Below, in pieces: positions 1 through 64,000 of a stretch of DNA of 64,000 nt. How positions within the stretch are numbered: the stretch's first letter is position 1; each line of letters opens with the position of its first letter. Location of the stretch: the NCBI GenBank assembly GCA_016929435.1, contig JAFGIV010000013.1, positions 15,822 through 79,821 of the forward strand. Direction: 5' to 3'. The DNA comes from Candidatus Uhrbacteria bacterium. Its GTDB lineage: Bacteria; Patescibacteriota; Patescibacteriia; SG8-24. A program made the translations under genes and the position numbers. Below the pieces are notes generated by a model that had not been told where the DNA came from, did no database searches, and saw only the letters and a list, made by a program, of their open reading frames with translations.

Positions 1-1
1 C

Positions 2-178
2 GGTGTCCCGAACGTCACCGGGAAGATCCTGGGTTCGCCCAGCAAGCTCAACAACACGAAGGCCGCCTTTCAGGCGCTGAAGCGCCTGATGCCGCCGATC
101 GTGAGGAAGGCCGCTCCGGCAGCAGAGGGGGAGGGGGCTGCGGAAAAGTTACCGGTGAATACGGATGAAGGGAAATAA
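2..178 (+). CDS. rpsE: 30S ribosomal protein S5, C-terminal fragment (gene begins upstream of window)
   Basis: Frame-2 translation GVPNVTGKILGSPSKLNNTKAAFQALKRLMPP... matches the S5 C-terminal consensus (G..NV..K.LGS.N..N...A..AL..L..P). Lies immediately upstream of rplO. Confidence 0.6.
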   Translation, partial: GVPNVTGKILGSPSKLNNTKAAFQALKRLMPPIVRKAAPAAEGEGAAEKLPVNTDEGK

Positions 179-189
179 GACGAACGATT

Positions 190-630
190 ATGGCACTATC
201 ACTGAGTAACCTGAAACCGTCCAGGGGTTCGCGTTCGAACAGCAAGCGGGTCGGACGCGGCAACGCCTCCGGAAAGGGAACGACGGCCGGGCGGGGGACC
301 AAGGGACAGAAGGCACGGACCGGCGGCCGCGGAAGGAACAAGATCCGCGGCATGCGCCGACTGGTTTTGGCGACCCCGAAGCTACGCGGTTTCAGCCGTC
401 AGGGCACGGAGACCGTTGCCGTAAACCTTAGGGACATCCAGAATGCGTTTCGGGAAGGGGCGGTCATAAACCCCAGAAACCTGCGCACAAAGGGACTGAT
501 CGCTTCCAGCGACAGGACCGTAAAGATATTGGGGACCGGTGTCCTGAAGAAGGCCGTTCGGGTCGAGGGGTGCCTGGTTTCGGTTTCCGCCAAGGACAAG
601 ATATTGGCGTCAGGCGGCGAGGTGCGGTAG
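190..630 (+). CDS. rplO: 50S ribosomal protein L15
   Basis: 146 aa; Gly/Arg/Lys-rich N-terminus (GRGNASGKGTTAGRGTKGQK) typical of L15. Sits upstream of secY in the conserved spc-operon order. Confidence 0.9.
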   Translation: MALSLSNLKPSRGSRSNSKRVGRGNASGKGTTAGRGTKGQKARTGGRGRNKIRGMRRLVLATPKLRGFSRQGTETVAVNLRDIQNAFREGAVINPRNLRTKGLIASSDRTVKILGTGVLKKAVRVEGCLVSVSAKDKILASGGEVR

Positions 631-653
631 GATAACGGAGAACCCACTCCCGT

Positions 654-1931
654 ATGATCATCGAAAAGATCCGCCAAATCTGGAAGATCCGCGACTTGAG
701 GAACAGCATCCTTTTCCTGCTGGCCATGCTGGTGCTGTTTCGGGTGGCGTCGCACGTCCCGGTTCCGGGCGTTGATTTGGCGGCCCTCAAGGACTTCTTC
801 GATTCCAATGACGTCTTGGGCCTGATCAGCGTCTTTTCCGGCGGTTCGATGGCGACCTTTTCCATCGTTGCCCTGGGGGTCGGTCCGTACATTACCGCCT
901 CGATCATCTTCCAGCTGTTGGCAATGGTCGTCCCGCGGCTGGAGGAGATCCAGAAGGACGGACCTTCCGGACAGGCCCGGATATCCCAATGGACAAGGAT
1001 GCTGACCGTCCCCCTGGCGGCCCTCCAGGCCTACAGCATGATCCACCTGCTTCGTTCGTCCGGACGCCAGATCATCGGTGACCTGTCGGTCCTGGACTAC
1101 GTCACCACCATCATGGTGATGACCGCCGGCACCGTTTTCATCATGTGGATCGGCGAGCTCATTACCGAACGGAAAATAGGCAACGGCATCTCCATCCTGA
1201 TTTTCGCCAACATCGTCGACCGGATTCCCCAGGCTATCCAGCAGGCAATCGTCAGCTTCGAGCCGTCCCAGATAATTATTTGGGCCGCCTTTCTGGCCAT
1301 TGCCGTCATTACGGTCGCCAGCGTGGTTTTCGTGTCCGAGGGACAGAGGAACCTTCCGGTGGTCTATGCCCGGCGTTTGAGGGGAGGGCAGTCGTTTGGC
1401 GGCGTAGAGACCCACCTGCCGCTTCGCGTCAACATGGCCGGGGTCATCCCGATCATTTTCGCCATATCGATCGTCCTGTTGCCGCCCATGGTAGCCCAGT
1501 TTTTTGTGGGCGCCAAAAGCGCGTGGGTAGCCTCAACGGCCGAATGGATCATTGCCGTTTCCCAGAACCAGTGGCTTTACGGCCTGACCTATTTCGTGCT
1601 GGTTTTTGCCTTTACCTACTTCTACACGGCGGTCGTGTTTCACCCCGATCGGGTGGCGGAGAACCTCCAGAAGCAGGGGGGGTTCATTCCCGGAATCCGG
1701 CCCGGACAGCCGACAGTCGAACACATCCAGAGGACCGTCAACCGGATCATGCCCTTCGGAGCCGCCTTTTTGGCCACCGTGGCCGTCCTGCCGCTGGCCC
1801 TGCAGGGTTTCACTGACACGCAGTTCCTGGTCATCGGCGGTACCGGGCTGCTGATCGTCGTCTCGGTCGTCATTGAGATGGTCAACCAGATCAAGGCCCA
1901 GCTGGTGATGAGGGAATACGATTCGGTTTAG
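654..1931 (+). CDS. secY: Preprotein translocase subunit SecY
   Basis: 425 aa, multi-TM protein. Conserved position after rplO and before adk/map. Confidence 0.93.
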   Translation: MIIEKIRQIWKIRDLRNSILFLLAMLVLFRVASHVPVPGVDLAALKDFFDSNDVLGLISVFSGGSMATFSIVALGVGPYITASIIFQLLAMVVPRLEEIQKDGPSGQARISQWTRMLTVPLAALQAYSMIHLLRSSGRQIIGDLSVLDYVTTIMVMTAGTVFIMWIGELITERKIGNGISILIFANIVDRIPQAIQQAIVSFEPSQIIIWAAFLAIAVITVASVVFVSEGQRNLPVVYARRLRGGQSFGGVETHLPLRVNMAGVIPIIFAISIVLLPPMVAQFFVGAKSAWVASTAEWIIAVSQNQWLYGLTYFVLVFAFTYFYTAVVFHPDRVAENLQKQGGFIPGIRPGQPTVEHIQRTVNRIMPFGAAFLATVAVLPLALQGFTDTQFLVIGGTGLLIVVSVVIEMVNQIKAQLVMREYDSV

Positions 1932-2032
1932 GCGGGCAATCCCGGCATGTTGGGCAAGACCGTCCCGAGAGGGGCGGTTTTTGGTTGGCCGGCGCCTCCT
2001 TCCGGGAAGCGGGCCTGTGATATAATTACAGT

Positions 2033-2869
2033 ATGCCGAACGGGAAAAAAATTTCGGTTTTTGCGCTTTTGTTCCAGGGAACGGCCTTCGTGCTGACCGT
2101 CGGCCTGGCTTTAGCCGCAAAATTCTGGCATCCGATGTCGGCAAGCGGATACGGGAAACCCGGCCAGGTTTCCGTTTGGGGTTTCCTGGCCGCATTTACG
2201 GTCATGACCGCCTTCGTTTTGGCGATATTGCGCCACCGTTTGGGAGTAAGGGTCTTTTCCGTGATGTTCACGGCAGCCGTGTTTTTTGGGGTGGCCCTTA
2301 TCGGTTTGGCGATGGCCGGGGAGGCGGGGGCGGTGATCGGGTTTTCCGTAGCCGTTTTCCTTCACTATTCCGTCGCTCGGGTCTGGTCGTTCGACCTGGT
2401 CCTTTCGGTCGGGTTGGCCGGGGTGGCCCTTAGCCTTGGAGACTCGCTGGCTCCGACCGGGGCGGCCGTGATTCTGGCGGCCATATCCATCTATGACATA
2501 TTTGCGGTTTACGGAAGCCGCCACATGGTGGGGATGGCGGGACGTCTCCTGGACGGGGGGGCTGGTTTTGCCATGATGGTTCCGGTCAGCCCCAAAGGCC
2601 TTTTGGTCCGGACTGACCGGTCCCGTGCGGGGAACGGCTTGTTTTATTTGGGTACGGGGGATATCGTCCTGCCGGCCATGATGGCCGTTTCCGCTTCCCG
2701 AACCGGCCTGTTTTCCGGTTTGGTCGTCATGTTCGGTGCCTTGGTTGGTCAAATTTTCAATTTAGTGGTATTTTTTAGGCAGGACAGGTTACGGCCCGTT
2801 CCAGCCCTGCCACTTACGGCCACCGGATCGATTTTGGCCTATCTGGCGGTTTCCGTGTTCGTTAACTAG
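2033..2869 (+). CDS. Presenilin/signal-peptide-peptidase family (A22-like) intramembrane aspartyl protease homolog
   Basis: 278 aa polytopic membrane protein. YD motif in a TM helix (AISIYDIFAVYG), GxGD motif (LGTGDIVLPAMM) and a downstream PAL motif (RPVPALPL), in the order characteristic of presenilin/SPP/PSH. Confidence 0.55.
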   Translation: MPNGKKISVFALLFQGTAFVLTVGLALAAKFWHPMSASGYGKPGQVSVWGFLAAFTVMTAFVLAILRHRLGVRVFSVMFTAAVFFGVALIGLAMAGEAGAVIGFSVAVFLHYSVARVWSFDLVLSVGLAGVALSLGDSLAPTGAAVILAAISIYDIFAVYGSRHMVGMAGRLLDGGAGFAMMVPVSPKGLLVRTDRSRAGNGLFYLGTGDIVLPAMMAVSASRTGLFSGLVVMFGALVGQIFNLVVFFRQDRLRPVPALPLTATGSILAYLAVSVFVN

Positions 2870-2878
2870 GGAACAGAC

Positions 2879-3535
2879 ATGCTGAACGTCATCATGATCG
2901 GCCCACAGGGGTCGGGAAAGGGAACCCAGTCGGAACTGCTGTCCGAGAGGTTAGGATTGCCCATGGTTTCCGTCGGGCAGCTTTTGAGGGCCGAAACGGA
3001 CCGCCAGACCGGGCTGGGACGGGAAATAGACCGTTACCTGAAGTCCGGGGAACTGGTCCCGTCCGACATCATCCGCCATGTCATCAAGGACCGTCTCGGT
3101 GACCAGGATACGGATCAGGGGGTGGTTCTGGACGGGTATCCCCGGACCGTTGAGCAGGCCGAAACCCTGGATGAGATCATGACCGGACTGAACCGGCACG
3201 TTACGCACGCCATTTACCTGGACATTTCCGACGAGACGGCCGTGAATCGAATATCCGGGCGGAGAGTCTGCTCTAACCATCGCTGCGGACTGAACTACCA
3301 CGCCACCCTCAATCCCCCCAAGCGGGAAGGGGTATGCGATTCGTGCGGCCATGCCCTGACGGTACGGGAGGACGACAATCCGGAGGCCATCCGGCAACGC
3401 CTTTCCCTTTTCCACGAGAAGAGCCAGCCGCTGGCGGATTACTACGAGAGGCGGGGAATACTCCACCGCTTTGACGGAAATAAGGAGATTGCGGATGTCA
3501 GTCGGGATATCCTGGGGATTTTGAGGGACAGGTGA
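2879..3535 (+). CDS. adk: Adenylate kinase (long form with Cys4 zinc lid)
   Basis: P-loop GPQGSGKGTQ; lid CxxC...CxxC (CSNHRCGLNYH...CDSCGHAL). Confidence 0.93.
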   Translation: MLNVIMIGPQGSGKGTQSELLSERLGLPMVSVGQLLRAETDRQTGLGREIDRYLKSGELVPSDIIRHVIKDRLGDQDTDQGVVLDGYPRTVEQAETLDEIMTGLNRHVTHAIYLDISDETAVNRISGRRVCSNHRCGLNYHATLNPPKREGVCDSCGHALTVREDDNPEAIRQRLSLFHEKSQPLADYYERRGILHRFDGNKEIADVSRDILGILRDR

Positions 3536-3614
3536 AAACAGTGCCGGACGCAACGGCAAGACCGCCCTTAAATGGCGGTTTTTTCGTTTGTCCTGTAGAA
3601 TACGGGTTAAGCGT

Positions 3615-4400
3615 ATGTTAGAAGCCAAGACCGAAAAGGAGCTGGAAGCCATCCGTGAGGGGGGCAGGATCCTATCGCAAATAATCGGCGAATTAGCCAA
3701 AGCCGTCCGTCCTGGAATCGGGACAGGCGAGCTGGAACGGATGGCCCTGGACATGATGTCCGAGGCCGGCGGTCAGCCGTCGTTTAAGGGGTATGGGGGC
3801 AGCCGGAAGGTCAAGCCGTTCCCGACCGCCATCTGCGCTTCCCTGAACCATGAGGTGGTTCACGGGTTTTCCTTGCCGTCCAAGACGGTGCGGGACGGGG
3901 ACCTTCTGAAGATCGATGCGGGCTTGAGGTACCGCGGATGTTATACGGACATGGCCGTGACCGTCGGGGCCGGAAAGGTCGGGGCAAGGGAAATAGAGTT
4001 GGCCCGGGTAACGCGGGAGGCCCTGATATTGGGGGTCGAACAGGTCCGCCACGGGGCTTGGGTCAGCGACATCGGAAAGGCGATTGACCGGCATGTCCGG
4101 CGACACGGTTTCAGTACGGTGAAGGATCTGGTTGGACACGGGGTCGGACGGGCCGTGCACGAGGACCCGCAGATACCGAACTACCTGGACCGCCGGTCTG
4201 CCCCAATCCGCCTTTTTCGCAACTTGGTTCTGGCCATTGAGCCGATGGTGAACATGGGCGGAGAGGAGGTCAACTGCGAGAACGACGGGTGGACCGTGAC
4301 GACCGCTGACCGGTCCCTGTCCGCACATTTCGAGATGACCGTAATAGTCGGCCAGGACGGGCCGGAAATAGTGACCCCCTTACCAGATTTTTTCGCTTGA
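3615..4400 (+). CDS. map: Methionine aminopeptidase type I
   Basis: Type-I MAP family fold and metal-ligand pattern; conserved location after adk. Start chosen at the internal Met (MLEAKTEK); the six-frame ORF begins at 3588. Confidence 0.88.
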   Translation: MLEAKTEKELEAIREGGRILSQIIGELAKAVRPGIGTGELERMALDMMSEAGGQPSFKGYGGSRKVKPFPTAICASLNHEVVHGFSLPSKTVRDGDLLKIDAGLRYRGCYTDMAVTVGAGKVGAREIELARVTREALILGVEQVRHGAWVSDIGKAIDRHVRRHGFSTVKDLVGHGVGRAVHEDPQIPNYLDRRSAPIRLFRNLVLAIEPMVNMGGEEVNCENDGWTVTTADRSLSAHFEMTVIVGQDGPEIVTPLPDFFA

Positions 4401-4810
4401 ACATGCGGATCATTGGTATTGATTACGGGTTGGCAAGAATTGGGTCGGCAATTTGGGACAGTCAGGCCGACCTTGTCCTTCCCTTGGGGGTCATTGCCGA
4501 AAGGGATTTTAAACGGGCGGTTTCGGCGGTCGCCGGGCTGTGCCTGGAGGAAAGGGCGGATCTGGTGGTGGTCGGACTGCCGAAACGGCTGTCCGGCGAG
4601 GGGACCGGAGAGCAGGTCGGGCGGACCGAACGATTTGTGGCGGCCCTTCGGGATGAGACCGGTCTTCCGATAGAGATGGAGGACGAAAGGATGACGTCCG
4701 GTGTGGCCGAAAGCCAGAGGCGACATGCCAAACCCGGGCAGGTTGCGGAAAGGGATGCCTTGGCGGCCGTAGCCATCCTGGAGTCGCATGTCCGGAGGGG
4801 AATTCGGTAA
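4397..4810 (+). CDS. ruvX: Holliday junction resolvase-like protein YqgF/RuvX
   Basis: RIIGIDYGLARIGSA... RNase H-like YqgF signature. TTG start overlaps the map stop; alternative ATG at 4403. Confidence 0.8.
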   Translation: MNMRIIGIDYGLARIGSAIWDSQADLVLPLGVIAERDFKRAVSAVAGLCLEERADLVVVGLPKRLSGEGTGEQVGRTERFVAALRDETGLPIEMEDERMTSGVAESQRRHAKPGQVAERDALAAVAILESHVRRGIR

Positions 4811-4824
4811 ACCGGACCGGTTTT

Positions 4825-5574
4825 ATGTCCACGACATTTCGTGATCAGGCGATCGTTCTTAAGACCGTGCCGATGCGGGACGCTGATCGCCGCTATGTGG
4901 TTTACGGGCGGGAGCGGGGGAAGATGATCCTTCTGGCCAAGGGGGTCAGGCGGGGGAGAAGCAAGATGTCCCCGCACATGGCTTGGTTCGGGACGGTAGA
5001 CATCATGGTGGCACGGGGGAAGATCCTTGACCGTTTGGCCGGGGCCAGCCTGGCCCGACCGTTTGACGGGGTTTTGGAGTCGTTGACAAAGGCCTCCTTG
5101 GCACAGGGGTTTCTCCTGGCAGTTGATGCCCTTACCAGGCAGGAACAGCCGGACCGGCGAATTTTCGGGCTGATCGGGGATTTTCTGGAAGTTTTGGACC
5201 GTGCTGACCTGATTCGGTCCCCTGACGGCCGAGGCCCGCTGTTTGACGCCGCCGCATTGAAGCTTTTGGATGCGGTGGGGTTCGGACCGGAACTGGACCG
5301 CTGTGTCCGGTGCCGCAAACCGTCCGGCCCTTCCATGGCCATGAACTTTATGCAGGGGGGACTGGAGTGCCAGGCCTGTCGCCGTCCGGACTCCCTCCCC
5401 CTCCTTCCGGAAACGGTCGAACGGCTGCGTCGTTTCCGGAACGCCCCCCTTTCGGAGTCGGCTGCCGTGCCGCCGCCGTTCCAGGCCACGGCCAGGGTGA
5501 TCGAGACCCTTTTGGGCAACCAGGTGGATGACCGCTATCCGGCCATGAGTTTCCTGAGGCGGGTGGCTGCCTGA
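4825..5574 (+). CDS. recO: DNA repair protein RecO
   Basis: 249 aa; N-terminal OB fold followed by a C4 zinc motif (CVRC...CQAC). Confidence 0.75.
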   Translation: MSTTFRDQAIVLKTVPMRDADRRYVVYGRERGKMILLAKGVRRGRSKMSPHMAWFGTVDIMVARGKILDRLAGASLARPFDGVLESLTKASLAQGFLLAVDALTRQEQPDRRIFGLIGDFLEVLDRADLIRSPDGRGPLFDAAALKLLDAVGFGPELDRCVRCRKPSGPSMAMNFMQGGLECQACRRPDSLPLLPETVERLRRFRNAPLSESAAVPPPFQATARVIETLLGNQVDDRYPAMSFLRRVAA

Positions 5575-5578
5575 TTTC

Positions 5579-6931
5579 TTGCCAGTCTTTGAGGAAAATG
5601 GCACGATTAACCGGCTATCGAAAAACCTTATGGACAGCAACAGAATCGACATCAGGGATGCTCCGAAACACGTCGGTGAAGAGGTGGAAATCCGCGGCTG
5701 GAACTACAATAGCCGGTCTTCCGGGAAGATCGCCTTTCTGCAGCTGCGGGACGGGACAGGGCGGATTCAGGCCGTGGTGGTGTCCGGTGCGGTTTCCGGC
5801 GAATCCTGGCAGGCGGCCAAGTCGCTCAATACCGAGTCCTCGGTGATCGTTCGGGGGGTGGTGAAAGGGGAGCACCGGGCCCCGTCCGGGGTGGAGCTTC
5901 AGACGACGGCCGTGGAAGTCGTGGCTTTGGCGGAGGAATACCCCATCGGCAAAAAAGAGCACGGCGTCGATTTCCTGATGGACTACCGCCATCTCTGGAT
6001 TCGGTCCGCCCGGCAGGAGGCGATTCTCCGCATCCGGGACGAGATCAGCTTCGGCCTACGCGAGTTCATGAAGCAGCGCGGTTTTGTCCTAACCGATTCC
6101 CCGATCTTCACGCCGAGCGCATGTGAGGGCACGACCGACCTGTTTGAGGTCAAGTATTTCGACGACAAGGCCTATCTTTCCCAGTCCGGCCAGCTTTACC
6201 TGGAGGCGACTTCGGCGGCCCTCGGGAAGACCTACTGCTTCGGGCCGGCTTTCCGGTCGGAGAAGTCCAAGACCCGCCGTCACCTGACCGAATTCTGGAT
6301 GCTGGAGGCAGAGGTGGCCTTCATGGACTGGGAGGAGAACATGCAGGTGCAGGAGGACATGACCGTCCACGTGCTGAAAAGGGTCTTGGACAACTGCCAG
6401 GACGAGCTGAAGGCACTGGAACGGGACACGGCGCCCCTGAAGACGGCGGCCGAGGGCAATTTCCCCCGCATGCACCATGCCGAGGCGGTCAGGAAACTGC
6501 GGGAGTTGGGTTCTGACATCGGGGACAGGGACGATTTGGGGGCCGACGACGAAACCGTCCTGACCAGGCAGTTCGACCGGCCGGTTTTCATCCACCACTA
6601 TCCGGTGGAGGCCAAGGCCTTCTACATGAAACCGGACCCGAACGAGCCGGACCGGGCGCTGTGCGCCGACATGCTGGCCCCGGAAGGCTATGGGGAGGTG
6701 ATCGGCGGCTCCCAGCGCATCGATGACCTTAAGCTCCTGGAGGAACGGATCAGGGAAAAGGGGTTGCCGGTAGAGGCCTTCGAGTGGTTTCTGGACATCC
6801 GCCGCTACGGTTCCGTTCCCCATTCCGGGTTCGGCATCGGACTGGAGCGGACCGTGGCCTGGATCTGCGGCATTGAGCACGTCCGGGAGACCATCCCGTT
6901 CCCGCGGACCATTTACCGGATTAAGCCTTAG
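5579..6931 (+). CDS. asnS: Asparaginyl-tRNA synthetase (class IIb)
   Basis: Motif 2 region FRSEKSKTRRHLTEFWMLEAEVAF (the EFWM.E.E signature is diagnostic of AsnRS versus AspRS); C-terminal GFGIGLERTV. About 450 aa. Possible alternative start at 5630. Confidence 0.8.
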   Translation: MPVFEENGTINRLSKNLMDSNRIDIRDAPKHVGEEVEIRGWNYNSRSSGKIAFLQLRDGTGRIQAVVVSGAVSGESWQAAKSLNTESSVIVRGVVKGEHRAPSGVELQTTAVEVVALAEEYPIGKKEHGVDFLMDYRHLWIRSARQEAILRIRDEISFGLREFMKQRGFVLTDSPIFTPSACEGTTDLFEVKYFDDKAYLSQSGQLYLEATSAALGKTYCFGPAFRSEKSKTRRHLTEFWMLEAEVAFMDWEENMQVQEDMTVHVLKRVLDNCQDELKALERDTAPLKTAAEGNFPRMHHAEAVRKLRELGSDIGDRDDLGADDETVLTRQFDRPVFIHHYPVEAKAFYMKPDPNEPDRALCADMLAPEGYGEVIGGSQRIDDLKLLEERIREKGLPVEAFEWFLDIRRYGSVPHSGFGIGLERTVAWICGIEHVRETIPFPRTIYRIKP

Positions 6932-6943
6932 GCCACCAAAAAT

Positions 6944-8338
6944 ATGTCACGAACACTCGTCATAGACACCGTCGGCAAGGTCGGGCAGGAGGTCACCCTG
7001 TCCGGTTGGGTTCATGTCCGGAGGGACATGGGCAAGCTGGTCTTCATTGACCTGCGCGACCGGACCGGCACTATCCAGGCGGTTTTCCTGCCAAACCGGA
7101 AAGAGCTGCTGGAACAGGCCAATGTCCTGCGTCCGGAGTTCTGCGTCAGCCTGACCGGCACGGTCAATGCCCGCCCGGACAAGCAGGTCAATCCGGACAT
7201 GGCCACCGGAACGGTGGAGTTGGAGGTGACCGGTCTCACGATCCTGAACGAGGCCAAGACCCCGCCGTTCGAGATCGACAGGGACACCAGGGGAATAAGC
7301 GAGGAATTGCGCCTCAAATACCGCTATCTGGACCTGCGGACCGATCGGATGAGGAAAAACCTGAAGTTAAGGGCCGACGTCACCTCCTCCTTCAGGAAGT
7401 TCCTGGTCGGGGAGGGTTTCACCGAGGTCGAAACCCCCATCCTGACCAAGGGAACCCCCGAGGGTTCGCGGGAGTACCTGGTGCCGTCACGCCTGCATCC
7501 CGGAAAGTTCTATGTCCTTCCCCAGTCGCCGCAGCAGTTCAAGCAGCTCCTGATGGTCGCCGGGGCGGAAAGGTATTTCCAGGTCGCCCGGTGCTTCCGG
7601 GACGAGGATCAGCGCGGTGACCGCCAGCCGGAGTTCACCCAGCTGGACATGGAGATGTCTTTCGTCTATGGGGAGGAGGACGTGATGGGTATCGTGGAAG
7701 GGATGTTCAAGACGATGCTGAAGGAGGTCGCCCCGGAGAAGAGACTGACCTTCACCGAGTTCCCGCGGATCGGCTATGCCGAGGCGATGGAGAAGTACGG
7801 CAGCGATAAGCCAGACCTGAGAAAAGACAAGAACGATCCCAACGAATTGGCCTTCTGTTGGGTGGTGGATTTCCCGCTGTTCGAGATGTCCGAAACCGAG
7901 GGCCGCCTGGTATCCGCCCACCACCCGTTTACGGCCCCGAAGGACGAGGACCTGCCCCTGCTGGATGCCGAACCGGCCAAGGTCCGGGCCAAGGCCTATG
8001 ACATCGTCCTGAACGGGTATGAGATCGGAGGCGGCAGCATCAGGATCCACAAACGGGAACTGCAGAACCGGATATTCCAGATATTGGGCATTCCCGACGG
8101 GGACATCGCCCTGCGGTTCGGGCACATCCTGGAGGCCTTTGAATACGGTGCGCCGCCGCACGGCGGCATTGCCCCGGGGCTGGACCGGGTCGTCATGCTT
8201 TTGGCCGGGGAGCCGAACATCCGGGAGGTCATACCGTTCCCCAAGACCGGTGATGCGAGGGGCCTCATGATGGGCGATCCGTCGGAGATCCCTTCCGCCC
8301 AACTGGCCGAGGCGAACATCGAGATCGCCAAGAAATAA
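6944..8338 (+). CDS. aspS: Aspartyl-tRNA synthetase, bacterial-type motifs but short (464 aa, apparently lacking the GAD insertion domain)
   Basis: [40 protein letters not shown] (bacterial AspRS signature); C-terminal [14 protein letters not shown]. Length is about 120 aa shorter than canonical bacterial AspRS. Confidence 0.85.
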
Positions 8339-8390
8339 CCCGCCTTCGGCCCCTCTTGGGGAAAAGACCCCTACCCCCTTCGGGGGGGCT

Positions 8391-8879
8391 ATGAAAAGCG
8401 GGCACGGCGAAGATTTTGGTAAAACACGGCTTGAGAGACTGGAATGCGGCGGTCTGTCTAAGGAAGCCGTTGGCGGAATCGGGCATAAGAGGCTGTATCA
8501 CGAACTGGCATCATCGGCTCGAAAGATGAGGGAGAATCCGACCGTGGCGGAGTCGAGACTGTGGAATGAGATTCGGGAATCCCGCTTGGGCGCCAGGTTT
8601 CGCAGGCAATACGTCATCGACAGGTTTATTGTCGATTTCTGCTGCATAAAATTGAGGTTGGCGATTGAGGTGGACGGTTCGGTACATGACACCCGGAAAG
8701 AGTATGATGCAGAACGGGATCTGATATTGGAATCCTATGGCTGTAAGGTCTTGCGGTTCCCCAACGCCCAAGTCACGGGAGAGATTGAAATCGTGCTGAA
8801 TGCGATTCGTCACGCTATTGAATGTCGGATTGAGAGGACACCCCCAAACAAGTTCCCCCGAAGGGGGACAGGGGTTTAA
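8391..8879 (+). CDS. DUF559 (very-short-patch-repair-like endonuclease fold) domain protein
   Basis: Core ...PTVAESRLWNEIRESRLGARFRRQYVIDRFIVDFCCIKLRLAIEVDGSVHD...DAERDLILESYGCKVLRFPNAQV matches the DUF559 family. Start uncertain (internal Met at 8526). The 3' end runs into a REP half-site. Confidence 0.6.
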   Translation: MKSGHGEDFGKTRLERLECGGLSKEAVGGIGHKRLYHELASSARKMRENPTVAESRLWNEIRESRLGARFRRQYVIDRFIVDFCCIKLRLAIEVDGSVHDTRKEYDAERDLILESYGCKVLRFPNAQVTGEIEIVLNAIRHAIECRIERTPPNKFPRRGTGV

Positions 8880-8895
8880 AAAACCTTTCAAAAAC

Positions 8896-8925
8896 GCAAA
8901 ACCGCCCTCAAGAGGGGCGGTTTTA
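8896..8925 (+). terminator. Intrinsic terminator hairpin
   Basis: aaaccgccctcaagaggggcggtttt: GC stem plus T-tract, directly before the IS left end. Confidence 0.5.
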
Positions 8926-8929
8926 AAAA

Positions 8930-9858
8930 TGGGTAATAGGAAAATCGCCCCACCAAGTCGGGGTGATTTTTTAGACGGTTGAGCGGAAAATTGGCACGGT
9001 TTGGGGGAATAGGAAAATCATCCCGCCAAACTATGACAAACCCGGTCATCTGCCCGCACTGCGGGAGCGACGAATTCTGGGCCGTGAGGGGCCACGCGCT
9101 GAAGTGCTCAGCGTGCCGCGTCGAGCGCGTCGCGATACCCGCAAGGCCCGTCACGGGCTTCGCCCTGACGCGGCGCGGCTGGCTGTCGGCGATCGACTGC
9201 CTGCTCCGCGACGGAACCGGCACGGCAATGGCGCTGGAGCTTGGGATGGCGGAGCGGACGGCGTACAAGGTCATCGCCGCGCTCCAGCGCGCGATGTGCG
9301 GGGACGCGCCCGTGCGGCTGCGCGGCGCGCGCGAGGCGGACGCCACGTACGTCGGCGGCGATTGGGCGAACAAGCGCGTACACATTCGCGCCAAGGGCAC
9401 CAAGAGGGGCCGGGGCACAAGCAAACGGTGCGTGTTCGGGGTCGTGCAGCGACGTGGGCCGGTCATCGTCTGGGCGGTGCCGGGCGAGCGCCGCGAGGTA
9501 GTCGGGCCCCTGATTGCGGCGGCGGTCGAGCCGGGTGCGACCGTGTGCACCGACGAGTGCGGGGCGTACGGGCACCTCGCCGAGCTCGGCTTCGGGCACG
9601 AGACGGTCAACCACGGCGCGGGCGAGTACGCACGCGGCGACGTCCACACGCAGACGCTCGACGGATACTGGGGCCGGCTCAAGAATTTCCTCGCCGCAAA
9701 GGGCGGCGTCCAGCCGCAGCACCTCATGAGGTTCGTCGGCGAGCACTCGTGGCGCTACAACAACAGGGGCCTGTCCCGGAAGGAACAGGCCCTGAAGCTG
9801 TACGGGCTATTGGTGCAAAAGTGAAAAATTGGTGGGATTTGTTTCCTATTACCCAAAA
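8930..9858 (+). mobile_element. IS1595-family insertion sequence (about 0.93 kb) with about 13-bp terminal inverted repeats
   Basis: Left end GGGTAATAGGAAA (8932-8944) and right end TTTCCTATTACCC (9842-9854) are inverted repeats. A single transposase ORF lies inside. The interior is visibly much more GC-rich than the flanks. A second near-copy of the left IR (ggaataggaaaatc, about 9007-9020) makes the exact left boundary ambiguous. Confidence 0.6.
9033..9824 (+). CDS. IS1595-family (ISXO2-like DDE) transposase with N-terminal zinc ribbon
   Basis: N-terminal CPHCGS...CSAC zinc ribbon followed by a DDE region (ADATYVGGD..., VCTDECGAYGHL, HETVNHG, WRYNNR), typical of DDE_Tnp_IS1595. The six-frame ORF starts at 8979 (TTG); ATG at 9033 preferred. 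Confidence 0.75.
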   Translation: MTNPVICPHCGSDEFWAVRGHALKCSACRVERVAIPARPVTGFALTRRGWLSAIDCLLRDGTGTAMALELGMAERTAYKVIAALQRAMCGDAPVRLRGAREADATYVGGDWANKRVHIRAKGTKRGRGTSKRCVFGVVQRRGPVIVWAVPGERREVVGPLIAAAVEPGATVCTDECGAYGHLAELGFGHETVNHGAGEYARGDVHTQTLDGYWGRLKNFLAAKGGVQPQHLMRFVGEHSWRYNNRGLSRKEQALKLYGLLVQK

Positions 9859-9859
9859 T

Positions 9860-9886
9860 TTAAGCTGGGGACTGTCCCCAGCTTAA
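9860..9886. repeat. REP-like palindrome copy (ttaagctggggactgtccccagcttaa)
   Basis: Perfect 27-bp palindrome. Member of the GGGGAC-N-GTCCCC family seen at eight other sites; abuts the IS right end. Confidence 0.7.
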
Positions 9887-9902
9887 AAAATTAAAATCAG
9901 TT

Positions 9903-10232
9903 TCAGTCTTCCCACAGGTTTAATGCAATCATCACTCTCGGTTCTGCCTTGACCCCATATTTCTCCAGCCAGCGGATGAATCTGTCTCGGACGGTCGTCG
10001 CCCGTTCTCGAATTTTTTCCGGATTCAGCTCGCCGAACCACTGAATCTGGTCAAGGGCCACGCCGATCCCGGTCAGGCCGTATTCTGTCCTGGTGCCTGA
10101 CCATTGCGGGACTATTTTTAGCCCTTCAAATTCGTGGGTATTTTCGGCAATTTTTTCCAGTTCCGTGCCGGCGAATCTATCCGGGGTAATTCCCAGATAG
10201 ACGATCCCATACACCTCGCAGTTTTCTGTCAT
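9903..10232 (-). CDS. Hypothetical protein (109 aa)
   Basis: Intact ORF in lower-GC DNA adjacent to the IS; no recognisable motif. Confidence 0.35.
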   Translation of the reverse strand: MTENCEVYGIVYLGITPDRFAGTELEKIAENTHEFEGLKIVPQWSGTRTEYGLTGIGVALDQIQWFGELNPEKIRERATTVRDRFIRWLEKYGVKAEPRVMIALNLWED

Positions 10233-10349
10233 TTACCCTCCTTTTTGGGTTTTTAAGGAAGGGATGACATTAACAGGCTTTAGTCGGCCTGTCAAGGGAC
10301 GGGATTCAAAAAAAGAGGGGCAGGTTTGCCCCTCAAGAAATCAGGTTGC

Positions 10350-10640
10350 CTATTTTTTGCTTGCGGCCATGACGGCTATTTTTCGGATATCGCTGACATG
10401 TCCTTCGCACATCAGCGAAACCTTAAGTGCCTTGTCCGTTTCCCTGTCGAAAAAGGCATAGAGCCCGTCCTCATCAACGGAAAGGACCAGCACCGGTTTC
10501 GGCAATGCCCTGTCTTTCGTCCAGACATACACCGTTTGCCCGATTAGCCCATGCAGCCTCTTGGCAAAGGATCGATCTTTCGGACTCAAGTCCGGACTCG
10601 TTTCGAATTTTCGCCCCTCGTCGTTTTTTACGCTTTCCAT
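10350..10640 (-). CDS. Hypothetical protein (96 aa)
   Basis: Intact ORF co-directional with 9903-10232; no recognisable motif. Confidence 0.3.
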   Translation of the reverse strand: MESVKNDEGRKFETSPDLSPKDRSFAKRLHGLIGQTVYVWTKDRALPKPVLVLSVDEDGLYAFFDRETDKALKVSLMCEGHVSDIRKIAVMAASKK

Positions 10641-10756
10641 CCACTATCCCTTTCCTTTCCTTCAGCATACCATGGGGTGAAACAAGCGGAAATGTCCGCA
10701 AAATGATATATTAAGACAATAACCGTCAGGAATCACCCGTTAACCGCACGTAAGAT

Positions 10757-11497
10757 ATGGAAAAAACCGATAGGCGTCCGGCCGCCAAAAAGGCCGTGAC
10801 CGGGAAGCCGGTCAGGAAGTCCGCCGCCAAGAAGGCCACGGCCAAGAAGACTGCGGCCAAAAAGCCGGCTGGGAAAGAGAAGGGCGCCAGCCGGGAGATC
10901 ACCGTCCATCTCGGGAAGAAGGGCATCAAATTCGATGTCGTGGAGCACCGGAAGGTCTTCACTGCCTACGACTTGGCCCAGACCCTGGGAACCAAACTGG
11001 ACGACATCGCCAAGACCCTGTTGGTTGAGGTGGAGCTGCCTGAATTGGGGAAGAAAAAAAGGGGCCATTATGTCGTCGTCCTGTCGGCATCATACCGGCT
11101 TAACCTGGAAAAACTGAAGAAAGCCCTGAAGGCGTCCAAAATCGGCATTGCCACGGAAAAGGCGATGCTCAAGTTGGGCATGGCCCCCGGGGCGCTCACC
11201 CCGTTCGGAAGCCTGCGGAATTTCGGGGTGGTCGTGGACAGGAACCTGCTTCGGACCCAGAAGGTGCTGGTGGGTGCGGAGAGCTTCATCGAATCCTTGC
11301 GGATGCGGACGAGGGACCTGGTGAAGTCCGAAGGGGCGACCGTCGGCCTGATCGGAGACAGGGCCAAGCTGAAGCTACAGAGGAAACCGGTCAGGAAGCC
11401 GTCCAAAAGCCGTCCGAAGAAATTGGCCAAGAAGGCCGCCGGGAAAACGGTAGGGAAGGCCGTTAAGAATATCAAAAAAGCCGGTAAGAAAAAATAG
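10757..11497 (+). CDS. YbaK/ProX-like aminoacyl-tRNA trans-editing deacylase domain flanked by Lys/Ala-rich (histone-H1-like) N- and C-terminal tails
   Basis: Core KTLLVEV...YVVVLSASYRLNLEKLKKALKASKIGIATEKAMLKLGMAPGALTPFG resembles the YbaK/ProX fold. Tails: AKKAVTGKPVRKSAAKKATAKKTAAKKPAGK and KPVRKPSKSRPKKLAKKAAGKTVGKAVKNIKKAGKKK. Confidence 0.6.
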   Translation: MEKTDRRPAAKKAVTGKPVRKSAAKKATAKKTAAKKPAGKEKGASREITVHLGKKGIKFDVVEHRKVFTAYDLAQTLGTKLDDIAKTLLVEVELPELGKKKRGHYVVVLSASYRLNLEKLKKALKASKIGIATEKAMLKLGMAPGALTPFGSLRNFGVVVDRNLLRTQKVLVGAESFIESLRMRTRDLVKSEGATVGLIGDRAKLKLQRKPVRKPSKSRPKKLAKKAAGKTVGKAVKNIKKAGKKK

Positions 11498-11764
11498 CTA
11501 AATATAGCAAAAAAAATCGTTCGGGTAATGTCGGGCGATTTTTTGTTGTAAAATCGGACAGCCCGGCGGTCCGGACCGTTGGCGACCCCCATTGTCCCGC
11601 CCCCAATTATCCAAAGGATTCAGAGGCCCCCTAAAGGGGGCCGGGCCGTCCCTTCCGTTTATTCGGGGCTGCGCTATTTTATCCCCACACCGACGGTGCA
11701 TGATTACGCCTTATTTGATATGTTAATGAGGTCGTGTTTTTGGGTAGGTTTTTAACTGGAGACC

Positions 11765-12493
11765 ATGGCCTACGCCGTGAAAATAGAACAGTTTGAGGGA
11801 CCGCTGCAGCTCCTGCTCGAGATGATCGAGCAGGAGAAACTTGACATTTCCCAAGTGTCATTGGCCAAGGTGACTGACGGTTACCTTCGGTTTTTGGACG
11901 AGAATCCGGGCATTCCGGCCGAGGAACTGGCCGATTTTCTGGTCATCGCCTCCAAGCTGCTGCTGATCAAGTCCCGGTTGCTGCTGCCGTTCCTGTCCGT
12001 GGGGGAGGAGGAGCCGGAAGGCGACCTTGAATCCCAGCTGAAGATATACAGGGAGTATCTGGAGGCCTCCAAAACCATCGAGCAGATGATCGGCAGGCGA
12101 CGGTTCCTGTATGTCCACGACAGGCTGCCGAAGGTGGAGACCGGTTTTGCGCCGCCGAAGAGGCTGACCGTCGGACAGATGAGGGAACTTTTCGTGACGG
12201 TCATCCGGAGGTTGGATGAGGTTGTAAGGCTGCCCAAGGCCATCATCGAGCGGACCGTCTCCATACACGAGAAGATCGGCCATATCCGAGCCCTGATCGC
12301 CCGGGTGGAGAGGGTCAGTTTCCGGAAGCTGATCCAGTCCGCCGAATCGCGGACCGAGATCGTCGTCAGTTTTTTGGCCCTTCTGGAGCTGATCAAGCAG
12401 CGTCAGGTCACGGTCAGTCAGGACGGGGTATTCGACGACATTACCATCAACCGTCTGGAAGGCGGGGATGGGGAAAAGATCAATCAAGAATAG
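11765..12493 (+). CDS. scpA: Segregation and condensation protein A
   Basis: Kleisin ScpA-like N-terminus (FEGPLQLLLEMIEQEKLDISQVSLAKVTDGYL); followed by scpB. Confidence 0.8.
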   Translation: MAYAVKIEQFEGPLQLLLEMIEQEKLDISQVSLAKVTDGYLRFLDENPGIPAEELADFLVIASKLLLIKSRLLLPFLSVGEEEPEGDLESQLKIYREYLEASKTIEQMIGRRRFLYVHDRLPKVETGFAPPKRLTVGQMRELFVTVIRRLDEVVRLPKAIIERTVSIHEKIGHIRALIARVERVSFRKLIQSAESRTEIVVSFLALLELIKQRQVTVSQDGVFDDITINRLEGGDGEKINQE

Positions 12494-12499
12494 AGCCTT

Positions 12500-13138
12500 A
12501 TGCTGAAAGCCAAGATAGAGAGTCTCCTGTTCATCGCCAATCGGCCCATGACCGTCGCCAAGCTGGCGGAGGTATTGGGGACCAAGAGGGATCAGGTGGA
12601 GGAGGCGATTGCGGGACTGGCGGAAAAGTACGATTCCGCGGACAGCGGCATCCGTATTCTGCGCAACGCCGATTCGGTCCAGATGTCCACTGCCCCGGAG
12701 ACGGCCGCCACGATTCAGGAGTTCCTGAAGGACGAAACGACCGGGGAGATGACCCGACCGTCCCTGGAGACGCTGACGATCGTCGCCTACCGCGGGCCGA
12801 TCGCCAAGGCCGAGCTGGAGGAGATCCGCGGGGTCAACTGCAGCCTGATCCTGCGTAACCTGATGTTGCGCGGGCTGGTGGAGGCCAAGGGCGAACCGGG
12901 AAACCCGGGAACCACCTACGGCGTGACCATGGATTTTTTGAGGTTTTTGGGCGTTTCGGAGGTTACGGAGCTGCCGGATTACGGAAAGCTGAATTCGCAC
13001 GAGAACGTCATCAGGGTTCTGGAAAGGGCAACCGAGGAAAAGGCGGCGGCCGAGTCCGTCCGGGCGGACGGTGATTCCGGCATTGCGGACGGCGGACCGG
13101 AAACGGGGACGGAGGGAACCGAAACGGCTAGCGCCTGA
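12500..13138 (+). CDS. scpB: Segregation and condensation protein B
   Basis: Tandem winged-helix ScpB pattern (IESLLFIANRPMTVAKLAEVLG...IVAYRGPIAKAELEEIRGV). Confidence 0.8.
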   Translation: MLKAKIESLLFIANRPMTVAKLAEVLGTKRDQVEEAIAGLAEKYDSADSGIRILRNADSVQMSTAPETAATIQEFLKDETTGEMTRPSLETLTIVAYRGPIAKAELEEIRGVNCSLILRNLMLRGLVEAKGEPGNPGTTYGVTMDFLRFLGVSEVTELPDYGKLNSHENVIRVLERATEEKAAAESVRADGDSGIADGGPETGTEGTETASA

Positions 13139-13143
13139 TCGCC

Positions 13144-14100
13144 ATGTTCAGCCTCATTTTCGCCCTGGCCCTCTATTCCCTTACGGGTTCGGTCAACCTG
13201 ATTCCGGCCGTTTCCGGATCCGGCCCCGCCCTTCCGCAGGCCGAATCGCCCCGCCGGTACCTGGAGATAGCCTCGTCCGCCGCTCCGCTTTCCGTTACGT
13301 CCGTTAGTGGTCCTGTGAAGAGGGATGCCTCCAGGTTGGGGGTGGAGACGGATTCCAGGGCCGTAGCCGTGATGGATTGGGAAAGCGGCCGCATGCTTTT
13401 CTCCAAGAACGCCGAGGAGCCGATGCCGATCGCCTCCATCACGAAACTGATGAGCGCCCTGGTCTTTCTGGAAAACGAACCGGATTGGGGAAGGGAGATG
13501 ACCATCGTCAGGGAAGACGACCGGGTCGGAGACCTGCCGGTCATCAGGCCCGGAGACCGGGTGACCGTTGAGAACCTTTTCAACCTTAGCCTGGTCTCGT
13601 CGTCCAATGACGCCACGGTTGCCCTGGCCCGTTCCACCGGAATGTCCCAGGAGGAGTTCGCCCGGGAGATGGACCGGATGGGCAGCCGGATCGGGTTGGC
13701 CGGACACGGGTTTGTGGAACCGACCGGGTTGGATTCGGGAAACCGGGCCACGGCCGCCGATGTCGCCAGGCTGGTCAAGCGGGCCCTATCCGACGAGCGG
13801 ATCAGTAAGGCGGTGTTGAGCGGCTCGTATGAGTTCGAGACGTTGGACGGGGATCGCCGCCGGGTATGGAATACCGACCAGCTTCTCGACAGTTTCCTGA
13901 CCAGGTCGCCGTATTCCTTCCACGGCGGAAAGACCGGATACATCAGCCAGGCCGGATACTGTTTCGGGGCGGCGGCCAGCAACGGCAGCGGTAACCGGGT
14001 GATTGCCGTGGTTTTGGGGGCCAACACCAAGGAGAGCCGCTTTACGGAGGTCAAGCGGCTGTTGTGGTGGGCTTTTGATGCCTGGGACTGGGGCGTATGA
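13144..14100 (+). CDS. Serine-type D-Ala-D-Ala carboxypeptidase (PBP5/S11-like)
   Basis: Signal peptide; SxxK (SITK), SxN (SSSN) and KTG (GGKTGY) motifs in the correct order. Confidence 0.75.
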   Translation: MFSLIFALALYSLTGSVNLIPAVSGSGPALPQAESPRRYLEIASSAAPLSVTSVSGPVKRDASRLGVETDSRAVAVMDWESGRMLFSKNAEEPMPIASITKLMSALVFLENEPDWGREMTIVREDDRVGDLPVIRPGDRVTVENLFNLSLVSSSNDATVALARSTGMSQEEFAREMDRMGSRIGLAGHGFVEPTGLDSGNRATAADVARLVKRALSDERISKAVLSGSYEFETLDGDRRRVWNTDQLLDSFLTRSPYSFHGGKTGYISQAGYCFGAAASNGSGNRVIAVVLGANTKESRFTEVKRLLWWAFDAWDWGV

Positions 14101-15341
14101 GGATCGGGATAGACGGGCGGACCATGCTCAACTGGCGAGGCGGGGAGGGGGCGGGGATCGGCCACTATACCTTCCTGCTGGTCAGGAGCCTGCTGAAGGT
14201 CGACAGGGAAAACGAGTATGTCCTGTTCCTGGACCGCCACATCAGCGGCCAGATCCAGAAGGAGTGCGTCGGAGACAACCCTCGGGTTTCCATCCGGAAT
14301 TTCCCTTTCCGCAACGCCGGTAGGGCCCTGCCGTTCATTTACAGCCACATGGTGGTTTCGGCGGCCTTTGAGAAGGCCAACCTGGACATCCTGCATTCCC
14401 CGGCCAATTCCCTGCCGTTGTTTTACCGGAAGCCGTCGGTCATCACGGTCCATGATTTGGCGATATACGACCACCCGGAGTGGTTCCCGTCCCCGTTTCC
14501 CCATTCCCTTGGCTTTTCCGAGAGGATCGTCGTGCCGTATTCGGTCAGGCAGGCCAGACGGGTAATTGCCGTTTCGAAACAGACCAAATCCGACCTGATC
14601 CGCGTTTTCGGCATGCCTGAAGGGAAGATCGACGTCATTTATGAGGGGGCAGGGATGCCTAAGGGGAACGGGGGGAATGCGGTAATGGACCGTTACGGAC
14701 TGACCGCAGGGCGATACTTCCTTTTTTTGGGGACTTTGGAGCCGAGAAAGAACATACCGTCCGCCATCCAGGCCTTTTCGGATTTCGTCAGGGAGGATCC
14801 GAAGGGCCGGTTCGGGTTCGAACTCGTCATTGCCGGAAGGCGGGGATGGAAATACGAGCCGATTTTCGAGGCCATGACCAGGGCCAACCTGGAAATCAAC
14901 CGGATTTGCGGCGACCGGGAACCTGTGGAGCGGGTTCGGCATATCGGATATGTCCGGCGGGAGGACAAGGCCGGACTGATCCGGAATGCCGTCGCCTTCG
15001 TCTTCCCGTCTTTCTACGAGGGTTTCGGACTTCCGGTGATCGAGGCCATGGGCCTGGGAGTGCCGGTCATCGCCTCCAATCGGGCCTCCTTGCCGGAGAT
15101 TTGCGGACAGGCCTGCATCCTGACGGAACCGGAAGACTGTTCGGCCATGGCCGATGCGATGGGGAGGCTTGTCTCGGATGGGGGGGGTGCGGAAGATTGG
15201 GGGGAAAGGGGCAGGGTTCAGGCCCAGAAGTTCGATTGGGACCGGTCGGCCGCTGAAACCCTGTCGGTCTACAGGAAGGCCCTGGAAGAGCCGGTAACGG
15301 ATGACGGCGACATGCCCATTGACAGGGTTTTCGGAATGTAA
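14097..15341 (+). CDS. Glycosyltransferase family 4 (GT-B fold)
   Basis: C-terminal EGFGLPVIEAMGLGVPVIASNRASLPEICG (EX7E-type GT4 motif). ATGA overlap with the upstream gene. Confidence 0.8.
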   Translation: MRIGIDGRTMLNWRGGEGAGIGHYTFLLVRSLLKVDRENEYVLFLDRHISGQIQKECVGDNPRVSIRNFPFRNAGRALPFIYSHMVVSAAFEKANLDILHSPANSLPLFYRKPSVITVHDLAIYDHPEWFPSPFPHSLGFSERIVVPYSVRQARRVIAVSKQTKSDLIRVFGMPEGKIDVIYEGAGMPKGNGGNAVMDRYGLTAGRYFLFLGTLEPRKNIPSAIQAFSDFVREDPKGRFGFELVIAGRRGWKYEPIFEAMTRANLEINRICGDREPVERVRHIGYVRREDKAGLIRNAVAFVFPSFYEGFGLPVIEAMGLGVPVIASNRASLPEICGQACILTEPEDCSAMADAMGRLVSDGGGAEDWGERGRVQAQKFDWDRSAAETLSVYRKALEEPVTDDGDMPIDRVFGM

Positions 15342-15365
15342 TATTCTAATTCAGTGGAATGGTGG

Positions 15366-15440
15366 CGCGGGGTGGAGAAGTGGCATCTCGCAGGGCCCAT
15401 AACCCTGAGGTCGCAGGTTCGAATCCTGCCCCCGCAACCA
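15366..15440 (+). tRNA. Initiator tRNA-fMet (anticodon CAT)
   Basis: Cloverleaf with anticodon loop cccataa. Three consecutive G-C pairs close the anticodon stem (caGGG/CCCtg). C1-A72 mismatch at the acceptor-stem end. Ends in CCA. These are bacterial initiator hallmarks. Confidence 0.8.
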
Positions 15441-15442
15441 AA

Positions 15443-15473
15443 AATACCCGATCTGACGATCGGGTATTTTTGT
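15443..15473 (+). terminator. Intrinsic terminator after tRNA-fMet
   Basis: tacccgatc-tgac-gatcgggta followed by a T-tract. Confidence 0.5.
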
Positions 15474-15568
15474 ATGTCGAGACACGGGCGGTGCAACTTT
15501 TTGGAACATCACCTTCACCGCTTTCGACTTGCCAAAAACATCCGAATGCGCTATCTTTCTATTCGTGT

Positions 15569-15645
15569 GGCGAGGTAGCTCAGTTGGTTAGAGCGAGGGA
15601 CTCATAAGCCCTAGGTCGTCGGTTCAATTCCGACCCTCGCTACCA
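15569..15645 (+). tRNA. tRNA with CAT anticodon (elongator Met or lysidine-modified Ile2)
   Basis: Canonical D arm (tagctcagttggttagagc), anticodon loop ctcataa, T arm ggttcaattcc, CCA end. Followed by the hairpin aacccgag-ttta-tctcgggtt. Confidence 0.8.
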
Positions 15646-15704
15646 AAGGAACCCGAGTTTATCTCGGGTTTCTTTGCTGGAACGGATTATCAATAAATAA
15701 GCCT

Positions 15705-15950
15705 ATGTCGTTTGGGGAATCGCGGGCGAGATCGCTGGTCAAGGCAATCGTCTTTCGTGTTGTCGCCGTCCTGGCGGACCTGGTCTTGGCGTTCGTCTTC
15801 ACCAGGAAATGGAATCTGACCGTGGCACTTACCCTGACAGCGAACCTGGTCAGGTTTGTCCTGTATTTTGCCCACGAGAGGATATGGGATCGGGTGAACT
15901 ACGGGCGGAAAGAGGGGTTTTTTGCGGGTAGGGGTCGGAAAATCAGGTGA
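15705..15950 (+). CDS. DUF2061-like small membrane protein
   Basis: 81 aa, two TM helices; KAIVFRVVAVLADLVLAFVFT...LVRFVLYFAHERIW pattern typical of DUF2061. Confidence 0.5.
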   Translation: MSFGESRARSLVKAIVFRVVAVLADLVLAFVFTRKWNLTVALTLTANLVRFVLYFAHERIWDRVNYGRKEGFFAGRGRKIR

Positions 15951-16012
15951 CAGGGTAAAAAGAAAACCCCGCTTTTGGGCGTGGTTTGCCTTGCCTTATC
16001 TTGGTCTCGGTG

Positions 16013-16240
16013 TCAGGCGGCTGCCGTCGCCTTGACGGTTTCCACCTTAATTTCCTTGATTAGGGTGCCGATGTTCCTGTGGAAACATTCGTGGCATACG
16101 GCTAACCGAAGAGGGGCCCCGTTTTCCCATTGGACGGAAATCAGGTAGGCTGTTTCCCCACCCTTAAATTCATGTACGCACCTATGGAGCCGTGATTGAC
16201 AGAAACGTATCTCATCGGCGTTATGTTTCTTTTTCCGCAT
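16013..16240 (-). CDS. Hypothetical small Cys/His-containing protein (75 aa)
   Basis: Intact ORF; C..RLHRC...CHECFH spacing suggests possible metal binding. AT-rich promoter-like DNA upstream. Confidence 0.3.
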   Translation of the reverse strand: MRKKKHNADEIRFCQSRLHRCVHEFKGGETAYLISVQWENGAPLRLAVCHECFHRNIGTLIKEIKVETVKATAAA

Positions 16241-16345
16241 AATTCAGCTAAAAAAACTGTTTATATTTCCTAACGCAATTTTAGATTAGCACAAGACGGC
16301 AGATTAATCAAGGGTTGTCCGCCTGAGCTGAAAAAGGTTGAGGTT

Positions 16346-16879
16346 ATGGCCTTATTTTGGTATGATCCAATTACCGATATGTATATGGTCGTCCATGCCG
16401 CTGTCGGGGCGGCTGCCGGTCAGGCAGTCGAACACGTGTCAGTGGCCTTTGTTTTGGGGGTAGTTTCCCACTTTTTCCTGGACATGATTCCTCATGGGGA
16501 TGAGAACCTGTACCAGGCCTACATCGGGGGCAAGGGCCTGAAAAAGGGCCTGCTTCATGTTGGTTTTGATGTCCTGGCCACCATTGTTTTTTGTACGGCT
16601 ATTTACCTTAACCGGGAAGTTTTTGTCGCGCCGAACGTCGTTTTTTGGGGCGTTGTCGGCGGCCTGATTCCGGATTTTCTCGTGGCCCTTTCCGGCATTT
16701 TTCGGCCACGCCGGAAAAGGGGGTTGGTTTGGAGGCTGGATCGGTATAATGCCTTTCACCGATGGAACCACTCCCTGCTGATGAGGAAATGGCGCTGTTT
16801 CCGGAAGGATGTTCCCTATGTTTTTGGGGCGGCTTACCAGGCGGTCATACTGGTGATTTTGGCGAAGATGATCCTGTAA
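16346..16879 (+). CDS. Membrane protein, possibly DUF457/YdjM-like membrane-bound metal-dependent hydrolase
   Basis: Multi-TM with a conserved HFFLDMIPHGDE motif; weak family assignment. Confidence 0.35.
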   Translation: MALFWYDPITDMYMVVHAAVGAAAGQAVEHVSVAFVLGVVSHFFLDMIPHGDENLYQAYIGGKGLKKGLLHVGFDVLATIVFCTAIYLNREVFVAPNVVFWGVVGGLIPDFLVALSGIFRPRRKRGLVWRLDRYNAFHRWNHSLLMRKWRCFRKDVPYVFGAAYQAVILVILAKMIL

Positions 16880-16888
16880 TAAAAGATT

Positions 16889-18211
16889 ATGTCCGACGAA
16901 CCGGATAAAAACCTGACGACCAGCCCCCTGTCCGGGTTCATGGAACTGCTCCCGGCCGAGCAGTTGGCCTTTAACCGTATATACGATACGATCCGCCGGT
17001 CGTATGAGGCGTTCGGGTTCATTCCGATCGATACGCCGGTTTTGGAGAGGGCGGAGGTCCTGTTGGCCAAGGCCGGTGGGGAGACCGAGAAGCAGATCTA
17101 CCGATTCCGGAAAGGGGATACCGATTTGGCGATGAGGTTCGACCTGACCGTGCCCTTGGCCCGTTACGTGGCCGAACACTGCGGTCAGCTGGTCCTCCCG
17201 TTCCGCCGTTACGCCATGGGAAAGGTCTATCGGGGAGAAAGGGCCCAAGCCGGACGGTTTCGGGAATTCTACCAGTGCGACATCGATGTCATCGGCGACG
17301 GCGAACTTGACCTCCGTTTCGATGCGGAGATTCCCAGCGTCATCCACATGATATTCCGGCAGTTGGGTTTCGAGAGGTTCACGATCCGAATAAACAACCG
17401 AAAGATTTTCGGCGGGCTGTTCCGGGGGTTGGGAATCGAGCGTCAGTCGGTCGGGATCATGCAGGCCGTTGACCGGCTGGAGAAGGTCGGTCCGGAAGCG
17501 GTCCGGAAGGAACTGGCGGAAATGGGACTGCCGGAACCGGCCATCGGCCGGCTGTTCGATTTCGTCGGTTTGGGGGGAACCTGCGACGAGATCATCGCCG
17601 GGTTGAGGAAAATGGGGATTGACGACGGGGGACTGGCCGAAGGGATCAGTGAGCTGGAGACAGTGGTCGGGGCAATCAGGCAATTCGGCGTTCCGGACGC
17701 CAATTTTGCGGTTGACCTGACGATCGCCCGCGGACTGGATTACTATACCGGTACCGTCTACGAGACCCGGTTGGACGATTATCCAGAAATCGGATCGGTC
17801 TGTTCGGGGGGGCGTTATGACGACCTGGCCAGCCACTACACCGACCGGAAACTGCCGGGAGTCGGCATTTCCATCGGCCTGACACGGCTGTTCGACCAGC
17901 TTTACCGGCGGGGGGTGCTGAAGACCGGGGGGTCCACGACCACCAAGGCGCTGATCCTGCCCATGACGGAGGATATGGGACACTGTTTCCGGTTGGCGAC
18001 CAGGTTGAGGGAAGCCGGCATTGCCACCGAGGTATCGTTCGTTTCCGGAAAGATGAAGAAACGCCTGGGTTACGCCGATCGGCTCGGCATCCCGTTCGTG
18101 GTTTTCGTGGGGGACGATGAAATCAGGAAGGGAACCTATACCCTTAAGGATTTCCGGGAAGGCGACCAGGAGGAGCTGACCGAGGCGGAGCTGATACGGA
18201 AGTTGGTTTGA
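16889..18211 (+). CDS. hisS: Histidyl-tRNA synthetase (copy 1, canonical length)
   Basis: Motif 2 YRGERAQAGRFREFYQCD, HisRS-specific GGRYDDL, C-terminal anticodon-binding domain. Confidence 0.9.
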   Translation: MSDEPDKNLTTSPLSGFMELLPAEQLAFNRIYDTIRRSYEAFGFIPIDTPVLERAEVLLAKAGGETEKQIYRFRKGDTDLAMRFDLTVPLARYVAEHCGQLVLPFRRYAMGKVYRGERAQAGRFREFYQCDIDVIGDGELDLRFDAEIPSVIHMIFRQLGFERFTIRINNRKIFGGLFRGLGIERQSVGIMQAVDRLEKVGPEAVRKELAEMGLPEPAIGRLFDFVGLGGTCDEIIAGLRKMGIDDGGLAEGISELETVVGAIRQFGVPDANFAVDLTIARGLDYYTGTVYETRLDDYPEIGSVCSGGRYDDLASHYTDRKLPGVGISIGLTRLFDQLYRRGVLKTGGSTTTKALILPMTEDMGHCFRLATRLREAGIATEVSFVSGKMKKRLGYADRLGIPFVVFVGDDEIRKGTYTLKDFREGDQEELTEAELIRKLV

Positions 18212-18311
18212 CCAATTCCGCTTCGGTACCAAAAACCAGCCTCCATCTCCCCGGTGCCCGTGTGGTCCGGCCGATGGCCGCGCCAAACCGTAGCTCCGAA
18301 GGGACAAGGGC

Positions 18312-18395
18312 TGGTGCCGCGAGTGGGACTTGAACCCACATGAGTTGCCTCGAGCGATTTTGAGTCGCTTGCGTCTGCCATTCCGCCATCGCGGC
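18312..18395 (-). tRNA. tRNA-Leu (anticodon CAA), long variable arm
   Basis: Reverse complement gccgcgatggcggaatggcagacgcaagcgactcaaaatcgct...ggttcaagtcccactcgcggcacca. Anticodon loop ctcaaaa, 84 nt with extended variable arm. Confidence 0.85.
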
Positions 18396-18503
18396 CGGTT
18401 TGTCCGGCGGGACCCTTCCTACCGGGATAAAATACTACCAATTGCGACGGTTGTCAAAAGCCGTCGATGCGGGTAAAGTAAACGGGATGGCAAATGCCTT
18501 TTT

Positions 18504-19274
18504 ATGGCCTATCTCATTTCCGTGGTCAACCAGAAGGGGGGTGTGGGAAAGACGACAACGGCCGTCAATTTGGCGTCGTGCCTGGCCCTAAAGGGCCGTT
18601 TTGTCCTGCTGGTGGATCTTGATCCGCAGTCCAACGCCACCTCCGGTCTGGGGATCGGACATCGCGGGTTGGAGAGGGGTCTGTATGAGGCGATAATTGG
18701 CCAGGTTCCGGTAAGGGACATAACGGTCGGTACCGCAATCGAGGGCCTGAAGGTCGCACCGTCCACCGCCGCCTTGGCCGGGGCGGCCGTGGAGCTGGTG
18801 GACGTCGAGCGGCGCGAATACCGGCTGGCGGAGGCCCTGGCCGACGTCCGAAACAGCTATGACTACATCATCATCGACTGTCCGCCGTCGTTGGGACTCC
18901 TGACCGTCAACGGACTGGTGGCGGCCGATCGCCTGCTGATTCCCGTACAGGCCGAGTACTACGCCCTGGAGGGGCTGAGTCAGCTGCTTCGGACCATTGA
19001 CCTGGTCCGTTCCGGCCTGCGGCCGGAACTGGACGTGATGGGGGCGGTTTTGACGATGTTCGACAGCCGCAACCGACTGTCCAACGATGTCCTGAACGAG
19101 CTGAACAGGTTTTTCCCCAACCGGATATTCAAGGCGGTCATCCCCCGGAACATTCGGCTGGCGGAAGCGCCCAGTTTCGGCCAGCCGATCGTCCAGTACG
19201 ATCCCTGGTCAAAGGGGGCCAAGGCCTACGAACAGCTGACCCAAGAGATATTGGAAATGGAACAGAACATTTAG
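18504..19274 (+). CDS. parA: Chromosome partitioning ATPase ParA/Soj
   Basis: Deviant Walker A KGGVGKTT; followed by parB. Confidence 0.9.
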   Translation: MAYLISVVNQKGGVGKTTTAVNLASCLALKGRFVLLVDLDPQSNATSGLGIGHRGLERGLYEAIIGQVPVRDITVGTAIEGLKVAPSTAALAGAAVELVDVERREYRLAEALADVRNSYDYIIIDCPPSLGLLTVNGLVAADRLLIPVQAEYYALEGLSQLLRTIDLVRSGLRPELDVMGAVLTMFDSRNRLSNDVLNELNRFFPNRIFKAVIPRNIRLAEAPSFGQPIVQYDPWSKGAKAYEQLTQEILEMEQNI

Positions 19275-19277
19275 GTT

Positions 19278-20168
19278 ATGGCCAAAAGACCTTCCGGTCT
19301 CGGTCGCGGACTTGATTCGCTGATTCCGAGCCAAGACAAGACTGCCGCATCCGGCGTTGCCCTGAAGACCGTCCCTGACCGGTCCGGCGACGGATCGGTG
19401 AGGGTGCCGATCTCCGCCGTCATCGCCAATCCGGACCAGCCCCGAGTGGCCTTCAGGCACCATGAGCTGGAGGAGCTGACCGATTCGATTCGGGAACACG
19501 GGATAATCCAGCCCCTGACCGTTACCCCGAACGCTGACGGGACATACGAGCTGATTGCCGGGGAACGCCGCCTTAGGGCCGCCAAGATGGCGGGACTGGA
19601 GTCCGTACCGGTCATGGTCCGGCAGTCCGTCGGCAACCGGGAGAGGCTGATCCTGGCCTTGATCGAGAACATCCAGCGGGAAGACCTGAATCCCGTAGAG
19701 GAGGCGGCGGCATATGACCGGATGTCCAGGGAGTTCGGGATGAAGCAGGAGGATATCGCCAAGAAGGTCGGGAAGGCCCGATCCACGGTCGCCAACACTC
19801 TGCGTCTCCTGGAGCTTCCGTCCGAGATCAGGGAAGCGATTTCCGAGGGGGTGGTGGCGGCCGGGACGGCCCGGGCCATCCTTAGCCTGAAGGACGACGA
19901 AAGCCGGATGGCCTTCTTCCGGAAGATGATGGACAGGGGCGGGGTCATGACCACCCGGCAGGCCGAATCCACGGTCCGACGCTCGTCCGCCGGCAATACC
20001 CGTCGGCGAAAGGATCCGGCCGTGACCGCTGCCGAGGAGCGTATCCGCAACTGTTTGGGCACCAGGATCGACATCAAGAAGAAGGGGAGCAAGGGGTCGA
20101 TCGTCATCGGATTCTATTCGGAGGAGGAGTTCGGGAAGCTGGTGGGGAAACTGGAGGGGTGCAAATAG
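19278..20168 (+). CDS. parB: Chromosome partitioning protein ParB/Spo0J
   Basis: ParB box (GERRLRAAK), HTH region, C-terminal dimerisation region. Confidence 0.9.
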   Translation: MAKRPSGLGRGLDSLIPSQDKTAASGVALKTVPDRSGDGSVRVPISAVIANPDQPRVAFRHHELEELTDSIREHGIIQPLTVTPNADGTYELIAGERRLRAAKMAGLESVPVMVRQSVGNRERLILALIENIQREDLNPVEEAAAYDRMSREFGMKQEDIAKKVGKARSTVANTLRLLELPSEIREAISEGVVAAGTARAILSLKDDESRMAFFRKMMDRGGVMTTRQAESTVRRSSAGNTRRRKDPAVTAAEERIRNCLGTRIDIKKKGSKGSIVIGFYSEEEFGKLVGKLEGCK

Positions 20169-20234
20169 GGGGCCGTCCATTCCCGCAAATTCACGTTCAA
20201 GCAAGAAAAAGCCGGGCAAAACGTCCGGTCTTTT

Positions 20235-21824
20235 CTATCTCCTTCTCTTTCCCCTTGCCGTCGGTTTGGCCGATGGGGACCTGGCGGGGGCAGGTTTGGC
20301 GGACGGGGTGTCCGGACCGGACGGGCCGGGCGGGGCGGTTTCCTTCAGCCATTCGGACAGGCGCGACTTGTTGGCGGAGCGGATGCGGTTCTTGGCGGCG
20401 GTCGTTTTCACGAAGTCCAGCCAATCCGGGTTGGGTGACTTGCGGTTCCGGTCAGTGGTCACCTCACAGCAGTCGCCGGAGGACAGCGGCGTGTCCAGGC
20501 TGACGATCTGGTCGTTGATCCTGGCGCCCACGCATGTGTTCCCCATTTGGGTATGGATGGCATAGGCGAAATCCACCGGAGTCGCCCCTTCAGGCAGGTC
20601 GATGACGTCTCCCTTGGGGGTGAAGACGAAAATGCGACTATGGAAGATGTCGATTTTAGCCCCGATTTTCGGCCCGTCCGTCGAAATCCTCGGCCCGGAT
20701 GGGGCGGATCCGGACAGGTCCCTGACCCAGGAGAGCTGGTCGCTGATCCGGGCGGAAGCCCTCTTCCCGTCCTCGTCATACTGCCAGTGGGCGGCAATGC
20801 CCCGTTCCGCCTCCTCGTGCATTTCCTCGGTCCTGATCTGGAACTCCACCACCTCCCCGTCCTCACAGAATACGGTGGTGTGGAGGGAGCGGTAGCTGTT
20901 CGGTTTCGGGGCGGCGATATAGTCCTTGAACCGTCCCTTCATCGGTTTCCAGGCCTGGTGGATGGCGCCGAGGGCGGCGTAGCAGTCGGCTACCTGCGGG
21001 ACGATTATCCGAAGGGCAATCAGGTCATGGATCCGATCGATGTCCCGATCGTATTTCAGCAGCTTGCGGTAAAGGCTGTAGAGGTGTTTGGTCCGCCCTT
21101 GGACGGAGACAAAGGGGATGTTGGCCTCGTTCAGTCTCTTGCGGAGGAGGTGCTGGATCCGGTTAATGTAACCGGAACGGACCTTAACGGCCGCTTGGGC
21201 CAGTCGGGAGACCCACTCGTATTCCTTCGGCATGGCATGGCGGAAGGCCAGGTCCTCTATCTTGGTCTTGATGTCATACATGCCTAGGCGATTGGCAATC
21301 GGTGAGAATATTTCCAGGGACTCCAGGGCGATCCGGATCCGCTTTTCCGGGGGCAGGGAACCGAGAGTTTCCAGGTTATGCATCCGATCCGCGAACTTCA
21401 CCAGGATTACCCTGATGTCGGAGGCCATTGCCACGAACATCTTCCGGAGGTTTTCCACGTAGCGGTCTATGCCGCGATACTTGATTTTCCCCAGTTTGGT
21501 GATGCCGGCCACCATGGAGGCGATGTCCTCCCCGAAGTCTTTCCGGATGTCATCAACCGTCTTTTCGGTGTCCTCCGGGACGTCGTGGAGCAGTCCGGTC
21601 ACGATGATCGGGACCGGCAGGCGCATTTCCGCCAGGTGTTCCGCTGTCCGCAGGCAATGGGCGATATACGGCTCGCCGGAGGCCCGTTTCTGCCCGGCGT
21701 GGGCCTCCTTGGCGTAATCGAAAGCCAGCCGGATCGTGTCCAGGTCAGCCTTGGGGTTGTTGGCCTTGGCTTTGGCCAGCAGGTTTTGGCATCCCGTTTC
21801 CTCCATATGTCCCGTTATTGGCAT
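20235..21824 (-). CDS. Bifunctional (p)ppGpp synthetase/hydrolase RelA/SpoT homolog, short form
   Basis: HD hydrolase domain (HD...HDVPED), synthetase domain and TGS-like C-terminus. The six-frame ORF extends to 21965; the internal Met at 21824 or 21806 is more plausible. Confidence 0.8.
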   Translation of the reverse strand: MPITGHMEETGCQNLLAKAKANNPKADLDTIRLAFDYAKEAHAGQKRASGEPYIAHCLRTAEHLAEMRLPVPIIVTGLLHDVPEDTEKTVDDIRKDFGEDIASMVAGITKLGKIKYRGIDRYVENLRKMFVAMASDIRVILVKFADRMHNLETLGSLPPEKRIRIALESLEIFSPIANRLGMYDIKTKIEDLAFRHAMPKEYEWVSRLAQAAVKVRSGYINRIQHLLRKRLNEANIPFVSVQGRTKHLYSLYRKLLKYDRDIDRIHDLIALRIIVPQVADCYAALGAIHQAWKPMKGRFKDYIAAPKPNSYRSLHTTVFCEDGEVVEFQIRTEEMHEEAERGIAAHWQYDEDGKRASARISDQLSWVRDLSGSAPSGPRISTDGPKIGAKIDIFHSRIFVFTPKGDVIDLPEGATPVDFAYAIHTQMGNTCVGARINDQIVSLDTPLSSGDCCEVTTDRNRKSPNPDWLDFVKTTAAKNRIRSANKSRLSEWLKETAPPGPSGPDTPSAKPAPARSPSAKPTARGKRRR

Positions 21825-21876
21825 TGTAGCCGCTGTTGGCCGACATTTCAAAATCCCCCGGGGTTGGGGGGCCATC

Positions 21877-21906
21877 AAAAAGCGGGCCTTCGAGCCCGCT
21901 TTTTTC
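21877..21906 (-). terminator. Intrinsic terminator of topA (minus strand)
   Basis: agcgggc-cttcga-gcccgct flanked by A/T tracts, immediately downstream of the topA stop. Confidence 0.6.
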
Positions 21907-21910
21907 TCCC

Positions 21911-24178
21911 CTATTCCTCCCCCTTCTCGATGTCCTTCTCGAACCCGCATTCCTTGTTGGAGCATTTGGCCCTGTCTCCCTTGGCGAAGGTCAGGAGCGA
22001 TCGGCAGGATGGGCAGGTCTCACCGGTCGGGCGGTTCCAGAGGGCGAACTTGCAGGATGGGTACCGGGAACAGGCATAGAATACCCGCCCGGTCCGCGTC
22101 CGTTTCTCGGCGATGTCCCCTTCCCCGCATTCCGGACATTTTACGCCGGTCTTCTTGACCAGGGGCTTGATTGACTTGCAGTCCGGATAGGCGGAACAGC
22201 TCAGGAACTCGCCGAACCGGCCCCGACGGACCACCATGTCCGCCCCGCACTTTTCGCATTTCTCGTCTGTCCTGTTCGTGCCGTCGTTCGGCATCCCCGG
22301 TTCCGTTCCCGGCAGGGGCCGGGAGCTCTTGCATTCCGGGAAACCGGAACAGGCCAGGAATTTCCCGAACCGGCCGATCTTTATCAGCATCGGCTTTCCG
22401 CACTTTTCGCAGGTTTCCCCCTCGGCCGGTTCGGATGCCCGTTTCGGTACCGTAGCCTCCTTTTCCTTCAGGCTGGCCTCGAACGGCCGATAGAAATTCT
22501 CGATGACCGGTTCCCATTCCTTTTCCCCTTCGGCGATCTCGTCCAGACGCTCCTCCATTCCGGCGGTGAACTTGACGTCAACGATGTTCGGAAAGTGCTC
22601 GACCAGCAGGTCCGTAACGATGGAGGCCAGCTCGGTCGGCTGAAGGGCCTTCCCCTCCTTTTGGACATAGCCGCGATCGACGATCGTGCTGATGATCGGG
22701 GCGTAGGTGGACGGTCGCCCGATGGCGTTCTCCTCCAGGGCCTTGACCAGGGAGGCCTCGTTGTAGCGGGGAGGCGGTTCGGTGAAGTGCTGTTTGGGGT
22801 CGATGCCCAGGGTCTCCAGCGCCTGTCCCTCGTCCATCTCCGGCAGGATGACCATGTCCGCGTCCTTCTCGTACAGGATGCGGTACCCTTCCCTTACCAC
22901 GATCTTGCCGTTGGCCCGGAATCCGCCGGTGAAACCGTCGGCCGTAGCCCGGATTTCCGCCGAGGTGGTCAGCATCTCGGCGTCAACCATCTGGCTGGCG
23001 ACGGCCCGGCGCCAGATCAGCTCGTAGAGTTTCCTTTGGCGCTCGTTCAGGTGAGCCCTGACGTCGTTCGGGTGGCGCAGGACATCGGTCGGGCGGATGG
23101 CCTCGTGGGCCTCTTGGGCGTTTTTCGACTTGGTCTTGAAGCGGCGCGGGCTGTCGGGGACGGAATCCCCGCCGTGGCTTGATTGGAGGTAGCTGCGGCA
23201 CTCCTCGATGAACTTTTCGGCCAGGTTGACCGAATCGGTCCTCATGTAGGTGATGAGACCGACATGCTCGCCGCCGATGTCAATGCCCTCATACAGCTGT
23301 TGGGCCAGCATCATGGTCATCTTGGCCGAGAAGTTCAGCTTGTTGTTGGCGTCCTGCTGCAGCGTGGAGGTGGTGTAGGGGGGCGGCGGGGCCCGGAAGA
23401 CGGTCTTTTTCTCCGTCCGGCCGACCCTCCATTCCGCGTCCTTCAGGCCGTCAATTACGGTTTGGGAGGATTTTTCGTCCGGCAGGCCGAACTTGTCCAG
23501 CGGCCTGTCGTTCACGCTCACCAGTTTGGCCAGGAAATTCGGGCCATCGGTCTTGGACTTTCGGAGGTTGGCCTCGATGGTCCAGTATTCCTGGGGCTTG
23601 AAGGCCCCTATTTCCCGTTCCCGCTCGACGATCAGGCGGACGGCAACCGACTGTACCCGTCCGGCGGACAGTCCCCGGGCGACCTTTTTCCAGAGAAAGG
23701 GGGAGAGCCTGTAGCCGACCAGCCGATCCAGGATGCGGCGGGCCTGTTGGGCATCCACCAGGTGACGGTCGATGTTTCGGGGATTGGCCAGGGCCGCATC
23801 GATGGCGCTTTTCGTTATCTCATGGAAAGTGATGCGGTTGGATTTCCCCTCCTTGAGCCCGAGGAGTTCGGACAGGTGCCAGGCGATGGCCTCCCCCTCC
23901 CGGTCCTCATCCGATGCGAAATAGACGGCGTTTGACTTGGCCGCCTCCTTCTTCAGTTCAGAGGCGACCTTTTTTGATTTGGTGGGGATGACGTAACGGG
24001 GCCTGAACCCGTTTTCCGTGTCGATTCCCAGCTCTTTTTTGGGCAGGTCGCGGATATGCCCGAAAGAGGACATGACCTTAAAGCCACTGCCCAGAAACTT
24101 GGAGATCGTCTTGGCTTTGGTCGGGGACTCGACGATCACCAGCGATTTTTTGCTCGGCATAGTTCGTTCGGTATTCAT
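21911..24178 (-). CDS. topA: DNA topoisomerase I with C-terminal zinc-ribbon repeats
   Basis: TOPRIM N-terminus (LVIVESPTKAKTI); multiple C-terminal C4 ribbons (CEKCGKPM..., CEKCGADMV..., CPECGEG...). Confidence 0.93.
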   Translation of the reverse strand: MNTERTMPSKKSLVIVESPTKAKTISKFLGSGFKVMSSFGHIRDLPKKELGIDTENGFRPRYVIPTKSKKVASELKKEAAKSNAVYFASDEDREGEAIAWHLSELLGLKEGKSNRITFHEITKSAIDAALANPRNIDRHLVDAQQARRILDRLVGYRLSPFLWKKVARGLSAGRVQSVAVRLIVEREREIGAFKPQEYWTIEANLRKSKTDGPNFLAKLVSVNDRPLDKFGLPDEKSSQTVIDGLKDAEWRVGRTEKKTVFRAPPPPYTTSTLQQDANNKLNFSAKMTMMLAQQLYEGIDIGGEHVGLITYMRTDSVNLAEKFIEECRSYLQSSHGGDSVPDSPRRFKTKSKNAQEAHEAIRPTDVLRHPNDVRAHLNERQRKLYELIWRRAVASQMVDAEMLTTSAEIRATADGFTGGFRANGKIVVREGYRILYEKDADMVILPEMDEGQALETLGIDPKQHFTEPPPRYNEASLVKALEENAIGRPSTYAPIISTIVDRGYVQKEGKALQPTELASIVTDLLVEHFPNIVDVKFTAGMEERLDEIAEGEKEWEPVIENFYRPFEASLKEKEATVPKRASEPAEGETCEKCGKPMLIKIGRFGKFLACSGFPECKSSRPLPGTEPGMPNDGTNRTDEKCEKCGADMVVRRGRFGEFLSCSAYPDCKSIKPLVKKTGVKCPECGEGDIAEKRTRTGRVFYACSRYPSCKFALWNRPTGETCPSCRSLLTFAKGDRAKCSNKECGFEKDIEKGEE

Positions 24179-24221
24179 TATATAATCCGGAACAGGCGGA
24201 CTGACTTACATTAAATGACAG

Positions 24222-25322
24222 TCAGGCCAGACTGTCAACAACAAGGTCATAACTGTCCCCTTGGCGCCGGACATGCCCGTTCAGCTCAAGTTCGGTTAGG
24301 GCAGCCATCGTTTCGGAAGGTTGCCGCCCGGTCTTCTCTATGATCAGGTCAACGGGAAACGGCTCCTTGGCCAGGAATTCCATGATCGTTTCCGCAACGG
24401 GAGAAAGTTTTCCCGGCCGTTTCCGTCCGCATTCGGGGGTGATTCCGTAGTGTCCCACTATGGCCTGGGCGGATATGGCCGGCAGGGCCCCTTCGGCCAG
24501 CAGGCGGTTGGTTCCGGCGGACAGGCTTTGGCTGATGGGTCCGGGGACGGCCCAGACGTCGCGGTTGGATTCCAGGGCGCATTCGGCGGTGATCAGGGCC
24601 CCGGATTTTTCGGCTGCCTCCACGACCACCGTGCCGACGGTCATCCCGGCGATGATCCGGTTGCGGCGTGGGAAACGGAAGCGGTCCGGGCGGGTCAGGG
24701 GAGGGAATTCGGAAACCAGGACTCCGCCGCTTTCGGCAATACTTTCCGCTAGGGCCGCATTTTCCTTCGGACCGACGGTTTGGGCGTCAACCCCGCCGGC
24801 CAGGACAGCCACGGTTTTTCCGTTGGCCCGGAGGGTCGTGGCGTGGGCCTCGGCATCCACCCCCATCGCCAACCCGCTGACTATCGGGACGCCGGCTTGG
24901 GACAGCGGGCCGCAGAGCATGCGGACCGCCGTTTCCCCGTAGCGGGTCATGCTTCGCGTTCCGACGATCGCCAGGGCCGGGCTGTCCGACAGGATTCCCG
25001 CATTTCCCCGGACGAACAGGATGAACGGCGGGTCACTGATCTGTTTCAGGAGTTCCGGATAGCGGGGGTCGCCATGGGTAATGGTCTGCACTCCCGTTTT
25101 TTTCAGCAACTCGATCTCGTCTTTCGGGTCGGTGACCCTTCTCCGTTCGATGAATTTAGCCGTGGACTTTTCCCCGGCCCCGGCCTTGGTCAGGGCATCA
25201 GTCCCGGATTTCCAGATTCTTTCGGCACTACCCAACTTGGACAGCAGCTTTCTGACCGTGTTGGGGCCGTATGCATCGGTTCGGGCCAGGGCAATAAGGT
25301 AGGGAAGGTCTTGGTCTGTCAT
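24222..25322 (-). CDS. dprA: DNA processing protein DprA/Smf
   Basis: Rossmann-like DprA core (ALAIVGTRSMTRYGE...GVDAEAH...) plus C-terminal winged-helix region. Confidence 0.85.
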   Translation of the reverse strand: MTDQDLPYLIALARTDAYGPNTVRKLLSKLGSAERIWKSGTDALTKAGAGEKSTAKFIERRRVTDPKDEIELLKKTGVQTITHGDPRYPELLKQISDPPFILFVRGNAGILSDSPALAIVGTRSMTRYGETAVRMLCGPLSQAGVPIVSGLAMGVDAEAHATTLRANGKTVAVLAGGVDAQTVGPKENAALAESIAESGGVLVSEFPPLTRPDRFRFPRRNRIIAGMTVGTVVVEAAEKSGALITAECALESNRDVWAVPGPISQSLSAGTNRLLAEGALPAISAQAIVGHYGITPECGRKRPGKLSPVAETIMEFLAKEPFPVDLIIEKTGRQPSETMAALTELELNGHVRRQGDSYDLVVDSLA

Positions 25323-25470
25323 GTCCGTTCGGTTAATCGGCGGAGACCTTAGGTCAGATTCAGGGAGCTGTCAAATCGAGTTTTTTGCTTATTTTAAGCA
25401 ATCTGACCGGATGGGTATGTCGGCAACCGGTGTGGATTGGTTGGGGGTTGGGGATAATTTTTTAAGGCAG

Positions 25471-25499
25471 GGGACAGTCCCCAGCTTAAATTTTTAAGC
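25471..25499. repeat. REP-like palindrome copy
   Basis: ttaaggcaggggacagtccccagcttaaa. Confidence 0.65.
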
Positions 25500-25559
25500 T
25501 TCTTCCCTATTTTTGCCCTATTCCCGTTTCAACCCGGATTTCGGGCCGTAAAAAAACAA

Positions 25560-25578
25560 GCCGGGGACTGTCCCCGGC
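25560..25578. repeat. REP-like palindrome copy (short form gccggggactgtccccggc)
   Basis: Perfect 19-bp palindrome with the same GGGGACTGTCCCC core; forms a doublet with the 25471 copy. Confidence 0.55.
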
Positions 25579-25581
25579 CCG

Positions 25582-26163
25582 TCAGTTAAATTTTCCCATC
25601 GCCGATTCCGGGCCGTCGGCCAGTAGCGTCCTCACCGCTTCGGCGGCCCGTTCGGCGGCCGCCTTCAGTTCGGCCAACTCTTCGGCGGACGGCCGACCGA
25701 GGACAAAATCCGCAGCCTCGGACCGTTTGGACGTTTCCGTCCCGATCCCGATCCTCAACCGGGGGAAATCCCGGGTCCCCAGCCGTTCGATGATCGATTT
25801 CAGTCCGTTGTGCCCGCCGGCCGAACCGGACAGACGCAGCCGCAGCCGCCCCAGGGGGATATCCTTCTCGTCAGCGATCACCAGGATGCGGTCCGGATTG
25901 ATCTTGTGGAAGGAGGCGATGGCCGCCACTGCCTGCCCGGACAGGTTCATGAAAGTTTGGGGAAAGGCCAGCATGACCTTCCGTCCGGCCAGTCGGCCTT
26001 TGGCGGTCAGGGCCTTGAACTTTCGGTTCATTGCCAGGGATCCGAAACCGTCGCCGTGCCTCCTTAGGATGGCCTCAATGGCCATGGCGCCGGCGTTGTG
26101 CCGGGTCTGGGCGTATTCCGGTCCGGGATTGCCCAAACCGACGATCAGCCAATCCATGGCCGA
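25582..26163 (-). CDS. pth: Peptidyl-tRNA hydrolase
   Basis: MDWLIVGLGNPGPEY..., canonical Pth N-terminus. The six-frame ORF extends to 26220; the Met at 26163 is preferred. Confidence 0.85.
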   Translation of the reverse strand, partial: SAMDWLIVGLGNPGPEYAQTRHNAGAMAIEAILRRHGDGFGSLAMNRKFKALTAKGRLAGRKVMLAFPQTFMNLSGQAVAAIASFHKINPDRILVIADEKDIPLGRLRLRLSGSAGGHNGLKSIIERLGTRDFPRLRIGIGTETSKRSEAADFVLGRPSAEELAELKAAAERAAEAVRTLLADGPESAMGKFN

Positions 26164-26167
26164 TCCG

Positions 26168-27550
26168 CTACCGCTTGATTTCCCGGACAGCCAGCCGGAT
26201 AGGAGTGCCCTCAAAGCCATACTCGTCGCGTATCCGGTTTTCCACGAACCGGATGTAATTGGGGTGAATCGTCTCCTTTTTCTTTACGGTCATGGTGATC
26301 TCCGGCGGTTCGGTGCCGGTCTGCTTGAGGCCATAGACCTTCGGGCGGGCCATGCCTTTCTTGAATGCGGTGTGGTGGATCCGCTGCATCCTTTCGAAGA
26401 AGGCATCCAGGTCCGGCTGCCCTATCACCCGTCGGCGCTGCTCCAGGACCTTCAGGGCCATGGGGATGACCTTGTTGACCCCGCGGCCGGTCTTGGCCGA
26501 GACGAACAGGAGGGGGGACCAGGCGCAGAAGGGCATGGAAACGGCGAGGTGTTGGCGGAACTCCTCGGCATCACCGATCCTTTTTTCCTCCGCAATGTCC
26601 CACTTGTTGGCGACTACGACGATGCCGACCCGGCTGTCCTCTATCAGGCCGGTCAGCCGTTTCTCTTGGGCGCTGATCCCCTCTGCGGCATCGACCATCA
26701 GCAGGGCGACGTCGGCCTGGCGCATCTCGTTGAAGCTCATTCCGACCCCGGTATGCTCGATTCCCGGTTCCACCTTGGCCTGCTTGCGGATCCCGACCGT
26801 ATCGAATATCCGGACGTTTTTTCGCTCGCCGCTTTCCGGGTCGTCGAAGGCGATCATGGTGTCCTGCGGTTCCTTGGTGGTGTGGGCGATCTCGCTGACG
26901 ATCACCCGTTCCTCCCCGGCCAGGGCGTTCAGGAGGGAGGACTTGCCCACGTTCGGCTTCCCGATCAGGACCATCTTCAGGTCCGGTTCGGGAATCGGCA
27001 CCGAATCCAGCTTCCTTTCCCTGATTTTCTCGATCAGGACATCGAGCATGTCGCCGACTCCGGAGCCGTTGATGGCCGAGCAGGGCAATGGTTTTCCCAA
27101 CCCCAACCTCATCCAGTCCGGGGATTCCGCCCTGCGGCGGGAGTTGGGGCTGTCCGCCTTGTTGGTGACGAGCAGGATCGGTTTTTTGGACTGGAGCAGG
27201 TGCTTGGACAGGGCGCGGTCCTGGGGCATGATGCCGGCAGTGGCGTCGGTCAGCATTAGGATGATGTCGGCCTTGGCCATGGCCGATTCGGCCTGCCGCT
27301 TCAGGGCCTCTTCCGTGGCCCGGTCCGATGTCAGGTCCAGTCCGGCCGTATCGATGGTCGTGACCGTCACTCCCCGCCACTCGAAGCTGCCGTAGTTGAG
27401 GTCCCGGGTGGTCCCTTCCTTGCCGGAAGTTATCGCCTTGCGTCTTTCCAGCAGGCGGTTGAACATGGTGGATTTTCCGGTGTTCGGCCGGCCGACGATG
27501 GCGACGACCGGGGTCAGTTTCAGGCGTGTGTCCATAATGGTTTCTGTCAT
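26168..27550 (-). CDS. der: Ribosome-associated GTPase Der/EngA
   Basis: Two tandem GTPase domains (GRPNTGKST and GKPNVGKSS P-loops) plus C-terminal KH-like domain. Confidence 0.9.
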   Translation of the reverse strand: MTETIMDTRLKLTPVVAIVGRPNTGKSTMFNRLLERRKAITSGKEGTTRDLNYGSFEWRGVTVTTIDTAGLDLTSDRATEEALKRQAESAMAKADIILMLTDATAGIMPQDRALSKHLLQSKKPILLVTNKADSPNSRRRAESPDWMRLGLGKPLPCSAINGSGVGDMLDVLIEKIRERKLDSVPIPEPDLKMVLIGKPNVGKSSLLNALAGEERVIVSEIAHTTKEPQDTMIAFDDPESGERKNVRIFDTVGIRKQAKVEPGIEHTGVGMSFNEMRQADVALLMVDAAEGISAQEKRLTGLIEDSRVGIVVVANKWDIAEEKRIGDAEEFRQHLAVSMPFCAWSPLLFVSAKTGRGVNKVIPMALKVLEQRRRVIGQPDLDAFFERMQRIHHTAFKKGMARPKVYGLKQTGTEPPEITMTVKKKETIHPNYIRFVENRIRDEYGFEGTPIRLAVREIKR

Positions 27551-27710
27551 TTTCGCAAAGGCGGCAATTCCGACGGTTTCATGCCCTTGTTTCCCGTTGG
27601 GGTCCGTGCGATCTTTTTATTCGGATAGGTTCAGGCAAGATCGCATTATCGCTTATTTACAATAATAGCACAAGGGGCTGACCCCACGGGAGCCGTTCGG
27701 TCGGATTTTT

Positions 27711-27741
27711 AAAGACACCGATTTTCGATCGGTGTCTTTTT
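27711..27741. terminator. Bidirectional intrinsic terminator
   Basis: gacaccgat-tttcg-atcggtgtc, a perfect 9-bp stem flanked by A- and T-tracts; downstream of the LCP gene on the minus strand. Confidence 0.6.
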
Positions 27742-27769
27742 GCCCGACTTTCCAAATTCCTTCCCGATT

Positions 27770-29209
27770 TCAATTCGGCACGTCCCGCCCCAAAATGATC
27801 AGGATATCCGCGGACGGTTTTCCGGTTCCGGACGGGGCCGGGGAGACGGATATCTCCGGATCGGCGGTTCCCAGCCGCTTAGCCAGGTCCTCGATGTTCC
27901 CGGCCATTTTCCCGCCGGTGAGGTCCTGGATGGCCGTGCGGCTGCGGGCCTGGTTGCTGGCGTTGCCTATGTCGTGAATCCGGTAACCGAGGGTTTCCAG
28001 GGTTTTGGCGGTGTTGGCGGCCAATCCGGTTCGGGTGGTGCCGTTAAGGATCTCCAGCCTTATCTCGGACGGCTGGACGGCTTCCGGAGGATCGTCGTTC
28101 TTGGCCGTTTCCGTGGCGGTTTTCGGTGCGGCCACGATGTCGCTGGTTTCCCCGAACAGCCCTAGGGCCAACTGGCGCAGGCCGTTCCAGTCGCTGTTCC
28201 TGGGGACAAGGACATAGGCCCCGTTGACCGAGGCCGACATCAGCGGGGAATCCGGACCGTCACCGATGACCTTGTGGACGATCTGTCCGGGATCAACGGC
28301 CCGGCCGATCTTGGCCAGGCGCAGGATTTCCCCGAGCTGCAGGTTGGTCCTGAAATTGTCCCTGACGTCAGAGAGGAGGGAGGATACCGTTGCCGGATTG
28401 CGCAGGAACTTCAGGGTCAGCAGCTGGTCCTTCAGGGCCAGGAGCACCTTCTGCTGCCGTTTGGCCCGGGAAAAATCCGACCCTTCCCCATTGTTTCCGT
28501 GGCGGGATCGGGAATATTTAAGGGCCGTCTCCCCGTCCATCAGCTGCGTCCCTTTCCTGAACGACACCGCCTGGTATCCGTGGCTGTCGGTTGGGTAGGA
28601 ATAGTCCGTGAAATCCCGTTCAACATCAATTTCGACCCCTCCAAGGTCGTCGATGATTTTTCGGAATCCGCTGAAGTCGATTCGGACATGGTACGGTATC
28701 TCCATCCCCAGGAGCCCCTCGACGGTCGTTCGGGCCAGGTCTGCCCCGCTGCCCTCCTCGGCCGATTCGCCGTAGGCGTTGGCGGCGTTGATCTTCTGCC
28801 ACCCCCGTCCCTCAATTGGTGCCAGGAGATCGCGGGGGATGGAGAGCATGGCCACCCTGCTGTCCGATGGGCGGATGCTGGCGACGATGATGGTGTCGGT
28901 GAGCATCGGTCCGTCATGGCCCTTGCCGCCCATTCCCAGAAGCAGGATGTTGATCCGGTCTTCGGCTTCCCCCAGCAGGCGGCGGTCCGGACTGGCGATC
29001 AGGTGCATCTGACGGAAGATGGGGATGTCGTCCAGGCGGGTCAGGGCGGCGGCGGCCGTTTCCGTCAGGGAAAGGCGGCCCAGTCCGAAGGATACGGAGA
29101 ACATCAGGATCATGGCAAAAACCAAAAAGGCCCGGTTACCTTTCCGTCCCTTCCCCGTCGGGTTGGGGATGCGGGTGCCGTTCAGCAGGTTTATCTTGAC
29201 TGGATTCAT
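27770..29209 (-). CDS. LytR-CpsA-Psr (LCP) family cell-envelope phosphotransferase
   Basis: N-terminal TM anchor; LCP core (INILLLGMGGKGHDGPMLTDTIIVASIRP...MLSIPRDL). Confidence 0.8.
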   Translation of the reverse strand: MNPVKINLLNGTRIPNPTGKGRKGNRAFLVFAMILMFSVSFGLGRLSLTETAAAALTRLDDIPIFRQMHLIASPDRRLLGEAEDRINILLLGMGGKGHDGPMLTDTIIVASIRPSDSRVAMLSIPRDLLAPIEGRGWQKINAANAYGESAEEGSGADLARTTVEGLLGMEIPYHVRIDFSGFRKIIDDLGGVEIDVERDFTDYSYPTDSHGYQAVSFRKGTQLMDGETALKYSRSRHGNNGEGSDFSRAKRQQKVLLALKDQLLTLKFLRNPATVSSLLSDVRDNFRTNLQLGEILRLAKIGRAVDPGQIVHKVIGDGPDSPLMSASVNGAYVLVPRNSDWNGLRQLALGLFGETSDIVAAPKTATETAKNDDPPEAVQPSEIRLEILNGTTRTGLAANTAKTLETLGYRIHDIGNASNQARSRTAIQDLTGGKMAGNIEDLAKRLGTADPEISVSPAPSGTGKPSADILIILGRDVPN

Positions 29210-29340
29210 GTGAAGTTTCGCTTTCTGTATTATAATATACGAGTCAGCGCATAAATCAAGATGCGTTTCGGCCGCAGGGATGGCCGCGCGTTCTTAACTG
29301 ATGCGGTGGGGCAGGCCCCCGCCGTGTCGCCCCAAGCGTC

Positions 29341-30426
29341 ATGTCAAAGGTTTTCGTCACCGGAGTGGCCAGGGGCCAGGATCCGCAGCGGACAAAAAAG
29401 GCAATTGCCGAAGTTTTCCTGAAGGCCAGCAACGATTTGTCCTGGCTCAAGAAGGGTGATTTGGTCCTGCTGAAACCGGCCCTGAATTCGCCGGACCCGT
29501 ATCCGTCCACGACCGACCCGTTGGCGGTCGAGGCCGTGGCCGAACTGATCAAAGAGCGGGGCGGGCAGGTCGTTGTCGGCGACCAGAGCGGCATTGAGCA
29601 CGTCATTCAGACCGAAAGGGGGGTCTTTAGGGGCGATTCGGCCGATAATTTTCTGAAATCCGGAATGGGCAGGCCGGGACAGCATGAGTTTGCCGCCTTC
29701 GAGAAAGGGGACTGGAACGGCGGGTTCTATAATTTCAAACCGGAAGACGGCAGCCAGTGGCCGGACGGGTTTTGGGTTACCGAATGGATCCGCAGGGCCG
29801 ATCACATCGTCAACCTGCCGCGCCTGAGTACCCACTCCCAGGCCGGGGTCACTCTCGGTTTCAAGAATCTTGTCGGCCTGCTGCGTGAGGACAGCCGGAT
29901 GGAGTTTCACGCATCCGGCCCGATGTCGGTTTTTCCCCGCCTCTATGCGGCCGGAAGCGGCCTGAAGACGGGTTACGGGCGCCAGGGGGACTTTTGGAGA
30001 AAGGTTACGGAAATCAGCCTGGCGGTTCGGGACAGGATGAGGCTGACCTTGTTTTCCGGGACCAGGGCCCAGCTGACTTTCGGGCCGGACAGGAAGACGG
30101 TGGGGGTTTTTTCTGCCAAGGCCGTTGAGCCGGAGACCGGATTGGTTTTCGCCAGCGCCGATCCGGTGGCCGCCGAAGCGACGGCCATTGCCTTCATGTC
30201 ATTCCTTTACGGGCAATTGCCCCTGTCCGCCAGGATGCTCCAGAAATTACTGGTGGCCATGAACGGGAAGATCGGGGATTTGGGCCGCCAGCCGGTCTGG
30301 GACAACCCGTTTTTGCGCCACGCCCTGGATCTGGGGTTGGGGGAGAGGGCGGTTGACCTGGACATGACAGACGTGCCGGAAGGTTTGGTTGGGGAGATCG
30401 GGGGGAGGTTGGGACGACTGCCTTAA
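29341..30426 (+). CDS. DUF362 domain protein
   Basis: KVFVTGVARG...LKKGDLVLLKPALNSPDPYPSTTDPLAVEAVAELIKERGGQVVVGDQSG matches the conserved DUF362 N-terminal block. Confidence 0.5.
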   Translation: MSKVFVTGVARGQDPQRTKKAIAEVFLKASNDLSWLKKGDLVLLKPALNSPDPYPSTTDPLAVEAVAELIKERGGQVVVGDQSGIEHVIQTERGVFRGDSADNFLKSGMGRPGQHEFAAFEKGDWNGGFYNFKPEDGSQWPDGFWVTEWIRRADHIVNLPRLSTHSQAGVTLGFKNLVGLLREDSRMEFHASGPMSVFPRLYAAGSGLKTGYGRQGDFWRKVTEISLAVRDRMRLTLFSGTRAQLTFGPDRKTVGVFSAKAVEPETGLVFASADPVAAEATAIAFMSFLYGQLPLSARMLQKLLVAMNGKIGDLGRQPVWDNPFLRHALDLGLGERAVDLDMTDVPEGLVGEIGGRLGRLP

Positions 30427-30500
30427 TGCCGGACGGGTTGGTTTCGGTGCCATCCCAAAAACTTCCCTGTCAGACGTTGCTCCAACCGCAATACCGGGGC

Positions 30501-30529
30501 TTGACAACCGGATCCGAATAAGCTAGACT
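30501..30529 (+). promoter_or_regulatory. Sigma70-type promoter (TTGACA-17-TAGACT)
   Basis: Exact -35 hexamer, 17-bp spacer, good -10. Drives a roughly 175-nt leader ahead of the GNAT gene. Confidence 0.5.
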
Positions 30530-30705
30530 ATTTTTGCCTATGGATTGCGTCTATATAGCAACTTGCCGCCATCATGCGGGTGTCCTGCCAGGATCCCTGC
30601 CTGATTTGTGCTGAAGTCCAGTTGTCCATTAGACACAAGCGGGTAGTAGGGGTCCTGTCAGGGACCTTTTGTGGTTTTTGGCCAAATTGGCCGGAAAGGA
30701 AAGCC

Positions 30706-31239
30706 ATGTTAGTTCGAAAATTCGTTCCTTCAGACCTGGAAACCTTGGTTTCCATGTACATCGGGTCATTTTCAGAGCCTCCCTGGTATGAGGTCATTAC
30801 CCGGGAAGAGGCGGAAAAGACGTTTTCAGGGGCAATGGCCTATGAGGAGTCCGTTATCTTGACCGGAACGGACGATGACGGCAATCGGCCCATCGGTTCG
30901 GCAATCATGTTTGCGGTCAGCCGCAGGCACGACGTCGTTTCGCTGCTTTCGGGCGAGGACCGAGAGGCTGCCTACCTGGCGGAGGTTTTCGTCCATTCGG
31001 ACCATCGCCACTCTGGGGTGGCCAGCCGCCTGATCGGGGAGATGATGATCAATGCCGCCGCAATGGGGTTCCGTCGGTTCGCCGTAAGGACCTCGGTTGA
31101 CCAGCCGATCATTCGGCGCATCTTCGGCAGACTGGGCTTCTCGGAGGTTGCCGTGGATAGCGTGGAATCGATGAAGCTGGTCGGCGGAGCGATCCGTTCG
31201 GTGCCGGACCGGCGAGTCATAATGTGCGGGGACACCTGA
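30706..31239 (+). CDS. GNAT family N-acetyltransferase
   Basis: Acetyl-CoA binding motif region (VHSDHRHSGVASRLIGEM) and GNAT fold pattern. The upstream ORF extension (30574) is judged non-coding. Confidence 0.65.
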   Translation: MLVRKFVPSDLETLVSMYIGSFSEPPWYEVITREEAEKTFSGAMAYEESVILTGTDDDGNRPIGSAIMFAVSRRHDVVSLLSGEDREAAYLAEVFVHSDHRHSGVASRLIGEMMINAAAMGFRRFAVRTSVDQPIIRRIFGRLGFSEVAVDSVESMKLVGGAIRSVPDRRVIMCGDT

Positions 31240-31330
31240 TCCCGCTTTCCGTGGGGGGATGGCATCTCATCCCCCCACGCCTTCACCAATTAACGCCAGG
31301 GGCGAAACGGCAAATAACCTACAGGGCAAT

Positions 31331-32419
31331 ATGGACAAGGCAGTGGAAATCCTTCGGGAAATAGTCCGAATCCCGTCTTTTGTCGGGAACGGACAGGACG
31401 AGTCGGCCATGGCCGATGCCGTCCGGGAAATGCTTCGGGATTTGGGTGGCCGGTGGAAGGTTACCGAACAGGCGGTGGAAGGAAGGCGGCGCAACGTTTT
31501 CGTGTCCAATTCCCCTGATCCCAAGCTGCTGTTTTTGGCCCACATGGACACCGTGCCGCCGAGCGCCGCCTGGTCCAGGGACCCCTTTGCCGCCGAAATA
31601 GAGGGAGGCCGCCTCTATGGCCTGGGGGCGGTGGACATGAAGGCCGGGTTGGCCGCGATAGTCGATGCCCTGACGGAAAGGAAGGATACCGCCGTGCCGA
31701 CGGCCGCCCTGTTCTATGTGGGCGAGGAGTACGATTTTTGCGGCATGAGGAGGTTCATCGCCGAAAGTCGGCTGGCTCCGGAAACCGTCATCGTTCCCGA
31801 ACCGACTGACCTGAAGGTCTATCAGGGATGTCGGGCCGTGATCGGGGGCGTCATGACGGTAATCGGCAGGACCGGGCACTCGGCCATGAGCCGGGGGACG
31901 GTCAATGCCATTACGGCCGGGTTCCGGGCCCTGTCCGCCCTGGAACGACGCTTGGCCGAAGAGAGGGACGACCGTCTCGGGACATCCAGCCTTAACGTCG
32001 CCGGTTCCGCCGGCGGTGTCCGCCAGGACGGCCGGATCGCGATCGTGGAAAACATGGTCCCTGACTTTGCCCGGTTCAACTTTTCCGTCCGGGCCTCGAC
32101 CCCTTCGGCGGCGGATCTGTCTCTCATAACGAAGGTGGTGGGGCGGGAACTGGAGGGTTGCGGGGCAAAACTGGAGTCTTGCGATTGCCTGGGGACCGGT
32201 GTGATGAAATCCACCGGGAGGTTTGCGGGCTTTCCGGAATTCGAACGGGGGGACGAGTCGGCCTTCGGCTATACCGATTCGGAAATGCTGGTGTCGGCCT
32301 TCGGCGGCAACCCGGTCGTCTGCGGACCCGGACCGATGGGCATGGCCCACTGTCCGGACGAGTATGTTGACCTGGACGAATTCGGAAGGATGACGGATGA
32401 GCTGAGGAAAATGCTGTAA
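31331..32419 (+). CDS. M20 family metallopeptidase (ArgE/DapE-like deacylase)
   Basis: HMDTVP metal-binding motif, GAVDMKAG, and a dimerisation-domain insert. The ORF starts at 31259; MDKAVEIL (31331) is preferred. Confidence 0.7.
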   Translation: MDKAVEILREIVRIPSFVGNGQDESAMADAVREMLRDLGGRWKVTEQAVEGRRRNVFVSNSPDPKLLFLAHMDTVPPSAAWSRDPFAAEIEGGRLYGLGAVDMKAGLAAIVDALTERKDTAVPTAALFYVGEEYDFCGMRRFIAESRLAPETVIVPEPTDLKVYQGCRAVIGGVMTVIGRTGHSAMSRGTVNAITAGFRALSALERRLAEERDDRLGTSSLNVAGSAGGVRQDGRIAIVENMVPDFARFNFSVRASTPSAADLSLITKVVGRELEGCGAKLESCDCLGTGVMKSTGRFAGFPEFERGDESAFGYTDSEMLVSAFGGNPVVCGPGPMGMAHCPDEYVDLDEFGRMTDELRKML

Positions 32420-32450
32420 GGAAGGGTCCAAGACAGAGGAGGGGACTGTC

Positions 32451-32463
32451 CCCGGCAGGACCG
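32451..32463. repeat. REP-like core copy (ggggactgtcccc)
   Basis: Core palindrome only; forms a doublet with the 32512 copy. Confidence 0.45.
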
Positions 32464-32511
32464 GCTTTTTCGGACGGCACACGGGGTCCAGGACGGCGTT
32501 TTTAAGCCGGG

Positions 32512-32540
32512 GACTGTCCCTTGCCTTAAAAGTTTAAACT
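32512..32540. repeat. REP-like palindrome copy (imperfect)
   Basis: ttaagccggggactgtcccttgccttaaa; overlaps the stop region of the RAYT gene. Confidence 0.55.
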
Positions 32541-33145
32541 CCGTCGAATTTCATCAAATTTGATTCTTCGGAAAAGCTCGTCAGATGACCGATCTCCATC
32601 CTGTGCTCGGTCAATTCCCTATGGGCCCGATGCCGGCTCAACGGATCATCGCCGATTGATAGGTATTGGTCGTCGAAAGTGATGATTCTGTCGTGCGGAG
32701 AAGAGGTGTGCCCACGGTAGCTGGTCCATCGGTATTGTTCCGGCCGTTCGCACAGGCCACTCCTTACGGGATTCAACTCTATGTAAGAAGAACAGGTTGC
32801 GAAGTAGATTTCGTCAGAAATCAGCTTACTTTTGAACCTGTCCTGCCACAGGTGTCCGATCCCGCCGTACTTGTTCCTGTGCCAGATCGAGTATCCCTGT
32901 TCGATCATCTTCATGGCCAAGGAAAGACATCCGGCATTTAGAGAATCGACCAGGAGATGATAGTGATTCGGCATCCAGGCATAATAGAATATCCTGATGC
33001 CTGTTTTTCGTTTGGCCCTAAGGATCAGCTGGCGGAATTTTAGACAGTCTTCATCGTCGTGAAACACAGGTTTTTTGTTGTTGCCTCGGTTATAGACATG
33101 AAATATCCCCACATCACCGATGACACCCCTTGGTTTTCTGGGCAT
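32534..33145 (-). CDS. IS200/IS605-like HuH tyrosine transposase, REP-associated (RAYT-like)
   Basis: HuH motif MPNHYHLLV; C-terminal catalytic Tyr region QYRWTSY; about 200 aa. Flanked on both sides by REP-like palindromes. Confidence 0.7.
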   Translation of the reverse strand: MPRKPRGVIGDVGIFHVYNRGNNKKPVFHDDEDCLKFRQLILRAKRKTGIRIFYYAWMPNHYHLLVDSLNAGCLSLAMKMIEQGYSIWHRNKYGGIGHLWQDRFKSKLISDEIYFATCSSYIELNPVRSGLCERPEQYRWTSYRGHTSSPHDRIITFDDQYLSIGDDPLSRHRAHRELTEHRMEIGHLTSFSEESNLMKFDGV

Positions 33146-33276
33146 AGTGCGATGTTTTTACGCCTTGCCCAGAAATATTGCAAATTCAATTTTTTAGCTT
33201 TGGTTGGCAAAAAGGGTTATACGGTTGATGTTTTGATTGAGCATTTCTCGTATTTGATTGTTGATAACCTGAAAAG

Positions 33277-33306
33277 TTTAAGGCAAGGGACAGTCCCCAG
33301 CTTAAA
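33277..33306. repeat. REP-like palindrome copy
   Basis: tttaaggcaagggacagtccccagcttaaa. Confidence 0.6.
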
Positions 33307-33333
33307 AAATTTATAAACAGGTCGGCTTTTCGC

Positions 33334-33362
33334 TTGACACCAGAACCGATAGCTGGTATTTT
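33334..33362 (+). promoter_or_regulatory. Sigma70-type promoter (TTGACA-17-TATTTT) for the rpsL operon
   Basis: Sequence match; about 130 nt upstream of rpsL. Confidence 0.45.
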
Positions 33363-33489
33363 ACGGCTAACGCGACTGCGATTTTTTTGTTGCGGTCCGC
33401 CTGTCCGTAAATAGCTGCTGCGGCGGGTGCGATGTCGTGGCTGACATCGGGCGCAAACCGTCATTATTAAGATAACCTGAAAATCGGCT

Positions 33490-33909
33490 ATGCCGACAAT
33501 GAATCAGCTGATTCGTCGGGGGCGCAAGACGGCCAAGGTGAAATCCAAGACACCGGCCCTTCAGTTCACCCTCGATTCGCTTCACCGCCGCAAGACCGAC
33601 CTGAAGAAGGGTTCGGCCTTCAAGCGCGGGGTCTGCGTCAAGGTCACCACCACCACCCCGAAGAAGCCTAACTCGGCCCTTCGGAAGATTGCCCGTGTCC
33701 GCCTGTCGAACGGCATGGAAGTCACCGCCTACATTCCCGGCGTCGGACACAACCTGCAGGAGCACTCCATCGTCATGCTGCGGGGCGGCCGCGTCAAGGA
33801 CCTTCCGGGTGTCCGGTACCACATTGTCCGGGGCGTTTATGATACCCAGGGCGTACAGAACCGCCGTCGGAGCCGTTCCGTCTACGGCGCCAAAAGGCCC
33901 AAGGCCTAA
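33490..33909 (+). CDS. rpsL: 30S ribosomal protein S12
   Basis: [14 protein letters not shown]...[10 protein letters not shown], near-universal S12 sequence. Confidence 0.95.
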
Positions 33910-33925
33910 TTAAGGTCGAACGACT

Positions 33926-34393
33926 ATGAGAGGAAAGAAAGCGACAAGGCGCGAAATCCGTCCGGATTCCAAGTTCGGGAACCAGACCGTCGCCAAGCTC
34001 ATCAACTACATAATGCTGGACGGAAAGAAATCCGTCGCCCGGGGAATCGTCTATGAGGCCCTGGACACCGTCTCCAAGAGGACCGAGAAGGATCCCCTGG
34101 ACGTATTCGACGAGGCGATGAAAAACATCACCCCAACGGTCGAGACCAAGTCCAAGCGGGTCGGCGGCGCCAATTACCAGGTGCCAATGCCGGTTCGGGG
34201 CGAGCGTCGGATGGCGCTGGCCTTCCGTTGGCTGATCGAGGCCGCCCGCCGGAAGAAGGGGAAATCAATGGGTAGCCGCCTGGCCTCCGAGCTTATGGCC
34301 GCAGCCCAGGGGGAGGGCGACGCCGTCAAGAAGAAGATGGACGTCCATCGGATGGCCGAGGCCAACCGGGCCTTCGCCCACTTCTCCCGTTAG
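33926..34393 (+). CDS. rpsG: 30S ribosomal protein S7
   Basis: 155 aa, S7 pattern; str operon order. Confidence 0.92.
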
Positions 34394-34414
34394 CGGCGAT
34401 CCCGTCATCCTGAT

Positions 34415-36508
34415 ATGTCAAGACAATTTTCCTTGGATCGAATCCGGAACATAGGCATCATCGCCCACATCGACGCCGGGAAGACCACCTTCAGCGAACG
34501 GGTCCTGTTCTATACCGGAAAGAAGCACAAGATCGGCGAGGTGCACGATGGGGGGGCCACCATGGACTGGATGGACCAGGAACAGGAGCGGGGCATCACC
34601 ATCACCTCCGCCGCCACCACCTGCCTTTGGAAGGACCACCAGATCAACCTGATCGACACCCCCGGACACATCGACTTTACGGTCGAGGTCAAGCGGTCCC
34701 TGCGCGTCCTGGACGGTGCGGTCGTCGTCTTTGACGGCGTGGCCGGAGTGGAGCCGCAGTCCGAGACCAACTGGCGCTATGCCGACGATTTTCGCGTTCC
34801 GCGGTTCTGTTTCATCAACAAGCTGGACCGGACAGGGGCGGATTTTTACGCTGACCTGAAGTCCATCCACACCCGACTTACCCCGAACGCCTATGCCATG
34901 CAGCTGCCGATCGGGACAGAGGCCAATTTCGTCGGGATCGTGGATCTCCTGACCCGTCGGGCCGAGATATACAGGGACGACATGGGTAAGGACATAGAGG
35001 AAACCGACTGTCCGGAGGACCTTAAGCCGAAGATGGAGGAATACCGAGCCAGGCTGATTGAGGCGATCGTCGAGAACGACGAGGCCATGATGGAGAAGTA
35101 CCTGGCCGGTGAGGAGCCTTCGCTCCAGGACCTGAAGCGGGCCCTACGCAAGGCGGTCATCAACCTGAACGTCATTCCGGTGTTCTGCGGCACTGCCCTG
35201 AAGAACAAGGGCATCCAGTTCGTCCTGGATGCGGTCGTCGATTACCTGCCGTCCCCGCTGGACGTGCCGGCTGTCAAGGGAATCGACCCGCGCGACGACG
35301 AGAAGGTCCTGGAGCGCGACCCGAGCGACGACGAGCCGTTCGCTGCCCTGGCCTTCAAGATATACGCAGACCCGTTCGTGGGTAAGCTCTGCTTCTTCCG
35401 CGTCTATTCCGGTGTCCTGAAGGCCGGTTCCTACATCGTCAACACCACCACCGGAAACAAGGAGCGGATCGGCCGCATCCTGCGGATGCACGCCAACTCC
35501 CGGGAGGAGATCGAGGAGGTCAGGACCGGGGACATCGCCGCGGCCGTTGGCCTGAAGAACACCTTCACCGGCGATTCCCTCTGCGAGGAGGACCACCAGA
35601 TCACCCTGGAGAAGATGACGTTCCCCGAGCCGGTCATCCACCTGGCCGTTGAGCCGAAGACCAAGGCCGACCAGGAGAAGCTGGCCGTGGCCCTGCAGAA
35701 GCTGGCCGAGGAGGATCCGACGTTTACGGTTCGTACCGACGAGGAAACCACCCAGACGATCATCGGCGGCATGGGGGAGCTGCACCTGGACGTAATCGTC
35801 GAGCGGCTGCGGCGGGAATTCAGCGTGGAATGCAATACCGGCAGCCCGCAGGTCGCCTACAGGGAGACCATCACCAGGTCGGCCGAGGCCGAAGGCAAGT
35901 ACGTCAAGCAATCCGGCGGCCGCGGCCAATATGGCCACTGTTGGATACGGGTCGAGCGGATTCCGGAGGAAGAGCGGGCGGAAAAGGGCAATTTTGCCTT
36001 CCTTGACGAGATCAAGGGAGGCGTCATCCCGCGGGAATACATCCCGGCCATCGGTAAGGGCATCAAGGAGGCCATGGCGACCGGCGTGGTCGCCGGCTAC
36101 CCGATGATCGGCATCCAGGCTGCCGTATATGACGGCACCTACCACGACGTCGATTCCTCGGAGGTGGCCTTCAAGATCGCAGGTTCGATGGGCTTCAAGG
36201 ACGCCTGCCGGAAGGCCGGACCGGTTCTCCTGGAGCCGATCATGAAGGTGGAGGTCATCGTTCCCGAGGATTTCATGGGAGACTGCATCGGCGACCTGTC
36301 ATCGAAGCGCGGCCAGATCAAGGAGATGCGCGACCGCACCAACGGCATCAAGGCGATCGAGGCCTCCGTTCCGCTGTCCGAGATGTTCGGATACGCCACC
36401 CAGTTGCGCTCAATGACCCAAGGCCGCGGTTCCTATACCATGGAATTCAATTCCTACGAACCGGTCCCGAAGAACGTTGAGGAGGCCATCAAGGCAGGGA
36501 AGAAATAG
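34415..36508 (+). CDS. fusA: Elongation factor G
   Basis: G1-G4 motifs ([18 protein letters not shown]); 697 aa. Confidence 0.95.
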
Positions 36509-36527
36509 TCCCCATCAAAAAAATCCA

Positions 36528-36578
36528 AGCATAAGATCGGCATCCCCGTCCGTCAGGCCATGGCCTGCGTGGGGGTGC
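36528..36578 (+). terminator. Compound hairpin downstream of fusA
   Basis: atcggcatcccc...caggccatggcctg...gggggtgccgat nested inverted repeats followed by a T-tract. Confidence 0.4.
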
Positions 36579-36628
36579 CGATTTTGGATCAAAAAATCAC
36601 CCTCAGACGGTTTTTAGGAACGAATCAT

Positions 36629-36657
36629 TTTAAGGCGGGGGACAGTCCCCAGCTTAA
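36629..36657. repeat. REP-like palindrome copy
   Basis: ttaaggcgggggacagtccccagcttaaa. Confidence 0.65.
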
Positions 36658-36701
36658 ATTCCGTTGGAAATTAGAGGTGACCGCTTAAATTTGGTTAGAT
36701 A

Positions 36702-36731
36702 CTTAAGGCAGGGGACTGTCCCCTGCCTTAA
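36702..36731. repeat. REP-like palindrome copy (perfect 29-bp palindrome)
   Basis: cttaaggcaggggactgtcccctgccttaaag; forms a doublet with the 36629 copy. Confidence 0.7.
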
Positions 36732-36907
36732 AGTTTGCGGACTCCCGACACACGGCGGAGACGGGACACCGCCCCGAACATGACGGCGGTTCCGGTTATC
36801 GGCATGCGAAAAGCCACGGACGGTTCCGGGAATGAAGGAATCTTTGGTGATCCGGACGGATCAAGAAAGGGGCATGAGCAGTTATTCGAGATCTGACCTG
36901 CTACCGA

Positions 36908-36930
36908 TAAGGCGGGGGATGTCCCCGGAT
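36908..36930. repeat. Degenerate REP-like copy
   Basis: ataaggcgggggatgtccccggatttg. Confidence 0.35.
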
Positions 36931-36959
36931 TTGAGCAAAACCGTCAATTAAGCTAAAAT
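36931..36959 (+). promoter_or_regulatory. Sigma70-type promoter (TTGAGC-17-TAAAAT) for tyrS
   Basis: Sequence match 8 nt upstream of the tyrS ATG region. Confidence 0.4.
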
Positions 36960-36967
36960 CCCATCAT

Positions 36968-38179
36968 ATGAAAGTCACGACCGACCCAATAAAGACAGAG
37001 GCCCTCCTGACCCGGCGGGTGGAGGAGGTGGTGGTAAGGGAATCCCTGGCCGCCAAGCTCGCTTCCGGCAGGCAGCTGACCGTGAAGATGGGTTTTGACC
37101 CGACTGCCCCGGACATCCATTTGGGGCACAGCATCGGTTTGAGGAAACTGCAGGAGTTCATGGACCTGGGCCACAGGGCGGTGATGATCATCGGGGACTA
37201 TACCACCCTGATCGGGGATCCGTCCGGCAAGTCCAAGACCCGCCCGATGCTGACGCCGGAGGAGATCGAGGCCAACGCCAAGACCTACCTGGAACAGGCC
37301 GGAAAGGTCCTGGATGTCGAAAGGCTGGAGATTCGGCGCAACAGCGAGTGGTTTTCCAGGATGGATTTCCTGGACATCCTGAAGCTGGCCGGAAAGTTCA
37401 CCGTCGCCCGGATGATCGAACGGGAGGATTTCCGCAGTCGGATGGCGTCCGGGACGGACATCGGCCTGCACGAGCTGCTTTACCCGATGATGCAGGCCTA
37501 CGATTCCGTGATGGTCCAGGCCGACGCGGAATTGGGGGGCACGGATCAGCGCTTCAACATCCTGGTCGGCCGGGACCTTCAGAGGAAAATGGGGATGCCG
37601 CAGCAGGATGCGGTGTTCCTGGGGCCGATCCTGGCGGGTACGGACGGTGTCCAGAAGATGTCGAAGTCTCTCGGCAACTACATCGGCGTGTCCGAAGCGC
37701 CGGAGGAGATGTACGGGAAGACGATGTCGATTCCGGACAGCGTCATGTGGGACTGGTTCCTGGCGGTGACCGACGTGCCGGAACAGGAGGTCAGGGAGAT
37801 TCGGGAGGCCTGTGACCGGGGGGAAATGAACCCGCGGGAGGCCAAGGCCCGCCTGGCCCGAGAAATCGTCCTGACCTACCACGGGGAAGCGATAGCCGCC
37901 CGGGCGGAAGAGCATTTCAACCGGACTGTCCGGAATCGGGAGTTGCCGGAGGAGATCGGGGAGTTCGTTGTTCCGGCCGGTAAACACGGCCTGATCGATC
38001 TGCTGTTCGGGTCCGGTTTGGCGCCGTCCAAGACCGAGGCCCGGAGGCTGATCCAGCAGGGCGGGATCAGGATCGACGGAAAGGCCGTCGGGGACATCGA
38101 TACGGTCGTCGAGATCGGCGGTAACCCCGTCATTATCCAGAAGGGCAAGCGGGGATACCGGCGGATAACGGCCGGTTAG
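36968..38179 (+). CDS. tyrS: Tyrosyl-tRNA synthetase with C-terminal S4 domain
   Basis: HIGH-type motif (PDIHLGH), KMSKS, class I Rossmann fold, C-terminal S4-like RNA-binding domain; 403 aa. Confidence 0.85.
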   Translation: MKVTTDPIKTEALLTRRVEEVVVRESLAAKLASGRQLTVKMGFDPTAPDIHLGHSIGLRKLQEFMDLGHRAVMIIGDYTTLIGDPSGKSKTRPMLTPEEIEANAKTYLEQAGKVLDVERLEIRRNSEWFSRMDFLDILKLAGKFTVARMIEREDFRSRMASGTDIGLHELLYPMMQAYDSVMVQADAELGGTDQRFNILVGRDLQRKMGMPQQDAVFLGPILAGTDGVQKMSKSLGNYIGVSEAPEEMYGKTMSIPDSVMWDWFLAVTDVPEQEVREIREACDRGEMNPREAKARLAREIVLTYHGEAIAARAEEHFNRTVRNRELPEEIGEFVVPAGKHGLIDLLFGSGLAPSKTEARRLIQQGGIRIDGKAVGDIDTVVEIGGNPVIIQKGKRGYRRITAG

Positions 38180-38391
38180 CGGACCTGTCAGGGGGTTTTA
38201 TTGCGGATCTCACCAGATCCATGTCGGCTAAATAGCAGGCAGGCGCACGAAGACAGGGGGGAGAATCCCGGTTCACCGGAGAAGGTTGGGCGAAGTTCGC
38301 ATGACACGCAAGCCCGCAGCGCAAAAGGGGCAAATAGTTCGGATAATGACGAGTTAAGTGAAATAATTTTTGGGCTATAACCTTTAAAAAC

Positions 38392-38895
38392 ATGAGTTAC
38401 TACATAATCATTCGAGGCCCGTTAGGAAGCGGTAAATCAACGATATCCGAGAAACTCGCTCAAATTCTTGACGCAAAATACATTGGAATGGACGAGGTGC
38501 TCGAAAAGCATGGCCTTGATAAAATGCCGCCTGACGCACCTTGCATACCAGCGGAAAATTTTATAAAAGCAAATGAAATCGTACTGCCAGAAGTAAAAAA
38601 ATTACTTACAGGCGGCAAGATCGTTATTTTTGATGCCTGCTTTTATCATAAGGAAGTGATCGAGCACCTCGTCCAAAACCTTGAAATGCCGCACTACATT
38701 TTTACGCTTAAAGCACCATTGGAACTCTGCATAAAAAGAGATAGTGAACGAAGCAAAACTCTTGGTGAAGGTGCGGCAGGGGCTGTCCATTCGCTCGTTT
38801 CCCGGTTCGACTACGGCAATATTGTTGATGTTACAGGGGGCCTCGAAGACGCAATAAAAGATATTCTTTCTTTCCTACCGATGCCCAAAAATTAA
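38392..38895 (+). CDS. Chloramphenicol-phosphotransferase-like (CPT family) P-loop kinase
   Basis: Walker A GPLGSGKST at the N-terminus; VIFDACF (Walker B-like); overall block order resembles CPT/AAA_33 small kinases. Lies in a low-GC island. Confidence 0.45.
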   Translation: MSYYIIIRGPLGSGKSTISEKLAQILDAKYIGMDEVLEKHGLDKMPPDAPCIPAENFIKANEIVLPEVKKLLTGGKIVIFDACFYHKEVIEHLVQNLEMPHYIFTLKAPLELCIKRDSERSKTLGEGAAGAVHSLVSRFDYGNIVDVTGGLEDAIKDILSFLPMPKN

Positions 38896-39075
38896 ATTAC
38901 TTAACAGCGTGTATGCGGTTCCGTTCGTCGTCGCACCTTATCTTCACTGCACCCATATTTGTTGGTGATTGCGCTTCGCACTATTATTTCACCCGCAAAC
39001 ATCGCTTATATCTGGCCGTCGGGCGCAATTTCGCTCCGCCCCCCAAAACGATTATAATTTTAAGGGAATGAAATT

Positions 39076-40059
39076 TTGATTTTTATGAATCCAGAAATGT
39101 CCCACGGCATTGAACGACCCGAATCACGGCAGGAGGGTTCGGTCGTTCTTGACGCCCTGTCTTTCGAGTTTTGCGGGGATGATTTGGTGCGTGACTTTTA
39201 CGGTAAAAAATTGCGAGAGATGGAAGATTACACAAAATGGCTGGAGGACAGCAGGGAAAATTTAGAACAGAACAGGGAGAAAATAGCCAAGGCCGTGGAA
39301 GACGGCCTGCTCAATGACCCCGAACCAGAAACAATTTGGAAATTTCAGGCCGATAAGGCGAGGGAGAGTCAGGAGAAGGTGTTGGCGATAAAAAAGGAGA
39401 TAGAAAGTAGAATCAAAGAAATTAGGGACGAAACGGGGAGAAGATTGGGCAAATTTCTCCCCGATTGGTTTCCCGGTGAGGCAAGAATCACCTTCACCAT
39501 GAACGAAAAAGCCGATTTTTGCGTTGAAGGCGAAACCGTAACCGTAGATTTGGGACGACTGTCGTTTGAGCAAAACCCGGTCGAAAAAGTGAAGGAAGGT
39601 CTGGCACACGAAGTTTTTCATCTTTGGATGAAGGAGAAAAACAAGCGGCCTGACCCTGAGCGGAGCGATGAAACTGACGATGACCTAAAAAACCAAATCA
39701 TATCCCGAACCGTCGATGAGGGTCTGGCGGTTTTGGTGAGCGGACAATCCTTGGCGGAGCATCACCAAAAACAGGGACGAGACTATCAAGAGTACATTGC
39801 GGAGTCATTTGAATTCTTCAGGGAATTTTTAGCGCAGGATGACGGAGCGGAGCTGGAAAAAATCAACGAGAAGGAATTCAGGAACATGGGACATTTTTAT
39901 GTGGTCGGCAATGAAATCGCGGCGGCTGTCCTGCGGCAGGACGGCATGGAAAAATTTAGGGGACAAATCGTTGAGGCAAGAGACAACCCGCCCGTGTTTT
40001 TGGGGAGATACAGGAAGATTTGCGGAAAAAACGCAGGTTTGCATAAAATCGATCCATAA
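39076..40059 (+). CDS. Hypothetical protein with HExxH zinc-metallopeptidase-like motif
   Basis: 327 aa, Glu/Lys-rich; GLAHEVFHLWM contains HExxH. Low-GC island. Start could be the internal Met at about 39088. Confidence 0.35.
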   Translation: MIFMNPEMSHGIERPESRQEGSVVLDALSFEFCGDDLVRDFYGKKLREMEDYTKWLEDSRENLEQNREKIAKAVEDGLLNDPEPETIWKFQADKARESQEKVLAIKKEIESRIKEIRDETGRRLGKFLPDWFPGEARITFTMNEKADFCVEGETVTVDLGRLSFEQNPVEKVKEGLAHEVFHLWMKEKNKRPDPERSDETDDDLKNQIISRTVDEGLAVLVSGQSLAEHHQKQGRDYQEYIAESFEFFREFLAQDDGAELEKINEKEFRNMGHFYVVGNEIAAAVLRQDGMEKFRGQIVEARDNPPVFLGRYRKICGKNAGLHKIDP

Positions 40060-40293
40060 AAATAATTTTGCCCGAATGGTGTCCGCTATCGTTCGTTAAT
40101 CTGTCGGCGTTAGCCAATGCGGCATATCCGGTTACGGCTTTCGTCCGAAAGCCTCCATCCATATTTTATTTCGCCCCGCCCGACCGTCGCCCGCGCGGCA
40201 TGCCGGCCCGGTGGCCCCGCCGTCGCCCCGCCGCGATCGCACAAACGCCGCCCCTTATCGGAAATGATTTAGCCGCCTAATCTTACTGACAAT

Positions 40294-40905
40294 ATGGAAA
40301 AAGAAGATTTTACGTCGATTGGAATCTGCTTTTCGTGCGGGGTGCGCAAACGAAACGGTAAGGATGTTCTGGCTTGGGATACGCGAGCCAGGACCGATAG
40401 GGCATTCATCCTATACAAACTTGGATATATCAGCAAAATCCTCTGTACCGGGGGCATATTCCAAAAGGGGCAGCAGGTTCCGATCGCCGAATTAATGAAA
40501 GGTTACCTGACAGGAAAGGGCGTGCCCAAAAACGACATTCTAATCGAGACCAGATCCGTGGAAACCGTAGAGAACATAAAATTTTCCCTCTTATTACTGA
40601 AAAAAAGAAATATTCTCAAAAATCTCAAAAATGCCGAGCAGTTGCGCTTGGTTTTGATTAGCGAACCGAATCATTTGCGCCGTATAGAGATTATCGCCCG
40701 TGCTTATTTGGAAAGACACAAAATAGGCAAATTCGTGCCCTTGCTACTCGATCCGGTCCATTACCATATTTCTGAAAAAACCAGGCACGAAGAGGACGCA
40801 ATGCTGTACCATACGGCCCTTGATCCGCTTGGTGAGGGTGAGATTTTTGAAAAAATTAGACAGGAAAGACGTCAGGCCCTTGGCAAAAGACACGGTTCAC
40901 GTTAA
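40294..40905 (+). CDS. DUF218 (YdcF/SanA/ElyC-like) domain protein
   Basis: ILIETRSVETVENIKFSLLLL matches the DUF218 signature (E..S.nT.EN). Low-GC island. Confidence 0.5.
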   Translation: MEKEDFTSIGICFSCGVRKRNGKDVLAWDTRARTDRAFILYKLGYISKILCTGGIFQKGQQVPIAELMKGYLTGKGVPKNDILIETRSVETVENIKFSLLLLKKRNILKNLKNAEQLRLVLISEPNHLRRIEIIARAYLERHKIGKFVPLLLDPVHYHISEKTRHEEDAMLYHTALDPLGEGEIFEKIRQERRQALGKRHGSR

Positions 40906-40974
40906 CGTGTCGGTGTCTTTGAAAAATGACGTCCGCCGAACGGTGGCGTCCAAAATCCCCCACAGGAGGAAAAA

Positions 40975-41376
40975 ATGACGGTACAATTCAGGAAAACATT
41001 AGATACCCTGCTCTCGTTCAACGAAGGAAGGCCTATAAGGGTTGGAGTTCGGGGATCAAGAGAGTATCTAAACGCAATATTGGGCTATTTTCGAGATAGA
41101 TCATTTATCGTCTCTGAACAGGGATCGGTTCGTGATCTCGGGAATGCCTTTCCCATTCCCGAAAACATACCAGATACAGCCCCCGGATATGTAGTCGTGG
41201 TTGATTCAAGGGGTGCTTGGGACAATCACACGATGAATAAGGGAATCCTAACGGCCAATCTGGGAATCTCTGATGGTCAAAACGCCGTTTTTATCTCATG
41301 GACCTCTGATCTCAACGAAACTTCAGGAGGTGGGGCGGAATGGGACACCTCTTTTCTTGAGGGTATTAACCAGTAG
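40975..41376 (+). CDS. Hypothetical protein (133 aa)
   Basis: Intact ORF at the island edge; no motif recognised. Confidence 0.3.
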   Translation: MTVQFRKTLDTLLSFNEGRPIRVGVRGSREYLNAILGYFRDRSFIVSEQGSVRDLGNAFPIPENIPDTAPGYVVVVDSRGAWDNHTMNKGILTANLGISDGQNAVFISWTSDLNETSGGGAEWDTSFLEGINQ

Positions 41377-41512
41377 CTCCTGCCGCCATCCCCAAAAAAA
41401 TCGCCTTGACCGGGGCGATTTTCTGTTCCCCCCGCCGCCAGGTTCCGGAGGTTCGGATATCCGGCATAATCTGGTATAATACCATTGCAGGATAACTCAA
41501 ATACCATTCGGG

Positions 41513-42583
41513 ATGTCCAATTTCAGTTCAGCGGAATTGACCATAATCGGCGCTTTCGGGGCGGTCTTTCTGGCTTTCCTGACGATTCACCCCTACCGTC
41601 GCCGGCTTTTCGGTTGGCGGATCGCGGCGGTGGAGGCGTTCGCCTTCGCCCTGGTCATGATCAACTTCACGGAAATGGTGATGTCCAGGGACAGCGGGCA
41701 GTTTACGGTCCGGACGGTCCTGTTTACGGTTTCGGCCATCGCCGGAACCCTCCTGGTCCGGAGCGTGGTCGCGGAGATGGAAACCCACCGGAAAGTGAAG
41801 GCCCTGGCGGTTCGGCTGAACAGGATGAACCGCGAGCTGCGCCGGATGGACGAGATGAGGAGCGAATTCGTTTCCGTCGCCTCCCACCAGCTGCGGACCC
41901 CGGTTTCGGTCATCAGGGGATACCTTTCCCTCATCAAGGACGGGGCGTTCGGGAAGCTGGAGGGGGACCTGCAGGACAAGATGGAGCAGATATACGACAT
42001 AAACGAACGGCTGGTCCTTTTGATCAACAACCTGCTCAACGTCTCCCGGATAGAGAAGGACGCCGCCCAGTTCTGGTGTTCGGAGGTGAACCTTCCGGAG
42101 ATCATCCGCCGGACGGTGGACAGCATGGGGTTTCGGATCCGCGGAAAGGGGCTGACGCTTGATTTCGTTGATCCGGAAGCCGGAGTGCCCAATGTCTTCG
42201 CCGACCCGGAACGTCTGACCGAGGTGATCGTCAACCTGATCGATAACGCCGTAAAGTACACCTATTCCGGTTCCGTGACGGTGAGCGTTTCGGAGGGGGA
42301 GGACGGGTCGTCGGTCATCGTCCGGGTGAAGGACACCGGCATCGGCATGGACCCGCAGGACATGCACCACGTGTTCCAGAAATACTACCGTCCCCACCGC
42401 CCGACCGACGAGCACCAATCCGGACTGAATCTGGGTTTGGGGCTGTATGTCTGCGCCCGCTTCCTGGAAAGCATGGGCGGGAAGATTTGGGTGGAGTCGA
42501 CGGAACCGGGGAAGGGGACCACCGTCGCTTTTTCCCTGCCGGTCCGTCCGGGCGGGGTCTGCGTCCCCACGGAGGGAAAGTGA
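41513..42583 (+). CDS. Sensor histidine kinase (orphan, no adjacent response regulator)
   Basis: N-terminal TM segments; H-box FVSVASHQLRTPVSVIRGY; HATPase_c N/G boxes (NLIDNAVKYT, DTGIGM, GLGLYVC). Confidence 0.85.
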   Translation: MSNFSSAELTIIGAFGAVFLAFLTIHPYRRRLFGWRIAAVEAFAFALVMINFTEMVMSRDSGQFTVRTVLFTVSAIAGTLLVRSVVAEMETHRKVKALAVRLNRMNRELRRMDEMRSEFVSVASHQLRTPVSVIRGYLSLIKDGAFGKLEGDLQDKMEQIYDINERLVLLINNLLNVSRIEKDAAQFWCSEVNLPEIIRRTVDSMGFRIRGKGLTLDFVDPEAGVPNVFADPERLTEVIVNLIDNAVKYTYSGSVTVSVSEGEDGSSVIVRVKDTGIGMDPQDMHHVFQKYYRPHRPTDEHQSGLNLGLGLYVCARFLESMGGKIWVESTEPGKGTTVAFSLPVRPGGVCVPTEGK

Positions 42584-42702
42584 GGACGACAGGCCCGATT
42601 CAGCGCCTTTTCGTTTGACGGCAGCCTTGGGGGGCTGTAAAATTCCTGGGAATAACAAACAGGGGAGAAAGCCTTCCCCTGCGGATTTAATAATCCCGGT
42701 CT

Positions 42703-43209
42703 ATGTTTCAAAAGAGCAACCCTATGTCCAACAAGGAAAATTCCGGCAATGAGGCCGAAACCGTAATCGCCGCCTCCGTTAGGGTGGAGGGCGACTTCGC
42801 CAGCCAGGGCAATGTCCTGATCGAGGGAACGGTAGAGGGGAGCCTGCGGACCGAAAGGAACCTGCGGGTCGGGGAAAGGGCCAACATCAGCGCCGATGTC
42901 TTTGCCGCCAACGCCTCCGTGGCCGGGGAGATCACCGGAAACATCACCGTTTCCGAGCGCCTGGAGCTTGAGCCGACCGCCCGGATCCACGGCGACATCA
43001 GGACAAAGTCGCTTGTGGTCGCCAATGGGGCGATGGTCGAGGGGCGCATATCGATGGAACAGAAGGCCGAGGGCGGGGCTGCGGATAGGGGGAAAGCCAA
43101 GGCTTCCGTCAGGGAAACGGCGGGAATCCGGACGGAGGGTTCCGAAAAGGCTGGGGTGACGGAAGAAGAGACGAGTCGGGAGAGGGTAACGGCCGCTTTC
43201 GGGCGGTAA
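42703..43209 (+). CDS. Bactofilin family cytoskeletal protein
   Basis: Beta-helical bactofilin repeats (GNVLIEGTVEGSL.., ANISADVFAANASVAGEITGNITV, RIHGDIRTKSLVVANGAMVEGRI); acidic/Lys C-terminal tail. Alternative start at 42721. Confidence 0.75.
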   Translation: MFQKSNPMSNKENSGNEAETVIAASVRVEGDFASQGNVLIEGTVEGSLRTERNLRVGERANISADVFAANASVAGEITGNITVSERLELEPTARIHGDIRTKSLVVANGAMVEGRISMEQKAEGGAADRGKAKASVRETAGIRTEGSEKAGVTEEETSRERVTAAFGR

Positions 43210-43275
43210 CCGGCCCGAACATCCCGGATCGGCAGCGAGCCGCAGCGGCTCGCTGCCTGTGATTGAGTTTTTGAG

Positions 43276-44049
43276 ATGTATTACTTCATCTACGACAGTT
43301 ACCTGAATGACCGCAAGTACGGCCGGACAATGGCGGCCGTGGAGACGCGGCTGACCGACTTGGGCCTTTCCGGAAGAATCGGCCGCTTGGGGGCCTTCAC
43401 CAACGCCCGGGGGCTGGTCAGGGACGAGGTCAGGAAGGGCATCAATACGATTGTCGTGGTCGGGAACGACGAGACCGTCGCCAAGGTGGTTTCCGGCATC
43501 GGTGAGGCCGAGGTGACCCTTGGGATAATTCCGGTCGGGCAGCCGAACGGGATCGCCAGGGCCCTGGGCATACCGCCGGCGGAGGAGGCCTGCGACGTCC
43601 TGTCCCGTCGGGTAACGCAGAGGGTGGACCTGGGCAGTTTGAACGGCCAGCTTTTCCTGTCCGAGGTGAGGGTTCCCCCCGGCAGGCACACGGTCGAGAT
43701 CGAGGGCCGGTATCGGGTTTTCCCGGAAACCGACAACTGCGAGCTGGTGATAAGCAACATGAAGGGTTTCGGGATGCTGCCGAGCGGGTCCTCCAGGGAG
43801 TTGGGCGATCCCCAGGACGGGGTCTTGGACATGATGATCATCCCGGTCCGGTCCGGGAAATGGCTTCCCGGTTCCCGGGACGGCGGTTCCACCCTGATCC
43901 CGATCCGGCGGATGGTCATTCGGGGCGACGAGGACTTCGACGCGTCAGTCGATACCGTCAGGGTGACGGGAAAGGAGATGACGATTGAGGTGGTGCCGAA
44001 CCGCCTTAAGGTCATCGCCGGCCGGGGGCGGGTTTTCGGGGAAGTCTAG
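43276..44049 (+). CDS. Diacylglycerol-kinase catalytic-domain (YegS/BmrU-like) lipid kinase
   Basis: TIVVVGNDETVAKVVSGI...TLGIIPVGQPNGIARALGIP, the DAGK_cat signature GGDGT-equivalent block. Confidence 0.65.
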   Translation: MYYFIYDSYLNDRKYGRTMAAVETRLTDLGLSGRIGRLGAFTNARGLVRDEVRKGINTIVVVGNDETVAKVVSGIGEAEVTLGIIPVGQPNGIARALGIPPAEEACDVLSRRVTQRVDLGSLNGQLFLSEVRVPPGRHTVEIEGRYRVFPETDNCELVISNMKGFGMLPSGSSRELGDPQDGVLDMMIIPVRSGKWLPGSRDGGSTLIPIRRMVIRGDEDFDASVDTVRVTGKEMTIEVVPNRLKVIAGRGRVFGEV

Positions 44050-44103
44050 CCGTTTGCCAAAACGCCGGTCGGTTGCTATGATTCCAGCGCAATTTGCGGT
44101 TTC

Positions 44104-44180
44104 GGGCGTGTAGCTCAGCTGGTTAGAGCGCTGTCCTCACACGACAGAGGCCACTGGTTCGAACCCAGTCACGCCCACCA
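44104..44180 (+). tRNA. tRNA-Val (anticodon CAC)
   Basis: gggcgtgtagctcagctggttagagcgctgtcctcacacgacagaggccactggttcgaacccagtcacgcccacca; anticodon loop ctcacac. Confidence 0.85.
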
Positions 44181-44215
44181 TGATTTTTTTTCGTTAAACC
44201 TTAGCCAGTCGGGCC

Positions 44216-44842
44216 ATGGACACGGATCCCCAAAAATACGCCGACATTCCCGGCGGGGAAGGGGGCGGGACCGAAAGGAAAGGGACTTTCGGGGCGGTTT
44301 TGGAGTTCGTCGGCGAGTTGGTCCACGTCATACTGATATCCCTGGCCATCATCGTCCCGATCCGGTATTTCCTGATCCAGCCGTTCTACGTCAAGGGGGC
44401 ATCGATGGAGCCGAGCTTCTATGACCACGAATACCTGATCATCGACGAGATCAGCTACCGGTTCGGCGACCCGAACCGGGGCGACATCGTCGTTTTTCGG
44501 TACCCGAACGACCCCAGGCAGTTTTTCATCAAGCGGGTAATTGGCCTGCCGGGGGAACGGGTGGTGATAGGCGGCGGTCAGGTGACCATCTACGGCAACG
44601 GCGATGCGGAAGGGAAGGTGCTGGACGAAGGCGCCTATCTGGGGACCGCCATAACCGTGGGGAACAGGGACGTCACCCTGGCCGAGGACGAATTTTTCCT
44701 GATGGGGGACAACCGTTCCGCCAGCCTTGATTCCCGGGTGTTCGGGGCCGTCTCCAGGGACTTCATCGTCGGTCGGGTATGGTTCAGGGGTTGGCCGCCG
44801 GAAAAGATCCGTTTCTTCGGTTCCGAAAACGCCCTGGAATAA
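44216..44842 (+). CDS. lepB: Signal peptidase I
   Basis: Catalytic Ser region (VKGASMEPSF), Lys box (FFIKRVIGLPGERV) and GDNRSASLDSR boxes. Confidence 0.88.
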   Translation: MDTDPQKYADIPGGEGGGTERKGTFGAVLEFVGELVHVILISLAIIVPIRYFLIQPFYVKGASMEPSFYDHEYLIIDEISYRFGDPNRGDIVVFRYPNDPRQFFIKRVIGLPGERVVIGGGQVTIYGNGDAEGKVLDEGAYLGTAITVGNRDVTLAEDEFFLMGDNRSASLDSRVFGAVSRDFIVGRVWFRGWPPEKIRFFGSENALE

Positions 44843-44873
44843 TTTTTTCGTCTATTTTTTTCCGAAAAGGCAT

Positions 44874-46334
44874 ATGGCAACCAAACCCAAGAAACCGATC
44901 GCCAAAGCCAAGGCGGCGACTCGAAAGGAAAAACCCCGGAAGGAACCGGTTCAAAGGCCGGTCCAGAAAAAGAAGCCGGCCGTGAAGGATCCGCCGGCCA
45001 GGAAGGTTGCGCCCAAGGAGGAGCCGGCGGAAGAAAACGCGGCAGCGGCGACCAAGGCCGTTCGGATTCCGCAGCTGCTCCGGGGCATGCGCGACATCCT
45101 TCCGTCCGAACAGCGGTATTGGCGCCATGTCGTCCGGAAGATGGAGGAGATAGCCCTGGCCTACGGGTACGAGAGGATCGACACCCCTGTCCTGGAGGAG
45201 ACTTCCCTGTTCGTCCGTTCCGTCGGCAAGCAGAGCGATGTCGTTGAGAAGGAGCTGTTCACCTTCACGGACCGGAGCGGGGACAGCGTTTCCCTCCGTC
45301 CGGAGGGTACCGCCTCCGTGGCCCGGGCCTACATAAACCATGGCATGGTCAACCTGCCGCAGCCGGTGAAGATGTTTTACGTCGGATCGATGTTCCGTTA
45401 CGAGCGTCCCCAAGCCGGCCGTTTCCGCGAGCATCACCAGTTCGGCCTGGAGGTCTTGGGTGAGGGCAGCCCGGTAATCGATGCCGAGCTGATCATGCTG
45501 TCCCACCTGCTCTACCGCGACATAGGCATCAAGACCGTGGCGCACGTGAACAGCATCGGCTGCTCCAACTGCCGCCAGGCATACCTGGAGCGCTTGACTG
45601 ACTTCTATCGGCCGAGACGCTCCCGTCTCTGCGAGGACTGCCGGCGTAGGCTGCTGAAGAATCCCCTGCGCCTGTTGGACTGCAAGGAGCCTTCATGCGT
45701 GGCCGCCCGCGAGGAGGTGCCGCATATCGTCGACTACCTCTGTGAGGAATGCAAGAACCACCTGACCAGGGTCCTGGAATACCTGGATGAGATGGGCGTT
45801 CCGTATGTCCTCAACCCGCACCTGGTCCGCGGCCTGGACTACTATACCCGGACGGTATTCGAGCTCATGCAGTCCGACGAGCAGTCCGCCGGACAGCACT
45901 CCCTGGCCGGGGGCGGCCGTTACGACAACCTCCTGGAACAGCTCGGCGGGAGTCCGACTCCGGCCTGCGGCTTCTCCATTGGCGTGGAACGGGCCATCCT
46001 GCAGATGAAGGCCCTGGACCTGCAGCCGGTTTCCGACCTGCAGCCCGACGTCTTCCTGGCCCAGTTGGGCGATACGGCCCGCCGGAAGGCCTTGATCCTG
46101 TTCGAGAGCCTTCGGAATTCCGGGATCCGGACCTCCGCCACCTTTTCCAAGAGCGCCCTGAAGGGCCAGTTGGAGGCCGCCAACCGGTTGGGGGCCAGGT
46201 ATACGGTCATTATCGGGCAGAAGGAAGTGATCGACGGGACGGTGCTTGTCCGGGACATGGAGTCCGGAATGCAGGAAGTGGTCGATTTCACCAAGGCCGT
46301 AGCGGAGATGAGGAAGAAACTGAGCCGCATGTAG
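44874..46334 (+). CDS. Histidyl-tRNA synthetase paralog (copy 2) with Lys-rich N-terminal extension and Cys-rich insertion
   Basis: Motif 2 FRYERPQAGRFREHHQFG, HisRS GGGRYDNL, anticodon-binding C-terminus. About 60-aa KPKK/AKAK-rich leader. Insertion with 8 Cys (CSNCRQ...CEDCRRRL...CKEPSC...CEECKNHL). The six-frame ORF begins at 44727, inside lepB; ATG at 44874 preferred. Confidence 0.8.
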   Translation: MATKPKKPIAKAKAATRKEKPRKEPVQRPVQKKKPAVKDPPARKVAPKEEPAEENAAAATKAVRIPQLLRGMRDILPSEQRYWRHVVRKMEEIALAYGYERIDTPVLEETSLFVRSVGKQSDVVEKELFTFTDRSGDSVSLRPEGTASVARAYINHGMVNLPQPVKMFYVGSMFRYERPQAGRFREHHQFGLEVLGEGSPVIDAELIMLSHLLYRDIGIKTVAHVNSIGCSNCRQAYLERLTDFYRPRRSRLCEDCRRRLLKNPLRLLDCKEPSCVAAREEVPHIVDYLCEECKNHLTRVLEYLDEMGVPYVLNPHLVRGLDYYTRTVFELMQSDEQSAGQHSLAGGGRYDNLLEQLGGSPTPACGFSIGVERAILQMKALDLQPVSDLQPDVFLAQLGDTARRKALILFESLRNSGIRTSATFSKSALKGQLEAANRLGARYTVIIGQKEVIDGTVLVRDMESGMQEVVDFTKAVAEMRKKLSRM

Positions 46335-46356
46335 GCGGATTTACGGGAATGGGTAC

Positions 46357-46390
46357 GGAAAACCCGTTCGGATTGCCGGGCGGGTTTTTT
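46357..46390 (+). terminator. Intrinsic terminator after hisS copy 2
   Basis: aaaacccg...cgggtttttt. Confidence 0.45.
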
Positions 46391-46441
46391 GTTGTCCCGA
46401 AGACAGGCCGTCAATAAGCCAAAAACGAGGTCGGGAGGCTG

Positions 46442-46470
46442 TTGACTGTGTCGGATTCGGTTGCTATAGT
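46442..46470 (+). promoter_or_regulatory. Sigma70-type promoter (TTGACT-17-TATAGT) for rpsU
   Basis: Sequence match; an AGGAGG Shine-Dalgarno at 46519-46524 precedes the GTG start. Confidence 0.5.
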
Positions 46471-46533
46471 GCTGTTAGGCAAGAGTCGAGTTTAGGGGAG
46501 GCCTAATTTAAGCCTGAAAGGAGGTCGAGGAAT

Positions 46534-46782
46534 GTGTCGGAAGTGAAACGCAAGAAAGGCGAAAGCTTCGAGAGTCTGTTGCGCCGGTTCAGCCGAAAGG
46601 TTCAGGAGAGCGGGCGGGTTTTTCAGGCTAGGAAGATTCGTTTCAAGAGCGAAAACAAGAGCAAGACGGCCACCCGCGAGGCGGCCCTTCGGCGGGAATA
46701 CCTTCGGTCCAAGCGGGAATACCTGATAAAGACCGGCCAGGCCACGGAAGAGGATTTCCAGAAAAAACGGCGTCACCGTTAG
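46534..46782 (+). CDS. rpsU: 30S ribosomal protein S21
   Basis: Small basic protein (ESFESLLRRFSRKVQESGRV..RKIRF..E..S) matching the S21 pattern; GTG start with a strong SD. Confidence 0.75.
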   Translation: MSEVKRKKGESFESLLRRFSRKVQESGRVFQARKIRFKSENKSKTATREAALRREYLRSKREYLIKTGQATEEDFQKKRRHR

Positions 46783-46834
46783 GTGGATCGCCGGTTAAGA
46801 GGTCGGTCATGCCCATGCCCGACCGGTTGCCAAC

Positions 46835-47293
46835 ATGACTGTCCAAGAGAGAATCGAAAGCGATTTCATCAGGGAGATGAAGGCCGGTAACAGGCCGGTG
46901 GTATCCGCGCTTCGGATGCTGAAGGCTGCCCTGAAGAACGCCCAGATAGAGAAGATGGCGCCATTGGATGACAGCGGGGCCATTGAGACCATATCCCGCG
47001 AGGCCAAGAAGATGCGGGATGCCCTTGAGACCTACCGGTCTGCCGGCCGCCAGGACATGGTCGACCGGGCCGAAGCGGAGATATCCGTTTTTCAGGCCTA
47101 TCTTCCCCAACCCCTCGGCAGGGAGGCCCTTGAGGGGATCGTCCGCTCCAAGATATCGGAATTGGGGGCCGTTGGGCCGAAGGACATGGGCCGGGTCATG
47201 GCAGCGGTCATGAAGGAGGCCCAGGGGCAGGCCGACGGTTCGGTTGTGAGCGAAATGGTAAGGTCTGCCCTCCTGGTCGGGTCAGGTGGCTGA
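46835..47293 (+). CDS. GatB/YqeY domain protein
   Basis: 152 aa; GatB_Yqey-like helical domain (ALRMLKAALKNAQIEK...AVMKEAQGQADGSVVSEMVRSAL). Confidence 0.7.
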   Translation: MTVQERIESDFIREMKAGNRPVVSALRMLKAALKNAQIEKMAPLDDSGAIETISREAKKMRDALETYRSAGRQDMVDRAEAEISVFQAYLPQPLGREALEGIVRSKISELGAVGPKDMGRVMAAVMKEAQGQADGSVVSEMVRSALLVGSGG

Positions 47294-47335
47294 CCGGGCA
47301 GTACGGCCATCGGATCCGCTGTTAAACCTTCACCC

Positions 47336-49564
47336 ATGCTTGGAAGGAAACACCGGGAAAAAATCGCCGCCGTGACGGCCGACGGTCCGGGACACCGGAT
47401 CGGTTGGTTGTTGGCGGCGGTTTTGCTTTTGGCGTCAGCGGCGGCGTGGCCGGAAGCGGCCATGGCCCAGACGTCCGCCGCCGATCAGCTGGCGGCCGGA
47501 TTGGAGTCCACCCAGACAATCGGCCTGGGGACGGCCGATCTGGTGACCATGGTCGGGCGGATCATCAACGTTGCCCTGGGGATTTTGGGCGTCATAGTCG
47601 TTGTCCTGTTCGTGTACGCCGGTTACGTGTACATGATGGCCAAGGGCGATTCGGGGGAGGTCGACAAGGCCAAGCGGATCATGGTCAGTACGGTCATCGG
47701 GCTTGTCATTGTCCTGTCCGCCTACGCCATTACCCAGTTCATCCTTCGCACCATTTTGGGGAGCGTCGGACCGGGCGGCGGCCAGTCCGGTTCGGGGGGT
47801 TCGGTCTTGATGTCGAACTACTGCACGGACTGCGGCCCGGAACAGTTGGGCAACGGGATAATCTCCTACCACTACCCGACGGTCAACCAGACGGACGTGG
47901 AGCGGAACACCGGAATCGCCATTACCTTCAAGCTGCCGCTGTTGCCGTCGTCGGTACTGAAGAACTATTTCGATAACGGGACCTACGATACTGCGGATGA
48001 CGGCTGGTGCCCGACGGATTGCTCCGCGGAAGGGCACAACCCGATCGATCCGGCCAATCCCCCGACCTTTTACCTGAACGACGATAACGTCAAGGTCGTC
48101 CCGTTCGCTGACCTTCAGACGCCTTCCGGAAGCGCGGGTTCGGCGGAGGCCTTTGAGTCCCGGTACGACACCGATGCGGTCCTGTCCGGAGGGGAGGCAA
48201 CCGCCGTGCTGACGGCCGTTTCGCCGGTTTTTGACGTCAACGGATTGGGTCAGACCCTGGTGATCATGCCTACCGAATTTTTGGGAAGCAGCCAGGCTGA
48301 CGTGAACTACAGGGTGGCCCTGCGGGGCGGTTCGGACGAGGGGGCCATTCGGGTATTTGCCTGGGACCCGGATTCCGGCGCACCGGTATCGCGTCCGGCC
48401 TTCGACCGCCTCAATCCGGACGGGTCGTATTTCTGGAATTTCACCACCGGCACCCTCTTGGACCTGACCCCGCCGGAAATAACCGCCGTGGTACCCAAAA
48501 CCGCCAAGAACCTGCCGGTTGACGGCGACGATTCCGGACGGCTGTTCCGCAACCAGCTCCTGCAGGTCTATTTTTCCAAACCCATGAATCCGGCGACGGT
48601 TTCCGGGATCAACGGCAGCGGTTTCGGCTTCATTGAGACCTACTACAGGGACGGGGCGTCATGGAAGGTCCTGCCGGGAACGTGGGTCGTGGCGGCCGGG
48701 TATCGGGCCGTTGAGTACGTCCCTGACATGCCCTGCGACGGCATTACCGAAAACTCCTGTGGGGATAAGGTGTTTTGCCTGCCGTCGGATACCTTGATTG
48801 CCGTGGCCGTAAAGCCGGCCAGCGTCGGGGAACAGCCTCCCCGGGCCGCGGCCCTGAACGGCGTCGTTGACATGGTCGGCAACGTCCTGGACGGCAACGC
48901 CGACGGGGAGCTTTTGGGGCCGGGTCCGGTGGGAATCGGGTCATGGACCATGAACGGCTCCCTTATCCCCGGCACCTCGGTTTGGGCCAATTTTTCCAGG
49001 GATACCGTCATTTGGCTTTATGCGGTCGGAAACCGGATAGACCTTGAGCCGCCGAAGATAACGGCCGTAGACCCCACCAACCTTTCCAGCCGGCTCGGGC
49101 AGCCCTACCCGGACGGGTCGTCGCGGTTTCCGGTCGACCAGCCGATCACCTCCACCTGGACGAAGTCGATGAGCATCAAGTCCATGATCACCGGTCCTGA
49201 TTCCTACGGTCCGGCCACCATCGGCCTGCGGGCACAGGAGATAGCCAAGGACGGATCGGGGATCGGTTCGCCGGCCTTTACGGTCGAACCTGTCCTGGTT
49301 GACGGGGATACCCGCACCAGGATGGTCATGACCCACAGGATTTTCCTCACCGCCAACGATCTCGGATGGACGCCTCTCGACGCCAACCCCTCACTTCCAG
49401 TCTATATTCCGGTATTCAAGTCCCGCCTCCAGGATACCCGCCAAAACTGTTTCTACCCGAGTGAGGCGATCAACTGCTCGGGGATCGGGGAGATCAGCCC
49501 GTTTTGCTGCAGCGATTCGGTCAGCGCATCCGCCCTGCCGGCCTGTAACCCTAGCCTGCCGTAG
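47336..49564 (+). CDS. Secreted/membrane-anchored surface protein (742 aa): signal peptide, pilin-like double-TM N-terminal module, Ig-like (SbsA-type) repeats
   Basis: Signal peptide ending AMA|Q. Module ...MVGRIINVALGILGVIVVVLFVYAGYVYMMAKGDSGEVDKAKRIMVSTVIGLVIVLSAYAITQFIL is shared with the next gene. Gly-rich linker; repeated DLTPPEITAV/DLEPPKITAV Ig-like segments; C-terminal Cys cluster. Confidence 0.6.
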   Translation: MLGRKHREKIAAVTADGPGHRIGWLLAAVLLLASAAAWPEAAMAQTSAADQLAAGLESTQTIGLGTADLVTMVGRIINVALGILGVIVVVLFVYAGYVYMMAKGDSGEVDKAKRIMVSTVIGLVIVLSAYAITQFILRTILGSVGPGGGQSGSGGSVLMSNYCTDCGPEQLGNGIISYHYPTVNQTDVERNTGIAITFKLPLLPSSVLKNYFDNGTYDTADDGWCPTDCSAEGHNPIDPANPPTFYLNDDNVKVVPFADLQTPSGSAGSAEAFESRYDTDAVLSGGEATAVLTAVSPVFDVNGLGQTLVIMPTEFLGSSQADVNYRVALRGGSDEGAIRVFAWDPDSGAPVSRPAFDRLNPDGSYFWNFTTGTLLDLTPPEITAVVPKTAKNLPVDGDDSGRLFRNQLLQVYFSKPMNPATVSGINGSGFGFIETYYRDGASWKVLPGTWVVAAGYRAVEYVPDMPCDGITENSCGDKVFCLPSDTLIAVAVKPASVGEQPPRAAALNGVVDMVGNVLDGNADGELLGPGPVGIGSWTMNGSLIPGTSVWANFSRDTVIWLYAVGNRIDLEPPKITAVDPTNLSSRLGQPYPDGSSRFPVDQPITSTWTKSMSIKSMITGPDSYGPATIGLRAQEIAKDGSGIGSPAFTVEPVLVDGDTRTRMVMTHRIFLTANDLGWTPLDANPSLPVYIPVFKSRLQDTRQNCFYPSEAINCSGIGEISPFCCSDSVSASALPACNPSLP

Positions 49565-49567
49565 CGT

Positions 49568-52500
49568 ATGGTCAGACAAGCCCTTTCCGCAAGAAAAACG
49601 CTGGCCGCCATCCTGGCATTGGGTTTGGGGGCGGTTTTGGCCGTTCCCGCCCTGGCCCAAGTCGATGTCGGCCTGGAATCGGCGGCCGCCATTGGCCTTA
49701 CCACCACTGACATTCGAACGATCGTTTCCCAGGTAATCAACGTTTTCCTGGGTCTTTTGGGTATTGTGGCGGTTGCGCTGATAGTTTACGGCGGATACGT
49801 CTACATGATGGCCAAGGGGGACCAGAACGAGGTTCAGCGCGCCAAGAAGATATTGGTGAACGCCCTCATCGGGCTGATCATAATTTTGGCCTCATACGCC
49901 ATCGCCTCATTCGTGCTGCGGGCGATTTCCGGAGGCAGCGGCGGAGAGGTGGGGGAGGGGGATTGCCCTCCGGGGGCCACCTGCAGCTCCTCCTTCCCGT
50001 CCCCGGGCAACTCCCTCCTGCTGAACGGGGTCATTCCGAGCGGCAGCGGCCCGAACGGGATGGGTTGGACCAGGGATAGCCTGCCCAGGATCGTCTTTAA
50101 CCGCAAAATCGACGCAACCACCCTGGATGACAGCCGCATCAGGGTTACCCGCTGCAACAGCCGGATGGACGGGGAGACGATCGCCGATTTCAGGAACAGC
50201 GCCTGCAATACTGCGGTATCCGGGGAAGTCAGCCTGGTAAACGAGACCACTGCCGTGTTCCGACCGGTCGGACTGGAGAATGAGGGTCTTTTTGACGGTG
50301 ACTACTGGTATCGGCTGGAGCTTCGGGGGATCCCCCTGCCGATCAGGAGCCTGGACGGGAAGGACCTGGCATGCCTGACGGCCCTGCCGGGAGACGGGGA
50401 TTACGATTCCTACGTTCAGAACCTGCCGTCTAATTCCCGGGTCTGCATTAGGGCCATTGCCTACAACACCCTAATTGATACCGGACCGCCCACCGTAGCC
50501 ATCAGTTGGCCCAGGGACGGGCAGTCGATCTGTGCCGATACGACCGAGGCTTCGGCCGTGGCCAGGGACGATGTCCTGGTTTCGGGGATCCGGTTCTCTC
50601 TTTCCGATCCGGCCTCGCCGTCCGACCCGCTTTCCCTGGCCTTCCCGTCGAACCCCTTGGACATCCCCAATTCCGGGCAGGTGACCGGTCCGTTTACCGC
50701 CTCCGCCACGATTTTCGGCAGTCACCTCAACGTTGGACAGGAATACAGGTTTTCGGCCGTGGCTTCCGACCTCCGTTTCCCGAACCCCGAAGGGGAGACT
50801 GTTGGGGTTGATTTCAGCGTCAGGCCCCAGCACTGCTGCGACGGCCAGCTGAACGACGACGAGAGCGGGGTGGACTGTGGCCCTGATTCCGGCTGCGGGT
50901 CGTGCCCGGGGGACGGGTGCACGGAAAACGGCGACTGTTCGTCCGGTTTTTGCGAGGAAGGCGTCTGCGTTTCCCTGCCGCGAATAGTCTCCGTTGACCC
51001 GATTGATCCCAATACGCAAGTTTTTGGCGGCGGTCCGGGGACCCTGGTTACCCTGAACGGCGAGTACTTCGGCGGGGCGGTCGGGGTCGTGGAGTTCTAT
51101 GACGGTACGCATGCCCTGACCGCCGAACCGTGCCTTCCGGGAGCCTGGACCAACGGCCAGGTGACCGTTAGGGTTCCTGAGGGGGTGAAGGTGGGAGGGC
51201 GGTATTTCGTCCGACTGACCAGGTCCGACAGCCGACACACCAGCACGGAAGCCGGACAGGAGGATGCCTACGGCTGGCTGGGGTATTTTCAGGAGAACGG
51301 GAATAACACCCCGGGCATCTGCCTGATCAGGCCGGCCAGCGGCAGCGAGGGCGACGTTTTTGAGGTTGTCGGTGACGGTTTCGGTGACGGTTCGGTGGGT
51401 GACCTGACGGTTAGTTTCGGGATATCCAACCCTTTCACGGTGGTGCCGGATTCCCGGACAGCGTCTTCCCTGACGGCCAAGGTCCCGCGGGCCCCGGAGG
51501 GCACCTATCCGGTTCGGGTTTCCGGATCCGGATGGATGACCACAAACGACCCGAAGTTCGCCGTCCTTCTGCCCTCCGAAAGCATGCAGCCGAAGATCGA
51601 GGGGATTTCGCCGAACGCCGGCCCGGTCGGAAATTACGTTACGATCAGCGGTAAGGGGTTCGGCAGCCAGCGCGGGCGGGTGGTGTTCCTGTTCGGGGAC
51701 GGACTGAACGAGGAACGGGCCATTGGGGCGGATACGGTCTGCGAAGACAGCTGGAAGGACTCCTACGTTACGGTCAAGGTACCGAAACAGTACGAGTGCC
51801 AGGAAGGAAGCGCCTGTCCCCTGCAGTTGGGCACGCACCGGATCCGGGTGGAGACGGCCAAGGGGCTGAAGAGCAACACCGTTAACTTCACGGTCAACAC
51901 CGATCCCCTGACCCCGAACATCTGTTCCATCAAGCCGGATAACGGCCCGCCCGGCACGGTCGTGACGGTGGGCGGGGAAAACCTTGGATCCGGTCCGGCC
52001 GCCGCCGCTCCCCTGAACGCCGTCGGATACGAGTGCCAGGACCCGAACCAGACCGGATGCGACATCAACGGCGTCGCCATGTCCTCGGAGGTCTCCTCCT
52101 GGCAGGTGAAGGCCCTGAAGTCAATCGTTCCGGGCAACAGGCTTAGCGTTGCCACCTGGCCGGACAGCGGCGATGTCCATGTCTGGTCCTACAATGTCCG
52201 CAGCGGAAACGGCCTGCCGTTCCTGGTCCAGGACTGCAACGACGGCGGGGACCGGGCCTGCCCCGCGGGTTTCGTGTGCTGCCAATCCGGTATCTGCGAT
52301 GACGGTTCGTCCAGCCCGACCGGCCGTCCCTGCGACTTCAGCCGCACCAGCGAGTTCGCCTGGCGTTTGAGCACGGAGATGATGCCCGTACCCCCCCAGC
52401 TTCTGACCTGTCCGTCATGCGGGGCGGTCGCCTGTCCCCTGACCGACGGCCTGCAGAGCCCCTCCCCGTTTCCGGGGTCGCGGGATGCCTGCGTCAACGC

Positions 52501-55500
52501 CAACATTGAGGCGGTGATCAGCCAGCGGCTGGAGGTTCCGTCCGGTGTCTCCGCGGCGGTTTCCGTTCTGTCCTGCGGTTCCGGGGAATCGCCGGATTCC
52601 TGTGTCGATGTGACAGGTGAAATGTCCCTGACGGTTTCGGCGGTCGGGGCGGGAGGGGGAAGCGGCCTGGTCAGCATCCGGCCGTCCGGCGGGGATTTCC
52701 TCCTGCCGGATACCTGGTACAGGGTCACTCTCAAATCCGACGGGCTTAGGGAAAACCTGACCGGGAACCGTACGGCCTTTGACGGCGACAGGGACGGCCT
52801 GCCGGGCGGCGATTATGTTTGGGAGTTCCGGACCAAGGATTCCCCCTGTGCCCTTGCGTCGGTAAGCGTAACGCCGAGCGAATACAACATTGACCACTGG
52901 AAGGGACAGCCGTCCCCGGACGACAGCGGTTTCAGGGCCGGCCTTCAGGCCGCCAACTGCAACAGCATCACCTGTGATCCCCTGAGCTATTCCATCGGGT
53001 GGTCGGTATCCGATCCCATGACGATATCCAAGGTGACGACGGCCAAGGCCTGTCACCAGAAGGTAGAGGCCCTGAAGGAAACCCTAATCGGGGAATTGGT
53101 CGACCTTTCGGCCAATGTCCGGCCTGTAGGGGAAACCCTGAGCCGGACCGGGAAGGCGGGGATTACGGCCCGGTTCGCCGATCCGGAGGTAGCGGGATTT
53201 GAGCCTGATTGCGATGAGGCCTGCGTCAACGCCGCCATCGGCATGACGTTCAGCACGCCGATGGAACCGAATTCCGTAATCGCCGGCAATACCGTCCTTC
53301 TCAAGACCTGCCGAAACCAAAGCTGCAACGAGCCTTTCGAGACGGCCGGGGCGGTCGGTCTGGTCGGCATCGAAAGCTATGCTGGCACTGATTCCGACGG
53401 CTATGTCGGATTCAGCCTTGATACCGACTCTGACCTGGCGCCGAACACTTTCTACCTGGTGATGGTGAAGGGCGGAGGGAACGGCGTGATGAGCAAGAGC
53501 GGCAAGACCCTGGTCGGCACCAACCTTACCGATTCCTCCGGAACCCCCTGGTTTACCTGGCGTTTCCGGACCAAGGACAGCAACCTGCCCTGCCAGCCGA
53601 GTCGGGCGGAAATAGTACCAAGGAACGCCGAGTTCAGGTATGTCGGACAGAAACTGCCGCTTTTCGTCCGCACCTACGGTTCCCCCGATTCCTGCAGCGC
53701 CGAAGGGCAGGCCCTGAACGCCGGCGATTACGGCTGGAGTTGGGGAAAGACGGCCAATGGCGTAGTCAGCCGGTTCCTGACCTCTGGGTCGGCCACTGTC
53801 CTGGATACCAATCCGGCCGTCCCGATCGGGTGCTCCTCCAGTTGCCTTAAGGTCGGTTCCCAGACGGCCCGGCCCCAATGCGGCAACGGGAAGGTCGAAT
53901 TAGGGGAGGATTGTGACGGAGGCAGCGGCTGCTCCCCCACCTGCCTGAACACCGGTTCCCCGACCTGCGGCAACGGTGTCCTTGATCCTGGGGAGGATTG
54001 CGAGTCGGTCGGCGGGATATTCCCTCCCGGGTGCTCCGACTGCCTCAATGCCGGATCGGCCCAGGGGAACTCGACCTGCGGCGACGGGTACGTTGGGGAC
54101 GGCGAGGATTGCGACGGGACCAGCGGCTGTGACCCCGTGTCCTGCCTAAATTTGGGGACCTTGCCCAGGTGCGAGGCCGTTACCGCACCCAAACCGGGCG
54201 TTAACTGCATAAACTATTGCGGAAACGGGATTTTGGAATACGGGGAGGAGTGTGAGGCTGCAGGCGGCACCTTTCCCCCGGGTTGCGACAGGAAAACCTG
54301 CCTGTGGGCCGGGACACCCAAGTGTTCCGATCCTGAAGGCGCCAAATGCTGCGGCAACGGGATTACGGACAGCGGGGAGGATCCGGGTTGCGAGTTCGGG
54401 TTCGGCCAATCGGCCGAATGGTGCGACGACCGGTGCCTGAACCGCGGATCCTCATACCTTTACGATTCGCCCAGCTTCTGCGGAGACATGGTTTTGGGCA
54501 GCGGGGAGGAATTGGGGTGTGAGGTGGCCTCCACAGGCCAGCCCGGACCGGCCGATCCTTTCCAGGTGATACTCGGGGGCAAGCCCCTGGCCACGGCCAT
54601 TGACCCGGCCACCGGATCGGCGACCGACACGGTAACATCCCGGACCGGGGGGATTTCGGCATCCAACCAGGGTGAAGCCACCGTCAGCCTTACCTGCCGC
54701 TGCCGGGAGGAGGACGATCCGCACGGTTTCTGTGAGTCGGTGGGGGAAGGTTTGGGGTGCGACGACATCGGCTGCTGCTCGCCGGCTCCCGGCGTGGCCG
54801 GCTCTACGCCGGCGGACGGCTCCTCCAACATCTGCCGCAATGCCCTTGTCAGCGTTGTTTTCGATGCGGCCATCAGTCCAGACTCGGTCAACGGCAGCAG
54901 TTTCCGGGTCGTGCGGGACGCTGGTTTTGGCACGCCGGCCTGCCGGTTCTGCAGTAACGATCCGGACAGGGCCTGCCTGTCCGATGGGGATTGCGGTTCG
55001 GGCGGTACCTGCCAGGACGGGACGGTGGAGAACGGCGGGAAGATACTGGCCGCTGTCGGCACGGGGGAACCGTCCGAAGACGGCGGGTTATGGGATCGGT
55101 TCGTCCGGTTCGTCCGCCGGCTGTTTTTCCGGTCAGCGTCAGCCCAGACTGTACAGACCTTCTGTCGGGTTCCCGGCCAGGTCAGCCTGACCGGACAGGA
55201 CACCGTTACCTTTACCCCGTTCGGCGTAATGTCCGGAACGGTAGGCCACCACATCCTTTTGACCGGCGGCAGCGACGGAATTCGCTCGTCCATGGGCGTG
55301 CCCATGAAGGCGGACCGGAGGATATCGTTCGTCACCTCGGACAGCGTCTGCGAAATAGGATCGATCCGGATCGATCCGGAATCGGTCCTGATCCAGGGCA
55401 TTGAGGGGGAAAACTCCTCCTTTGTCCTGACGGCCCATGCCCAGGCGGCCGGCCAGCCGGTCGGGACGGAAATCGTTTCCACGCCGGCCTATCGGTTCGA

Positions 55501-58500
55501 CTGGAACTGGAACCTGCCGGTCGTCACCTCTCCGGTGGCGCTGACGGTATCCGACTTTTTTCCTGACGGCCAGGGCCACAGTCCGGTATCCGAAGTCAGG
55601 GCCAGGACAGGAGCGGGATTCCCGAAGGAGGGGAGGGAAACCGTAACGGTCCGGACCGACATATACGGTTCGGGGACATCGGTCACCAAAACCATGACTG
55701 CCTCTTCCGATGCGACGGTCATGCTCTGTGAGCACCCGTGGCCGGATTGGCATGTCTGCAGTTCGGCCAATGACGTCTATTATCCCTATCCGGGGCACGC
55801 CGTCGACTGTTCCAGGGCCGGCCAGCAGATGTGGTATCCGTTCATAGACGGAAGCACCCTAACCTCCTTCTATTACTGTCGTGACGGTGCCACGGCCGGC
55901 GATTCCGGACAGTTGCTGCCGGCATTGAGCGGCGTTAAGATCGGCAGTAACCGGGCCGACATCCTCCACGAATACCTGTTCACCTTTCCGGGTTCGGCGG
56001 GGGAAAACTGGGTTAGGGACGCCATCGGACTGCGGGTTTCCAAGAACATGGAGCATTTCGGCATTTCCGACTGGTATTCCCGGCAGGGTTTCGTCGGTTC
56101 CCCGCAGCCGGTAACGATGGACGGCTATGAGGGCCTGAAGGAGGGACGGAGCGTTTACGTAAATGCCGCCGCCAAGACCGCCGTTTCCCCGAACCTGTAC
56201 ACCAATGTGTATACCCTGTCCCACAGTGACGGGGCTTCCCCGGAGACGGTCGGCATTTTCAGCCAGATCCTCGGAAACATGGACATGAACTGGCGGGTCC
56301 TGACCGACAGCCGCTATTGCGTGATTGACGACAGGCAGGTCCTGGTTGACGGGCAACCGGTATATTGCGAGAAGGACCGGGACTGTCGGGTTACGGCCGG
56401 TGACGACGGCCGGGAATCGTTCCCATCCGAAAGGTCCGTTTGGACCTGTCAGGCCGACAGGAGCAAGGTCCGACGCGATGTCCTGCGCTGGTCAGACATC
56501 CATACCATCCGTCTGGCCCTGAACCGGGCCCGGTCGGTAGGCGGATACCCGTCCCTGGATTCCGGGACCTACCTGCGCGGCTGGACCACCAGTGCCTGGC
56601 CGTCCTGGAACGAGGTCTTGGCGAACCAGATCGGTTTGGGGTCGCTTCCGGCCGATCCGGCGGAGGGTTTCATGGACTGCGGAACCGGCGGTTCGGGGCA
56701 CGATTCAGTGACCTGCTGGGATCCGGCTGTCAGGACCTACCGGTGTCCGTCCGGATCGCAGACATATACGTATAGGGGTTTGGGCGGGCTGAACTATGTC
56801 CTGGAGGCGATGTTCGAGTATGCGGACGGAAACTGGGCCAGCGGCACTGCCTGTTTGGGCAAGGGCGAGCCTGCCTGCCGGGCAAACGACCGTTGCGAAT
56901 GGCTTTCCTCCGACGGCTCCCCTTCGGAATGCCAATACCGGGGCGGCGGTCGGATAAGGGTCAGGGGTATCGGTAACGTTGAAACCACGTGCTCATCCGG
57001 GGTTACCGTTGGCATCGGCTCGGTTTGCGGTGACGGCCTGGTCGGGGAAGGGGAGGAATGCGAGCCGGGAGTGTCGTCCCCGCGCCAGATTCCCTGCGCG
57101 GCGGATTCGCGGAGCGGTTTCCGCCATCAGGCCTGCAATGACCAGTGCCGGTGGCAGGACTCCAGCGGCTGCATTACCGGTTCCTGCGGCGACGGCATTG
57201 TCCAGACGGAAGCGGGCGAGGCCTGCGATGACGGGCCCCTGAACGGGCAATACGGCCGATGCGGCAATGACTGCACCTATTCTGCCTCCCGATGCGGCGA
57301 CGGCGTCCGTCAGGCCAACGAGGCCTGCGATTGTGCACCCGGCGGGTTGCCGAACGGCACCTATGCCCTGAACGGCGTCCTGGCATCGTCCGGACAGCGG
57401 TGCGGAAACTCCGGACACGCCGTTCCGGGGTGTGCCTGGGACTGTTCCGGTCCCGGACCGCGCTGCGGTGACCTGGTGGTGAACGGCAGCGAGCAGTGCG
57501 ACGGCGGGACGGAGGAATATCCCAGGCTGTGCATCGGAAAGAACAACGGCAACCCGAAACGGCCGGTCATGACCGGCAACACCTACAGTCCGGTTCCCGG
57601 AAACGCCTACACCGGGTGTCGGACAGATGCCGATTGCCCGAGTGACCAGGTTTGCGCCGCCCTATGCGATCCTGACAGGCCGGAGCGGGTCTGGCGCAGG
57701 AACTGCCAGAGCAACGACCCGTTCGATTGGTTCGATAACGATGACGGCAGGGCCTGCACCTGGACCGTTTGGCAGTGCGGCTCGGCAGGTTTCTGCGGCA
57801 ACGGGGTCTTGGAAACGGGGGAGGAATGCGATGACGGCAATGACGACAATATGGACTCCTGCATCATCGACCCGAACGGCACCGGAACCTTCGGGACGCC
57901 GGTGATGTGCCGGAAAGCCGCCTGCGGCGACGGCTACGTCAGCCCGTCCAACAACGAGGAGTGCGATGCCGGCAGCCAAAACGGCCAGTCCTGCATTGCG
58001 GAATACGGCAAGACCTGCTCGTTCTGTTCGACGGGATGCAAGTTGGCCTACGTTTCCGGCGGGTTCTGCGGGGACAGCGTCATCCAGAACCGTTCCTTTG
58101 TCCCTCCGGGGCCGGAGGAATGCGAAGGGAGCCTGGAGCTGGAGAACTGGGTCTGCGTCAGCGACCGCCCGGAACACCAGATGTTCGGAAAGATGACCGG
58201 TTTGGCCATATGTGACCACGAAAGGGGGTGTGTCCGGGGGTGTTCCGATTCCGGGTCGGTCCCGTGCCTGGAGACCGGGAACCCGCTTGCCGGATCGGAT
58301 TACGACGGGGAGGCCGGATGGGACAAGCCGAACGATGCCCTTTTGGCGGCCATCGGTTACGGTTATGACCTGGGACAGACGGTTTTGGCTGACGGGCCGT
58401 GCGATCCGGACTGGGATAACGACGGCGTGCCCAACGGTTCGGACTGCCGCCCGACGGTCAGTGAGGTGCATCCCGCATACCAGGTGGTGGCCTCGGACGG

Positions 58501-59320
58501 CAAGGTCTTGAGGGTTCCGGCTGCCTTTGACGACTGCGACGGCTGCGATAACGACTGCGACGGCGTAGTGGACAACGGCGATCCCGACATATTCAAGAAG
58601 GTGGACATCCTGTTCGTGGTGGACGGTTCCGCATCAATGGACACCAGCATTCGGGGGCTGACCATGTTCACGGCGGATTTGGCCAGGCAGATGATACCTC
58701 CGGATAGGCCGGATGGGGTTCCGGCTGAAGTGGGAACAAAAGTCAAGCTGGGCCTCATCCAGTACTCGTGGAAAAGCAAGGATGATGAGGGTTCGGGCTA
58801 CAGGCGCGAATTAGACCTCTCCACCCCCAAGGTCTATTCCGAATGGGCGGATGGTTTCGCTGACAAGTGTGAGGGGGACTGCACCACCCAAGGCGGAATA
58901 GAAGCCGGAACCGCCATGCTGTGGAAGATACTCCAGGACCGGTTCGTCGATGAAAGCACCATGCCGGACATCACTTGGGACCAAGACGCCGTCCCCTACA
59001 TCATCATCATGACCGATGACAACCCCTACCAGCTGGTGGATGTCATCGAGAAATCGGCCCCCTCGGATATACGCGACATGTTGGGTGACGATCCGAGGGC
59101 CCAGATATTCGCCCTGCAGATGAGAACGAGAAGATGTTCCCCAGGTTCCTGTTCAGAGCATTGGGATATCGTTTTCGCCAACTACCCGGAAAACGAGACT
59201 CACCTCAAGGTTGCGGATCCGGGTAAGGATTTCGAGTATTACAGGGGAGAGTTCGGCCAGTTCTTCTACGACTATATCCTGAGACACATCTGCTACGCCT
59301 ATGTCTGCAGATTCGACTGA
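49568..59320 (+). CDS. Giant cell-surface protein (3250 aa): pilin-like N-terminal anchor module, IPT/TIG repeats, numerous Cys-rich CxxCGDG...EECDDG repeats, C-terminal VWA domain
   Basis: Uninterrupted 9.75 kb ORF. N-terminus paralogous to the 47336 gene. IPT/TIG-like segments (PRIVSVDPIDP...GGGPGTLVTLNGEYFG; PKIEGISPNAGPVGNYVTISGKGFG; PNICSIKPDNGPPGTVVTVGGENLG). More than 15 repeats of the CGNG/CGDGxxxxGEECD type. VWA with MIDAS DxSxS (DILFVVDGSASMDTS). Confidence 0.7.
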   Translation: MVRQALSARKTLAAILALGLGAVLAVPALAQVDVGLESAAAIGLTTTDIRTIVSQVINVFLGLLGIVAVALIVYGGYVYMMAKGDQNEVQRAKKILVNALIGLIIILASYAIASFVLRAISGGSGGEVGEGDCPPGATCSSSFPSPGNSLLLNGVIPSGSGPNGMGWTRDSLPRIVFNRKIDATTLDDSRIRVTRCNSRMDGETIADFRNSACNTAVSGEVSLVNETTAVFRPVGLENEGLFDGDYWYRLELRGIPLPIRSLDGKDLACLTALPGDGDYDSYVQNLPSNSRVCIRAIAYNTLIDTGPPTVAISWPRDGQSICADTTEASAVARDDVLVSGIRFSLSDPASPSDPLSLAFPSNPLDIPNSGQVTGPFTASATIFGSHLNVGQEYRFSAVASDLRFPNPEGETVGVDFSVRPQHCCDGQLNDDESGVDCGPDSGCGSCPGDGCTENGDCSSGFCEEGVCVSLPRIVSVDPIDPNTQVFGGGPGTLVTLNGEYFGGAVGVVEFYDGTHALTAEPCLPGAWTNGQVTVRVPEGVKVGGRYFVRLTRSDSRHTSTEAGQEDAYGWLGYFQENGNNTPGICLIRPASGSEGDVFEVVGDGFGDGSVGDLTVSFGISNPFTVVPDSRTASSLTAKVPRAPEGTYPVRVSGSGWMTTNDPKFAVLLPSESMQPKIEGISPNAGPVGNYVTISGKGFGSQRGRVVFLFGDGLNEERAIGADTVCEDSWKDSYVTVKVPKQYECQEGSACPLQLGTHRIRVETAKGLKSNTVNFTVNTDPLTPNICSIKPDNGPPGTVVTVGGENLGSGPAAAAPLNAVGYECQDPNQTGCDINGVAMSSEVSSWQVKALKSIVPGNRLSVATWPDSGDVHVWSYNVRSGNGLPFLVQDCNDGGDRACPAGFVCCQSGICDDGSSSPTGRPCDFSRTSEFAWRLSTEMMPVPPQLLTCPSCGAVACPLTDGLQSPSPFPGSRDACVNANIEAVISQRLEVPSGVSAAVSVLSCGSGESPDSCVDVTGEMSLTVSAVGAGGGSGLVSIRPSGGDFLLPDTWYRVTLKSDGLRENLTGNRTAFDGDRDGLPGGDYVWEFRTKDSPCALASVSVTPSEYNIDHWKGQPSPDDSGFRAGLQAANCNSITCDPLSYSIGWSVSDPMTISKVTTAKACHQKVEALKETLIGELVDLSANVRPVGETLSRTGKAGITARFADPEVAGFEPDCDEACVNAAIGMTFSTPMEPNSVIAGNTVLLKTCRNQSCNEPFETAGAVGLVGIESYAGTDSDGYVGFSLDTDSDLAPNTFYLVMVKGGGNGVMSKSGKTLVGTNLTDSSGTPWFTWRFRTKDSNLPCQPSRAEIVPRNAEFRYVGQKLPLFVRTYGSPDSCSAEGQALNAGDYGWSWGKTANGVVSRFLTSGSATVLDTNPAVPIGCSSSCLKVGSQTARPQCGNGKVELGEDCDGGSGCSPTCLNTGSPTCGNGVLDPGEDCESVGGIFPPGCSDCLNAGSAQGNSTCGDGYVGDGEDCDGTSGCDPVSCLNLGTLPRCEAVTAPKPGVNCINYCGNGILEYGEECEAAGGTFPPGCDRKTCLWAGTPKCSDPEGAKCCGNGITDSGEDPGCEFGFGQSAEWCDDRCLNRGSSYLYDSPSFCGDMVLGSGEELGCEVASTGQPGPADPFQVILGGKPLATAIDPATGSATDTVTSRTGGISASNQGEATVSLTCRCREEDDPHGFCESVGEGLGCDDIGCCSPAPGVAGSTPADGSSNICRNALVSVVFDAAISPDSVNGSSFRVVRDAGFGTPACRFCSNDPDRACLSDGDCGSGGTCQDGTVENGGKILAAVGTGEPSEDGGLWDRFVRFVRRLFFRSASAQTVQTFCRVPGQVSLTGQDTVTFTPFGVMSGTVGHHILLTGGSDGIRSSMGVPMKADRRISFVTSDSVCEIGSIRIDPESVLIQGIEGENSSFVLTAHAQAAGQPVGTEIVSTPAYRFDWNWNLPVVTSPVALTVSDFFPDGQGHSPVSEVRARTGAGFPKEGRETVTVRTDIYGSGTSVTKTMTASSDATVMLCEHPWPDWHVCSSANDVYYPYPGHAVDCSRAGQQMWYPFIDGSTLTSFYYCRDGATAGDSGQLLPALSGVKIGSNRADILHEYLFTFPGSAGENWVRDAIGLRVSKNMEHFGISDWYSRQGFVGSPQPVTMDGYEGLKEGRSVYVNAAAKTAVSPNLYTNVYTLSHSDGASPETVGIFSQILGNMDMNWRVLTDSRYCVIDDRQVLVDGQPVYCEKDRDCRVTAGDDGRESFPSERSVWTCQADRSKVRRDVLRWSDIHTIRLALNRARSVGGYPSLDSGTYLRGWTTSAWPSWNEVLANQIGLGSLPADPAEGFMDCGTGGSGHDSVTCWDPAVRTYRCPSGSQTYTYRGLGGLNYVLEAMFEYADGNWASGTACLGKGEPACRANDRCEWLSSDGSPSECQYRGGGRIRVRGIGNVETTCSSGVTVGIGSVCGDGLVGEGEECEPGVSSPRQIPCAADSRSGFRHQACNDQCRWQDSSGCITGSCGDGIVQTEAGEACDDGPLNGQYGRCGNDCTYSASRCGDGVRQANEACDCAPGGLPNGTYALNGVLASSGQRCGNSGHAVPGCAWDCSGPGPRCGDLVVNGSEQCDGGTEEYPRLCIGKNNGNPKRPVMTGNTYSPVPGNAYTGCRTDADCPSDQVCAALCDPDRPERVWRRNCQSNDPFDWFDNDDGRACTWTVWQCGSAGFCGNGVLETGEECDDGNDDNMDSCIIDPNGTGTFGTPVMCRKAACGDGYVSPSNNEECDAGSQNGQSCIAEYGKTCSFCSTGCKLAYVSGGFCGDSVIQNRSFVPPGPEECEGSLELENWVCVSDRPEHQMFGKMTGLAICDHERGCVRGCSDSGSVPCLETGNPLAGSDYDGEAGWDKPNDALLAAIGYGYDLGQTVLADGPCDPDWDNDGVPNGSDCRPTVSEVHPAYQVVASDGKVLRVPAAFDDCDGCDNDCDGVVDNGDPDIFKKVDILFVVDGSASMDTSIRGLTMFTADLARQMIPPDRPDGVPAEVGTKVKLGLIQYSWKSKDDEGSGYRRELDLSTPKVYSEWADGFADKCEGDCTTQGGIEAGTAMLWKILQDRFVDESTMPDITWDQDAVPYIIIMTDDNPYQLVDVIEKSAPSDIRDMLGDDPRAQIFALQMRTRRCSPGSCSEHWDIVFANYPENETHLKVADPGKDFEYYRGEFGQFFYDYILRHICYAYVCRFD

Positions 59321-59338
59321 TAGTCACCCCCAAACGCC

Positions 59339-59842
59339 ATGAGAAAGTTCGCCATTGCCATTGTCCTGCTGTCCGTCCTGCTGACGGCCGGAATAGTGCT
59401 GGTCGTAAGGGAACGGAACAGACATTCGGTTTCCGGAGTCCCAGACGTCCCGCTGGCCGGAAACGTGGGATCCGAATCCGGCCTGACTGCGGATAATTCG
59501 GGCCCGACCCAGCCGTTCTGCGGGGACTATGTCTGCGACACCGGGGAGACGATTGCCGGCTGCCCCATTGACTGTCCGCCGACGGTCATGTCCGGGGTGG
59601 AAATACGGAACCAAACCGCCGACGTTTCGTGGAAAAGCCTGATACCGGTGACCATTTCCGTCCGGTACGGCTCCGGTACCCTGGACCGCACCGCCAACCT
59701 GGATCGGGCATCAACGGAACACGAGTTAAGGCTGGAGGGAATCGAGCCGGATACGATATACGACCTGTGCGTTGTTTCGGTTGGGGAGGACGGAACCCGG
59801 TATCCGGAATCGTGCGATGAGTTCCGGTCTCCGGCGGAATAG
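59339..59842 (+). CDS. Small membrane-anchored protein with Cys-rich motif and FN3-like domain
   Basis: N-terminal signal anchor; CGDYVCDTGETIAGCPIDC motif, the same pattern as the repeats in the 60536 gene; beta-rich C-terminal domain. Confidence 0.5.
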   Translation: MRKFAIAIVLLSVLLTAGIVLVVRERNRHSVSGVPDVPLAGNVGSESGLTADNSGPTQPFCGDYVCDTGETIAGCPIDCPPTVMSGVEIRNQTADVSWKSLIPVTISVRYGSGTLDRTANLDRASTEHELRLEGIEPDTIYDLCVVSVGEDGTRYPESCDEFRSPAE

Positions 59843-59876
59843 GGCGGCTTTTGTGGTATAGTAACGGTATAGGCTT

Positions 59877-60539
59877 ATGTTTGATTCCGTACAGGAACCG
59901 GAGGACATCTTCGCCGGGACTGATCCGGTGGCGCCGGCAGGGAACGCCGCGCCGGTGGCGACCGGGGAGACGGAGGGGTCTCCGGCCATAACGAGGAAAG
60001 GTCCGTCGCCGCTGATCCCCATTGCCGTCATTGCCCTTGTTTTTGGGGCCGTCGGCGGCGGGGGTTACTATTGGTATTCCCAGCGAACCGGCGGCCATGC
60101 CTCGGTTTTGGAGGAACAACCGGTCGAGACCGTGGAAACGGAACCCGTTCAGGAAGAGACGTTCGGGGAGGAATTGCCGGAAGGGTTTCCGGACACGGAG
60201 GGGGAGGAAACGGAAGGGATCGGAAATGGAACGGAAGGGGAGACCGAAACCGGCGGGGAGGAATCTGCGGAGGGGGAGGGCGAACCAACGGAACCGGTCA
60301 ATGCCGTTGATACCGACGGTGACGGCTTGAGCGACGACGAGGAGCTGGCGATCGGTTCCGACCCGTCGGTAACCGACACGGACGGGGACGGGCTGACCGA
60401 TTTCGACGAGGTCCGCATATACCGGTCAGACCCATTGCTGGCGGATACGGACGGCGACGGTTACCCGGACGGCCTGGAGGTTTCCGGCGGCTATAGCCCC
60501 ATCGGTCCGGGCCGCCTGTTCGAGGTTCCGGTCGAGTGA
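59877..60539 (+). CDS. Membrane protein with acidic linker and three thrombospondin-type-3-like Ca-binding repeats
   Basis: Single TM; DTDGDGLSDDEE, DTDGDGLTDFDE, DTDGDGYPDGLE repeats. Confidence 0.5.
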   Translation: MFDSVQEPEDIFAGTDPVAPAGNAAPVATGETEGSPAITRKGPSPLIPIAVIALVFGAVGGGGYYWYSQRTGGHASVLEEQPVETVETEPVQEETFGEELPEGFPDTEGEETEGIGNGTEGETETGGEESAEGEGEPTEPVNAVDTDGDGLSDDEELAIGSDPSVTDTDGDGLTDFDEVRIYRSDPLLADTDGDGYPDGLEVSGGYSPIGPGRLFEVPVE

Positions 60540-61741
60540 TTTTTACGGATATGAAGGAAGACAGCGACAAAAACACGGAAGGGATAGGGCAAGTCCCTTC
60601 AGGGAACGGGGAGGCGGCACCGAAGAATCCGGAACCGCCGGTTATCCATGTCATTCCCGATGAGTTTCACGGGGCGGCCCTGAAGCGGAAAGTCAGGCTG
60701 TCCCAGCCCGAAAAGCCAAAAAAGACCCCGCCGCCCAAGGTTTCGCCTGAAAAGGCCGGACCGCCGGCAAAGGCATCCGGACAGAAGCCCGATGGCGCCG
60801 ACAGGCGGAAAAGGGGGATACTGATGGCGATCATGGGGCTGTTCATCCTGGCAATCATCGGTCTGGCGGCCTATTATTTTCTGTACGTGAGAAAGGCCCC
60901 GCCGGCGGAGGAGGTGCCGATCACCGAGGAACCGGAGATTCGTTGCGGAGACGGCCGCTGCGATGACGGCGAGGATGCGGTGACCTGCGCTTCCGACTGT
61001 GCGGTGAAGGCCTTTTGCGGGGACGGAACCTGCCAGGAGTCGGAGGGGGAGGATTGGCGCTCCTGTCCGGGGGACTGCGAGGTTCCGGAACCGGTATGCG
61101 GGGACGGGATCTGCGAGGAGGCCATCGGGGAGGGTTACGAGACCTGTCCGGAGGACTGCGAACCGCCGGCCCCCAGCCCCTCCCCGGATACGGACAGCGA
61201 CGGCATGACCGATATCGAGGAGACCGAAATCTACGGCACCAACCCCTATATCCCGGATACGGACGGGGACAGTTTCGTTGACCTGAACGAGCTGCTCAAC
61301 CTGTTTAACCCGTCCAAGATTCAGCCGTCCGTCCTTTTGGACAATCCCGGAGTCGCCGAATTCGGGAGTCAGACGGAAGGGTATCTCCTGATCTACCCGA
61401 AGGCCTGGACCGTCAGCGAGGATGCGGACAGGAAGACCGCCGTCTTTCAGGCGGGCAGCGGAGAGTCGATATCCGTTTCCGTGGACGAGAACACGGAAGG
61501 GTTGAGCCTGATGGATTGGTACCTGTCCGGGAACCCCTCCCTCCGCAGTTCGGAGGTTCCGGTGTTCCGGACAAAATACGGCTACGACGAGATCGTCAGC
61601 CAGGACCAGATGGTTTCCCACGTGGGGATAGACGGGCGGATTTTTACCGTCAGGTACGAATTGGGCAACCAGCTGAAGATTCGCTACAAGGCGACCTTTA
61701 AGATGATGGTCAACAGCATTAAGCCGCCGTCAGGGCTATGA
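60536..61741 (+). CDS. Membrane protein with three CGDGxC...C..DC mini-repeats, TSP3-like repeats and a C-terminal globular domain
   Basis: Pro/Lys-rich N-terminus, single TM. CGDGRCDDGEDAVTCASDC / CGDGTCQESEGEDWRSCPGDC / CGDGICEEAIGEGYETCPEDC; DTDSDGMTD, DTDGDSFVD. GTGA overlap with the upstream gene and ATGA overlap with ybeY. Confidence 0.5.
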   Translation: MIFTDMKEDSDKNTEGIGQVPSGNGEAAPKNPEPPVIHVIPDEFHGAALKRKVRLSQPEKPKKTPPPKVSPEKAGPPAKASGQKPDGADRRKRGILMAIMGLFILAIIGLAAYYFLYVRKAPPAEEVPITEEPEIRCGDGRCDDGEDAVTCASDCAVKAFCGDGTCQESEGEDWRSCPGDCEVPEPVCGDGICEEAIGEGYETCPEDCEPPAPSPSPDTDSDGMTDIEETEIYGTNPYIPDTDGDSFVDLNELLNLFNPSKIQPSVLLDNPGVAEFGSQTEGYLLIYPKAWTVSEDADRKTAVFQAGSGESISVSVDENTEGLSLMDWYLSGNPSLRSSEVPVFRTKYGYDEIVSQDQMVSHVGIDGRIFTVRYELGNQLKIRYKATFKMMVNSIKPPSGL

Positions 61742-62172
61742 TTGACGTGGAATGCTCCGGCCGTTTCCCGTCCGGATTGGGCAGGGACGAGGCCGTCAGC
61801 CTGGTGCGGAGGGTGATCGGGACTTCCGGTGACTGGAAAACCGCAACGGTCAGCCTGTCCCTGGTCAATGACCGTGAAATCAGGCGGATCAACCGGAAAT
61901 GGCGGGGGGTTGACCGCCCGACCGATGTCCTTTCGTTCTCGTATCCCAGGATCGGTTCCGGCCAGGTGCCGAAATCCGGTGACGTCGTCATTTCCCTGGA
62001 AACCGTCCGGCGCCAGGCCAAGACGAACCTCCGGACGGTCCGGGAGGAGCTGGCCCTGATGATCGTTCACGGCTGCCTGCATCTCCTGGGGTTTGACCAC
62101 GATACGGCGGCCAGGGAGAACCGGATGTTCCGCATCCAACAGGACATGCTGTTGGGAACCGGATTTTTCTGA
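61738..62172 (+). CDS. ybeY: rRNA maturation endoribonuclease YbeY
   Basis: HGCLHLLGFDH zinc-binding motif. Confidence 0.88.
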   Translation: MIDVECSGRFPSGLGRDEAVSLVRRVIGTSGDWKTATVSLSLVNDREIRRINRKWRGVDRPTDVLSFSYPRIGSGQVPKSGDVVISLETVRRQAKTNLRTVREELALMIVHGCLHLLGFDHDTAARENRMFRIQQDMLLGTGFF

Positions 62173-62177
62173 AGGCC

Positions 62178-62540
62178 ATGATGATCAGCCCCAAAAAGGT
62201 AATCCGGAGTTTCCGCCACGCCCTTCGGGGGACGGTCAAGGTGTTTCGGGAAGAGCACAGCTTCAGGGTGGAGCTGGTCGCCGCCGCCGCCGTTACGGTC
62301 CTGATGTTCGCTTTTGGGCTCCGAACCTCAGAGAAGGCCATTCTCGTACTGGTCATGCTTCTGGTCCTCGTCCTGGAGCTGGTCAACAGCGTCTTCGAGC
62401 GGATCGCCGACATGCTGAAGCCGCGCTTCCATCCCTATGTGGAGGACCTGAAGGACATCATGGCGGCCACTGTCCTCGTTTCTGCGGTAGGGGCGGTTGC
62501 CATCGGGCTTTTGATTTTTTGGCCCTATATTGTAAAATAA
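62178..62540 (+). CDS. dgkA: DgkA-family membrane kinase (diacylglycerol/undecaprenol kinase)
   Basis: 120 aa, 3 TM; ELVNSVFE and DLKDIMAATVL blocks as in DgkA. Confidence 0.75.
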   Translation: MMISPKKVIRSFRHALRGTVKVFREEHSFRVELVAAAAVTVLMFAFGLRTSEKAILVLVMLLVLVLELVNSVFERIADMLKPRFHPYVEDLKDIMAATVLVSAVGAVAIGLLIFWPYIVK

Positions 62541-62573
62541 AACAGGCTTCGAGCTCTGGTTAAGGATAGGTTT

Positions 62574-63821
62574 ATGCCCAACGACGAATTGTTTGCCGGA
62601 ATAGACATAGGGACGACGGCCGTCCGGGTGGCGGTCGGCCAAAGGTTGCCGATGGGGGACAGGGAAACCGTCCACATCATCGGTGTGGCCGACCACCCGA
62701 CCGAGGGGGTGAAACGTGGGGTCATCAATTCCATTGAGGACGCCGTTTCTTCGGTTTCGGCCTGCCTGGAGAAGGCCGAGCGGGGTTTGGGCAGCCAGAT
62801 ATCCTCCGCATGGGTAGGCGTTTCCGGGAACCAGGTCAGTTCCGTCGTAAGCAAGGGGGTCACCGCGGTTTCCAGGACGGATGGGGAGATCAGGGAGGAG
62901 GATGTCGAGCGGGCCCTGCAGCAGGCCCAGACCGTGGCCTTGCCGGCTAATTTTGAGACCATCCATGTCTTGCCGCGCGCCTATTCCGTTGACGGACAGA
63001 CCGGCATAAAGGATCCGGTAGGCATGACCGGAATCCGTCTGGAGGTCGAGTCCCAGATCATCCAGGCCCCTACCCCCTACATAAAGAACCTGACCAAATG
63101 CGTCTATCGGACCGGAATCAACCTGGAGCAGACCGTTTTGGGTATCCTGGCGGCAGCGGAGGTGACGGTCAGCCAGAGACAGAAGGAGTTGGGGGTGGCG
63201 GTCGTCAATATCGGGCACTCCTCCACCTCCATGGCCGTCTTTGAGGGCGGGGACCTGCTTCACCTGGCCTCCGTTCCCATCGGGTCGGATCATGTCACGG
63301 CCGATTTGGCCATCGGGTTACGGACCACCCTGGATATCGCCGAAAGGATCAAGGTCGGACACGCTTCGGCCGTACCGGGACAATTCGACAAGAACGACCG
63401 CATTGACCTGATGGAGTTGGGGGCCGACGAGAGGGAGGATTGCTCCCTGAAATTCGTGGCACAGATCGTTCAGGCTCGCCTGGAGGAACTGCTGGAGAAG
63501 ATCGATCGGGAGATGGTGAAGGTCGGACGGAGCGGGATGCTTCCGGCCGGAGTGGTGATGACCGGCGGGGGATCAAAGACGGCGGGCCTGGTGGACTTGG
63601 CCAAGAGAAAGCTTCGGCTGCCGGTTTCCCTCGGATACCCGGTAAACATCACCAGCTACACCGATCGGGTCAACGACTTGTCCTATACGACCGCCATCGG
63701 CTTGGTCCAGTGGGGAATAAACGAATCCGGCCCGATGGGGAAAAGCGGATCCTTTGCCGGTTTTCGGATGGCGGAAAAGGCCGTCGGAAGGATCAAGGGG
63801 CTTTTTGGGGTCAGGACCTGA
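62574..63821 (+). CDS. ftsA: Cell division protein FtsA
   Basis: Actin-like ATPase; FAGIDIGTTAVRVAV phosphate-1 motif; about 415 aa. Confidence 0.88.
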   Translation: MPNDELFAGIDIGTTAVRVAVGQRLPMGDRETVHIIGVADHPTEGVKRGVINSIEDAVSSVSACLEKAERGLGSQISSAWVGVSGNQVSSVVSKGVTAVSRTDGEIREEDVERALQQAQTVALPANFETIHVLPRAYSVDGQTGIKDPVGMTGIRLEVESQIIQAPTPYIKNLTKCVYRTGINLEQTVLGILAAAEVTVSQRQKELGVAVVNIGHSSTSMAVFEGGDLLHLASVPIGSDHVTADLAIGLRTTLDIAERIKVGHASAVPGQFDKNDRIDLMELGADEREDCSLKFVAQIVQARLEELLEKIDREMVKVGRSGMLPAGVVMTGGGSKTAGLVDLAKRKLRLPVSLGYPVNITSYTDRVNDLSYTTAIGLVQWGINESGPMGKSGSFAGFRMAEKAVGRIKGLFGVRT

Positions 63822-63910
63822 ATTTACGGGAAGGGAACGGGTTACCATTCCGGCAAGGGCCGGACTTTGCCTTTCATGAGTATTTTTTCTGTTCAGTTAG
63901 CTAATAACGC

Positions 63911-63939
63911 TTGACACCCCAACCGGTAGAGTCTACAGT
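63911..63939 (+). promoter_or_regulatory. Sigma70-type promoter (TTGACA-17-TACAGT), probably for the next division gene (ftsZ expected beyond window)
   Basis: Sequence match downstream of ftsA. Confidence 0.35.
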
Positions 63940-64000
63940 TACATAAGCATTAAGAATCCCATTGGCCAGTGCCCGCCGTTTGCGTGCGGGACTGCCTAAG

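Follow-up and report, generated by a model that had tools for sequence, protein, structure and literature searches.

A small family of REP-like palindromes and a Y1 transposase gene in a Candidatus Uhrbacteria contig: a probable TIRtron

Introduction

TIRtrons, and the TIRYT genes that they contain (Di Nocera et al., 2013, PMC3733652), correspond to TnpAY1 subclass 2.1 (Quentin et al., 2018, PMC6006769), which in turn is the same as RAYT group 1 (Bertels et al., 2017, PMC5581495). On either side of TIRYT genes are inverted repeats with the sequence GGGGWSAS in common, and the signature published for the class consists of the HuH motif NHVH or NH[YF]H, the W motif W[EQ] and the Y motif YIELNP or Y[IV]HLNP. 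The C-terminal domain is described as heterogeneous in subgroup 2.1.2. TIRtron repeats form small to moderate families, often as dimers or clusters, and some TIRs are self-complementary, as in the Stenotrophomonas maltophilia ORF 1152 family; the class is patchily distributed across phyla, with signs of horizontal transfer. No biochemical tests of subclass 2.1 enzymes are reported in the papers on the class consulted here.

Three other systems come close. The canonical REP/BIME elements of proteobacteria carry a 5′ GT[AG]G tetranucleotide at the foot of the hairpin, fill the intergenic space of a genome in many copies while their gene has one or few, and are associated with TnpAY1 subclasses 2.2, 2.4, 2.5, 2.7 and 2.8; the E. 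coli enzyme, TnpA_REP (RAYT group 2, subclass 2.2), has been solved (PDB 4er8). The REPINs of Pseudomonas (Bertels and Rainey, 2011, PMC3116915) consist of two inverted REPs and a spacer, the latter conserved from copy to copy, so that it is the doublet that replicates. In IS200/IS605 elements such as IS608 and ISDra2, whose enzyme has the same fold, end-proximal hairpins are recognised on single-stranded DNA. We describe here a locus from a candidate phyla radiation (CPR) bacterium that resembles each of these systems in part, and that we consider probably to be a TIRtron.

Results

The palindromes form a true family

The window, i.e., the whole 64-kb stretch of DNA that was analysed (part of a 93.7-kb contig), contains nine sites matching the 13-nt core GGGGAC-N-GTCCCC with at most one mismatch, versus 0.79 expected, and none of 100 shuffles reached that number; the scattered palindrome family of the original prediction is therefore real. 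Half-sites of the arms (TTAAGGCAGGGGAC or TTAAGCTGGGGAC, up to two mismatches) occur 12 times in the window and 1.6 times in random sequence, and they combine into six full palindromes of 27–29 nt with the form TTAAG(GCA/CY)GGGGAC-W-GTCCCC(RGC/TGCC)TTAA. An nhmmer profile built from the six full copies and run against the 64-kb window recovered all of them (E ≤ 1.4e-11), one clear partial copy (25558–25593, E 6.5e-6) and two decayed ones (Table 1); no copy beyond these nine was detected in the whole 64 kb. A site at 23664, inside a long ORF, is probably a chance match. An independent Logan assembly, of run SRR13394437, has the same sequences.

All nine copies lie between genes, as had been predicted, when located on a crude greedy ORF map in which ORFs cover roughly 85% of the window. 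They are distributed over five intergenic regions between 9.8 and 36.9 kb (27 kb). A CRISPR array, which the prediction had already discounted, is rejected by the irregular spacing and by the presence of at most three copies in each of the five regions. Three of the positions originally read were about 10 nt off, so that 25471–25499 becomes 25462–25489, 32451–32463 becomes about 32440–32456, and 32512–32540 becomes 32502–32529.

TABLE 1. Features of the palindrome family and of the transposase unit (positions in the window).
Feature	Position	Strand	Evidence
Full copy, perfect palindrome, two GCT-type arms	9860–9886	.	ssDNA hairpin −13.9 kcal/mol, z −7.4
Full copy, hetero-arm; pth-dprA intergenic region	25462–25489	+	
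Partial copy with intact core and diverged outer arms; directly after pth stop codon	25555–25583	−	
Decayed copy, core only; just past M20 peptidase stop codon	32440–32456	.	E 0.04
Full copy, hetero-arm, forward on minus strand; 5 nt past transposase stop codon	32502–32529	−	
Y1 transposase gene, 203 aa	32534–33145	−	Pfam, NCBIfam, fold, motifs
Full copy, hetero-arm; 133 nt upstream of transposase start	33278–33305	+	
Complete TIRtron/REPtron unit, i.e., the gene between its two inverted palindromes	32502–33305	−	GC, GC3; conserved in L055/L056
Full copy, hetero-arm; 459-nt fusA-tyrS intergenic region	36630–36657	+	
Full copy, perfect palindrome, two GGCA-type arms	36703–36731	.	−14.3 kcal/mol, z −7.0
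Decayed copy, one core base lost, right arm diverged	36908–36931	+	E 0.26

Both arm variants of the original prediction were recovered, but the combination that had been taken for one chimeric copy turned out to be the majority form: four of the six full copies are hetero-arm (GGCA arm, centre A, GCT/GCC arm), the exceptions being the perfect palindromes at 9873 (GCT/GCT) and 36717 (GGCA/GGCA). The feet read TTAAG/CTTAA, with A/T runs. The first of the perfect copies lies directly against an IS1595-family element, at its right inverted repeat, and the copy upstream of the transposase gene is located in a divergent region, before an rpsL promoter-like site (33334–33362). When folded as single-stranded DNA, both perfect copies form hairpins far better than shuffles do (z about −7) and three further copies do so moderately (z −3 to −4); the remaining four, both gene-flanking ones included, are not above shuffles. 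Rfam returned tRNAs only, both at the gathering score and at E ≤ 1, apart from one spurious sub-threshold miRNA match over the 36.6-kb doublet at the latter setting.

The copies form three doublets, with edge-to-edge gaps of 67, 43 and 45 nt (93, 68 and 73 nt from centre to centre) in place of the 45–60 bp originally given. Compared in both orientations, the three spacers are no more alike than shuffles. The repeated unit is therefore the single palindrome, and the REPIN-like reading of the doublets, which depends on a conserved spacer, is abandoned.

A Y1 transposase gene is located amid the copies

The minus-strand ORF between the two copies near 33 kb, absent from the original prediction, encodes a HUH/Y1 tyrosine transposase. 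Y1_Tnp is the sole Pfam domain in the protein (residues 15–123, 1.1e-11), and the NCBIfam model for REP-associated tyrosine transposases, NF047646, matches it with 63.8 bits (E 1.6e-17), which is below its curated cut-off of 80. A family profile run against the PDB gave 4er8, E. coli TnpA_REP, as best match (4.8e-10); the same structure is the top fold match (E 2.9e-8) of the AlphaFold model, which has a pLDDT of 90.4. The protein contains the motifs N60-H61-Y62-H63, HLWQDRF and Y121-IELNP, and H63, Y121 and N125 are invariant in an alignment of 27 homologues. The predicted HUH motif is H61-Y-H63 and the predicted catalytic residue is Y121, in YIELNP.

No other Y1 gene is found in the window, and no tnpB partner at the locus; the neighbouring genes are those of an M20 peptidase and rpsL. 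The two copies that bracket the transposase gene are inverted: one matches the reverse complement of the other at 27 of 28 positions. GC content of the unit that they delimit is 0.46, versus 0.60 for the window, and its GC3 is 0.60, versus 0.72–0.84 in neighbouring genes. Taking into account this lower GC, the unit was probably acquired horizontally. The exact protein was seen on a single contig lineage (short Logan contigs, SRR13394437).

The enzyme fits subclass 2.1

The motifs NHYH, WQ and YIELNP agree with the published signature of subclass 2.1, and on this sequence basis we place the enzyme in TnpAY1 subclass 2.1, alias RAYT group 1 or TIRYT. The repeats agree as well. The family core, GGGGACAG, fits GGGGWSAS; in the two copies beside the gene the sequence is AGGGACAG on one strand and GGGGACTG on the opposite strand, which deviates from that motif by one position. 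Judged by its letters, the palindrome is a GGGGWSAS motif joined head to head with its complement, giving the 13-nt GGGGAC-W-GTCCCC, and continues outward in TTAAG-type arms and A/T runs. As in TIRtrons, the window repeats are a small family, partly in doublets.

There are also differences from the published TIRtrons. Each end of the window unit is a complete 13-nt palindrome and not half a TIR, the classical end being GGGGTCAGAG, and the host is a CPR bacterium. The protein is shorter than the TIRYT median (203 versus 238 aa) and does not have the C-terminal HTH extension (Bac_DnaA_C, HTH_23 or HTH_28), the longer homologues carrying an extra C-terminal segment in the alignment. Quentin et al. 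(PMC6006769) describe subclass 2.1 as being without REP-like or hairpin-type repeats, and this counts against the assignment of the palindromes to the enzyme.

With canonical REP/RAYT systems the window protein shares the HUH/Y1 fold with a Y…NP motif, and TnpA_REP of E. coli, its closest solved structure, has the same catalytic core. As in E. coli, a single gene stands between two inverted copies of a hairpin-forming repeat, of which further copies are scattered through intergenic DNA. The core sequence differs from that of E. coli REPs, the hairpin has a tip of 1–3 nt where those have a loop, YIELNP replaces YIHYNP as the Y motif, and the window shows nine copies. GTAG or GTGG was found at neither foot of any of the nine copies. 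The REP-like reading of the original prediction thus holds in so far as a RAYT-type Y1 gene lies among the copies and the same core accompanies its homologues, whereas a canonical REP/BIME family is rejected, both on the missing tag and on an enzyme outside the REP-associated subclasses. Like the REPIN-RAYT systems of Pseudomonas, the locus combines a Y1 gene with palindromes that are often paired, 43–67 nt apart, but its spacers are unrelated. IS200/IS605 elements differ from it in having Y…Q in place of Y…NP, in the tnpB gene that they often carry, in their several near-identical copies, and in that the window has a single gene copy and hairpins dispersed alone; the YIELNP motif, the single copy and the M20 peptidase and rpsL neighbours led us to reject membership of that family.

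The core accompanies homologous genes in other genomes

A homologue with 61% identity (L055), in a genome of 39% GC, has the same TTAAGGCAGGGGAC-W-GTCCCCYGCCTTAA on both sides, and its upstream palindrome lies 133 nt from the gene, a distance equal to that of the window locus; the palindrome-gene-palindrome architecture is conserved in L055/L056. At 44% identity the bracketing repeats are AGGCGAACGGGGAC-A-GTCCCCGTTCGCCT, with the core identical and the arms different yet still complementary, and at 31% identity they are AGGGGAC-W-GTCCCCT, so that the 13-nt core is the same at all three distances. GGGGWSAS repeats adjoin the gene in all five plasmid homologues inspected, one of which, on a Rhodospirillum rubrum plasmid, has a palindromic GGGGTC-W-GACCCC family, and they do so at eleven homologous loci altogether. 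Six homologues with 30–42% identity (L059, L062, L065, L068, L069 and L072) have no such repeats within reach, hence not every member of the family shows the association. Of 111 cores from other genomes, 100 have A or T at the centre, any base having been allowed in the search. Use of the centre base as an orientation marker was dropped because it is inconsistent between loci (T/A in the window and L043, A/T in L055, A/A in L075), a result that counts against the link between palindromes and enzyme.

The arm-plus-core pattern was searched in 185,579 representative genomes and gave 53 loci, which does not exceed the chance estimate of about 140 for single matches (17 fixed bases, 596 Gb); no genome with abundant copies was found among them, and the window's own genome was not returned. 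What the scan did bring out was local clustering of the core, next to unrelated genes, in about 30 unrelated genomes that represent over ten phyla, Metabacillus niabensis, Geothermobacter hydrogeniphilus and Telluria among them. The full palindrome, nearly missing from these public collections, was found on one contig in JGI metagenomes and in no viral contig, and its literal sequence appears in papers only within unrelated eukaryotic primers. The literature search yielded no relevant mention of RAYTs or REPINs in Patescibacteria.

One copy fits a terminator

The original prediction suggested that the copies act as terminators or mRNA stabilisers. This stands for one of them, the copy after pth, which on the minus strand (25583–25555) offers a 13-pair stem followed by a T-run and fits an intrinsic terminator for that gene; it plausibly serves as an RNA 3′ hairpin as a by-product. 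The other eight did not pass the terminator scan, and the region as a whole is not richer in terminator-like sites than shuffled sequence. The fusA gene has a strong terminator of its own (−37.8 kcal/mol), upstream of the three palindromes behind it. Since a single copy passes and fusA is terminated separately, termination was rejected as a general explanation.

Discussion

We consider it likely that the palindromes are a small REP-like hairpin family belonging to the Y1 gene among them, and that gene and family together are a TIRtron. Several observations speak against this: the GT[AG]G tag and the HTH extension are missing, the NCBIfam score is under its cut-off, the nine copies all fall between 9.8 and 36.9 kb, the full palindrome is very rare in public collections, and six homologues are without the repeats. 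By analogy with TnpA_REP and with the TnpA of IS608 and ISDra2, the Y1 enzyme would bind, cleave and mobilise the repeats. When a copy becomes single-stranded, for instance on the lagging-strand template, it would fold into a hairpin with a G/C-rich tip and an A/T-rich foot. The enzyme would bind this hairpin and cut and rejoin the adjacent single-stranded DNA, with Tyr121 providing the chemistry and His61 and His63 holding the metal ion; the hairpin, of roughly 30 nt, could then be copied or moved to other intergenic sites, within the window mainly near the gene. The perfect palindromes are best understood as hetero-arm copies corrected to one arm or the other, presumably by template switching or by mismatch correction within the hairpin.

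The alternative that survives best, though we regard it as doubtful, is that the gene and its two flanking palindromes are an active, recently acquired IS200-like element that moves as a whole, the other palindromes being solo ends or minimal MITE-like remnants rather than cargo moved by a domesticated single-copy enzyme. It postulates the same enzyme and the same DNA and differs only in what moves. The deviating GC and GC3 of the unit would suit it, as would the conservation of the architecture, 133-nt leader included, in the 61%-identical copy from a genome of different composition. Group 1 RAYTs are known from plasmids and bear marks of horizontal transfer, and the palindrome itself can be regarded as a classical TIRtron reduced to its two GGGGWSAS ends, directly joined. 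Against transposition of the whole unit stand the single gene copy in the window, the restriction of the exact protein to one contig lineage and the absence of a tnpB partner; moreover, few copies, with little identity among them, are the published characteristics of the class.

It is much less probable that the palindromes are mainly selected terminators or mRNA 3′-end stabilisers and that the transposase is nearby incidentally. Several copies do lie just 3′ of genes (those of the M20 peptidase, pth, the transposase and the IS1595 transposase) and have A/T-rich flanks, and the copy behind pth suits that gene, but the scan was passed by that copy only. The copy upstream of the transposase occupies a divergent promoter region, three palindromes follow the fusA terminator, terminators do not have one 27-nt sequence in common, and the core also flanks homologous transposase genes in unrelated genomes. 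Least probable of all is that they are double-stranded operators of a dimeric regulator for the rpsL operon, tyrS and pth: the exact 13-nt palindrome with its odd centre is typical of such operators and there are copies near translation-related genes, yet most copies are downstream of genes or between convergent ones, the doublets contain decayed members, and the core clusters near unrelated genes in about 30 unrelated genomes and tracks a transposase family.

If the palindromes belong to the enzyme, the idea may be extended, tentatively, to the whole class. GGGGAC-W-GTCCCC and its sister GGGGTC-W-GACCCC could be the minimal single-stranded hairpin substrate of all subclass 2.1 enzymes, the counterpart of the GTAG tag; free palindromes would then be "empty" TIRtrons, and the two GGGGWSAS ends of a classical TIRtron would pair, in single-stranded DNA, into the same stem. 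Should this be so, the largest RAYT group, so far without a function, would gain a defined substrate, an active REP-like system would be present in a CPR genome, and the clusters of the core in about 30 genomes would be explained.

The original guess of a streamlined genome was correct, as the proteins (locus tags JW899_, MBN15852xx) have been deposited as those of a Candidatus Uhrbacteria bacterium, a member of the CPR; the genome is a MAG. A kind of system that was already described in 2013 and has been little studied is thus found in Uhrbacteria, and this small-genome bacterium tolerates a repeat family that we read as self-propagating, including a repeat-laden fusA-tyrS spacer of 459 nt. 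No RAYT-like group is larger or more widespread than subclass 2.1, or group 1, which has no known substrate or role. The locus and its relatives tie that group to a short, strongly conserved palindrome, predicted to form a hairpin, that is easy to synthesise, and therefore its biochemistry is directly testable.

The palindrome family of the window

The window contains nine matches to the core GGGGAC-N-GTCCCC at up to one mismatch, compared with 0.79 in dinucleotide-preserving shuffles, none of 100 of which reached nine. Scanning the window for half-sites of the two arm types (GCT and GGCA) yielded 12, compared with 1.6 in random sequence, and by pairing these give six full palindromes. A profile built from the six recovers all of them at E <= 1.4e-11 and, over the whole 64 kb, matches nothing else than one clear partial copy and two decayed ones. 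The original prediction had described a family of REP-like, intergenic palindromes. Core count, half-site pairing and profile confirm that the family exists; three of the coordinates then proposed were about 10 nt off. Every copy is indeed intergenic, the family being spread over five regions of a window that, on a crude ORF map, is about 85% ORF-covered. An artefact was excluded, since an independent assembly carries identical sequences.

The arms are unlike in four of the six full copies, which have the form TTAAGGC(A/G)(A/G)GGGAC-A-GTCCCC(A/G)GCTTAA. When folded as single-stranded DNA, only the two perfect palindromes (centres 9873 and 36717) reach z values of about -7 versus shuffles; three more copies fold moderately better than shuffles (z -3 to -4), and the remaining four, both gene-flanking ones included, fold no better than these. 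In two doublets the spacer contains a short arm-like fragment (TTAAGCT, GCTTAAA; 25494-25501 and 36684-36692), perhaps left over from additional copies that have decayed.

Palindrome copies, insertion sequence and plasmid repeats (window coordinates unless a locus is named)
Feature	Position	Remarks	Evidence
Full palindrome	9860-9886	two GCT arms	arm scan and profile
Full palindrome	25462-25489		arm scan and profile
Full palindrome	32502-32529		arm scan and profile
Full palindrome	33278-33305		arm scan and profile
Full palindrome	36630-36657		arm scan and profile
Full palindrome	36703-36731	two GGCA arms	arm scan and profile
Partial copy	25558-25593	clear	six-copy profile
Decayed copy	32440-32456		six-copy profile
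Decayed copy	36908-36931		six-copy profile
IS1595-family element	8930-9858
DDE transposase of this element	8979-9824		Pfam DDE_Tnp_IS1595, 1.3e-31
Left inverted repeat of this element	8930-8956 and 9000-9029	present twice
Right inverted repeat of this element	9829-9858
GGGGTC-W-GACCCC copies	930, 2236, 2953, 3713 (locus L077)	Rhodospirillum rubrum plasmid

Other features of the window

The right end of the IS1595-family element touches palindrome 9860-9886, so that either the foot of this palindrome served as insertion site for the element or the reverse took place. In Pseudomonas and enterobacteria, REPs are known targets of IS insertion. The fusA-tyrS spacer is unusually long (459 nt) and holds three palindromes; the gene that follows fusA here is tyrS, not tuf. 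Directly after tyrS comes a low-GC island (38392-42162), with GC 0.43-0.48 and GC3 0.39-0.54 as against 0.60 and about 0.8 in other parts. This island, which probably arrived by horizontal transfer, codes for an AAA_33 kinase-like protein and a DUF5700 putative peptidase besides small ORFs, and includes a 20-nt imperfect palindrome (39428-39469). Within 15366-15645, a distance of 128 nt separates two tRNA-Met (CAT) genes, the first of which is directly followed by a perfect 15-bp inverted repeat (15439-15472). A single ORF of 3250 aa (49568-59320), which the source record calls an IPT/TIG domain-containing protein, takes up 15% of the window; its product is a giant surface-type protein.

A Y1 transposase gene bracketed by inverted palindromes

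The product of the ORF at 32534-33145 on the minus strand, a gene absent from the original prediction, has 203 aa and matches Pfam Y1_Tnp (1.1e-11) and, with 63.8 bits and hence under the cut-off of 80, the NCBIfam model of REP-associated tyrosine transposases (E 1.6e-17). Its catalytic motifs are intact: in an alignment with 26 homologues H63 (the second His of HUH), Y121 in YIELNP and N125 are invariant, and H61 is nearly so. Compared with all solved structures, the alignment profile matched first E. coli TnpA_REP (4er8; 4.8e-10) and next the ISDra2 transposase. A confident AlphaFold model (pLDDT 90.4) likewise predicts a fold matching TnpA_REP, with 4er8 as best match (E 2.9e-8) and IS200/IS605 transposases following. 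No second Y1 gene was found in the window. A 93.7-kb contig carries the identical protein under the name 'transposase [Candidatus Uhrbacteria bacterium]', an organism to which the records of five further window proteins are also assigned.

Palindrome 32502-32529 lies 5 nt past the stop codon of the Y1 gene and palindrome 33278-33305 lies 133 nt ahead of its start; one is the reverse complement of the other at 27 of 28 positions. GC (0.46) and GC3 (0.60) of the unit formed by the gene and these palindromes are below those of neighbouring genes (0.60 and 0.72-0.84), which points to horizontal acquisition of the unit. The repeat family is linked to the Y1 gene both in position and in evolution. 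As four of the five repeat-bearing regions are less than 8 kb from the gene and no copies occur in the 37-64 kb part of the window, local spread of the palindromes around the gene is suggested, as a hint from one window.

The palindromes are likely to be repeats cognate to the neighbouring Y1 enzyme. By analogy with TnpA_REP and with the transposases of IS608 and ISDra2, this enzyme would act on single-stranded DNA, recognise the hairpin folded from the palindrome, and cut and rejoin the DNA beside it via a 5'-phosphotyrosine link, a reaction that would carry the hairpin to new intergenic sites. The two perfect palindromes could then be hetero-arm hairpins corrected towards one or other arm. 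An active IS that moves whole is a less probable alternative, which differs from this explanation solely in what moves. The terminator role originally proposed fits the copy at 25555-25583, located after pth on the minus strand, but no other: one copy sits in a promoter region, and the three palindromes after fusA are preceded by the gene's own strong terminator-like hairpin with a U-run (36532-36586, -37.8 kcal/mol, z -6.1). That the palindromes serve as operator sites is unlikely in view of the positions of the copies, the presence of decayed ones and the recurrence of the core by unrelated genes in other phyla.

Relationship to TIRtrons and REPs

Quentin et al. (2018; PMC6006769) split the transposase family into subclasses, and NHYH, WQ and YIELNP, the signature of subclass 2.1, match the motifs of the window protein. 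This subclass equals Bertels' group 1 and the 'TIRYT' that Di Nocera et al. (2013) described, i.e., Y1 genes with terminal inverted repeats on their flanks that share GGGGWSAS; some of these repeats are self-complementary, and some are moderately abundant families in dimers or clusters (PMC3733652; PMC6006769). Per replicon, the commonest 16-mer beside a group 1 gene has about 12 occurrences, versus 5 for housekeeping genes and 57-140 for classical REP-associated groups (Bertels et al., 2017; PMC5581495). GGGGACAG of the window family agrees with GGGGWSAS. We class the locus as a TIRtron whose repeats are self-complementary, a known kind described in 2013; it is a new TIRYT/TIRtron member with an unusual host and a palindromic repeat form. 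The ends of classical TIRtrons (GGGGWSAS and its complement) would pair in single-stranded DNA into the same stem as the free palindrome, so the palindromes may be read as TIRtrons with nothing between their ends. Whereas no hairpin-type repeats were found for subclass 2.1 (PMC6006769), here a palindrome is present at each gene end; unlike published TIRYTs, the window protein has no C-terminal HTH and its host is a CPR bacterium.

The REP-like reading stands in spirit, as REPtrons are defined by just such an arrangement, in which inverted copies of a dispersed palindrome enclose a Y1 gene. The copies are not canonical REPs, because GT[AG]G is missing at the hairpin foot, and the doublets, formerly taken as REPIN-like, are not REPINs since the spacers of all three are unrelated. 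A literature text search returned no relevant paper joining RAYT or REPIN with Patescibacteria or CPR, and the literal core sequence in no paper.

Recurrence of the core and of the unit in other genomes

GGGAC-N-GTCCC is present in 2-6 copies per 8 kb (about 0.008 expected) in 30 of the 53 loci returned by scanning representative genomes, an exact-match scan that diverged copies would escape. The hosts belong to more than ten phyla (Bacillaceae, Geothermobacter, Oxalobacteraceae, Kiritimatiellae, Pirellulales, Elusimicrobia, Patescibacteria and others) and include Metabacillus niabensis, a Bacillus sp., Telluria and Geothermobacter hydrogeniphilus, the latter with core doublets 22 nt apart; example loci are L004 (600-1720), L020, L051, L036 and L049. 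With any base allowed, the centre is A or T in 100 of 111 cores from other genomes, and the four positions outside these cores are complementary in 42-56% of copies versus 25% by chance; outer arms vary from one genome to the next and often complement each other. Among these 8-kb pieces, only that of locus L043 contains a Y1 gene. At a contig end of a Kiritimatiellae MAG from sheep rectum (L023, 6400-6560), the identical core occurs in a 32-50 nt unit, GACATAATGGGGGACAGTCCCCGAACTTAACT, of which three to four copies follow each other in tandem as an array, unlike the scattered hairpins of the window.

Some homologues of the window protein also have palindromes beside their genes. At L055/L056 (genome GC 0.39; 61% identity), TTAAGGCAGGGGAC-W-GTCCCCYGCCTTAA stands on both sides of the gene, the upstream copy again 133 nt from the gene start. 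At L075 (44% identity) the flanking repeat is AGGCGAACGGGGAC-A-GTCCCCGTTCGCCT (5824-5852 and 6451-6478), with the same 13-nt core as in the window and outer arms that differ yet stay complementary; the downstream copy overlaps the gene end, coding its last residues (...GERGQSPFA), and the unit has a tRNA-Ala gene (5707-5783, minus strand) just upstream. L043 (GC 0.31; 31% identity) is flanked by AGGGGAC-W-GTCCCCT. The motif GGGGTCAGAG is found upstream of the gene in homologues L070 and L073, and its matching inverted copy, CTCTGACCCC, just 3' of the gene in L073 only. The Omnitrophota homologue P0046 combines both repeat styles: a GGGGTCAGAG-type inverted repeat that brackets the gene and, about 236 nt downstream of the gene, a GTAG-tagged palindrome, gtagcgAGTCGGTGACAAATTGTCACCAACT (L073 1129-1153; L074 1507-1531). 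Six other homologues (30-42% identity) have no such repeats near the gene.

All five plasmid-borne homologues (33-40% identity) have GGGGWSAS repeats beside the gene: ordinary terminal inverted repeats in Iodobacter, Pseudomonas aeruginosa and Sporomusa, three upstream tandem copies in Skermanella and, in plasmid NC_007641.1 of Rhodospirillum rubrum ATCC 11170, a palindromic sister family, GGGGTC-W-GACCCC with A/T-run flanks, of four copies in 6.4 kb. Two of the latter bracket the plasmid Y1 'transposase' gene, 49 nt before and 9 nt after it. R. rubrum is thus a cultivable organism in which the link between enzyme and hairpin could be tested.

Follow-up and report, generated by a model that had tools for sequence, protein, structure and literature searches.

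A Y1 HuH gene between inverted palindromes

Our analysis concerns 64,000 nucleotides of a Patescibacteria (Uhrbacteria) genome, which we refer to as the window. On its minus strand, positions 32534..33145 encode a Y1 HuH tyrosine nuclease/transposase, recognized from a 203-aa open reading frame, a Pfam match and the predicted fold; the N-terminus, MPRKPR, agrees with the N-termini of homologues. The gene is bracketed by a 37-nt inverted repeat (32499-32535 and 33272-33308) whose arms are 92% complementary, and each arm holds one palindrome of the form TTAAG..GGGGACWGTCCCC..CTTAA. A preliminary description of this DNA had read the locus as a canonical REP-associated tyrosine transposase (RAYT) amid its own REPs. 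We confirm its two structural observations, the 203-aa frame with an HuH motif (MPNHYHLLV, residues 58-66) and the REP-like copies that bracket it, whose cores are GGGGACTGTCCC at 32441-32452 and 32509-20 and GGGACAGTCCCC at 33287-98.

The protein matches Pfam PF01797 (Y1_Tnp) over residues 15-123 with 45.4 bits, above the gathering threshold of 23, as the preliminary description had anticipated, and no second Pfam domain is found in it at E <= 1. Its best and sole NCBIfam match, NF047646 (REP_Tyr_transpos), reaches 63.8 bits, below the cut-off of 80. Among proteins in the PDB, the E. coli TnpA-REP structure 4ER8 is the sole match by sequence; its identity to the protein is only about 18%. A profile of 42 homologues matches 4ER8 with an E-value of 2.8e-11 and 47 bits, as against 27 bits for ISDra2 TnpA (2XM3). 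The AF2 model (pLDDT 89.8) likewise has 4ER8 as its top Foldseek match (E 1.9e-8, target-normalized TM 0.71), ahead of 2XM3 (E 2.2e-5), and 4ER8 ranks above all IS200/IS605 TnpA proteins both by sequence profile and by fold. These comparisons support the assignment of the 203-aa protein as a Y1 HuH enzyme that is nearer to E. coli TnpA-REP than to the TnpA of IS200/IS605.

The HuH motif, N60-H61-Y62-H63, is encoded by codons at 32957..32968 (minus strand); among the 42 homologues H63 is invariant, and N60 and H61 are at least 90% conserved. The tyrosine motif, Y121-I-E-L-N-P126, is encoded at 32768..32785 (minus strand) and aligns with the YIYINP of 4ER8. Within it, Y121 and N125 are invariant and I122, E123 and P126 at least 90% conserved across the same homologues, and Y121 is the predicted catalytic tyrosine. 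The sequence QYRWTSY, which the preliminary description had taken for the tyrosine motif, is present at residues 137-143 as a conserved tail motif (W-T-S-Y, with S142 at least 90% conserved) downstream of the catalytic position. A WQ motif at residues 100-101 completes the set. The protein is a short form of class 2 that resembles subclass 2.1 (the TIRYT or Group 1 RAYT type); it has no C-terminal helix-turn-helix (HTH) tail and stops short of the G..LG..F..RGRP tail of longer homologues, some of which carry the HTH domains PF13384 and PF08299 typical of subclass 2.1. Homologues are present in the epsilon- and beta-proteobacteria.

Both flanking palindromes are 28 nt long. On the 5' side of the gene, the repeat arm at 33272..33308 contains the palindrome 33278-33305 (TTAAGGCAAGGGACAGTCCCCAGCTTAA), which lies 132 nt upstream of the start codon; on the 3' side, the arm at 32499..32535 contains the palindrome 32502-32529 (TTAAGCCGGGGACTGTCCCTTGCCTTAA). 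The stop codon occupies 32534-32536, and the 3' palindrome ends 4 nt before it. The overlap with the stop that was originally described thus belongs to the extended repeat arm alone and amounts to 2 nt. The feet of the palindrome are TTTAAG and CTTAAA. An independent assembly (Logan SRR13394437, L001) contains the same frame, with a product that is 100% identical, and the same three palindromes around it, which shows that the locus is not an assembly artefact.

Dispersed copies of the palindrome

The palindrome that flanks the gene also occurs in other intergenic DNA; its dispersal had been noted in the initial inspection. The window contains eight sites, where about 0-1 would be expected: two flank the gene, six lie in four other intergenic places, and all eight are intergenic. 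With at most one mismatch, the 12-mer core gives 16 strand matches in the window against 0.97 expected, a count reached in 0 of 100 shuffles, while the full palindrome pattern gives 6 matches against 0.00 expected. The flanking 16-mer occurs four times in the 64 kb and is the commonest 16-mer of the window. Further core matches at 9766, inside an IS1595 transposase frame, and at 23665, inside topA, are degenerate and were taken as chance matches.

Most copies sit just downstream of genes. At 9860..9886 a perfect 27-nt palindrome, which folds as a DNA hairpin with -13.9 kcal/mol (z = -5.65), lies 36 nt past the stop of an IS1595-family transposase frame (8979-9824). Two copies, at 25462..25489 and 25555..25583, form a doublet between pth (25582-26220, minus strand) and dprA (24222-25322, minus strand), the second abutting the pth stop. 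Another doublet, at 36630..36657 and 36703..36731, lies between fusA (34415-36508) and tyrS (36968-38179); its second member is a perfect 29-nt palindrome with a hairpin energy of -14.3 kcal/mol (z = -5.03). The remaining copy, at 32432..32460, directly follows the stop of an M20 peptidase gene (31259-32419); together with the flanking palindrome at 32502 it makes up a doublet. This copy is degenerate: the core GGGGACTGTCCCC is whole and the outer arms have decayed, leaving six core pairs and scattered outer pairs. Several copies fold weakly as DNA.

Doublets thus occur at three of the five palindrome places, with members spaced 70-93 nt apart. This arrangement is reminiscent of the REPINs of Pseudomonas fluorescens (Bertels and Rainey, 2011), in which palindromes are likewise dispersed, the Y1 gene is single-copy and doublets are frequent. 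REPINs have a conserved doublet spacer, however, whereas the spacers of the three doublets here are unrelated and align no better than shuffled sequence. We therefore reject a REPIN reading, and take the repeated unit to be the single palindrome rather than a doublet with a conserved spacer. The variant GCAAGGGAC is common to both flanking copies and absent from the dispersed ones, which suggests that the flanking copies may be the ends of a cassette and not the source of the dispersed copies.

A profile search finds one Y1 frame in the window. Together with two Logan contigs that extend it (9.3 kb on the left, carrying a ribosomal protein operon, and 0.5 kb on the right), about 74 kb can be read in all, and the 9.8 kb of extensions contain no second Y1 gene and no further palindromes. 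Clustering at 90% places the protein in a cluster of one member from one contig, the next relative being 61% identical. A search of GTDB representatives and JGI metagenomes with the pattern TTAAGN{3,4}GGGACWGTCCCN{3,4}CTTAA returned one unrelated contig from each (L002, from Elusimicrobia, and L003), neither with a Y1 gene in the stretch of DNA that was read.

Relatives and known systems

The association between the palindrome and the gene extends to relatives of the protein. Flanking inverted repeats containing GGGG[AT]C are found at eight of the nine relatives examined, which are 38-61% identical to it. Three of the nine share the 13-nt palindromic core, with outer arms that differ and are still complementary; next to relatives that are 44-61% identical, the core GGGGACWGTCCCC is conserved and the outer stem shows covariation. 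The closest of them, P0002 (61% identity), lies on a contig (L004) with a GC content of 0.39; its gene is preceded by the same palindrome at a distance of 132 nt and followed by it after 12 nt, whereas the rest of its 5' flank aligns poorly with that of the window. P0006 and P0012 (44%) have flanking palindromes with the same core and different self-complementary arms, and the inverted flanking arrangement is kept at all three loci. At P0004, P0009, P0017 and P0018 the flanks are inverted repeats containing GGGG[AT]C, with extra repeat copies nearby at P0004, P0017 and P0018 but not at P0009. P0005 (L006) has no flanking repeat. The central W base of the core was considered as a marker of orientation and set aside: relative to the gene it is opposite in the window and in L004, and as a loop base it is uninformative. 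Across 17 palindromes, pairing amounts to 87.8% as against 70.1% after shuffling, a value that 0 of 500 shuffles attain, and 8 of 13 pairs have changed on both sides; this covariation does not prove a hairpin, because a perfect palindrome fits a symmetric double-stranded binding site equally well. Twelve relatives were found in viral contigs, some with flanking inverted repeats that contain GGGGAC or GGGGTC; all are at most 39% identical and none is close, and carriage by phage was rejected.

Judged by its motifs, the gene would belong to subclass 2.1 of Quentin, which is equated in the literature with Group 1 of Bertels and with the TIRYT class. Quentin et al. (2018) (PMC6006769) give Y---NP as the signature of class 2, and in their Table 1 they list NHVH or NH[YF]H, W[EQ], and YIELNP or Y[IV]HLNP as the motifs of subclass 2.1 and equate it with the Group 1 RAYTs of Bertels et al. 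(2017). The same study considers that subclass 2.1 probably corresponds to the TIRYT/TIRtron of Di Nocera et al. (2013). The NHYH, WQ and YIELNP of the present protein match the NH[YF]H, W[EQ] and YIELNP of TIRYTs. The repeats agree as well: TIRYT genes are flanked by inverted repeats with the consensus GGGGWSAS (PMC3733652), and GGGGACAG is found in both flanks here. Further likenesses are low copy number (here, one gene in the ~74 kb read), a patchy distribution suggestive of horizontal transfer, relatives among the epsilon- and beta-proteobacteria, repeat families of moderate abundance that occur as singles, dimers or clusters, and repeats that are in some cases self-complementary (S. maltophilia ORF 1152).

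The present system departs from described TIRYTs in several respects. The protein has 203 aa against a median of 238 aa; the C-terminal HTH (Bac_DnaA_C, HTH_23, HTH_28) or RGRP-type tail is missing; the tail motif reads TS where TIRYTs have SS; each flank is a full 28-nt palindrome whose 13 apical nt stay the same from host to host; and the host here is one of the Patescibacteria (Uhrbacteria). Subgroup 2.1.2 is heterogeneous in its C-terminal region (PMC6006769), and the missing HTH and SS tail therefore weakens membership of subclass 2.1 without excluding it. Against a TIRtron reading, REP-like sequences have not been reported for subclass 2.1 in general (PMC6006769), P0005 has no flanking repeat, and GCAAGGGAC is confined to the flanking copies. 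No bacterial occurrence of the palindrome came up in our literature search, and TIRYTs were encountered only in Di Nocera et al. (2013) and Quentin et al. (2018).

Among solved structures, the best match by both structure and sequence, E. coli TnpA-REP (4ER8), belongs to subclass 2.2 (Bertels Group 2). It shares with the present system the Y---NP motif and a gene placed amid inverted copies of a dispersed extragenic palindrome, and hairpin recognition and single-strand cleavage are presumed to be alike. Its motifs are DHLH, WE and YIHYNP, in contrast to NHYH, WQ and YIELNP, and E. coli REPs show a 5' GTAG foot, have bulges in their stems and are arranged in BIMEs or REPINs, whereas here the foot is lacking and the apex of the hairpin is what is conserved. 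Canonical REPs carry, by definition, the 5' tetranucleotide GT[AG]G at the hairpin foot (PMC6006769). In none of the eight copies does GTAG or GTGG adjoin the stem, and this, with the sub-threshold NF047646 score, means that the earlier reading of a canonical RAYT holds for the inverted flanking copies but not for the foot or the family assignment. We regard the locus as one more case of a type of system that is already on record, not as a new type.

Competing readings and a proposed mechanism

We propose that the locus is probably a TIRtron/REPtron-type module, in which a class 2 Y1 gene, present once in the ~74 kb read, lies between inverted cognate palindromes and more copies of the palindrome are scattered through intergenic DNA as singles and doublets. 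By analogy with characterized Y1 enzymes, we infer that the enzyme mobilizes the palindromes. The GC content of the module is 0.46, whereas the window as a whole has 0.595, and its GC3 of 0.60 lies below the 0.74-0.84 of the neighboring genes. This composition suggests that the module arrived horizontally as a REP-gene-REP cassette, and it speaks against the earlier idea of a domesticated RAYT, since acquisition from outside is indicated in place of an old domestication.

A less likely reading, to which we give a small share of the weight, is that the 810-bp stretch 32499-33308 as a whole acts as an autonomous insertion sequence bounded by terminal inverted repeats, a selfish element that moves horizontally. 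The solo palindromes would then have been derived from it in miniature or left behind by it as footprints, for instance where the gene was lost and the two ends fused. The low GC content and GC3 of the unit fit this reading, and relatives show a like offset between unit and surroundings. The layout of palindrome, 132 nt, gene and palindrome recurs in a genome with a GC content of 0.39, consistent with transfer of a cassette, and the two flanks are more alike than either is to the dispersed copies. Bertels moreover reports that no RAYT group exceeds Group 1 in duplication rate and in presence on plasmids. More distant relatives carry one inverted GGGGAC half-site at each end, so that the solo palindrome, GGGGAC-W-GTCCCC, looks like two joined ends. 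Each end of the present unit, however, is already a full palindrome and not a half-site, and the unit is found once in the ~74 kb, while the protein collection contains no other cluster member that is more than 61% identical. As a general expectation, multi-copy insertion sequences would break metagenome assemblies, whereas this gene lies within a 93.7-kb contig. Finally, Y1 enzymes act on hairpins and single strands and do not use terminal inverted repeats in the manner of DDE transposases.

We consider it quite improbable that the palindromes are host regulatory elements, such as terminators, mRNA-stabilizing hairpins or symmetric protein sites, next to which the Y1 gene lies incidentally or between two of which it landed. 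Most copies do follow the stops of the M20 peptidase, pth, fusA and IS1595 transposase genes, the perfect copies form stable DNA hairpins (-14 kcal/mol), and REPs are reported to have roles in termination and mRNA stability (PMC3733652). Read on the minus strand, the copy at 25555..25583 has the score of an intrinsic terminator, its 13 pairs leading into a T-run, but it is the sole one of the eight with a T-run and hence alone in being terminator-like. Terminator-like sites overall are not enriched (17 found against 16.5 expected), several copies fold weakly, and Rfam recognizes four tRNAs alone in the window, with no family at any palindrome. The 13-nt core flanks relatives of the gene in four unrelated contigs with GC contents from 0.39 to 0.63; a regulatory site particular to one host would not accompany the gene from contig to contig. 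A secondary role of the palindromes in the host is nevertheless compatible with the TIRtron/REPtron-type module.

That the protein is an ordinary TnpA of the IS200/IS605 family (subclass 1.1, including IS608 and ISDra2), as the Pfam name 'Transposase IS200 like', the shared HuH/Y1 fold, with the ISDra2, IS608 and IS200 TnpA structures as secondary Foldseek matches, and a hairpin-guided single-strand chemistry presumed to be alike might suggest, is extremely unlikely, although the preliminary description had itself raised it as a counter-reading: it is contradicted by motifs (Y---NP and NHYH here, not Y---Q and DH[VI]H), by neighbors (no TnpB partner, the M20 peptidase gene and rpsL leaving no space in which tnpB could lie), by ends (inverted repeats, not distinct left and right subterminal hairpins), by copy number (a single gene, with no near-identical copies, in the ~74 kb read) and by the higher rank of 4ER8 in profile and fold comparisons.

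For the TIRtron/REPtron-type module, a mechanism can be modeled on E. coli TnpA-REP and the TnpA of IS608 and ISDra2. The palindrome would extrude as a hairpin on single-stranded DNA, for instance on the lagging-strand template, and the enzyme would recognize the invariant apical GGGGAC/GTCCCC stem-loop with a metal ion held by H61 and H63. Cleavage beside the hairpin may then proceed through a 5'-phosphotyrosyl link to Y121, followed by strand rejoining, and such cutting and rejoining could excise and insert palindrome units and so seed new intergenic copies. More tentatively, and with the odds rather against it, the recognition element in this sub-clade may be the apical 13-nt GGGGACWGTCCCC itself, as two GGGGWSAS half-sites fused head to head. 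The dispersed palindromes would then be minimal TIRtrons without a gene, their ends joined as in a Y1 circle junction. If true, this would show REP-like repeats arising from the terminal repeats of a Y1 cassette, and a REP/RAYT-type system actively spreading intergenic hairpins through a reduced Patescibacteria genome that it had entered horizontally.

The locus extends REP/RAYT-type (TIRtron) systems to a bacterium of the candidate phyla radiation with a tightly packed genome, and bears on the origin of REP families from the ends of Y1 cassettes. To our knowledge, no enzyme of subclass 2.1/TIRYT has been characterized in vitro. The module offers a compact test case, with a 203-aa enzyme and a 29-nt palindrome whose 13-nt apex is kept while the outer stem co-varies, and this small size and conserved apex make the biochemistry of the subclass directly approachable. 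For annotation, palindrome hairpins such as those between fusA and tyrS are probably derived from a mobile element and not signals designed by the host; 12-, 14- and 16-mers derived from the REP are the commonest k-mers of the whole window, and the module explains this commonest repeat.

Fold, motifs and class of the Y1 protein

The preliminary description of a 203-aa minus-strand ORF with a HuH motif is borne out: the Y1 gene lies at 32534..33145 on the minus strand, carries MPNHYHLLV at residues 58-66, and begins with MPRKPR, the N-terminus common to its homologues in a 42-sequence alignment. The protein passes the Pfam Y1_Tnp model that had been proposed as a check (45.4 bits against a cut-off of 23); its sole NCBIfam match, REP_Tyr_transpos (NF047646), reaches 63.8 bits, below the cut-off of 80. 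The E. coli TnpA-REP structure 4ER8 was the only PDB match to the single sequence (E 0.037) and led the search with a 42-homologue profile (2.8e-11, 47 bits, with ISDra2 TnpA at 3.5e-5, 27 bits). An AF2 model (pLDDT 89.8, pTM 0.85) also returned 4ER8 first in Foldseek against the PDB (E 1.9e-8, target TM 0.71), with the TnpA proteins of ISDra2, IS608 and IS200 ranking after it. G21, D33, H63, G97, R103, Y121 and N125 are invariant in the 42-sequence alignment, and N60, H61, I122, E123, P126, V127, Y138 and S142 are among those conserved in at least 90%. This conservation identifies N60-H61-Y62-H63 as the HuH motif and Y121, within YIELNP, as the predicted catalytic tyrosine; YIELNP aligns with YIYINP of 4ER8 in both the single-sequence and the profile search. 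The analysis thereby establishes a Y1 HuH fold in which the HuH motif and Y121 are intact. QYRWTSY, which had been read as the Tyr motif, is present at residues 137-143, but is a conserved tail motif beyond the catalytic helix and not the catalytic one. The protein is a short form without a C-terminal tail (Pfam search and 42-sequence alignment).

The combination of NH[YF]H, W[EQ] and YIELNP is found only for subclass 2.1 in Table 1 of Quentin et al. (2018; PMC6006769), where this subclass is marked as Bertels Group 1; the authors regard it as the probable counterpart of the TIRYTs described by Di Nocera et al. (2013). Class 2 is defined in the same scheme by Y---NP, and IS200 transposases (subclass 1.1) have Y---Q with DH[VI]H (PMC6006769). 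Several homologues carry HTH_23 or Bac_DnaA_C domains and many come from epsilon- and beta-proteobacteria, which fits subclass 2.1, although the Y1 protein lacks the C-terminal HTH of typical members. The palindrome core, GGGGACAG, agrees with GGGGWSAS, the consensus of TIRYT repeats (PMC3733652). On motifs and repeat signature, we assign the system to the TIRtrons/TIRYTs (subclass 2.1, Group 1 RAYT), and by analogy it would work in the manner of a REPtron. It is not the canonical RAYT with its own REPs that had been supposed: the inverted cognate flanks are there, but the GT[AG]G foot that defines canonical REPs (PMC6006769) is absent from every palindrome copy, and the protein falls below the NCBIfam cut-off. 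For the TIRYT class, flanking repeats that are self-complementary and families of moderately abundant repeats arranged as dimers have already been described (PMC3733652). Our literature search found no earlier description of the window palindrome in bacteria, and came upon TIRYTs only in Di Nocera et al. (2013) and Quentin et al. (2018). The kind of system is already known, and the window, which NCBI assigns to Candidatus Uhrbacteria bacterium of the Patescibacteria group, provides a further example.

Inverted cognate palindromes and their intergenic dispersal

REP-like copies do stand on both sides of the gene, within a 37-nt inverted repeat (32499-32535 and 33272-33308, 92% complementary) each arm of which holds one 28-nt palindrome: TTAAGCCGGGGACTGTCCCTTGCCTTAA on the 3' side (32502-32529) and TTAAGGCAAGGGACAGTCCCCAGCTTAA on the 5' side (33278-33305). 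A third copy, decayed but with its core intact, lies at about 32432-32460. The overlap with the stop codon noted earlier applies only to the longer repeat arm, as the 3' palindrome itself ends 4 nt short of it. The independent Logan assembly of SRR13394437 contains the same ORF, its product 100% identical, and all three surrounding palindromes. Directly outside the 5'-side palindrome and oriented toward rpsL is a good sigma-70-like promoter match (33334-33362; TTGACA, 17 nt, TATTTT with a TG extension); the cassette lies shortly before this probable promoter of rpsL and leaves it undisrupted.

Eight palindrome sites were found in the window, all intergenic: 9860, downstream of an IS1595-family transposase ORF; 25462 and 25555, between pth and dprA; 32432 and 32502, where the Y1 gene borders the M20 peptidase gene; 33278, where it borders rpsL; and 36630 and 36703, between fusA and tyrS. 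The repeat is far above chance expectation, with 16 strand matches to the 12-mer core at one mismatch or fewer (0.97 expected) and six to the full pattern (0.00 expected), and the commonest 12-, 14- and 16-mers of the 64-kb window are REP-derived. Doublets occur at three of the five places, their members 70-93 nt apart. A REPIN reading was rejected: the spacers of the three doublets are unrelated, which makes the single palindrome the unit that is repeated. As DNA hairpins the perfect copies fold at about -14 kcal/mol (z about -5 to -6); both flanking copies and the decayed copy fold weakly. Among the eight sites only copy 25555 resembles an intrinsic terminator; the window shows no enrichment of terminator-like sites, and Rfam has no family at the eight sites.

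The IS1595-family ORF (8979-9824, plus strand; DDE_Tnp_IS1595 110 bits and a zinc-ribbon domain) has a perfect 27-nt copy 36 nt past its stop (region to 9886) and a degenerate core, GGGGCCTGTCCC, within it at 9766; a second kind of mobile element thus adjoins a copy. The doublet 36630/36703 lies within the interval 36509-36967, between fusA and the tyrosyl-tRNA synthetase gene (36968-38179). Because fusA is not followed by tuf here, the customary gene order of the str operon is interrupted at the site of this doublet.

Co-conservation of protein and core palindrome

Most of the homologous proteins examined are accompanied by their own repeats. The gene for P0002 (61% identity; L004/L005, GC 0.39) has TTAAGGCAGGGGACWGTCCCCYGCCTTAA 132 nt upstream and 12 nt downstream; the upstream distance equals that in the window, while the remaining 5' flank aligns poorly by comparison. 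P0006 (44%, L017) has GGCGAAC-GGGGACAGTCCCC-GTTCGCC on both sides, P0012 (44%, L018) has ATCCCCAAyTC-GGGGACWGTCCCC-G..TGGGGAT on both sides with one extra copy 1 kb off, and P0004 (42%, L031) has the inverted repeat AAAAAGGGGACGTCCACAATAAA with four extra copies within 2.3 kb. Inverted repeats with GGGGACGGTTCT inside flank P0009 (41%, L009) and P0017 (41%, L014; one extra copy close by), and AGGGGTCAAAGCCCTTTAA flanks P0018 (38%, L012; three extra close by). No extra copies were seen for P0002, P0006 or P0009; for P0005 (42%, L006) neither flanking repeat nor extra copies were found. On L031 (239-620 and 1795), a 2.3-kb Elusimicrobiota contig, four copies of AAAAAGGGGACGTCCACAATAAA and a diverged one directly upstream of the P0004 gene form an unusually dense local cluster. 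In L017 (4700-5800) the P0006 unit apparently sits between two tRNA-like sequences, the flanks being judged by eye, and its 3' palindrome overlaps the final ORF codons.

Protein and repeat travel together over a host GC range of 0.39 to 0.63, which speaks against the palindromes having arisen by chance or within one particular host. In 17 palindromes from six sources, picked by core alone, the 6-bp apical stem is nearly invariant (the exception being A for G at its base in two window copies), while the outer 8 pairs vary in sequence and keep complementarity. Paired cells make up 87.8% against 70.1% in shuffles (0/500 reach the observed value), 8 of 13 pairs show both-sided changes, and slid registers score much lower than the true one. 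A symmetric duplex binding site would give this signal equally with a hairpin.

Among GTDB representative genomes and JGI metagenomes, the full pattern matched elsewhere only in an Elusimicrobia MAG (L002, CBDIQC010000001.1, 7948-8000) and in L003 (Ga0196977_1032985, 699-727), with no Y1 gene in the examined flanks of either. In L002 two adjacent cores, TTAAGCTGGGGGACAGTCCCCCCGCTTAA then CAGGGGACAGTCCCCTTAAGCTG, lie at the extreme end of the sequence examined.

Origin of the unit and possible mechanism

A profile search of all six-frame ORFs found one Y1 gene in the window, and 9.8 kb of Logan contigs extending it on both sides yielded neither a Y1 gene nor palindromes. The 90% cluster of the protein has one member on one contig, its closest other relative being 61% identical. 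Unit GC is 0.46 (ORF 0.485, GC3 0.60), against 0.595 for the window and a GC3 of 0.74-0.84 in neighbouring genes. Relatives' genes show a like deficit of 6-15 points against their own loci, seen for L006, L009, L014, L017 (0.40 vs 0.52), L018 (0.48 vs 0.63) and L031, as for window 32534-33145. Together these values suggest repeated horizontal acquisition in the clade, as proposed in the literature for subclass 2.1/Group 1.

As outlined for the model systems E. coli TnpA-REP and IS608/ISDra2 TnpA (PMC3479197, PMC6006769), the enzyme would recognise the palindrome hairpin on single-stranded DNA, cleave it through a 5'-phosphotyrosyl intermediate and rejoin the strands, by which palindrome units may be moved or multiplied. 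The conserved part of the window palindromes is the hairpin apex and not a foot tetranucleotide, so recognition probably differs in detail from that of the GTAG-guided E. coli enzyme.

The palindromes could conceivably be fused end-pairs of the cassette, a tentative reading that, if true, would illustrate how REPs originate. That the 810-bp unit is itself an autonomous IS-like cassette is unlikely: its low GC, its conservation in relatives and the closer resemblance of the flanking palindromes to each other than to the dispersed copies speak for it, but only one copy was seen in the window and its extensions. Host regulatory hairpins without relation to the Y1 gene are an improbable explanation given the co-occurrence of gene and palindrome across unrelated hosts. 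An ordinary IS200/IS605 TnpA with a TnpB partner, named at the outset as the contrary case, is highly improbable: motifs (YIELNP and NHYH against Y---Q and DH[VI]H), ends and the single copy in the window and its extensions contradict it, and by the ORF map a tnpB gene would not fit into the interval from the M20 peptidase gene to rpsL.

Elsewhere in the window, a plus-strand ORF (49568-59320, 3250 aa) matches Pfam T4SS_pilin and, faintly, Big_5 and TIG, and is probably a large surface or pilus-associated protein.

Follow-up and report, generated by a model that had tools for sequence, protein, structure and literature searches.

Background

Integrons are platforms for the capture of promoterless gene cassettes, which consist of one gene with its attC recombination site. 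Capture relies on a tyrosine recombinase, which recombines attC with an attI site by cleavage at the G|TT step of the GTTRRRY core. The cassettes often encode detoxification functions (PMC10661359). Integrases can also place cassettes at positions that are not att sites, a possible origin of many small arrays without an integrase (bioRxiv 10.1101/2022.09.11.507474; PMC4889954). With regard to their distribution, very small genomes were reported in one survey to have no complete integrons (PMC4889954), and the hosts of archaeal integrons include DPANN archaea (Nanoarchaeota), with cassette exchange proposed over large phylogenetic distances (PMC9668308). For CPR bacteria, no title or abstract dealing with integrons was found in the literature searched; its coverage is incomplete, and the result does not prove novelty.

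Here, we analyzed a stretch of 64,000 nt (the window) from the CPR bacterium Candidatus Uhrbacteria that carries a low-GC island behind tyrS. An earlier note on this DNA had read the island as a horizontally acquired cassette for small-molecule modification or resistance. We conclude that it is probably a remnant integron cassette array, carried on the chromosome of this bacterium, with its cassettes now locked in place; a plausible but wrong functional reading, the resistance operon, gives way to a mechanistic one.

Results

Composition and genomic context of the island

From 38300 to 41450 the window has 47% GC, against 60% elsewhere. In the sliding analysis, 38200-41450 (GC 0.475 against 0.601 in the rest) is the lowest 3.25-kb stretch of the window, about 4 SD under the mean; the fall begins at about 38300, and the recovery lies at about 41450-41600. 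The island comprises four intact, closely spaced genes in the same direction, encoding an AAA_33 kinase, a DUF5700 protein with an HExxH motif, a DUF218 protein and a 133-aa orphan. Their GC3 is 0.41-0.54, and that of tyrS, fusA and most flanking genes is 0.75-0.84. The low-GC island, its four co-directional genes and their family names (AAA_33-type kinase, HExxH, DUF218), all described in the earlier note, were thus borne out, the names by Pfam. The features discussed below are the following:

36968-38179: tyrS, flank preceding the island
38296-38353, + strand: tentative attI-like remnant, two TTCG boxes at a distance of about 40 nt, with the crossover G of GTTAAGT (38353) as its last position
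38354-39018, + strand: cassette 1 (kinase), beginning with the TT of the core site upstream and reaching the G of its own core site, which is mutated
38392-38895, + strand: P-loop kinase gene, AAA_33, 167 aa, intact
38898-39025, + strand: attC of cassette 1, partly decayed, from covariance model R1
39019-40254, + strand: cassette 2 (DUF5700), from DNA similarity to homologous cassettes, 5' boundary blurred
39085-40059, + strand: DUF5700 gene, 324 aa from the ATG at 39085, with HEVFH
40105-40261, + strand: broken attC of cassette 2, from alignment with intact attC sites after DUF5700 homologues
40171-40254, no strand: GC-rich patch, 84.5% GC, with an internal direct repeat
40255-40974, + strand: cassette 3 (DUF218), 5' end firm (TTATCGGAAATGATTTAGCC), 3' end not definable
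40294-40905, + strand: DUF218 gene, 203 aa, intact
40975-41376, + strand: orphan gene, 133 aa, low GC
41394-41424, + strand: terminator-like hairpin AAAAAAATCGCC-TTGACCGG-GGCGATTTTCT at the end of the island, read from the sequence and not in the consensus-scan output
41513-42583: HisKA/HATPase_c histidine kinase (HK), flank after the island

Rfam and tRNA scans gave no match inside the island, the nearest tRNA being tRNA-Val at 44104, and the counts of a promoter/terminator consensus scan were not above those of shuffles. The host TyrS is at most 63% identical to that of any species representative. In the closest relatives (TyrS 55-63%; 80 tyrS loci compared) the gene order is tyrS-argS-(variable)-HK-bactofilin-DAGK; argS is not in the window. 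In this synteny comparison, which the earlier note had proposed, none of the closest relatives carries an island gene; with TyrS at 63% or less they are not true sisters and lie too far away for the insertion to be dated from them. A Peregrinibacteria gene shares 86% DNA and 92% protein identity with the kinase gene, whereas the host TyrS does not exceed 63%; together with the foreign composition and codon usage, this argues that the island was horizontally acquired, as had been suggested.

Intact arrays related to the island

The closest DNA relatives of the island come from genomes of 31-42% GC, and it differs from every relative found, with at most 86% DNA identity. In the Peregrinibacteria element L082/L101, a 273-aa tyrosine recombinase on the opposite strand is followed by at least 16 co-directional small genes, separated by a conserved repeat of 120-170 nt with AAC...GTT ends, in whose fold 22 of 29 predicted pairs have compensatory changes. 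Over 37 distinct sites from 8 loci, 91% of cells were paired; shuffles gave 67%, and partners that had been slid gave 32-43%. The covariance model of this attC family, R1, which derives from a single array and in part models sequence, gave 0 matches in 1.1 Mb of control loci. The 5' ends of the cassettes are complementary to their own R'' region and not to that of their neighbours (mean 14.9 against 7.1-7.3, P 1e-10), and this self-only complementarity is a signature of cassettes that move individually, with crossover at G|TT. The recombinases beside intact arrays have 272-273 aa; that of locus L091, the sole copy scanned, gave 231 bits with the NCBIfam integron-integrase model TIGR02249 (cut-off 265, not reached) and 226.8 bits with NF040815, 'XerA / integron integrase' (cut-off 220). 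Judged by these sequences, the donor-type element L082/L101 is a real integron; with short recombinases and, in L091, a score under the TIGR02249 cut-off, the donor elements may not be canonical integrons.

Cassette 1 carries a P-loop kinase gene and a recognisable attC

Positions 38353-39015 of the window have 86.4% DNA identity to positions 7962-8614 of L082, and the identity starts exactly at GTTAAGT (38353). The 5' end of this cassette, GTTAAGTGAAATAATTTTTGGGC, is complementary at 20 of 23 positions to its own 3' end, GCCCAAAAATTAAATTACTTAAC, and follows the complementarity rule of its attC family; the ends of a small transposable element were considered for this 23-nt inverted repeat around the kinase gene and rejected, the pattern being the normal one between a cassette 5' end and its own attC. 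R1 matched 38898-39025 over its full length (57.7 bits, E 2.4e-12), the sole significant match in the window. This attC has the R'' box ACTTAAC at 38899-38905, and its R' box at 39018-39024 reads GTCGGGC instead of GTTRRRY; mismatches in the L boxes break two L-box pairs.

The kinase reached 48.6 bits with AAA_33 (PF13671, cut-off 27), and only 21.2 bits (E 2.7e-4) with CPT (PF07931), under the cut-off of 22. Its AlphaFold model (pLDDT 91) has a generic small-kinase fold that matches gluconokinase, Fap7, APS kinase, dTMP kinase, polynucleotide kinase and PSTK, and a CPT structure was not among the best 50 Foldseek matches in the PDB. On profile and predicted structure the protein is a generic small P-loop kinase and not specifically CPT-like; of the profiles that the earlier note had named, AAA_33 and DUF218 (68.1 bits) were above their cut-offs and CPT was not, and its likening of the kinase to CPT does not hold. 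PDB sequence searches with three island proteins were uninformative.

The kinase gene is under purifying selection (dN/dS 0.13 against the L082 copy). Its GC3 of 0.41 is that of its relatives (0.39-0.40), and an amelioration test found no excess of changes toward GC (10 against 6 lineage-specific changes). Among the matches listed, 119 relatives besides the identical copy have 60-92% protein identity; a Nanoarchaeota homologue has 67%. The cassette-borne kinase family extends to DPANN archaea. An R1-type attC was not found beside the Nanoarchaeota or Parcubacteria homologues, and these were therefore rejected as evidence for cassette transfer.

An attI-like sequence may precede the first cassette

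Upstream of the crossover there are two TTCG boxes, TTCGCATGACA at 38296 and TTCGGATAATG at 38338, and the two-box layout and its spacing are the same in L101. The 19 nt preceding the crossover match the recombinase-adjacent position in L091 at 16 of 19 positions (TTCGTATAATAACCA|GTTA). In shuffle tests this similarity had P of about 0.006-0.008, L091 against L101 alone being not significant. On this basis we tentatively propose that an attI-like sequence precedes the first cassette. With the L091 recombinase as sole query, tblastn revealed no tyrosine recombinase in the 64-kb window.

Cassette 2 has a DUF5700 gene and a broken attC

The region of the 5' boundary of cassette 2 (39019-39056) holds the GC-rich stretch CGCTCCGCCCCCC. 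From 39056/39081 to 40174 the DNA resembles the DUF5700 cassettes of L087 and L091-L094, a similarity that takes in the 3' trailer and the 5' half of attC. The true start of the gene is probably the ATG at 39085 (MNPE..., 324 aa as in the homologues) and not the TTG at 39076. The protein reached 64.5 bits with DUF5700 (PF18958, cut-off 25), and has HEVFH and an invariant Glu 33 residues past the second His; the H, E, H, E columns are invariant or nearly so in 40 homologues, in agreement with the zinc-peptidase-like HExxH motif that had been noticed in this protein, then taken as 327 aa. The fold matches of its AlphaFold model (pLDDT 89.5) are weak and all M1 zinc peptidases (E 0.03 or more, TM 0.3-0.4). 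The model and motif point to a putative gluzincin metallopeptidase, the activity being a prediction.

R1 gives only 5.1 bits at 40105-40261, and the site is recognisable only through its alignment to intact homologous attC sites. Its 5' arm is conserved, with AAC changed to AAT in R'' (AGCCAAT, 40112-40118); L' is truncated, the apical part is replaced by a GC-rich patch, and GTT is changed to CTT in R' (CTTATCG, 40254-40260). The odd GC-rich patch noted earlier at about 40175-40245 is real, and the broken attC encloses it. The aligned homologous attC sites have no such patch. It contains a direct repeat at 36-nt spacing (CCCGACCGTCGCCCGC / CCCCGCCGTCGCCCCG), and folds no better than shuffled sequence (z +1.7). 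As a separate observation, the motif TCGCCCCGCCGC is not enriched window-wide (13 found, 22 expected), yet 5 of the 13 copies lie at island junctions.

Cassette 3 and the orphan gene

The DUF218 protein (PF02698, cut-off 27.6) is 76% and 66% identical to the cassette copies of L095 and L096, respectively. The 5' end of cassette 3 matches both loci, where it directly follows an R1-type attC and where each DUF218 homologue is in turn followed by another R1 attC. In the window, the only possible remnant of the attC of this cassette is an R'' box, CGTTAAC, at 40900-40906; the remainder is missing. Only one attC of the window thus passes R1, the second and third being recognised only by alignment with intact homologues. 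GC3 is 0.55 in the DUF5700 gene and 0.50 in the DUF218 gene, against 0.21-0.29 in their relatives.

The 133-aa orphan has no family match in Pfam, NCBIfam, PADLOC or PHROGs, and an exhaustive search of 1.8 billion proteins returned 5 representatives only, without function. Its homologues lie in ordinary, tightly packed contexts with no R1 attC; it may be a fourth cassette or a later addition.

Discussion

A probable decayed cassette array

Judged by their sequences, the kinase, DUF5700 and DUF218 genes are separate integron cassettes and not one resistance operon. The array would comprise at least three cassettes, placed head to tail behind tyrS and drawn one by one from a pool common to CPR lineages. 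New cassettes would enter at the front, the kinase cassette being the most recent; as such entry predicts, the first cassette shows the least decay and the smallest compositional adaptation. The gradient along the array has this form: the kinase gene keeps a relative-like GC3 and a recognisable attC, and in the DUF5700 and DUF218 cassettes GC3 is raised and attC is broken. The intermediate GC3 of cassettes 2-4 could instead reflect donors of intermediate GC and not age. Given that no integrase was found in the window and that the attC cores are mutated (GTC, CTT), the cassettes are probably no longer excisable; they would now be fixed chromosomal genes, and the four proteins functionally independent accessory genes. 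The genes would most likely be transcribed either by tyrS read-through or from an attI-region promoter, with the hairpin 41394-41424 as the end point.

The view that the four genes are a single acquired operon modifying or resisting a small molecule, in which a kinase of CPT type works with a peptidase and a DUF218 protein, is very unlikely, and as a unit it is largely refuted. Its appeal is that the genes are co-directional, closely spaced and intact, that the kinase has a weak similarity to CPT, and that detoxification functions are common in integron cassettes (PMC10661359). However, among 23 loci with a homologue of an island gene, 0 have a second one, attC sites or what is left of them lie between the genes, and the kinase falls below the CPT cut-off, with no CPT among its best 50 fold matches. 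The DUF5700 and DUF218 homologues are each followed by an R1 attC and have varying neighbours, an identical DUF5700 protein occurring in several different neighbourhoods. With the island proteins no NCBIfam model, of resistance or otherwise, reached its cut-off (Gar/GrdA, 18 bits against 170). The single small-molecule modification or resistance cassette of the earlier note is not supported. A phage, plasmid or defence-island origin is even less credible: kinase homologues elsewhere do adjoin restriction-modification, SMODS/SLATT and HicAB genes, but these neighbours are themselves array cassettes, and the island has no integrase, tRNA target or typical flanking repeat. Its proteins gave only P-loop-level matches in PADLOC (E 1e-4 or weaker, 31 residues), none significant, and a single PHROGs match, a generic kinase.

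The abrupt change in composition and the origin of the closest DNA relatives in 31-42% GC genomes could also be produced by an assembly or binning artefact, in which a low-GC fragment of another CPR organism was misjoined into a high-GC contig. This is highly improbable, since the order tyrS-island-HK, with both junctions, recurs on a 6.3-kb contig of the Logan assembly of run SRR13394437, a 100% identical kinase and an identical 133-aa protein are recorded on a 93.7-kb NCBI contig, and the island does not exceed 86% DNA identity to any relative found; moreover, the GC-ward changes of the attC sites and the GC-rich insert suggest residence in this host. A closer contender, though a less likely one than a resident integron, is that the cassettes were never part of such an element: an integrase acting in trans would have put them into a secondary chromosomal site (attG-type), one at a time or together on a multi-cassette circle, and they would then have decayed. 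It agrees with the window having no integrase or integrase pseudogene visible to tblastn with the L091 query, and with the 9-mer GTTCGGATA at both island edges (38337 and 41451; 3 copies in the window against 0.6 expected). Against it, the stretch that leads up to the first cassette is similar to the attI regions beside the recombinases in L091 and L101, with two equally spaced boxes, and the way decay and composition change along the array fits serial capture at one fixed point of entry. Compared with a resident integron, this alternative changes where the array came from and not what kind of DNA it is.

Wider implications

The remnant array is concrete evidence of gene capture of the integron type in CPR bacteria and of cassette exchange between CPR phyla. 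A broader and more doubtful proposal is that these bacteria carry their own integron lineage, of which the island is a fossil, and which moves genes between CPR phyla (Peregrinibacteria to Uhrbacteria, 86% DNA identity). Such a lineage may have XerA-like recombinases of about 272 aa that lack the IntI-specific insertion, attC sites that measure 90-200 nt, form a three-way junction and have some genes nested inside them, cassette-specific complementary arms reaching start or stop codons, and arrays of at least 16 cassettes in genomes of about 1 Mb. The intact relatives constitute a testable system (recombinase, attI and many attC sites), and the covariance model can be used to chart the cassette pool. 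Genes captured independently should be studied singly; the kinase cassette, highly conserved and under purifying selection, is a candidate for a function relevant to episymbiotic lifestyles.

Comparison with known systems

The kinase shares with CPT and other small P-loop kinases (gluconokinase, APS kinase, PSTK) the P-loop NTPase small-kinase fold of about 170 aa, the Walker A motif GxxGxGKS/T, a conserved Asp after strand 2 and an Arg-rich lid. It differs from CPT in scoring below the family cut-off, and its best structural neighbours are gluconokinases, Fap7 and APS kinase (15-24% identity).

Like the archaeal integrons (Ghaly et al. 2022, PMC9668308), which are mostly integrase-less arrays in MAGs, the island lies outside the classical Proteobacteria; in contrast, its host is bacterial (CPR), and with a Nanoarchaeota kinase homologue that has no R1-type attC no cross-domain cassette transfer is shown. 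The intact L101 resembles the sedentary chromosomal integrons, e.g. the Vibrio superintegron, in a recombinase divergent from a long array (at least 16 cassettes), in highly similar attC sites within the array, in the complementarity of cassette 5' ends to their own attC, and in cassettes for toxin-antitoxin (HicA/HicB-like), Fic and many unknown proteins. It differs in its XerA-like recombinase of 272-273 aa, the L091 copy of which is under the integron-integrase cut-off, in attC sites with a three-way junction and complementarity reaching 20-70 nt past the 7-bp core, and in having some genes inside attC; the window copy has no recombinase.

The island comes close to decayed chromosomal integron arrays and to the CALIN elements, clusters of attC sites lacking an integron integrase (Cury et al. 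2016, PMC4889954), with which it has in common co-directional promoterless cassettes with no integrase nearby, the R''/L''/L'/R' architecture of attC with AAC...GTT cores, and unknown or accessory cassette functions rather than antibiotic resistance. The definition of CALIN needs at least two attC sites (within about 4 kb), and the island has one that the model recognises; it is further set apart by its mutated cores (GTC, CTT), the possible retention of an attI, and its CPR host.

Composition and gene content of the low-GC island

The mean GC content of the window is 59.5%, and the stretch 38200-41450, between tyrS and a histidine kinase (HK) gene, has 47.5%, the lowest of any 3.25-kb segment and about 4 SD under the mean. 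The codon usage of its four genes is foreign as well (GC3 of 0.41-0.54 vs 0.75-0.84 in tyrS, fusA and most other genes). The gene content described in the earlier note (a small kinase, an HExxH protein, a DUF218 protein and a hypothetical one) was confirmed with three corrections, which concern the kinase family, the start of the HExxH gene (DUF5700) and the extent of a GC-rich patch. The kinase had been called CPT-like; its CPT score is 21.2 bits, below the cut-off of 22, and the AAA_33 cut-off is reached. The HExxH protein, given as 327 aa, does carry this motif, but its likeliest start yields 324 aa beginning with MNPE, as in the homologues. The GC-rich patch is real (84.5% GC).

It had also been proposed that the island is a horizontally acquired cassette for small-molecule modification or resistance. 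The DNA is indeed foreign, but the kinase is not specifically CPT-like and the genes do not behave as one unit: a second island gene was found in 0 of the 23 loci with a homologue of one, and therefore the operon reading is unsupported. The features used below are the following:

36968-38179 (+), tyrS
38353-38375 and 38883-38905, 23-nt inverted repeat on both sides of the kinase gene (cassette 1)
38898-39025, attC (cassette recombination site) of the kinase cassette
39085, ATG taken as start of the DUF5700 gene (cassette 2)
40112-40118, R'' box of the DUF5700 attC, AAC changed to AAT
40171-40254, GC-rich patch
40254, core of the DUF5700 attC, CTTATCG
40900-40906, possible R'' box behind the DUF218 gene (cassette 3), CGTTAAC
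41513-42583, HK gene

An attC family in CPR gene arrays

Relatives of the kinase number in the hundreds, and the 119 listed besides an identical copy show 60-92% protein identity; they are assigned to Peregrinibacteria (92%), Gracilibacteria, Parcubacteria, Abawacabacteria and one Nanoarchaeota archaeon (67%), and the conservation among them is far above that of the host housekeeping protein TyrS. In the Peregrinibacteria locus L082 (extended as L101) and in L083/L084, the kinase homologues lie within long co-directional runs of small genes, spaced by 100-400 nt, that include HicA/HicB, Fic, restriction-modification and SMODS/SLATT genes and many of no assigned family.

The intergenic repeat of L082 (120-170 nt, starting with ...YAAC and ending with ...GGAC|GTTRRRY) is an attC site. 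When 12 aligned sites are folded together, the structure has two long stems, one of them the 10-bp L stem, and a small side hairpin; compensatory changes occur in 22 of the 29 predicted pairs. In a larger set (37 distinct sites, eight loci), 91% of the cells are paired vs 67% in shuffles and 32-43% with slid partners, and double changes occur in 30 of 36 pairs. The outer R-box positions of this set are frequently unpaired, as expected because in arrays those bases are part of the next cassette. A covariance model, R1, was built from the L082 repeat; in control loci totalling 1.1 Mb it had no match with an E value of 0.1 or lower. In this family the 5' end of a cassette, starting at the GTT core, has its complement around its own R'' box and not around those of its neighbours (mean local score 14.9 vs 7.1-7.3, P 1e-10), which is the classical signature of a G|TT crossover and of cassettes moving as circles.

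The complementarity of the cassette ends reaches far past the 7-bp core. At locus L091 (5219-6397), the 5' leader and the 3' trailer of the DUF5700 cassette pair over about 70 nt, with both the ATG and the stop codon inside the paired region, and the DUF5700 cassette of the window has complementary ends at 39079-39091 and 40051-40063. Some genes of the Peregrinibacteria array sit inside attC sites: at 12234-13134 of L082 (add 2000 for L101 positions) a Fic gene pair separates the R''/L'' half of one attC from its L'/R' half, and the split sites at 14859-15477 and 15834-16421 enclose DUF7387-/HicA-like genes and a UPF0150/HicA pair.

L101 carries a gene for a 273-aa tyrosine recombinase (1043-1864, -), on the opposite strand and 2 kb ahead of the first cassette region, and L091 has the same layout (129-947, -); both are elements of the integron type whose recombinase is short. 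The best profile for the L091 protein is the "integron integrase" TIGR02249 (231 bits, below the cut-off of 265), and it passes NF040815, "XerA / integron integrase" (226.8 bits vs 220); this XerA-like, sub-cut-off score suggests that the IntI-specific insertion is missing. The recombinases beside these two intact CPR arrays are only 272-273 aa long. Two genes (Mem_trans and a 185-aa ORF) separate the far array end of L101 from tyrS (L101 19940-20504, -), and the array of the window also abuts tyrS, in a different orientation; this may be a coincidence or a preferred neighbourhood.

Cassettes of the island

The island is probably a decayed integron cassette array. The search of the window with R1 gave a single significant match (57.7 bits, E 2.4e-12), which begins three bases past the kinase stop codon. 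From GTTAAGT (38353) through the kinase gene into this attC, the window and L082 share 86.4% DNA identity over 664 nt. The site is damaged: its R' box has become GTCGGGC, and the L box has lost several pairs; the inverted repeat around the kinase gene is there because the cassette 5' end pairs with its own R'' region, following the family rule.

Homologues of the DUF5700 protein (39-62% protein identity; the few named ones are CPR MAGs) occur in similar arrays and each is followed by an R1-type attC; one identical protein (P0008) has different gene neighbours in several contigs. Alignment with the homologous loci indicates that the window has kept the 3' trailer and, of the attC, the 5' half; the short apical loop has been replaced by the 84-nt patch and the L' arm is truncated. 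The DUF218 cassettes of L095 and L096 have 5' ends that match the window from 40255 on (TTATCGGAAATGATTTAGCC...); in those loci this end comes directly after an R1 attC and another lies 3' of the gene. On the 3' side of DUF218 in the window only the possible R'' box remains, and the trailer is about 22 nt shorter than usual.

The 133-aa orphan may be a further cassette or a later addition; among 1.8 billion proteins it has five representatives, and a family search gave none. Its gene is low in GC, in line with the rest of the island, and its homologues have tightly packed, non-array surroundings with no R1 sites. The closest one (L097 8001-8414), directly after thrS, has a GC3 of 0.24 in a 50% GC locus, so the gene looks foreign there too.

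The kinase is, according to its AlphaFold model (pLDDT 91), a small P-loop kinase; its fold neighbours are gluconokinases, Fap7, APS kinase, dTMP kinase, polynucleotide kinase and PSTK (identity 12-24%), no CPT structure was among the top 50 matches, and no cut-off of the NCBIfam models was reached. The DUF5700 model (pLDDT 89.5) gave weak fold matches, all to M1 zinc peptidases (E 0.03 and above, TM 0.3-0.4); HExxH and a Glu 33 residues past the second His are invariant or near-invariant, which is consistent with a putative gluzincin-type metallopeptidase. No specific defence or phage family (PADLOC, PHROGs) matched the island proteins.

Edges of the array and surrounding sequences

In the 58 nt that precede cassette 1 there are two TTCG boxes, spaced by about 40 nt, a layout that recurs in L101, and 16 of the last 19 nt are those of the recombinase-proximal junction of L091 (TTCGGATAATGACGA|GTTA vs TTCGTATAATAACCA|GTTA). 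Because shuffle tests of this similarity gave a P of only about 0.007, we regard a remnant of attI, the integron entry site, as no more than plausible.

The 9-mer GTTCGGATA is present in direct orientation at both island edges (38337 and 41451) and at 36385, three copies in the window vs 0.6 expected. Three junctions of the AT-rich island, inside it or at its border, have GC-rich CGCCCCGCC-like runs (39031, 40171-40234 and 41427), and 5 of the 13 window matches to this motif fall there. Elsewhere, a 203-aa ORF with an IS200-like Y1 transposase domain (32534-33145, -; E 1e-11) borders a second low-GC patch (33000-33450, GC about 0.42-0.44), a DUF559 (Vsr-like endonuclease) gene (8391-8879, +) has a GC of 0.52, below its surroundings, and a single ORF of 3250 aa (49568-59320, +) is host-like in composition.

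The order tyrS-island-HK was also found in the Logan assembly of run SRR13394437, and a 93.7-kb NCBI contig of Candidatus Uhrbacteria bacterium is annotated with a kinase and a 133-aa protein identical to those of the island. The closest TyrS matches (55-63% identity) are from Uhrbacteria and other Patescibacteria MAGs, with the gene order tyrS, argS, a variable stretch, histidine kinase, bactofilin and DAGK-like; the last three genes likewise come after the island. The island genes are absent from all 80 loci compared; since these tyrS relatives are distant, all that follows from the comparison is that the interval between tyrS and HK varies.

Origin of the array and comparison with known integrons

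The GC3 of the kinase gene equals that of its relatives (0.41 vs 0.39-0.40), no GC-ward excess of changes was found in it, and its dN/dS is 0.13. For DUF5700, DUF218 and the orphan the values are 0.55, 0.50 and 0.44 vs 0.21-0.29 in relatives, and their attC sites are more decayed than that of the kinase cassette. This gradient of GC3 and attC decay fits the entry of new cassettes at the front, although the GC3 of the last three genes might instead come from donors of intermediate GC. A tblastn search of the 64-kb window with the L091 recombinase as only query gave no recombinase gene. Either the island is a resident integron that lost intI, or its cassettes were inserted in trans at a secondary site, a kind of entry demonstrated experimentally for classical integrons (bioRxiv 10.1101/2022.09.11.507474).

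Among known systems, the closest match for the decayed array is the CALIN, a cassette cluster devoid of integrase; the island falls short of its formal definition because a single attC is still detectable. Integrons have been described in Archaea including DPANN (Ghaly et al., PMC9668308), and in the literature searched we found no description of them in CPR bacteria. The CPR elements, recognized here in few loci, combine a short recombinase, branched attC sites with long cassette-specific arms, and genes nested in attC, and may deserve description as a variant.
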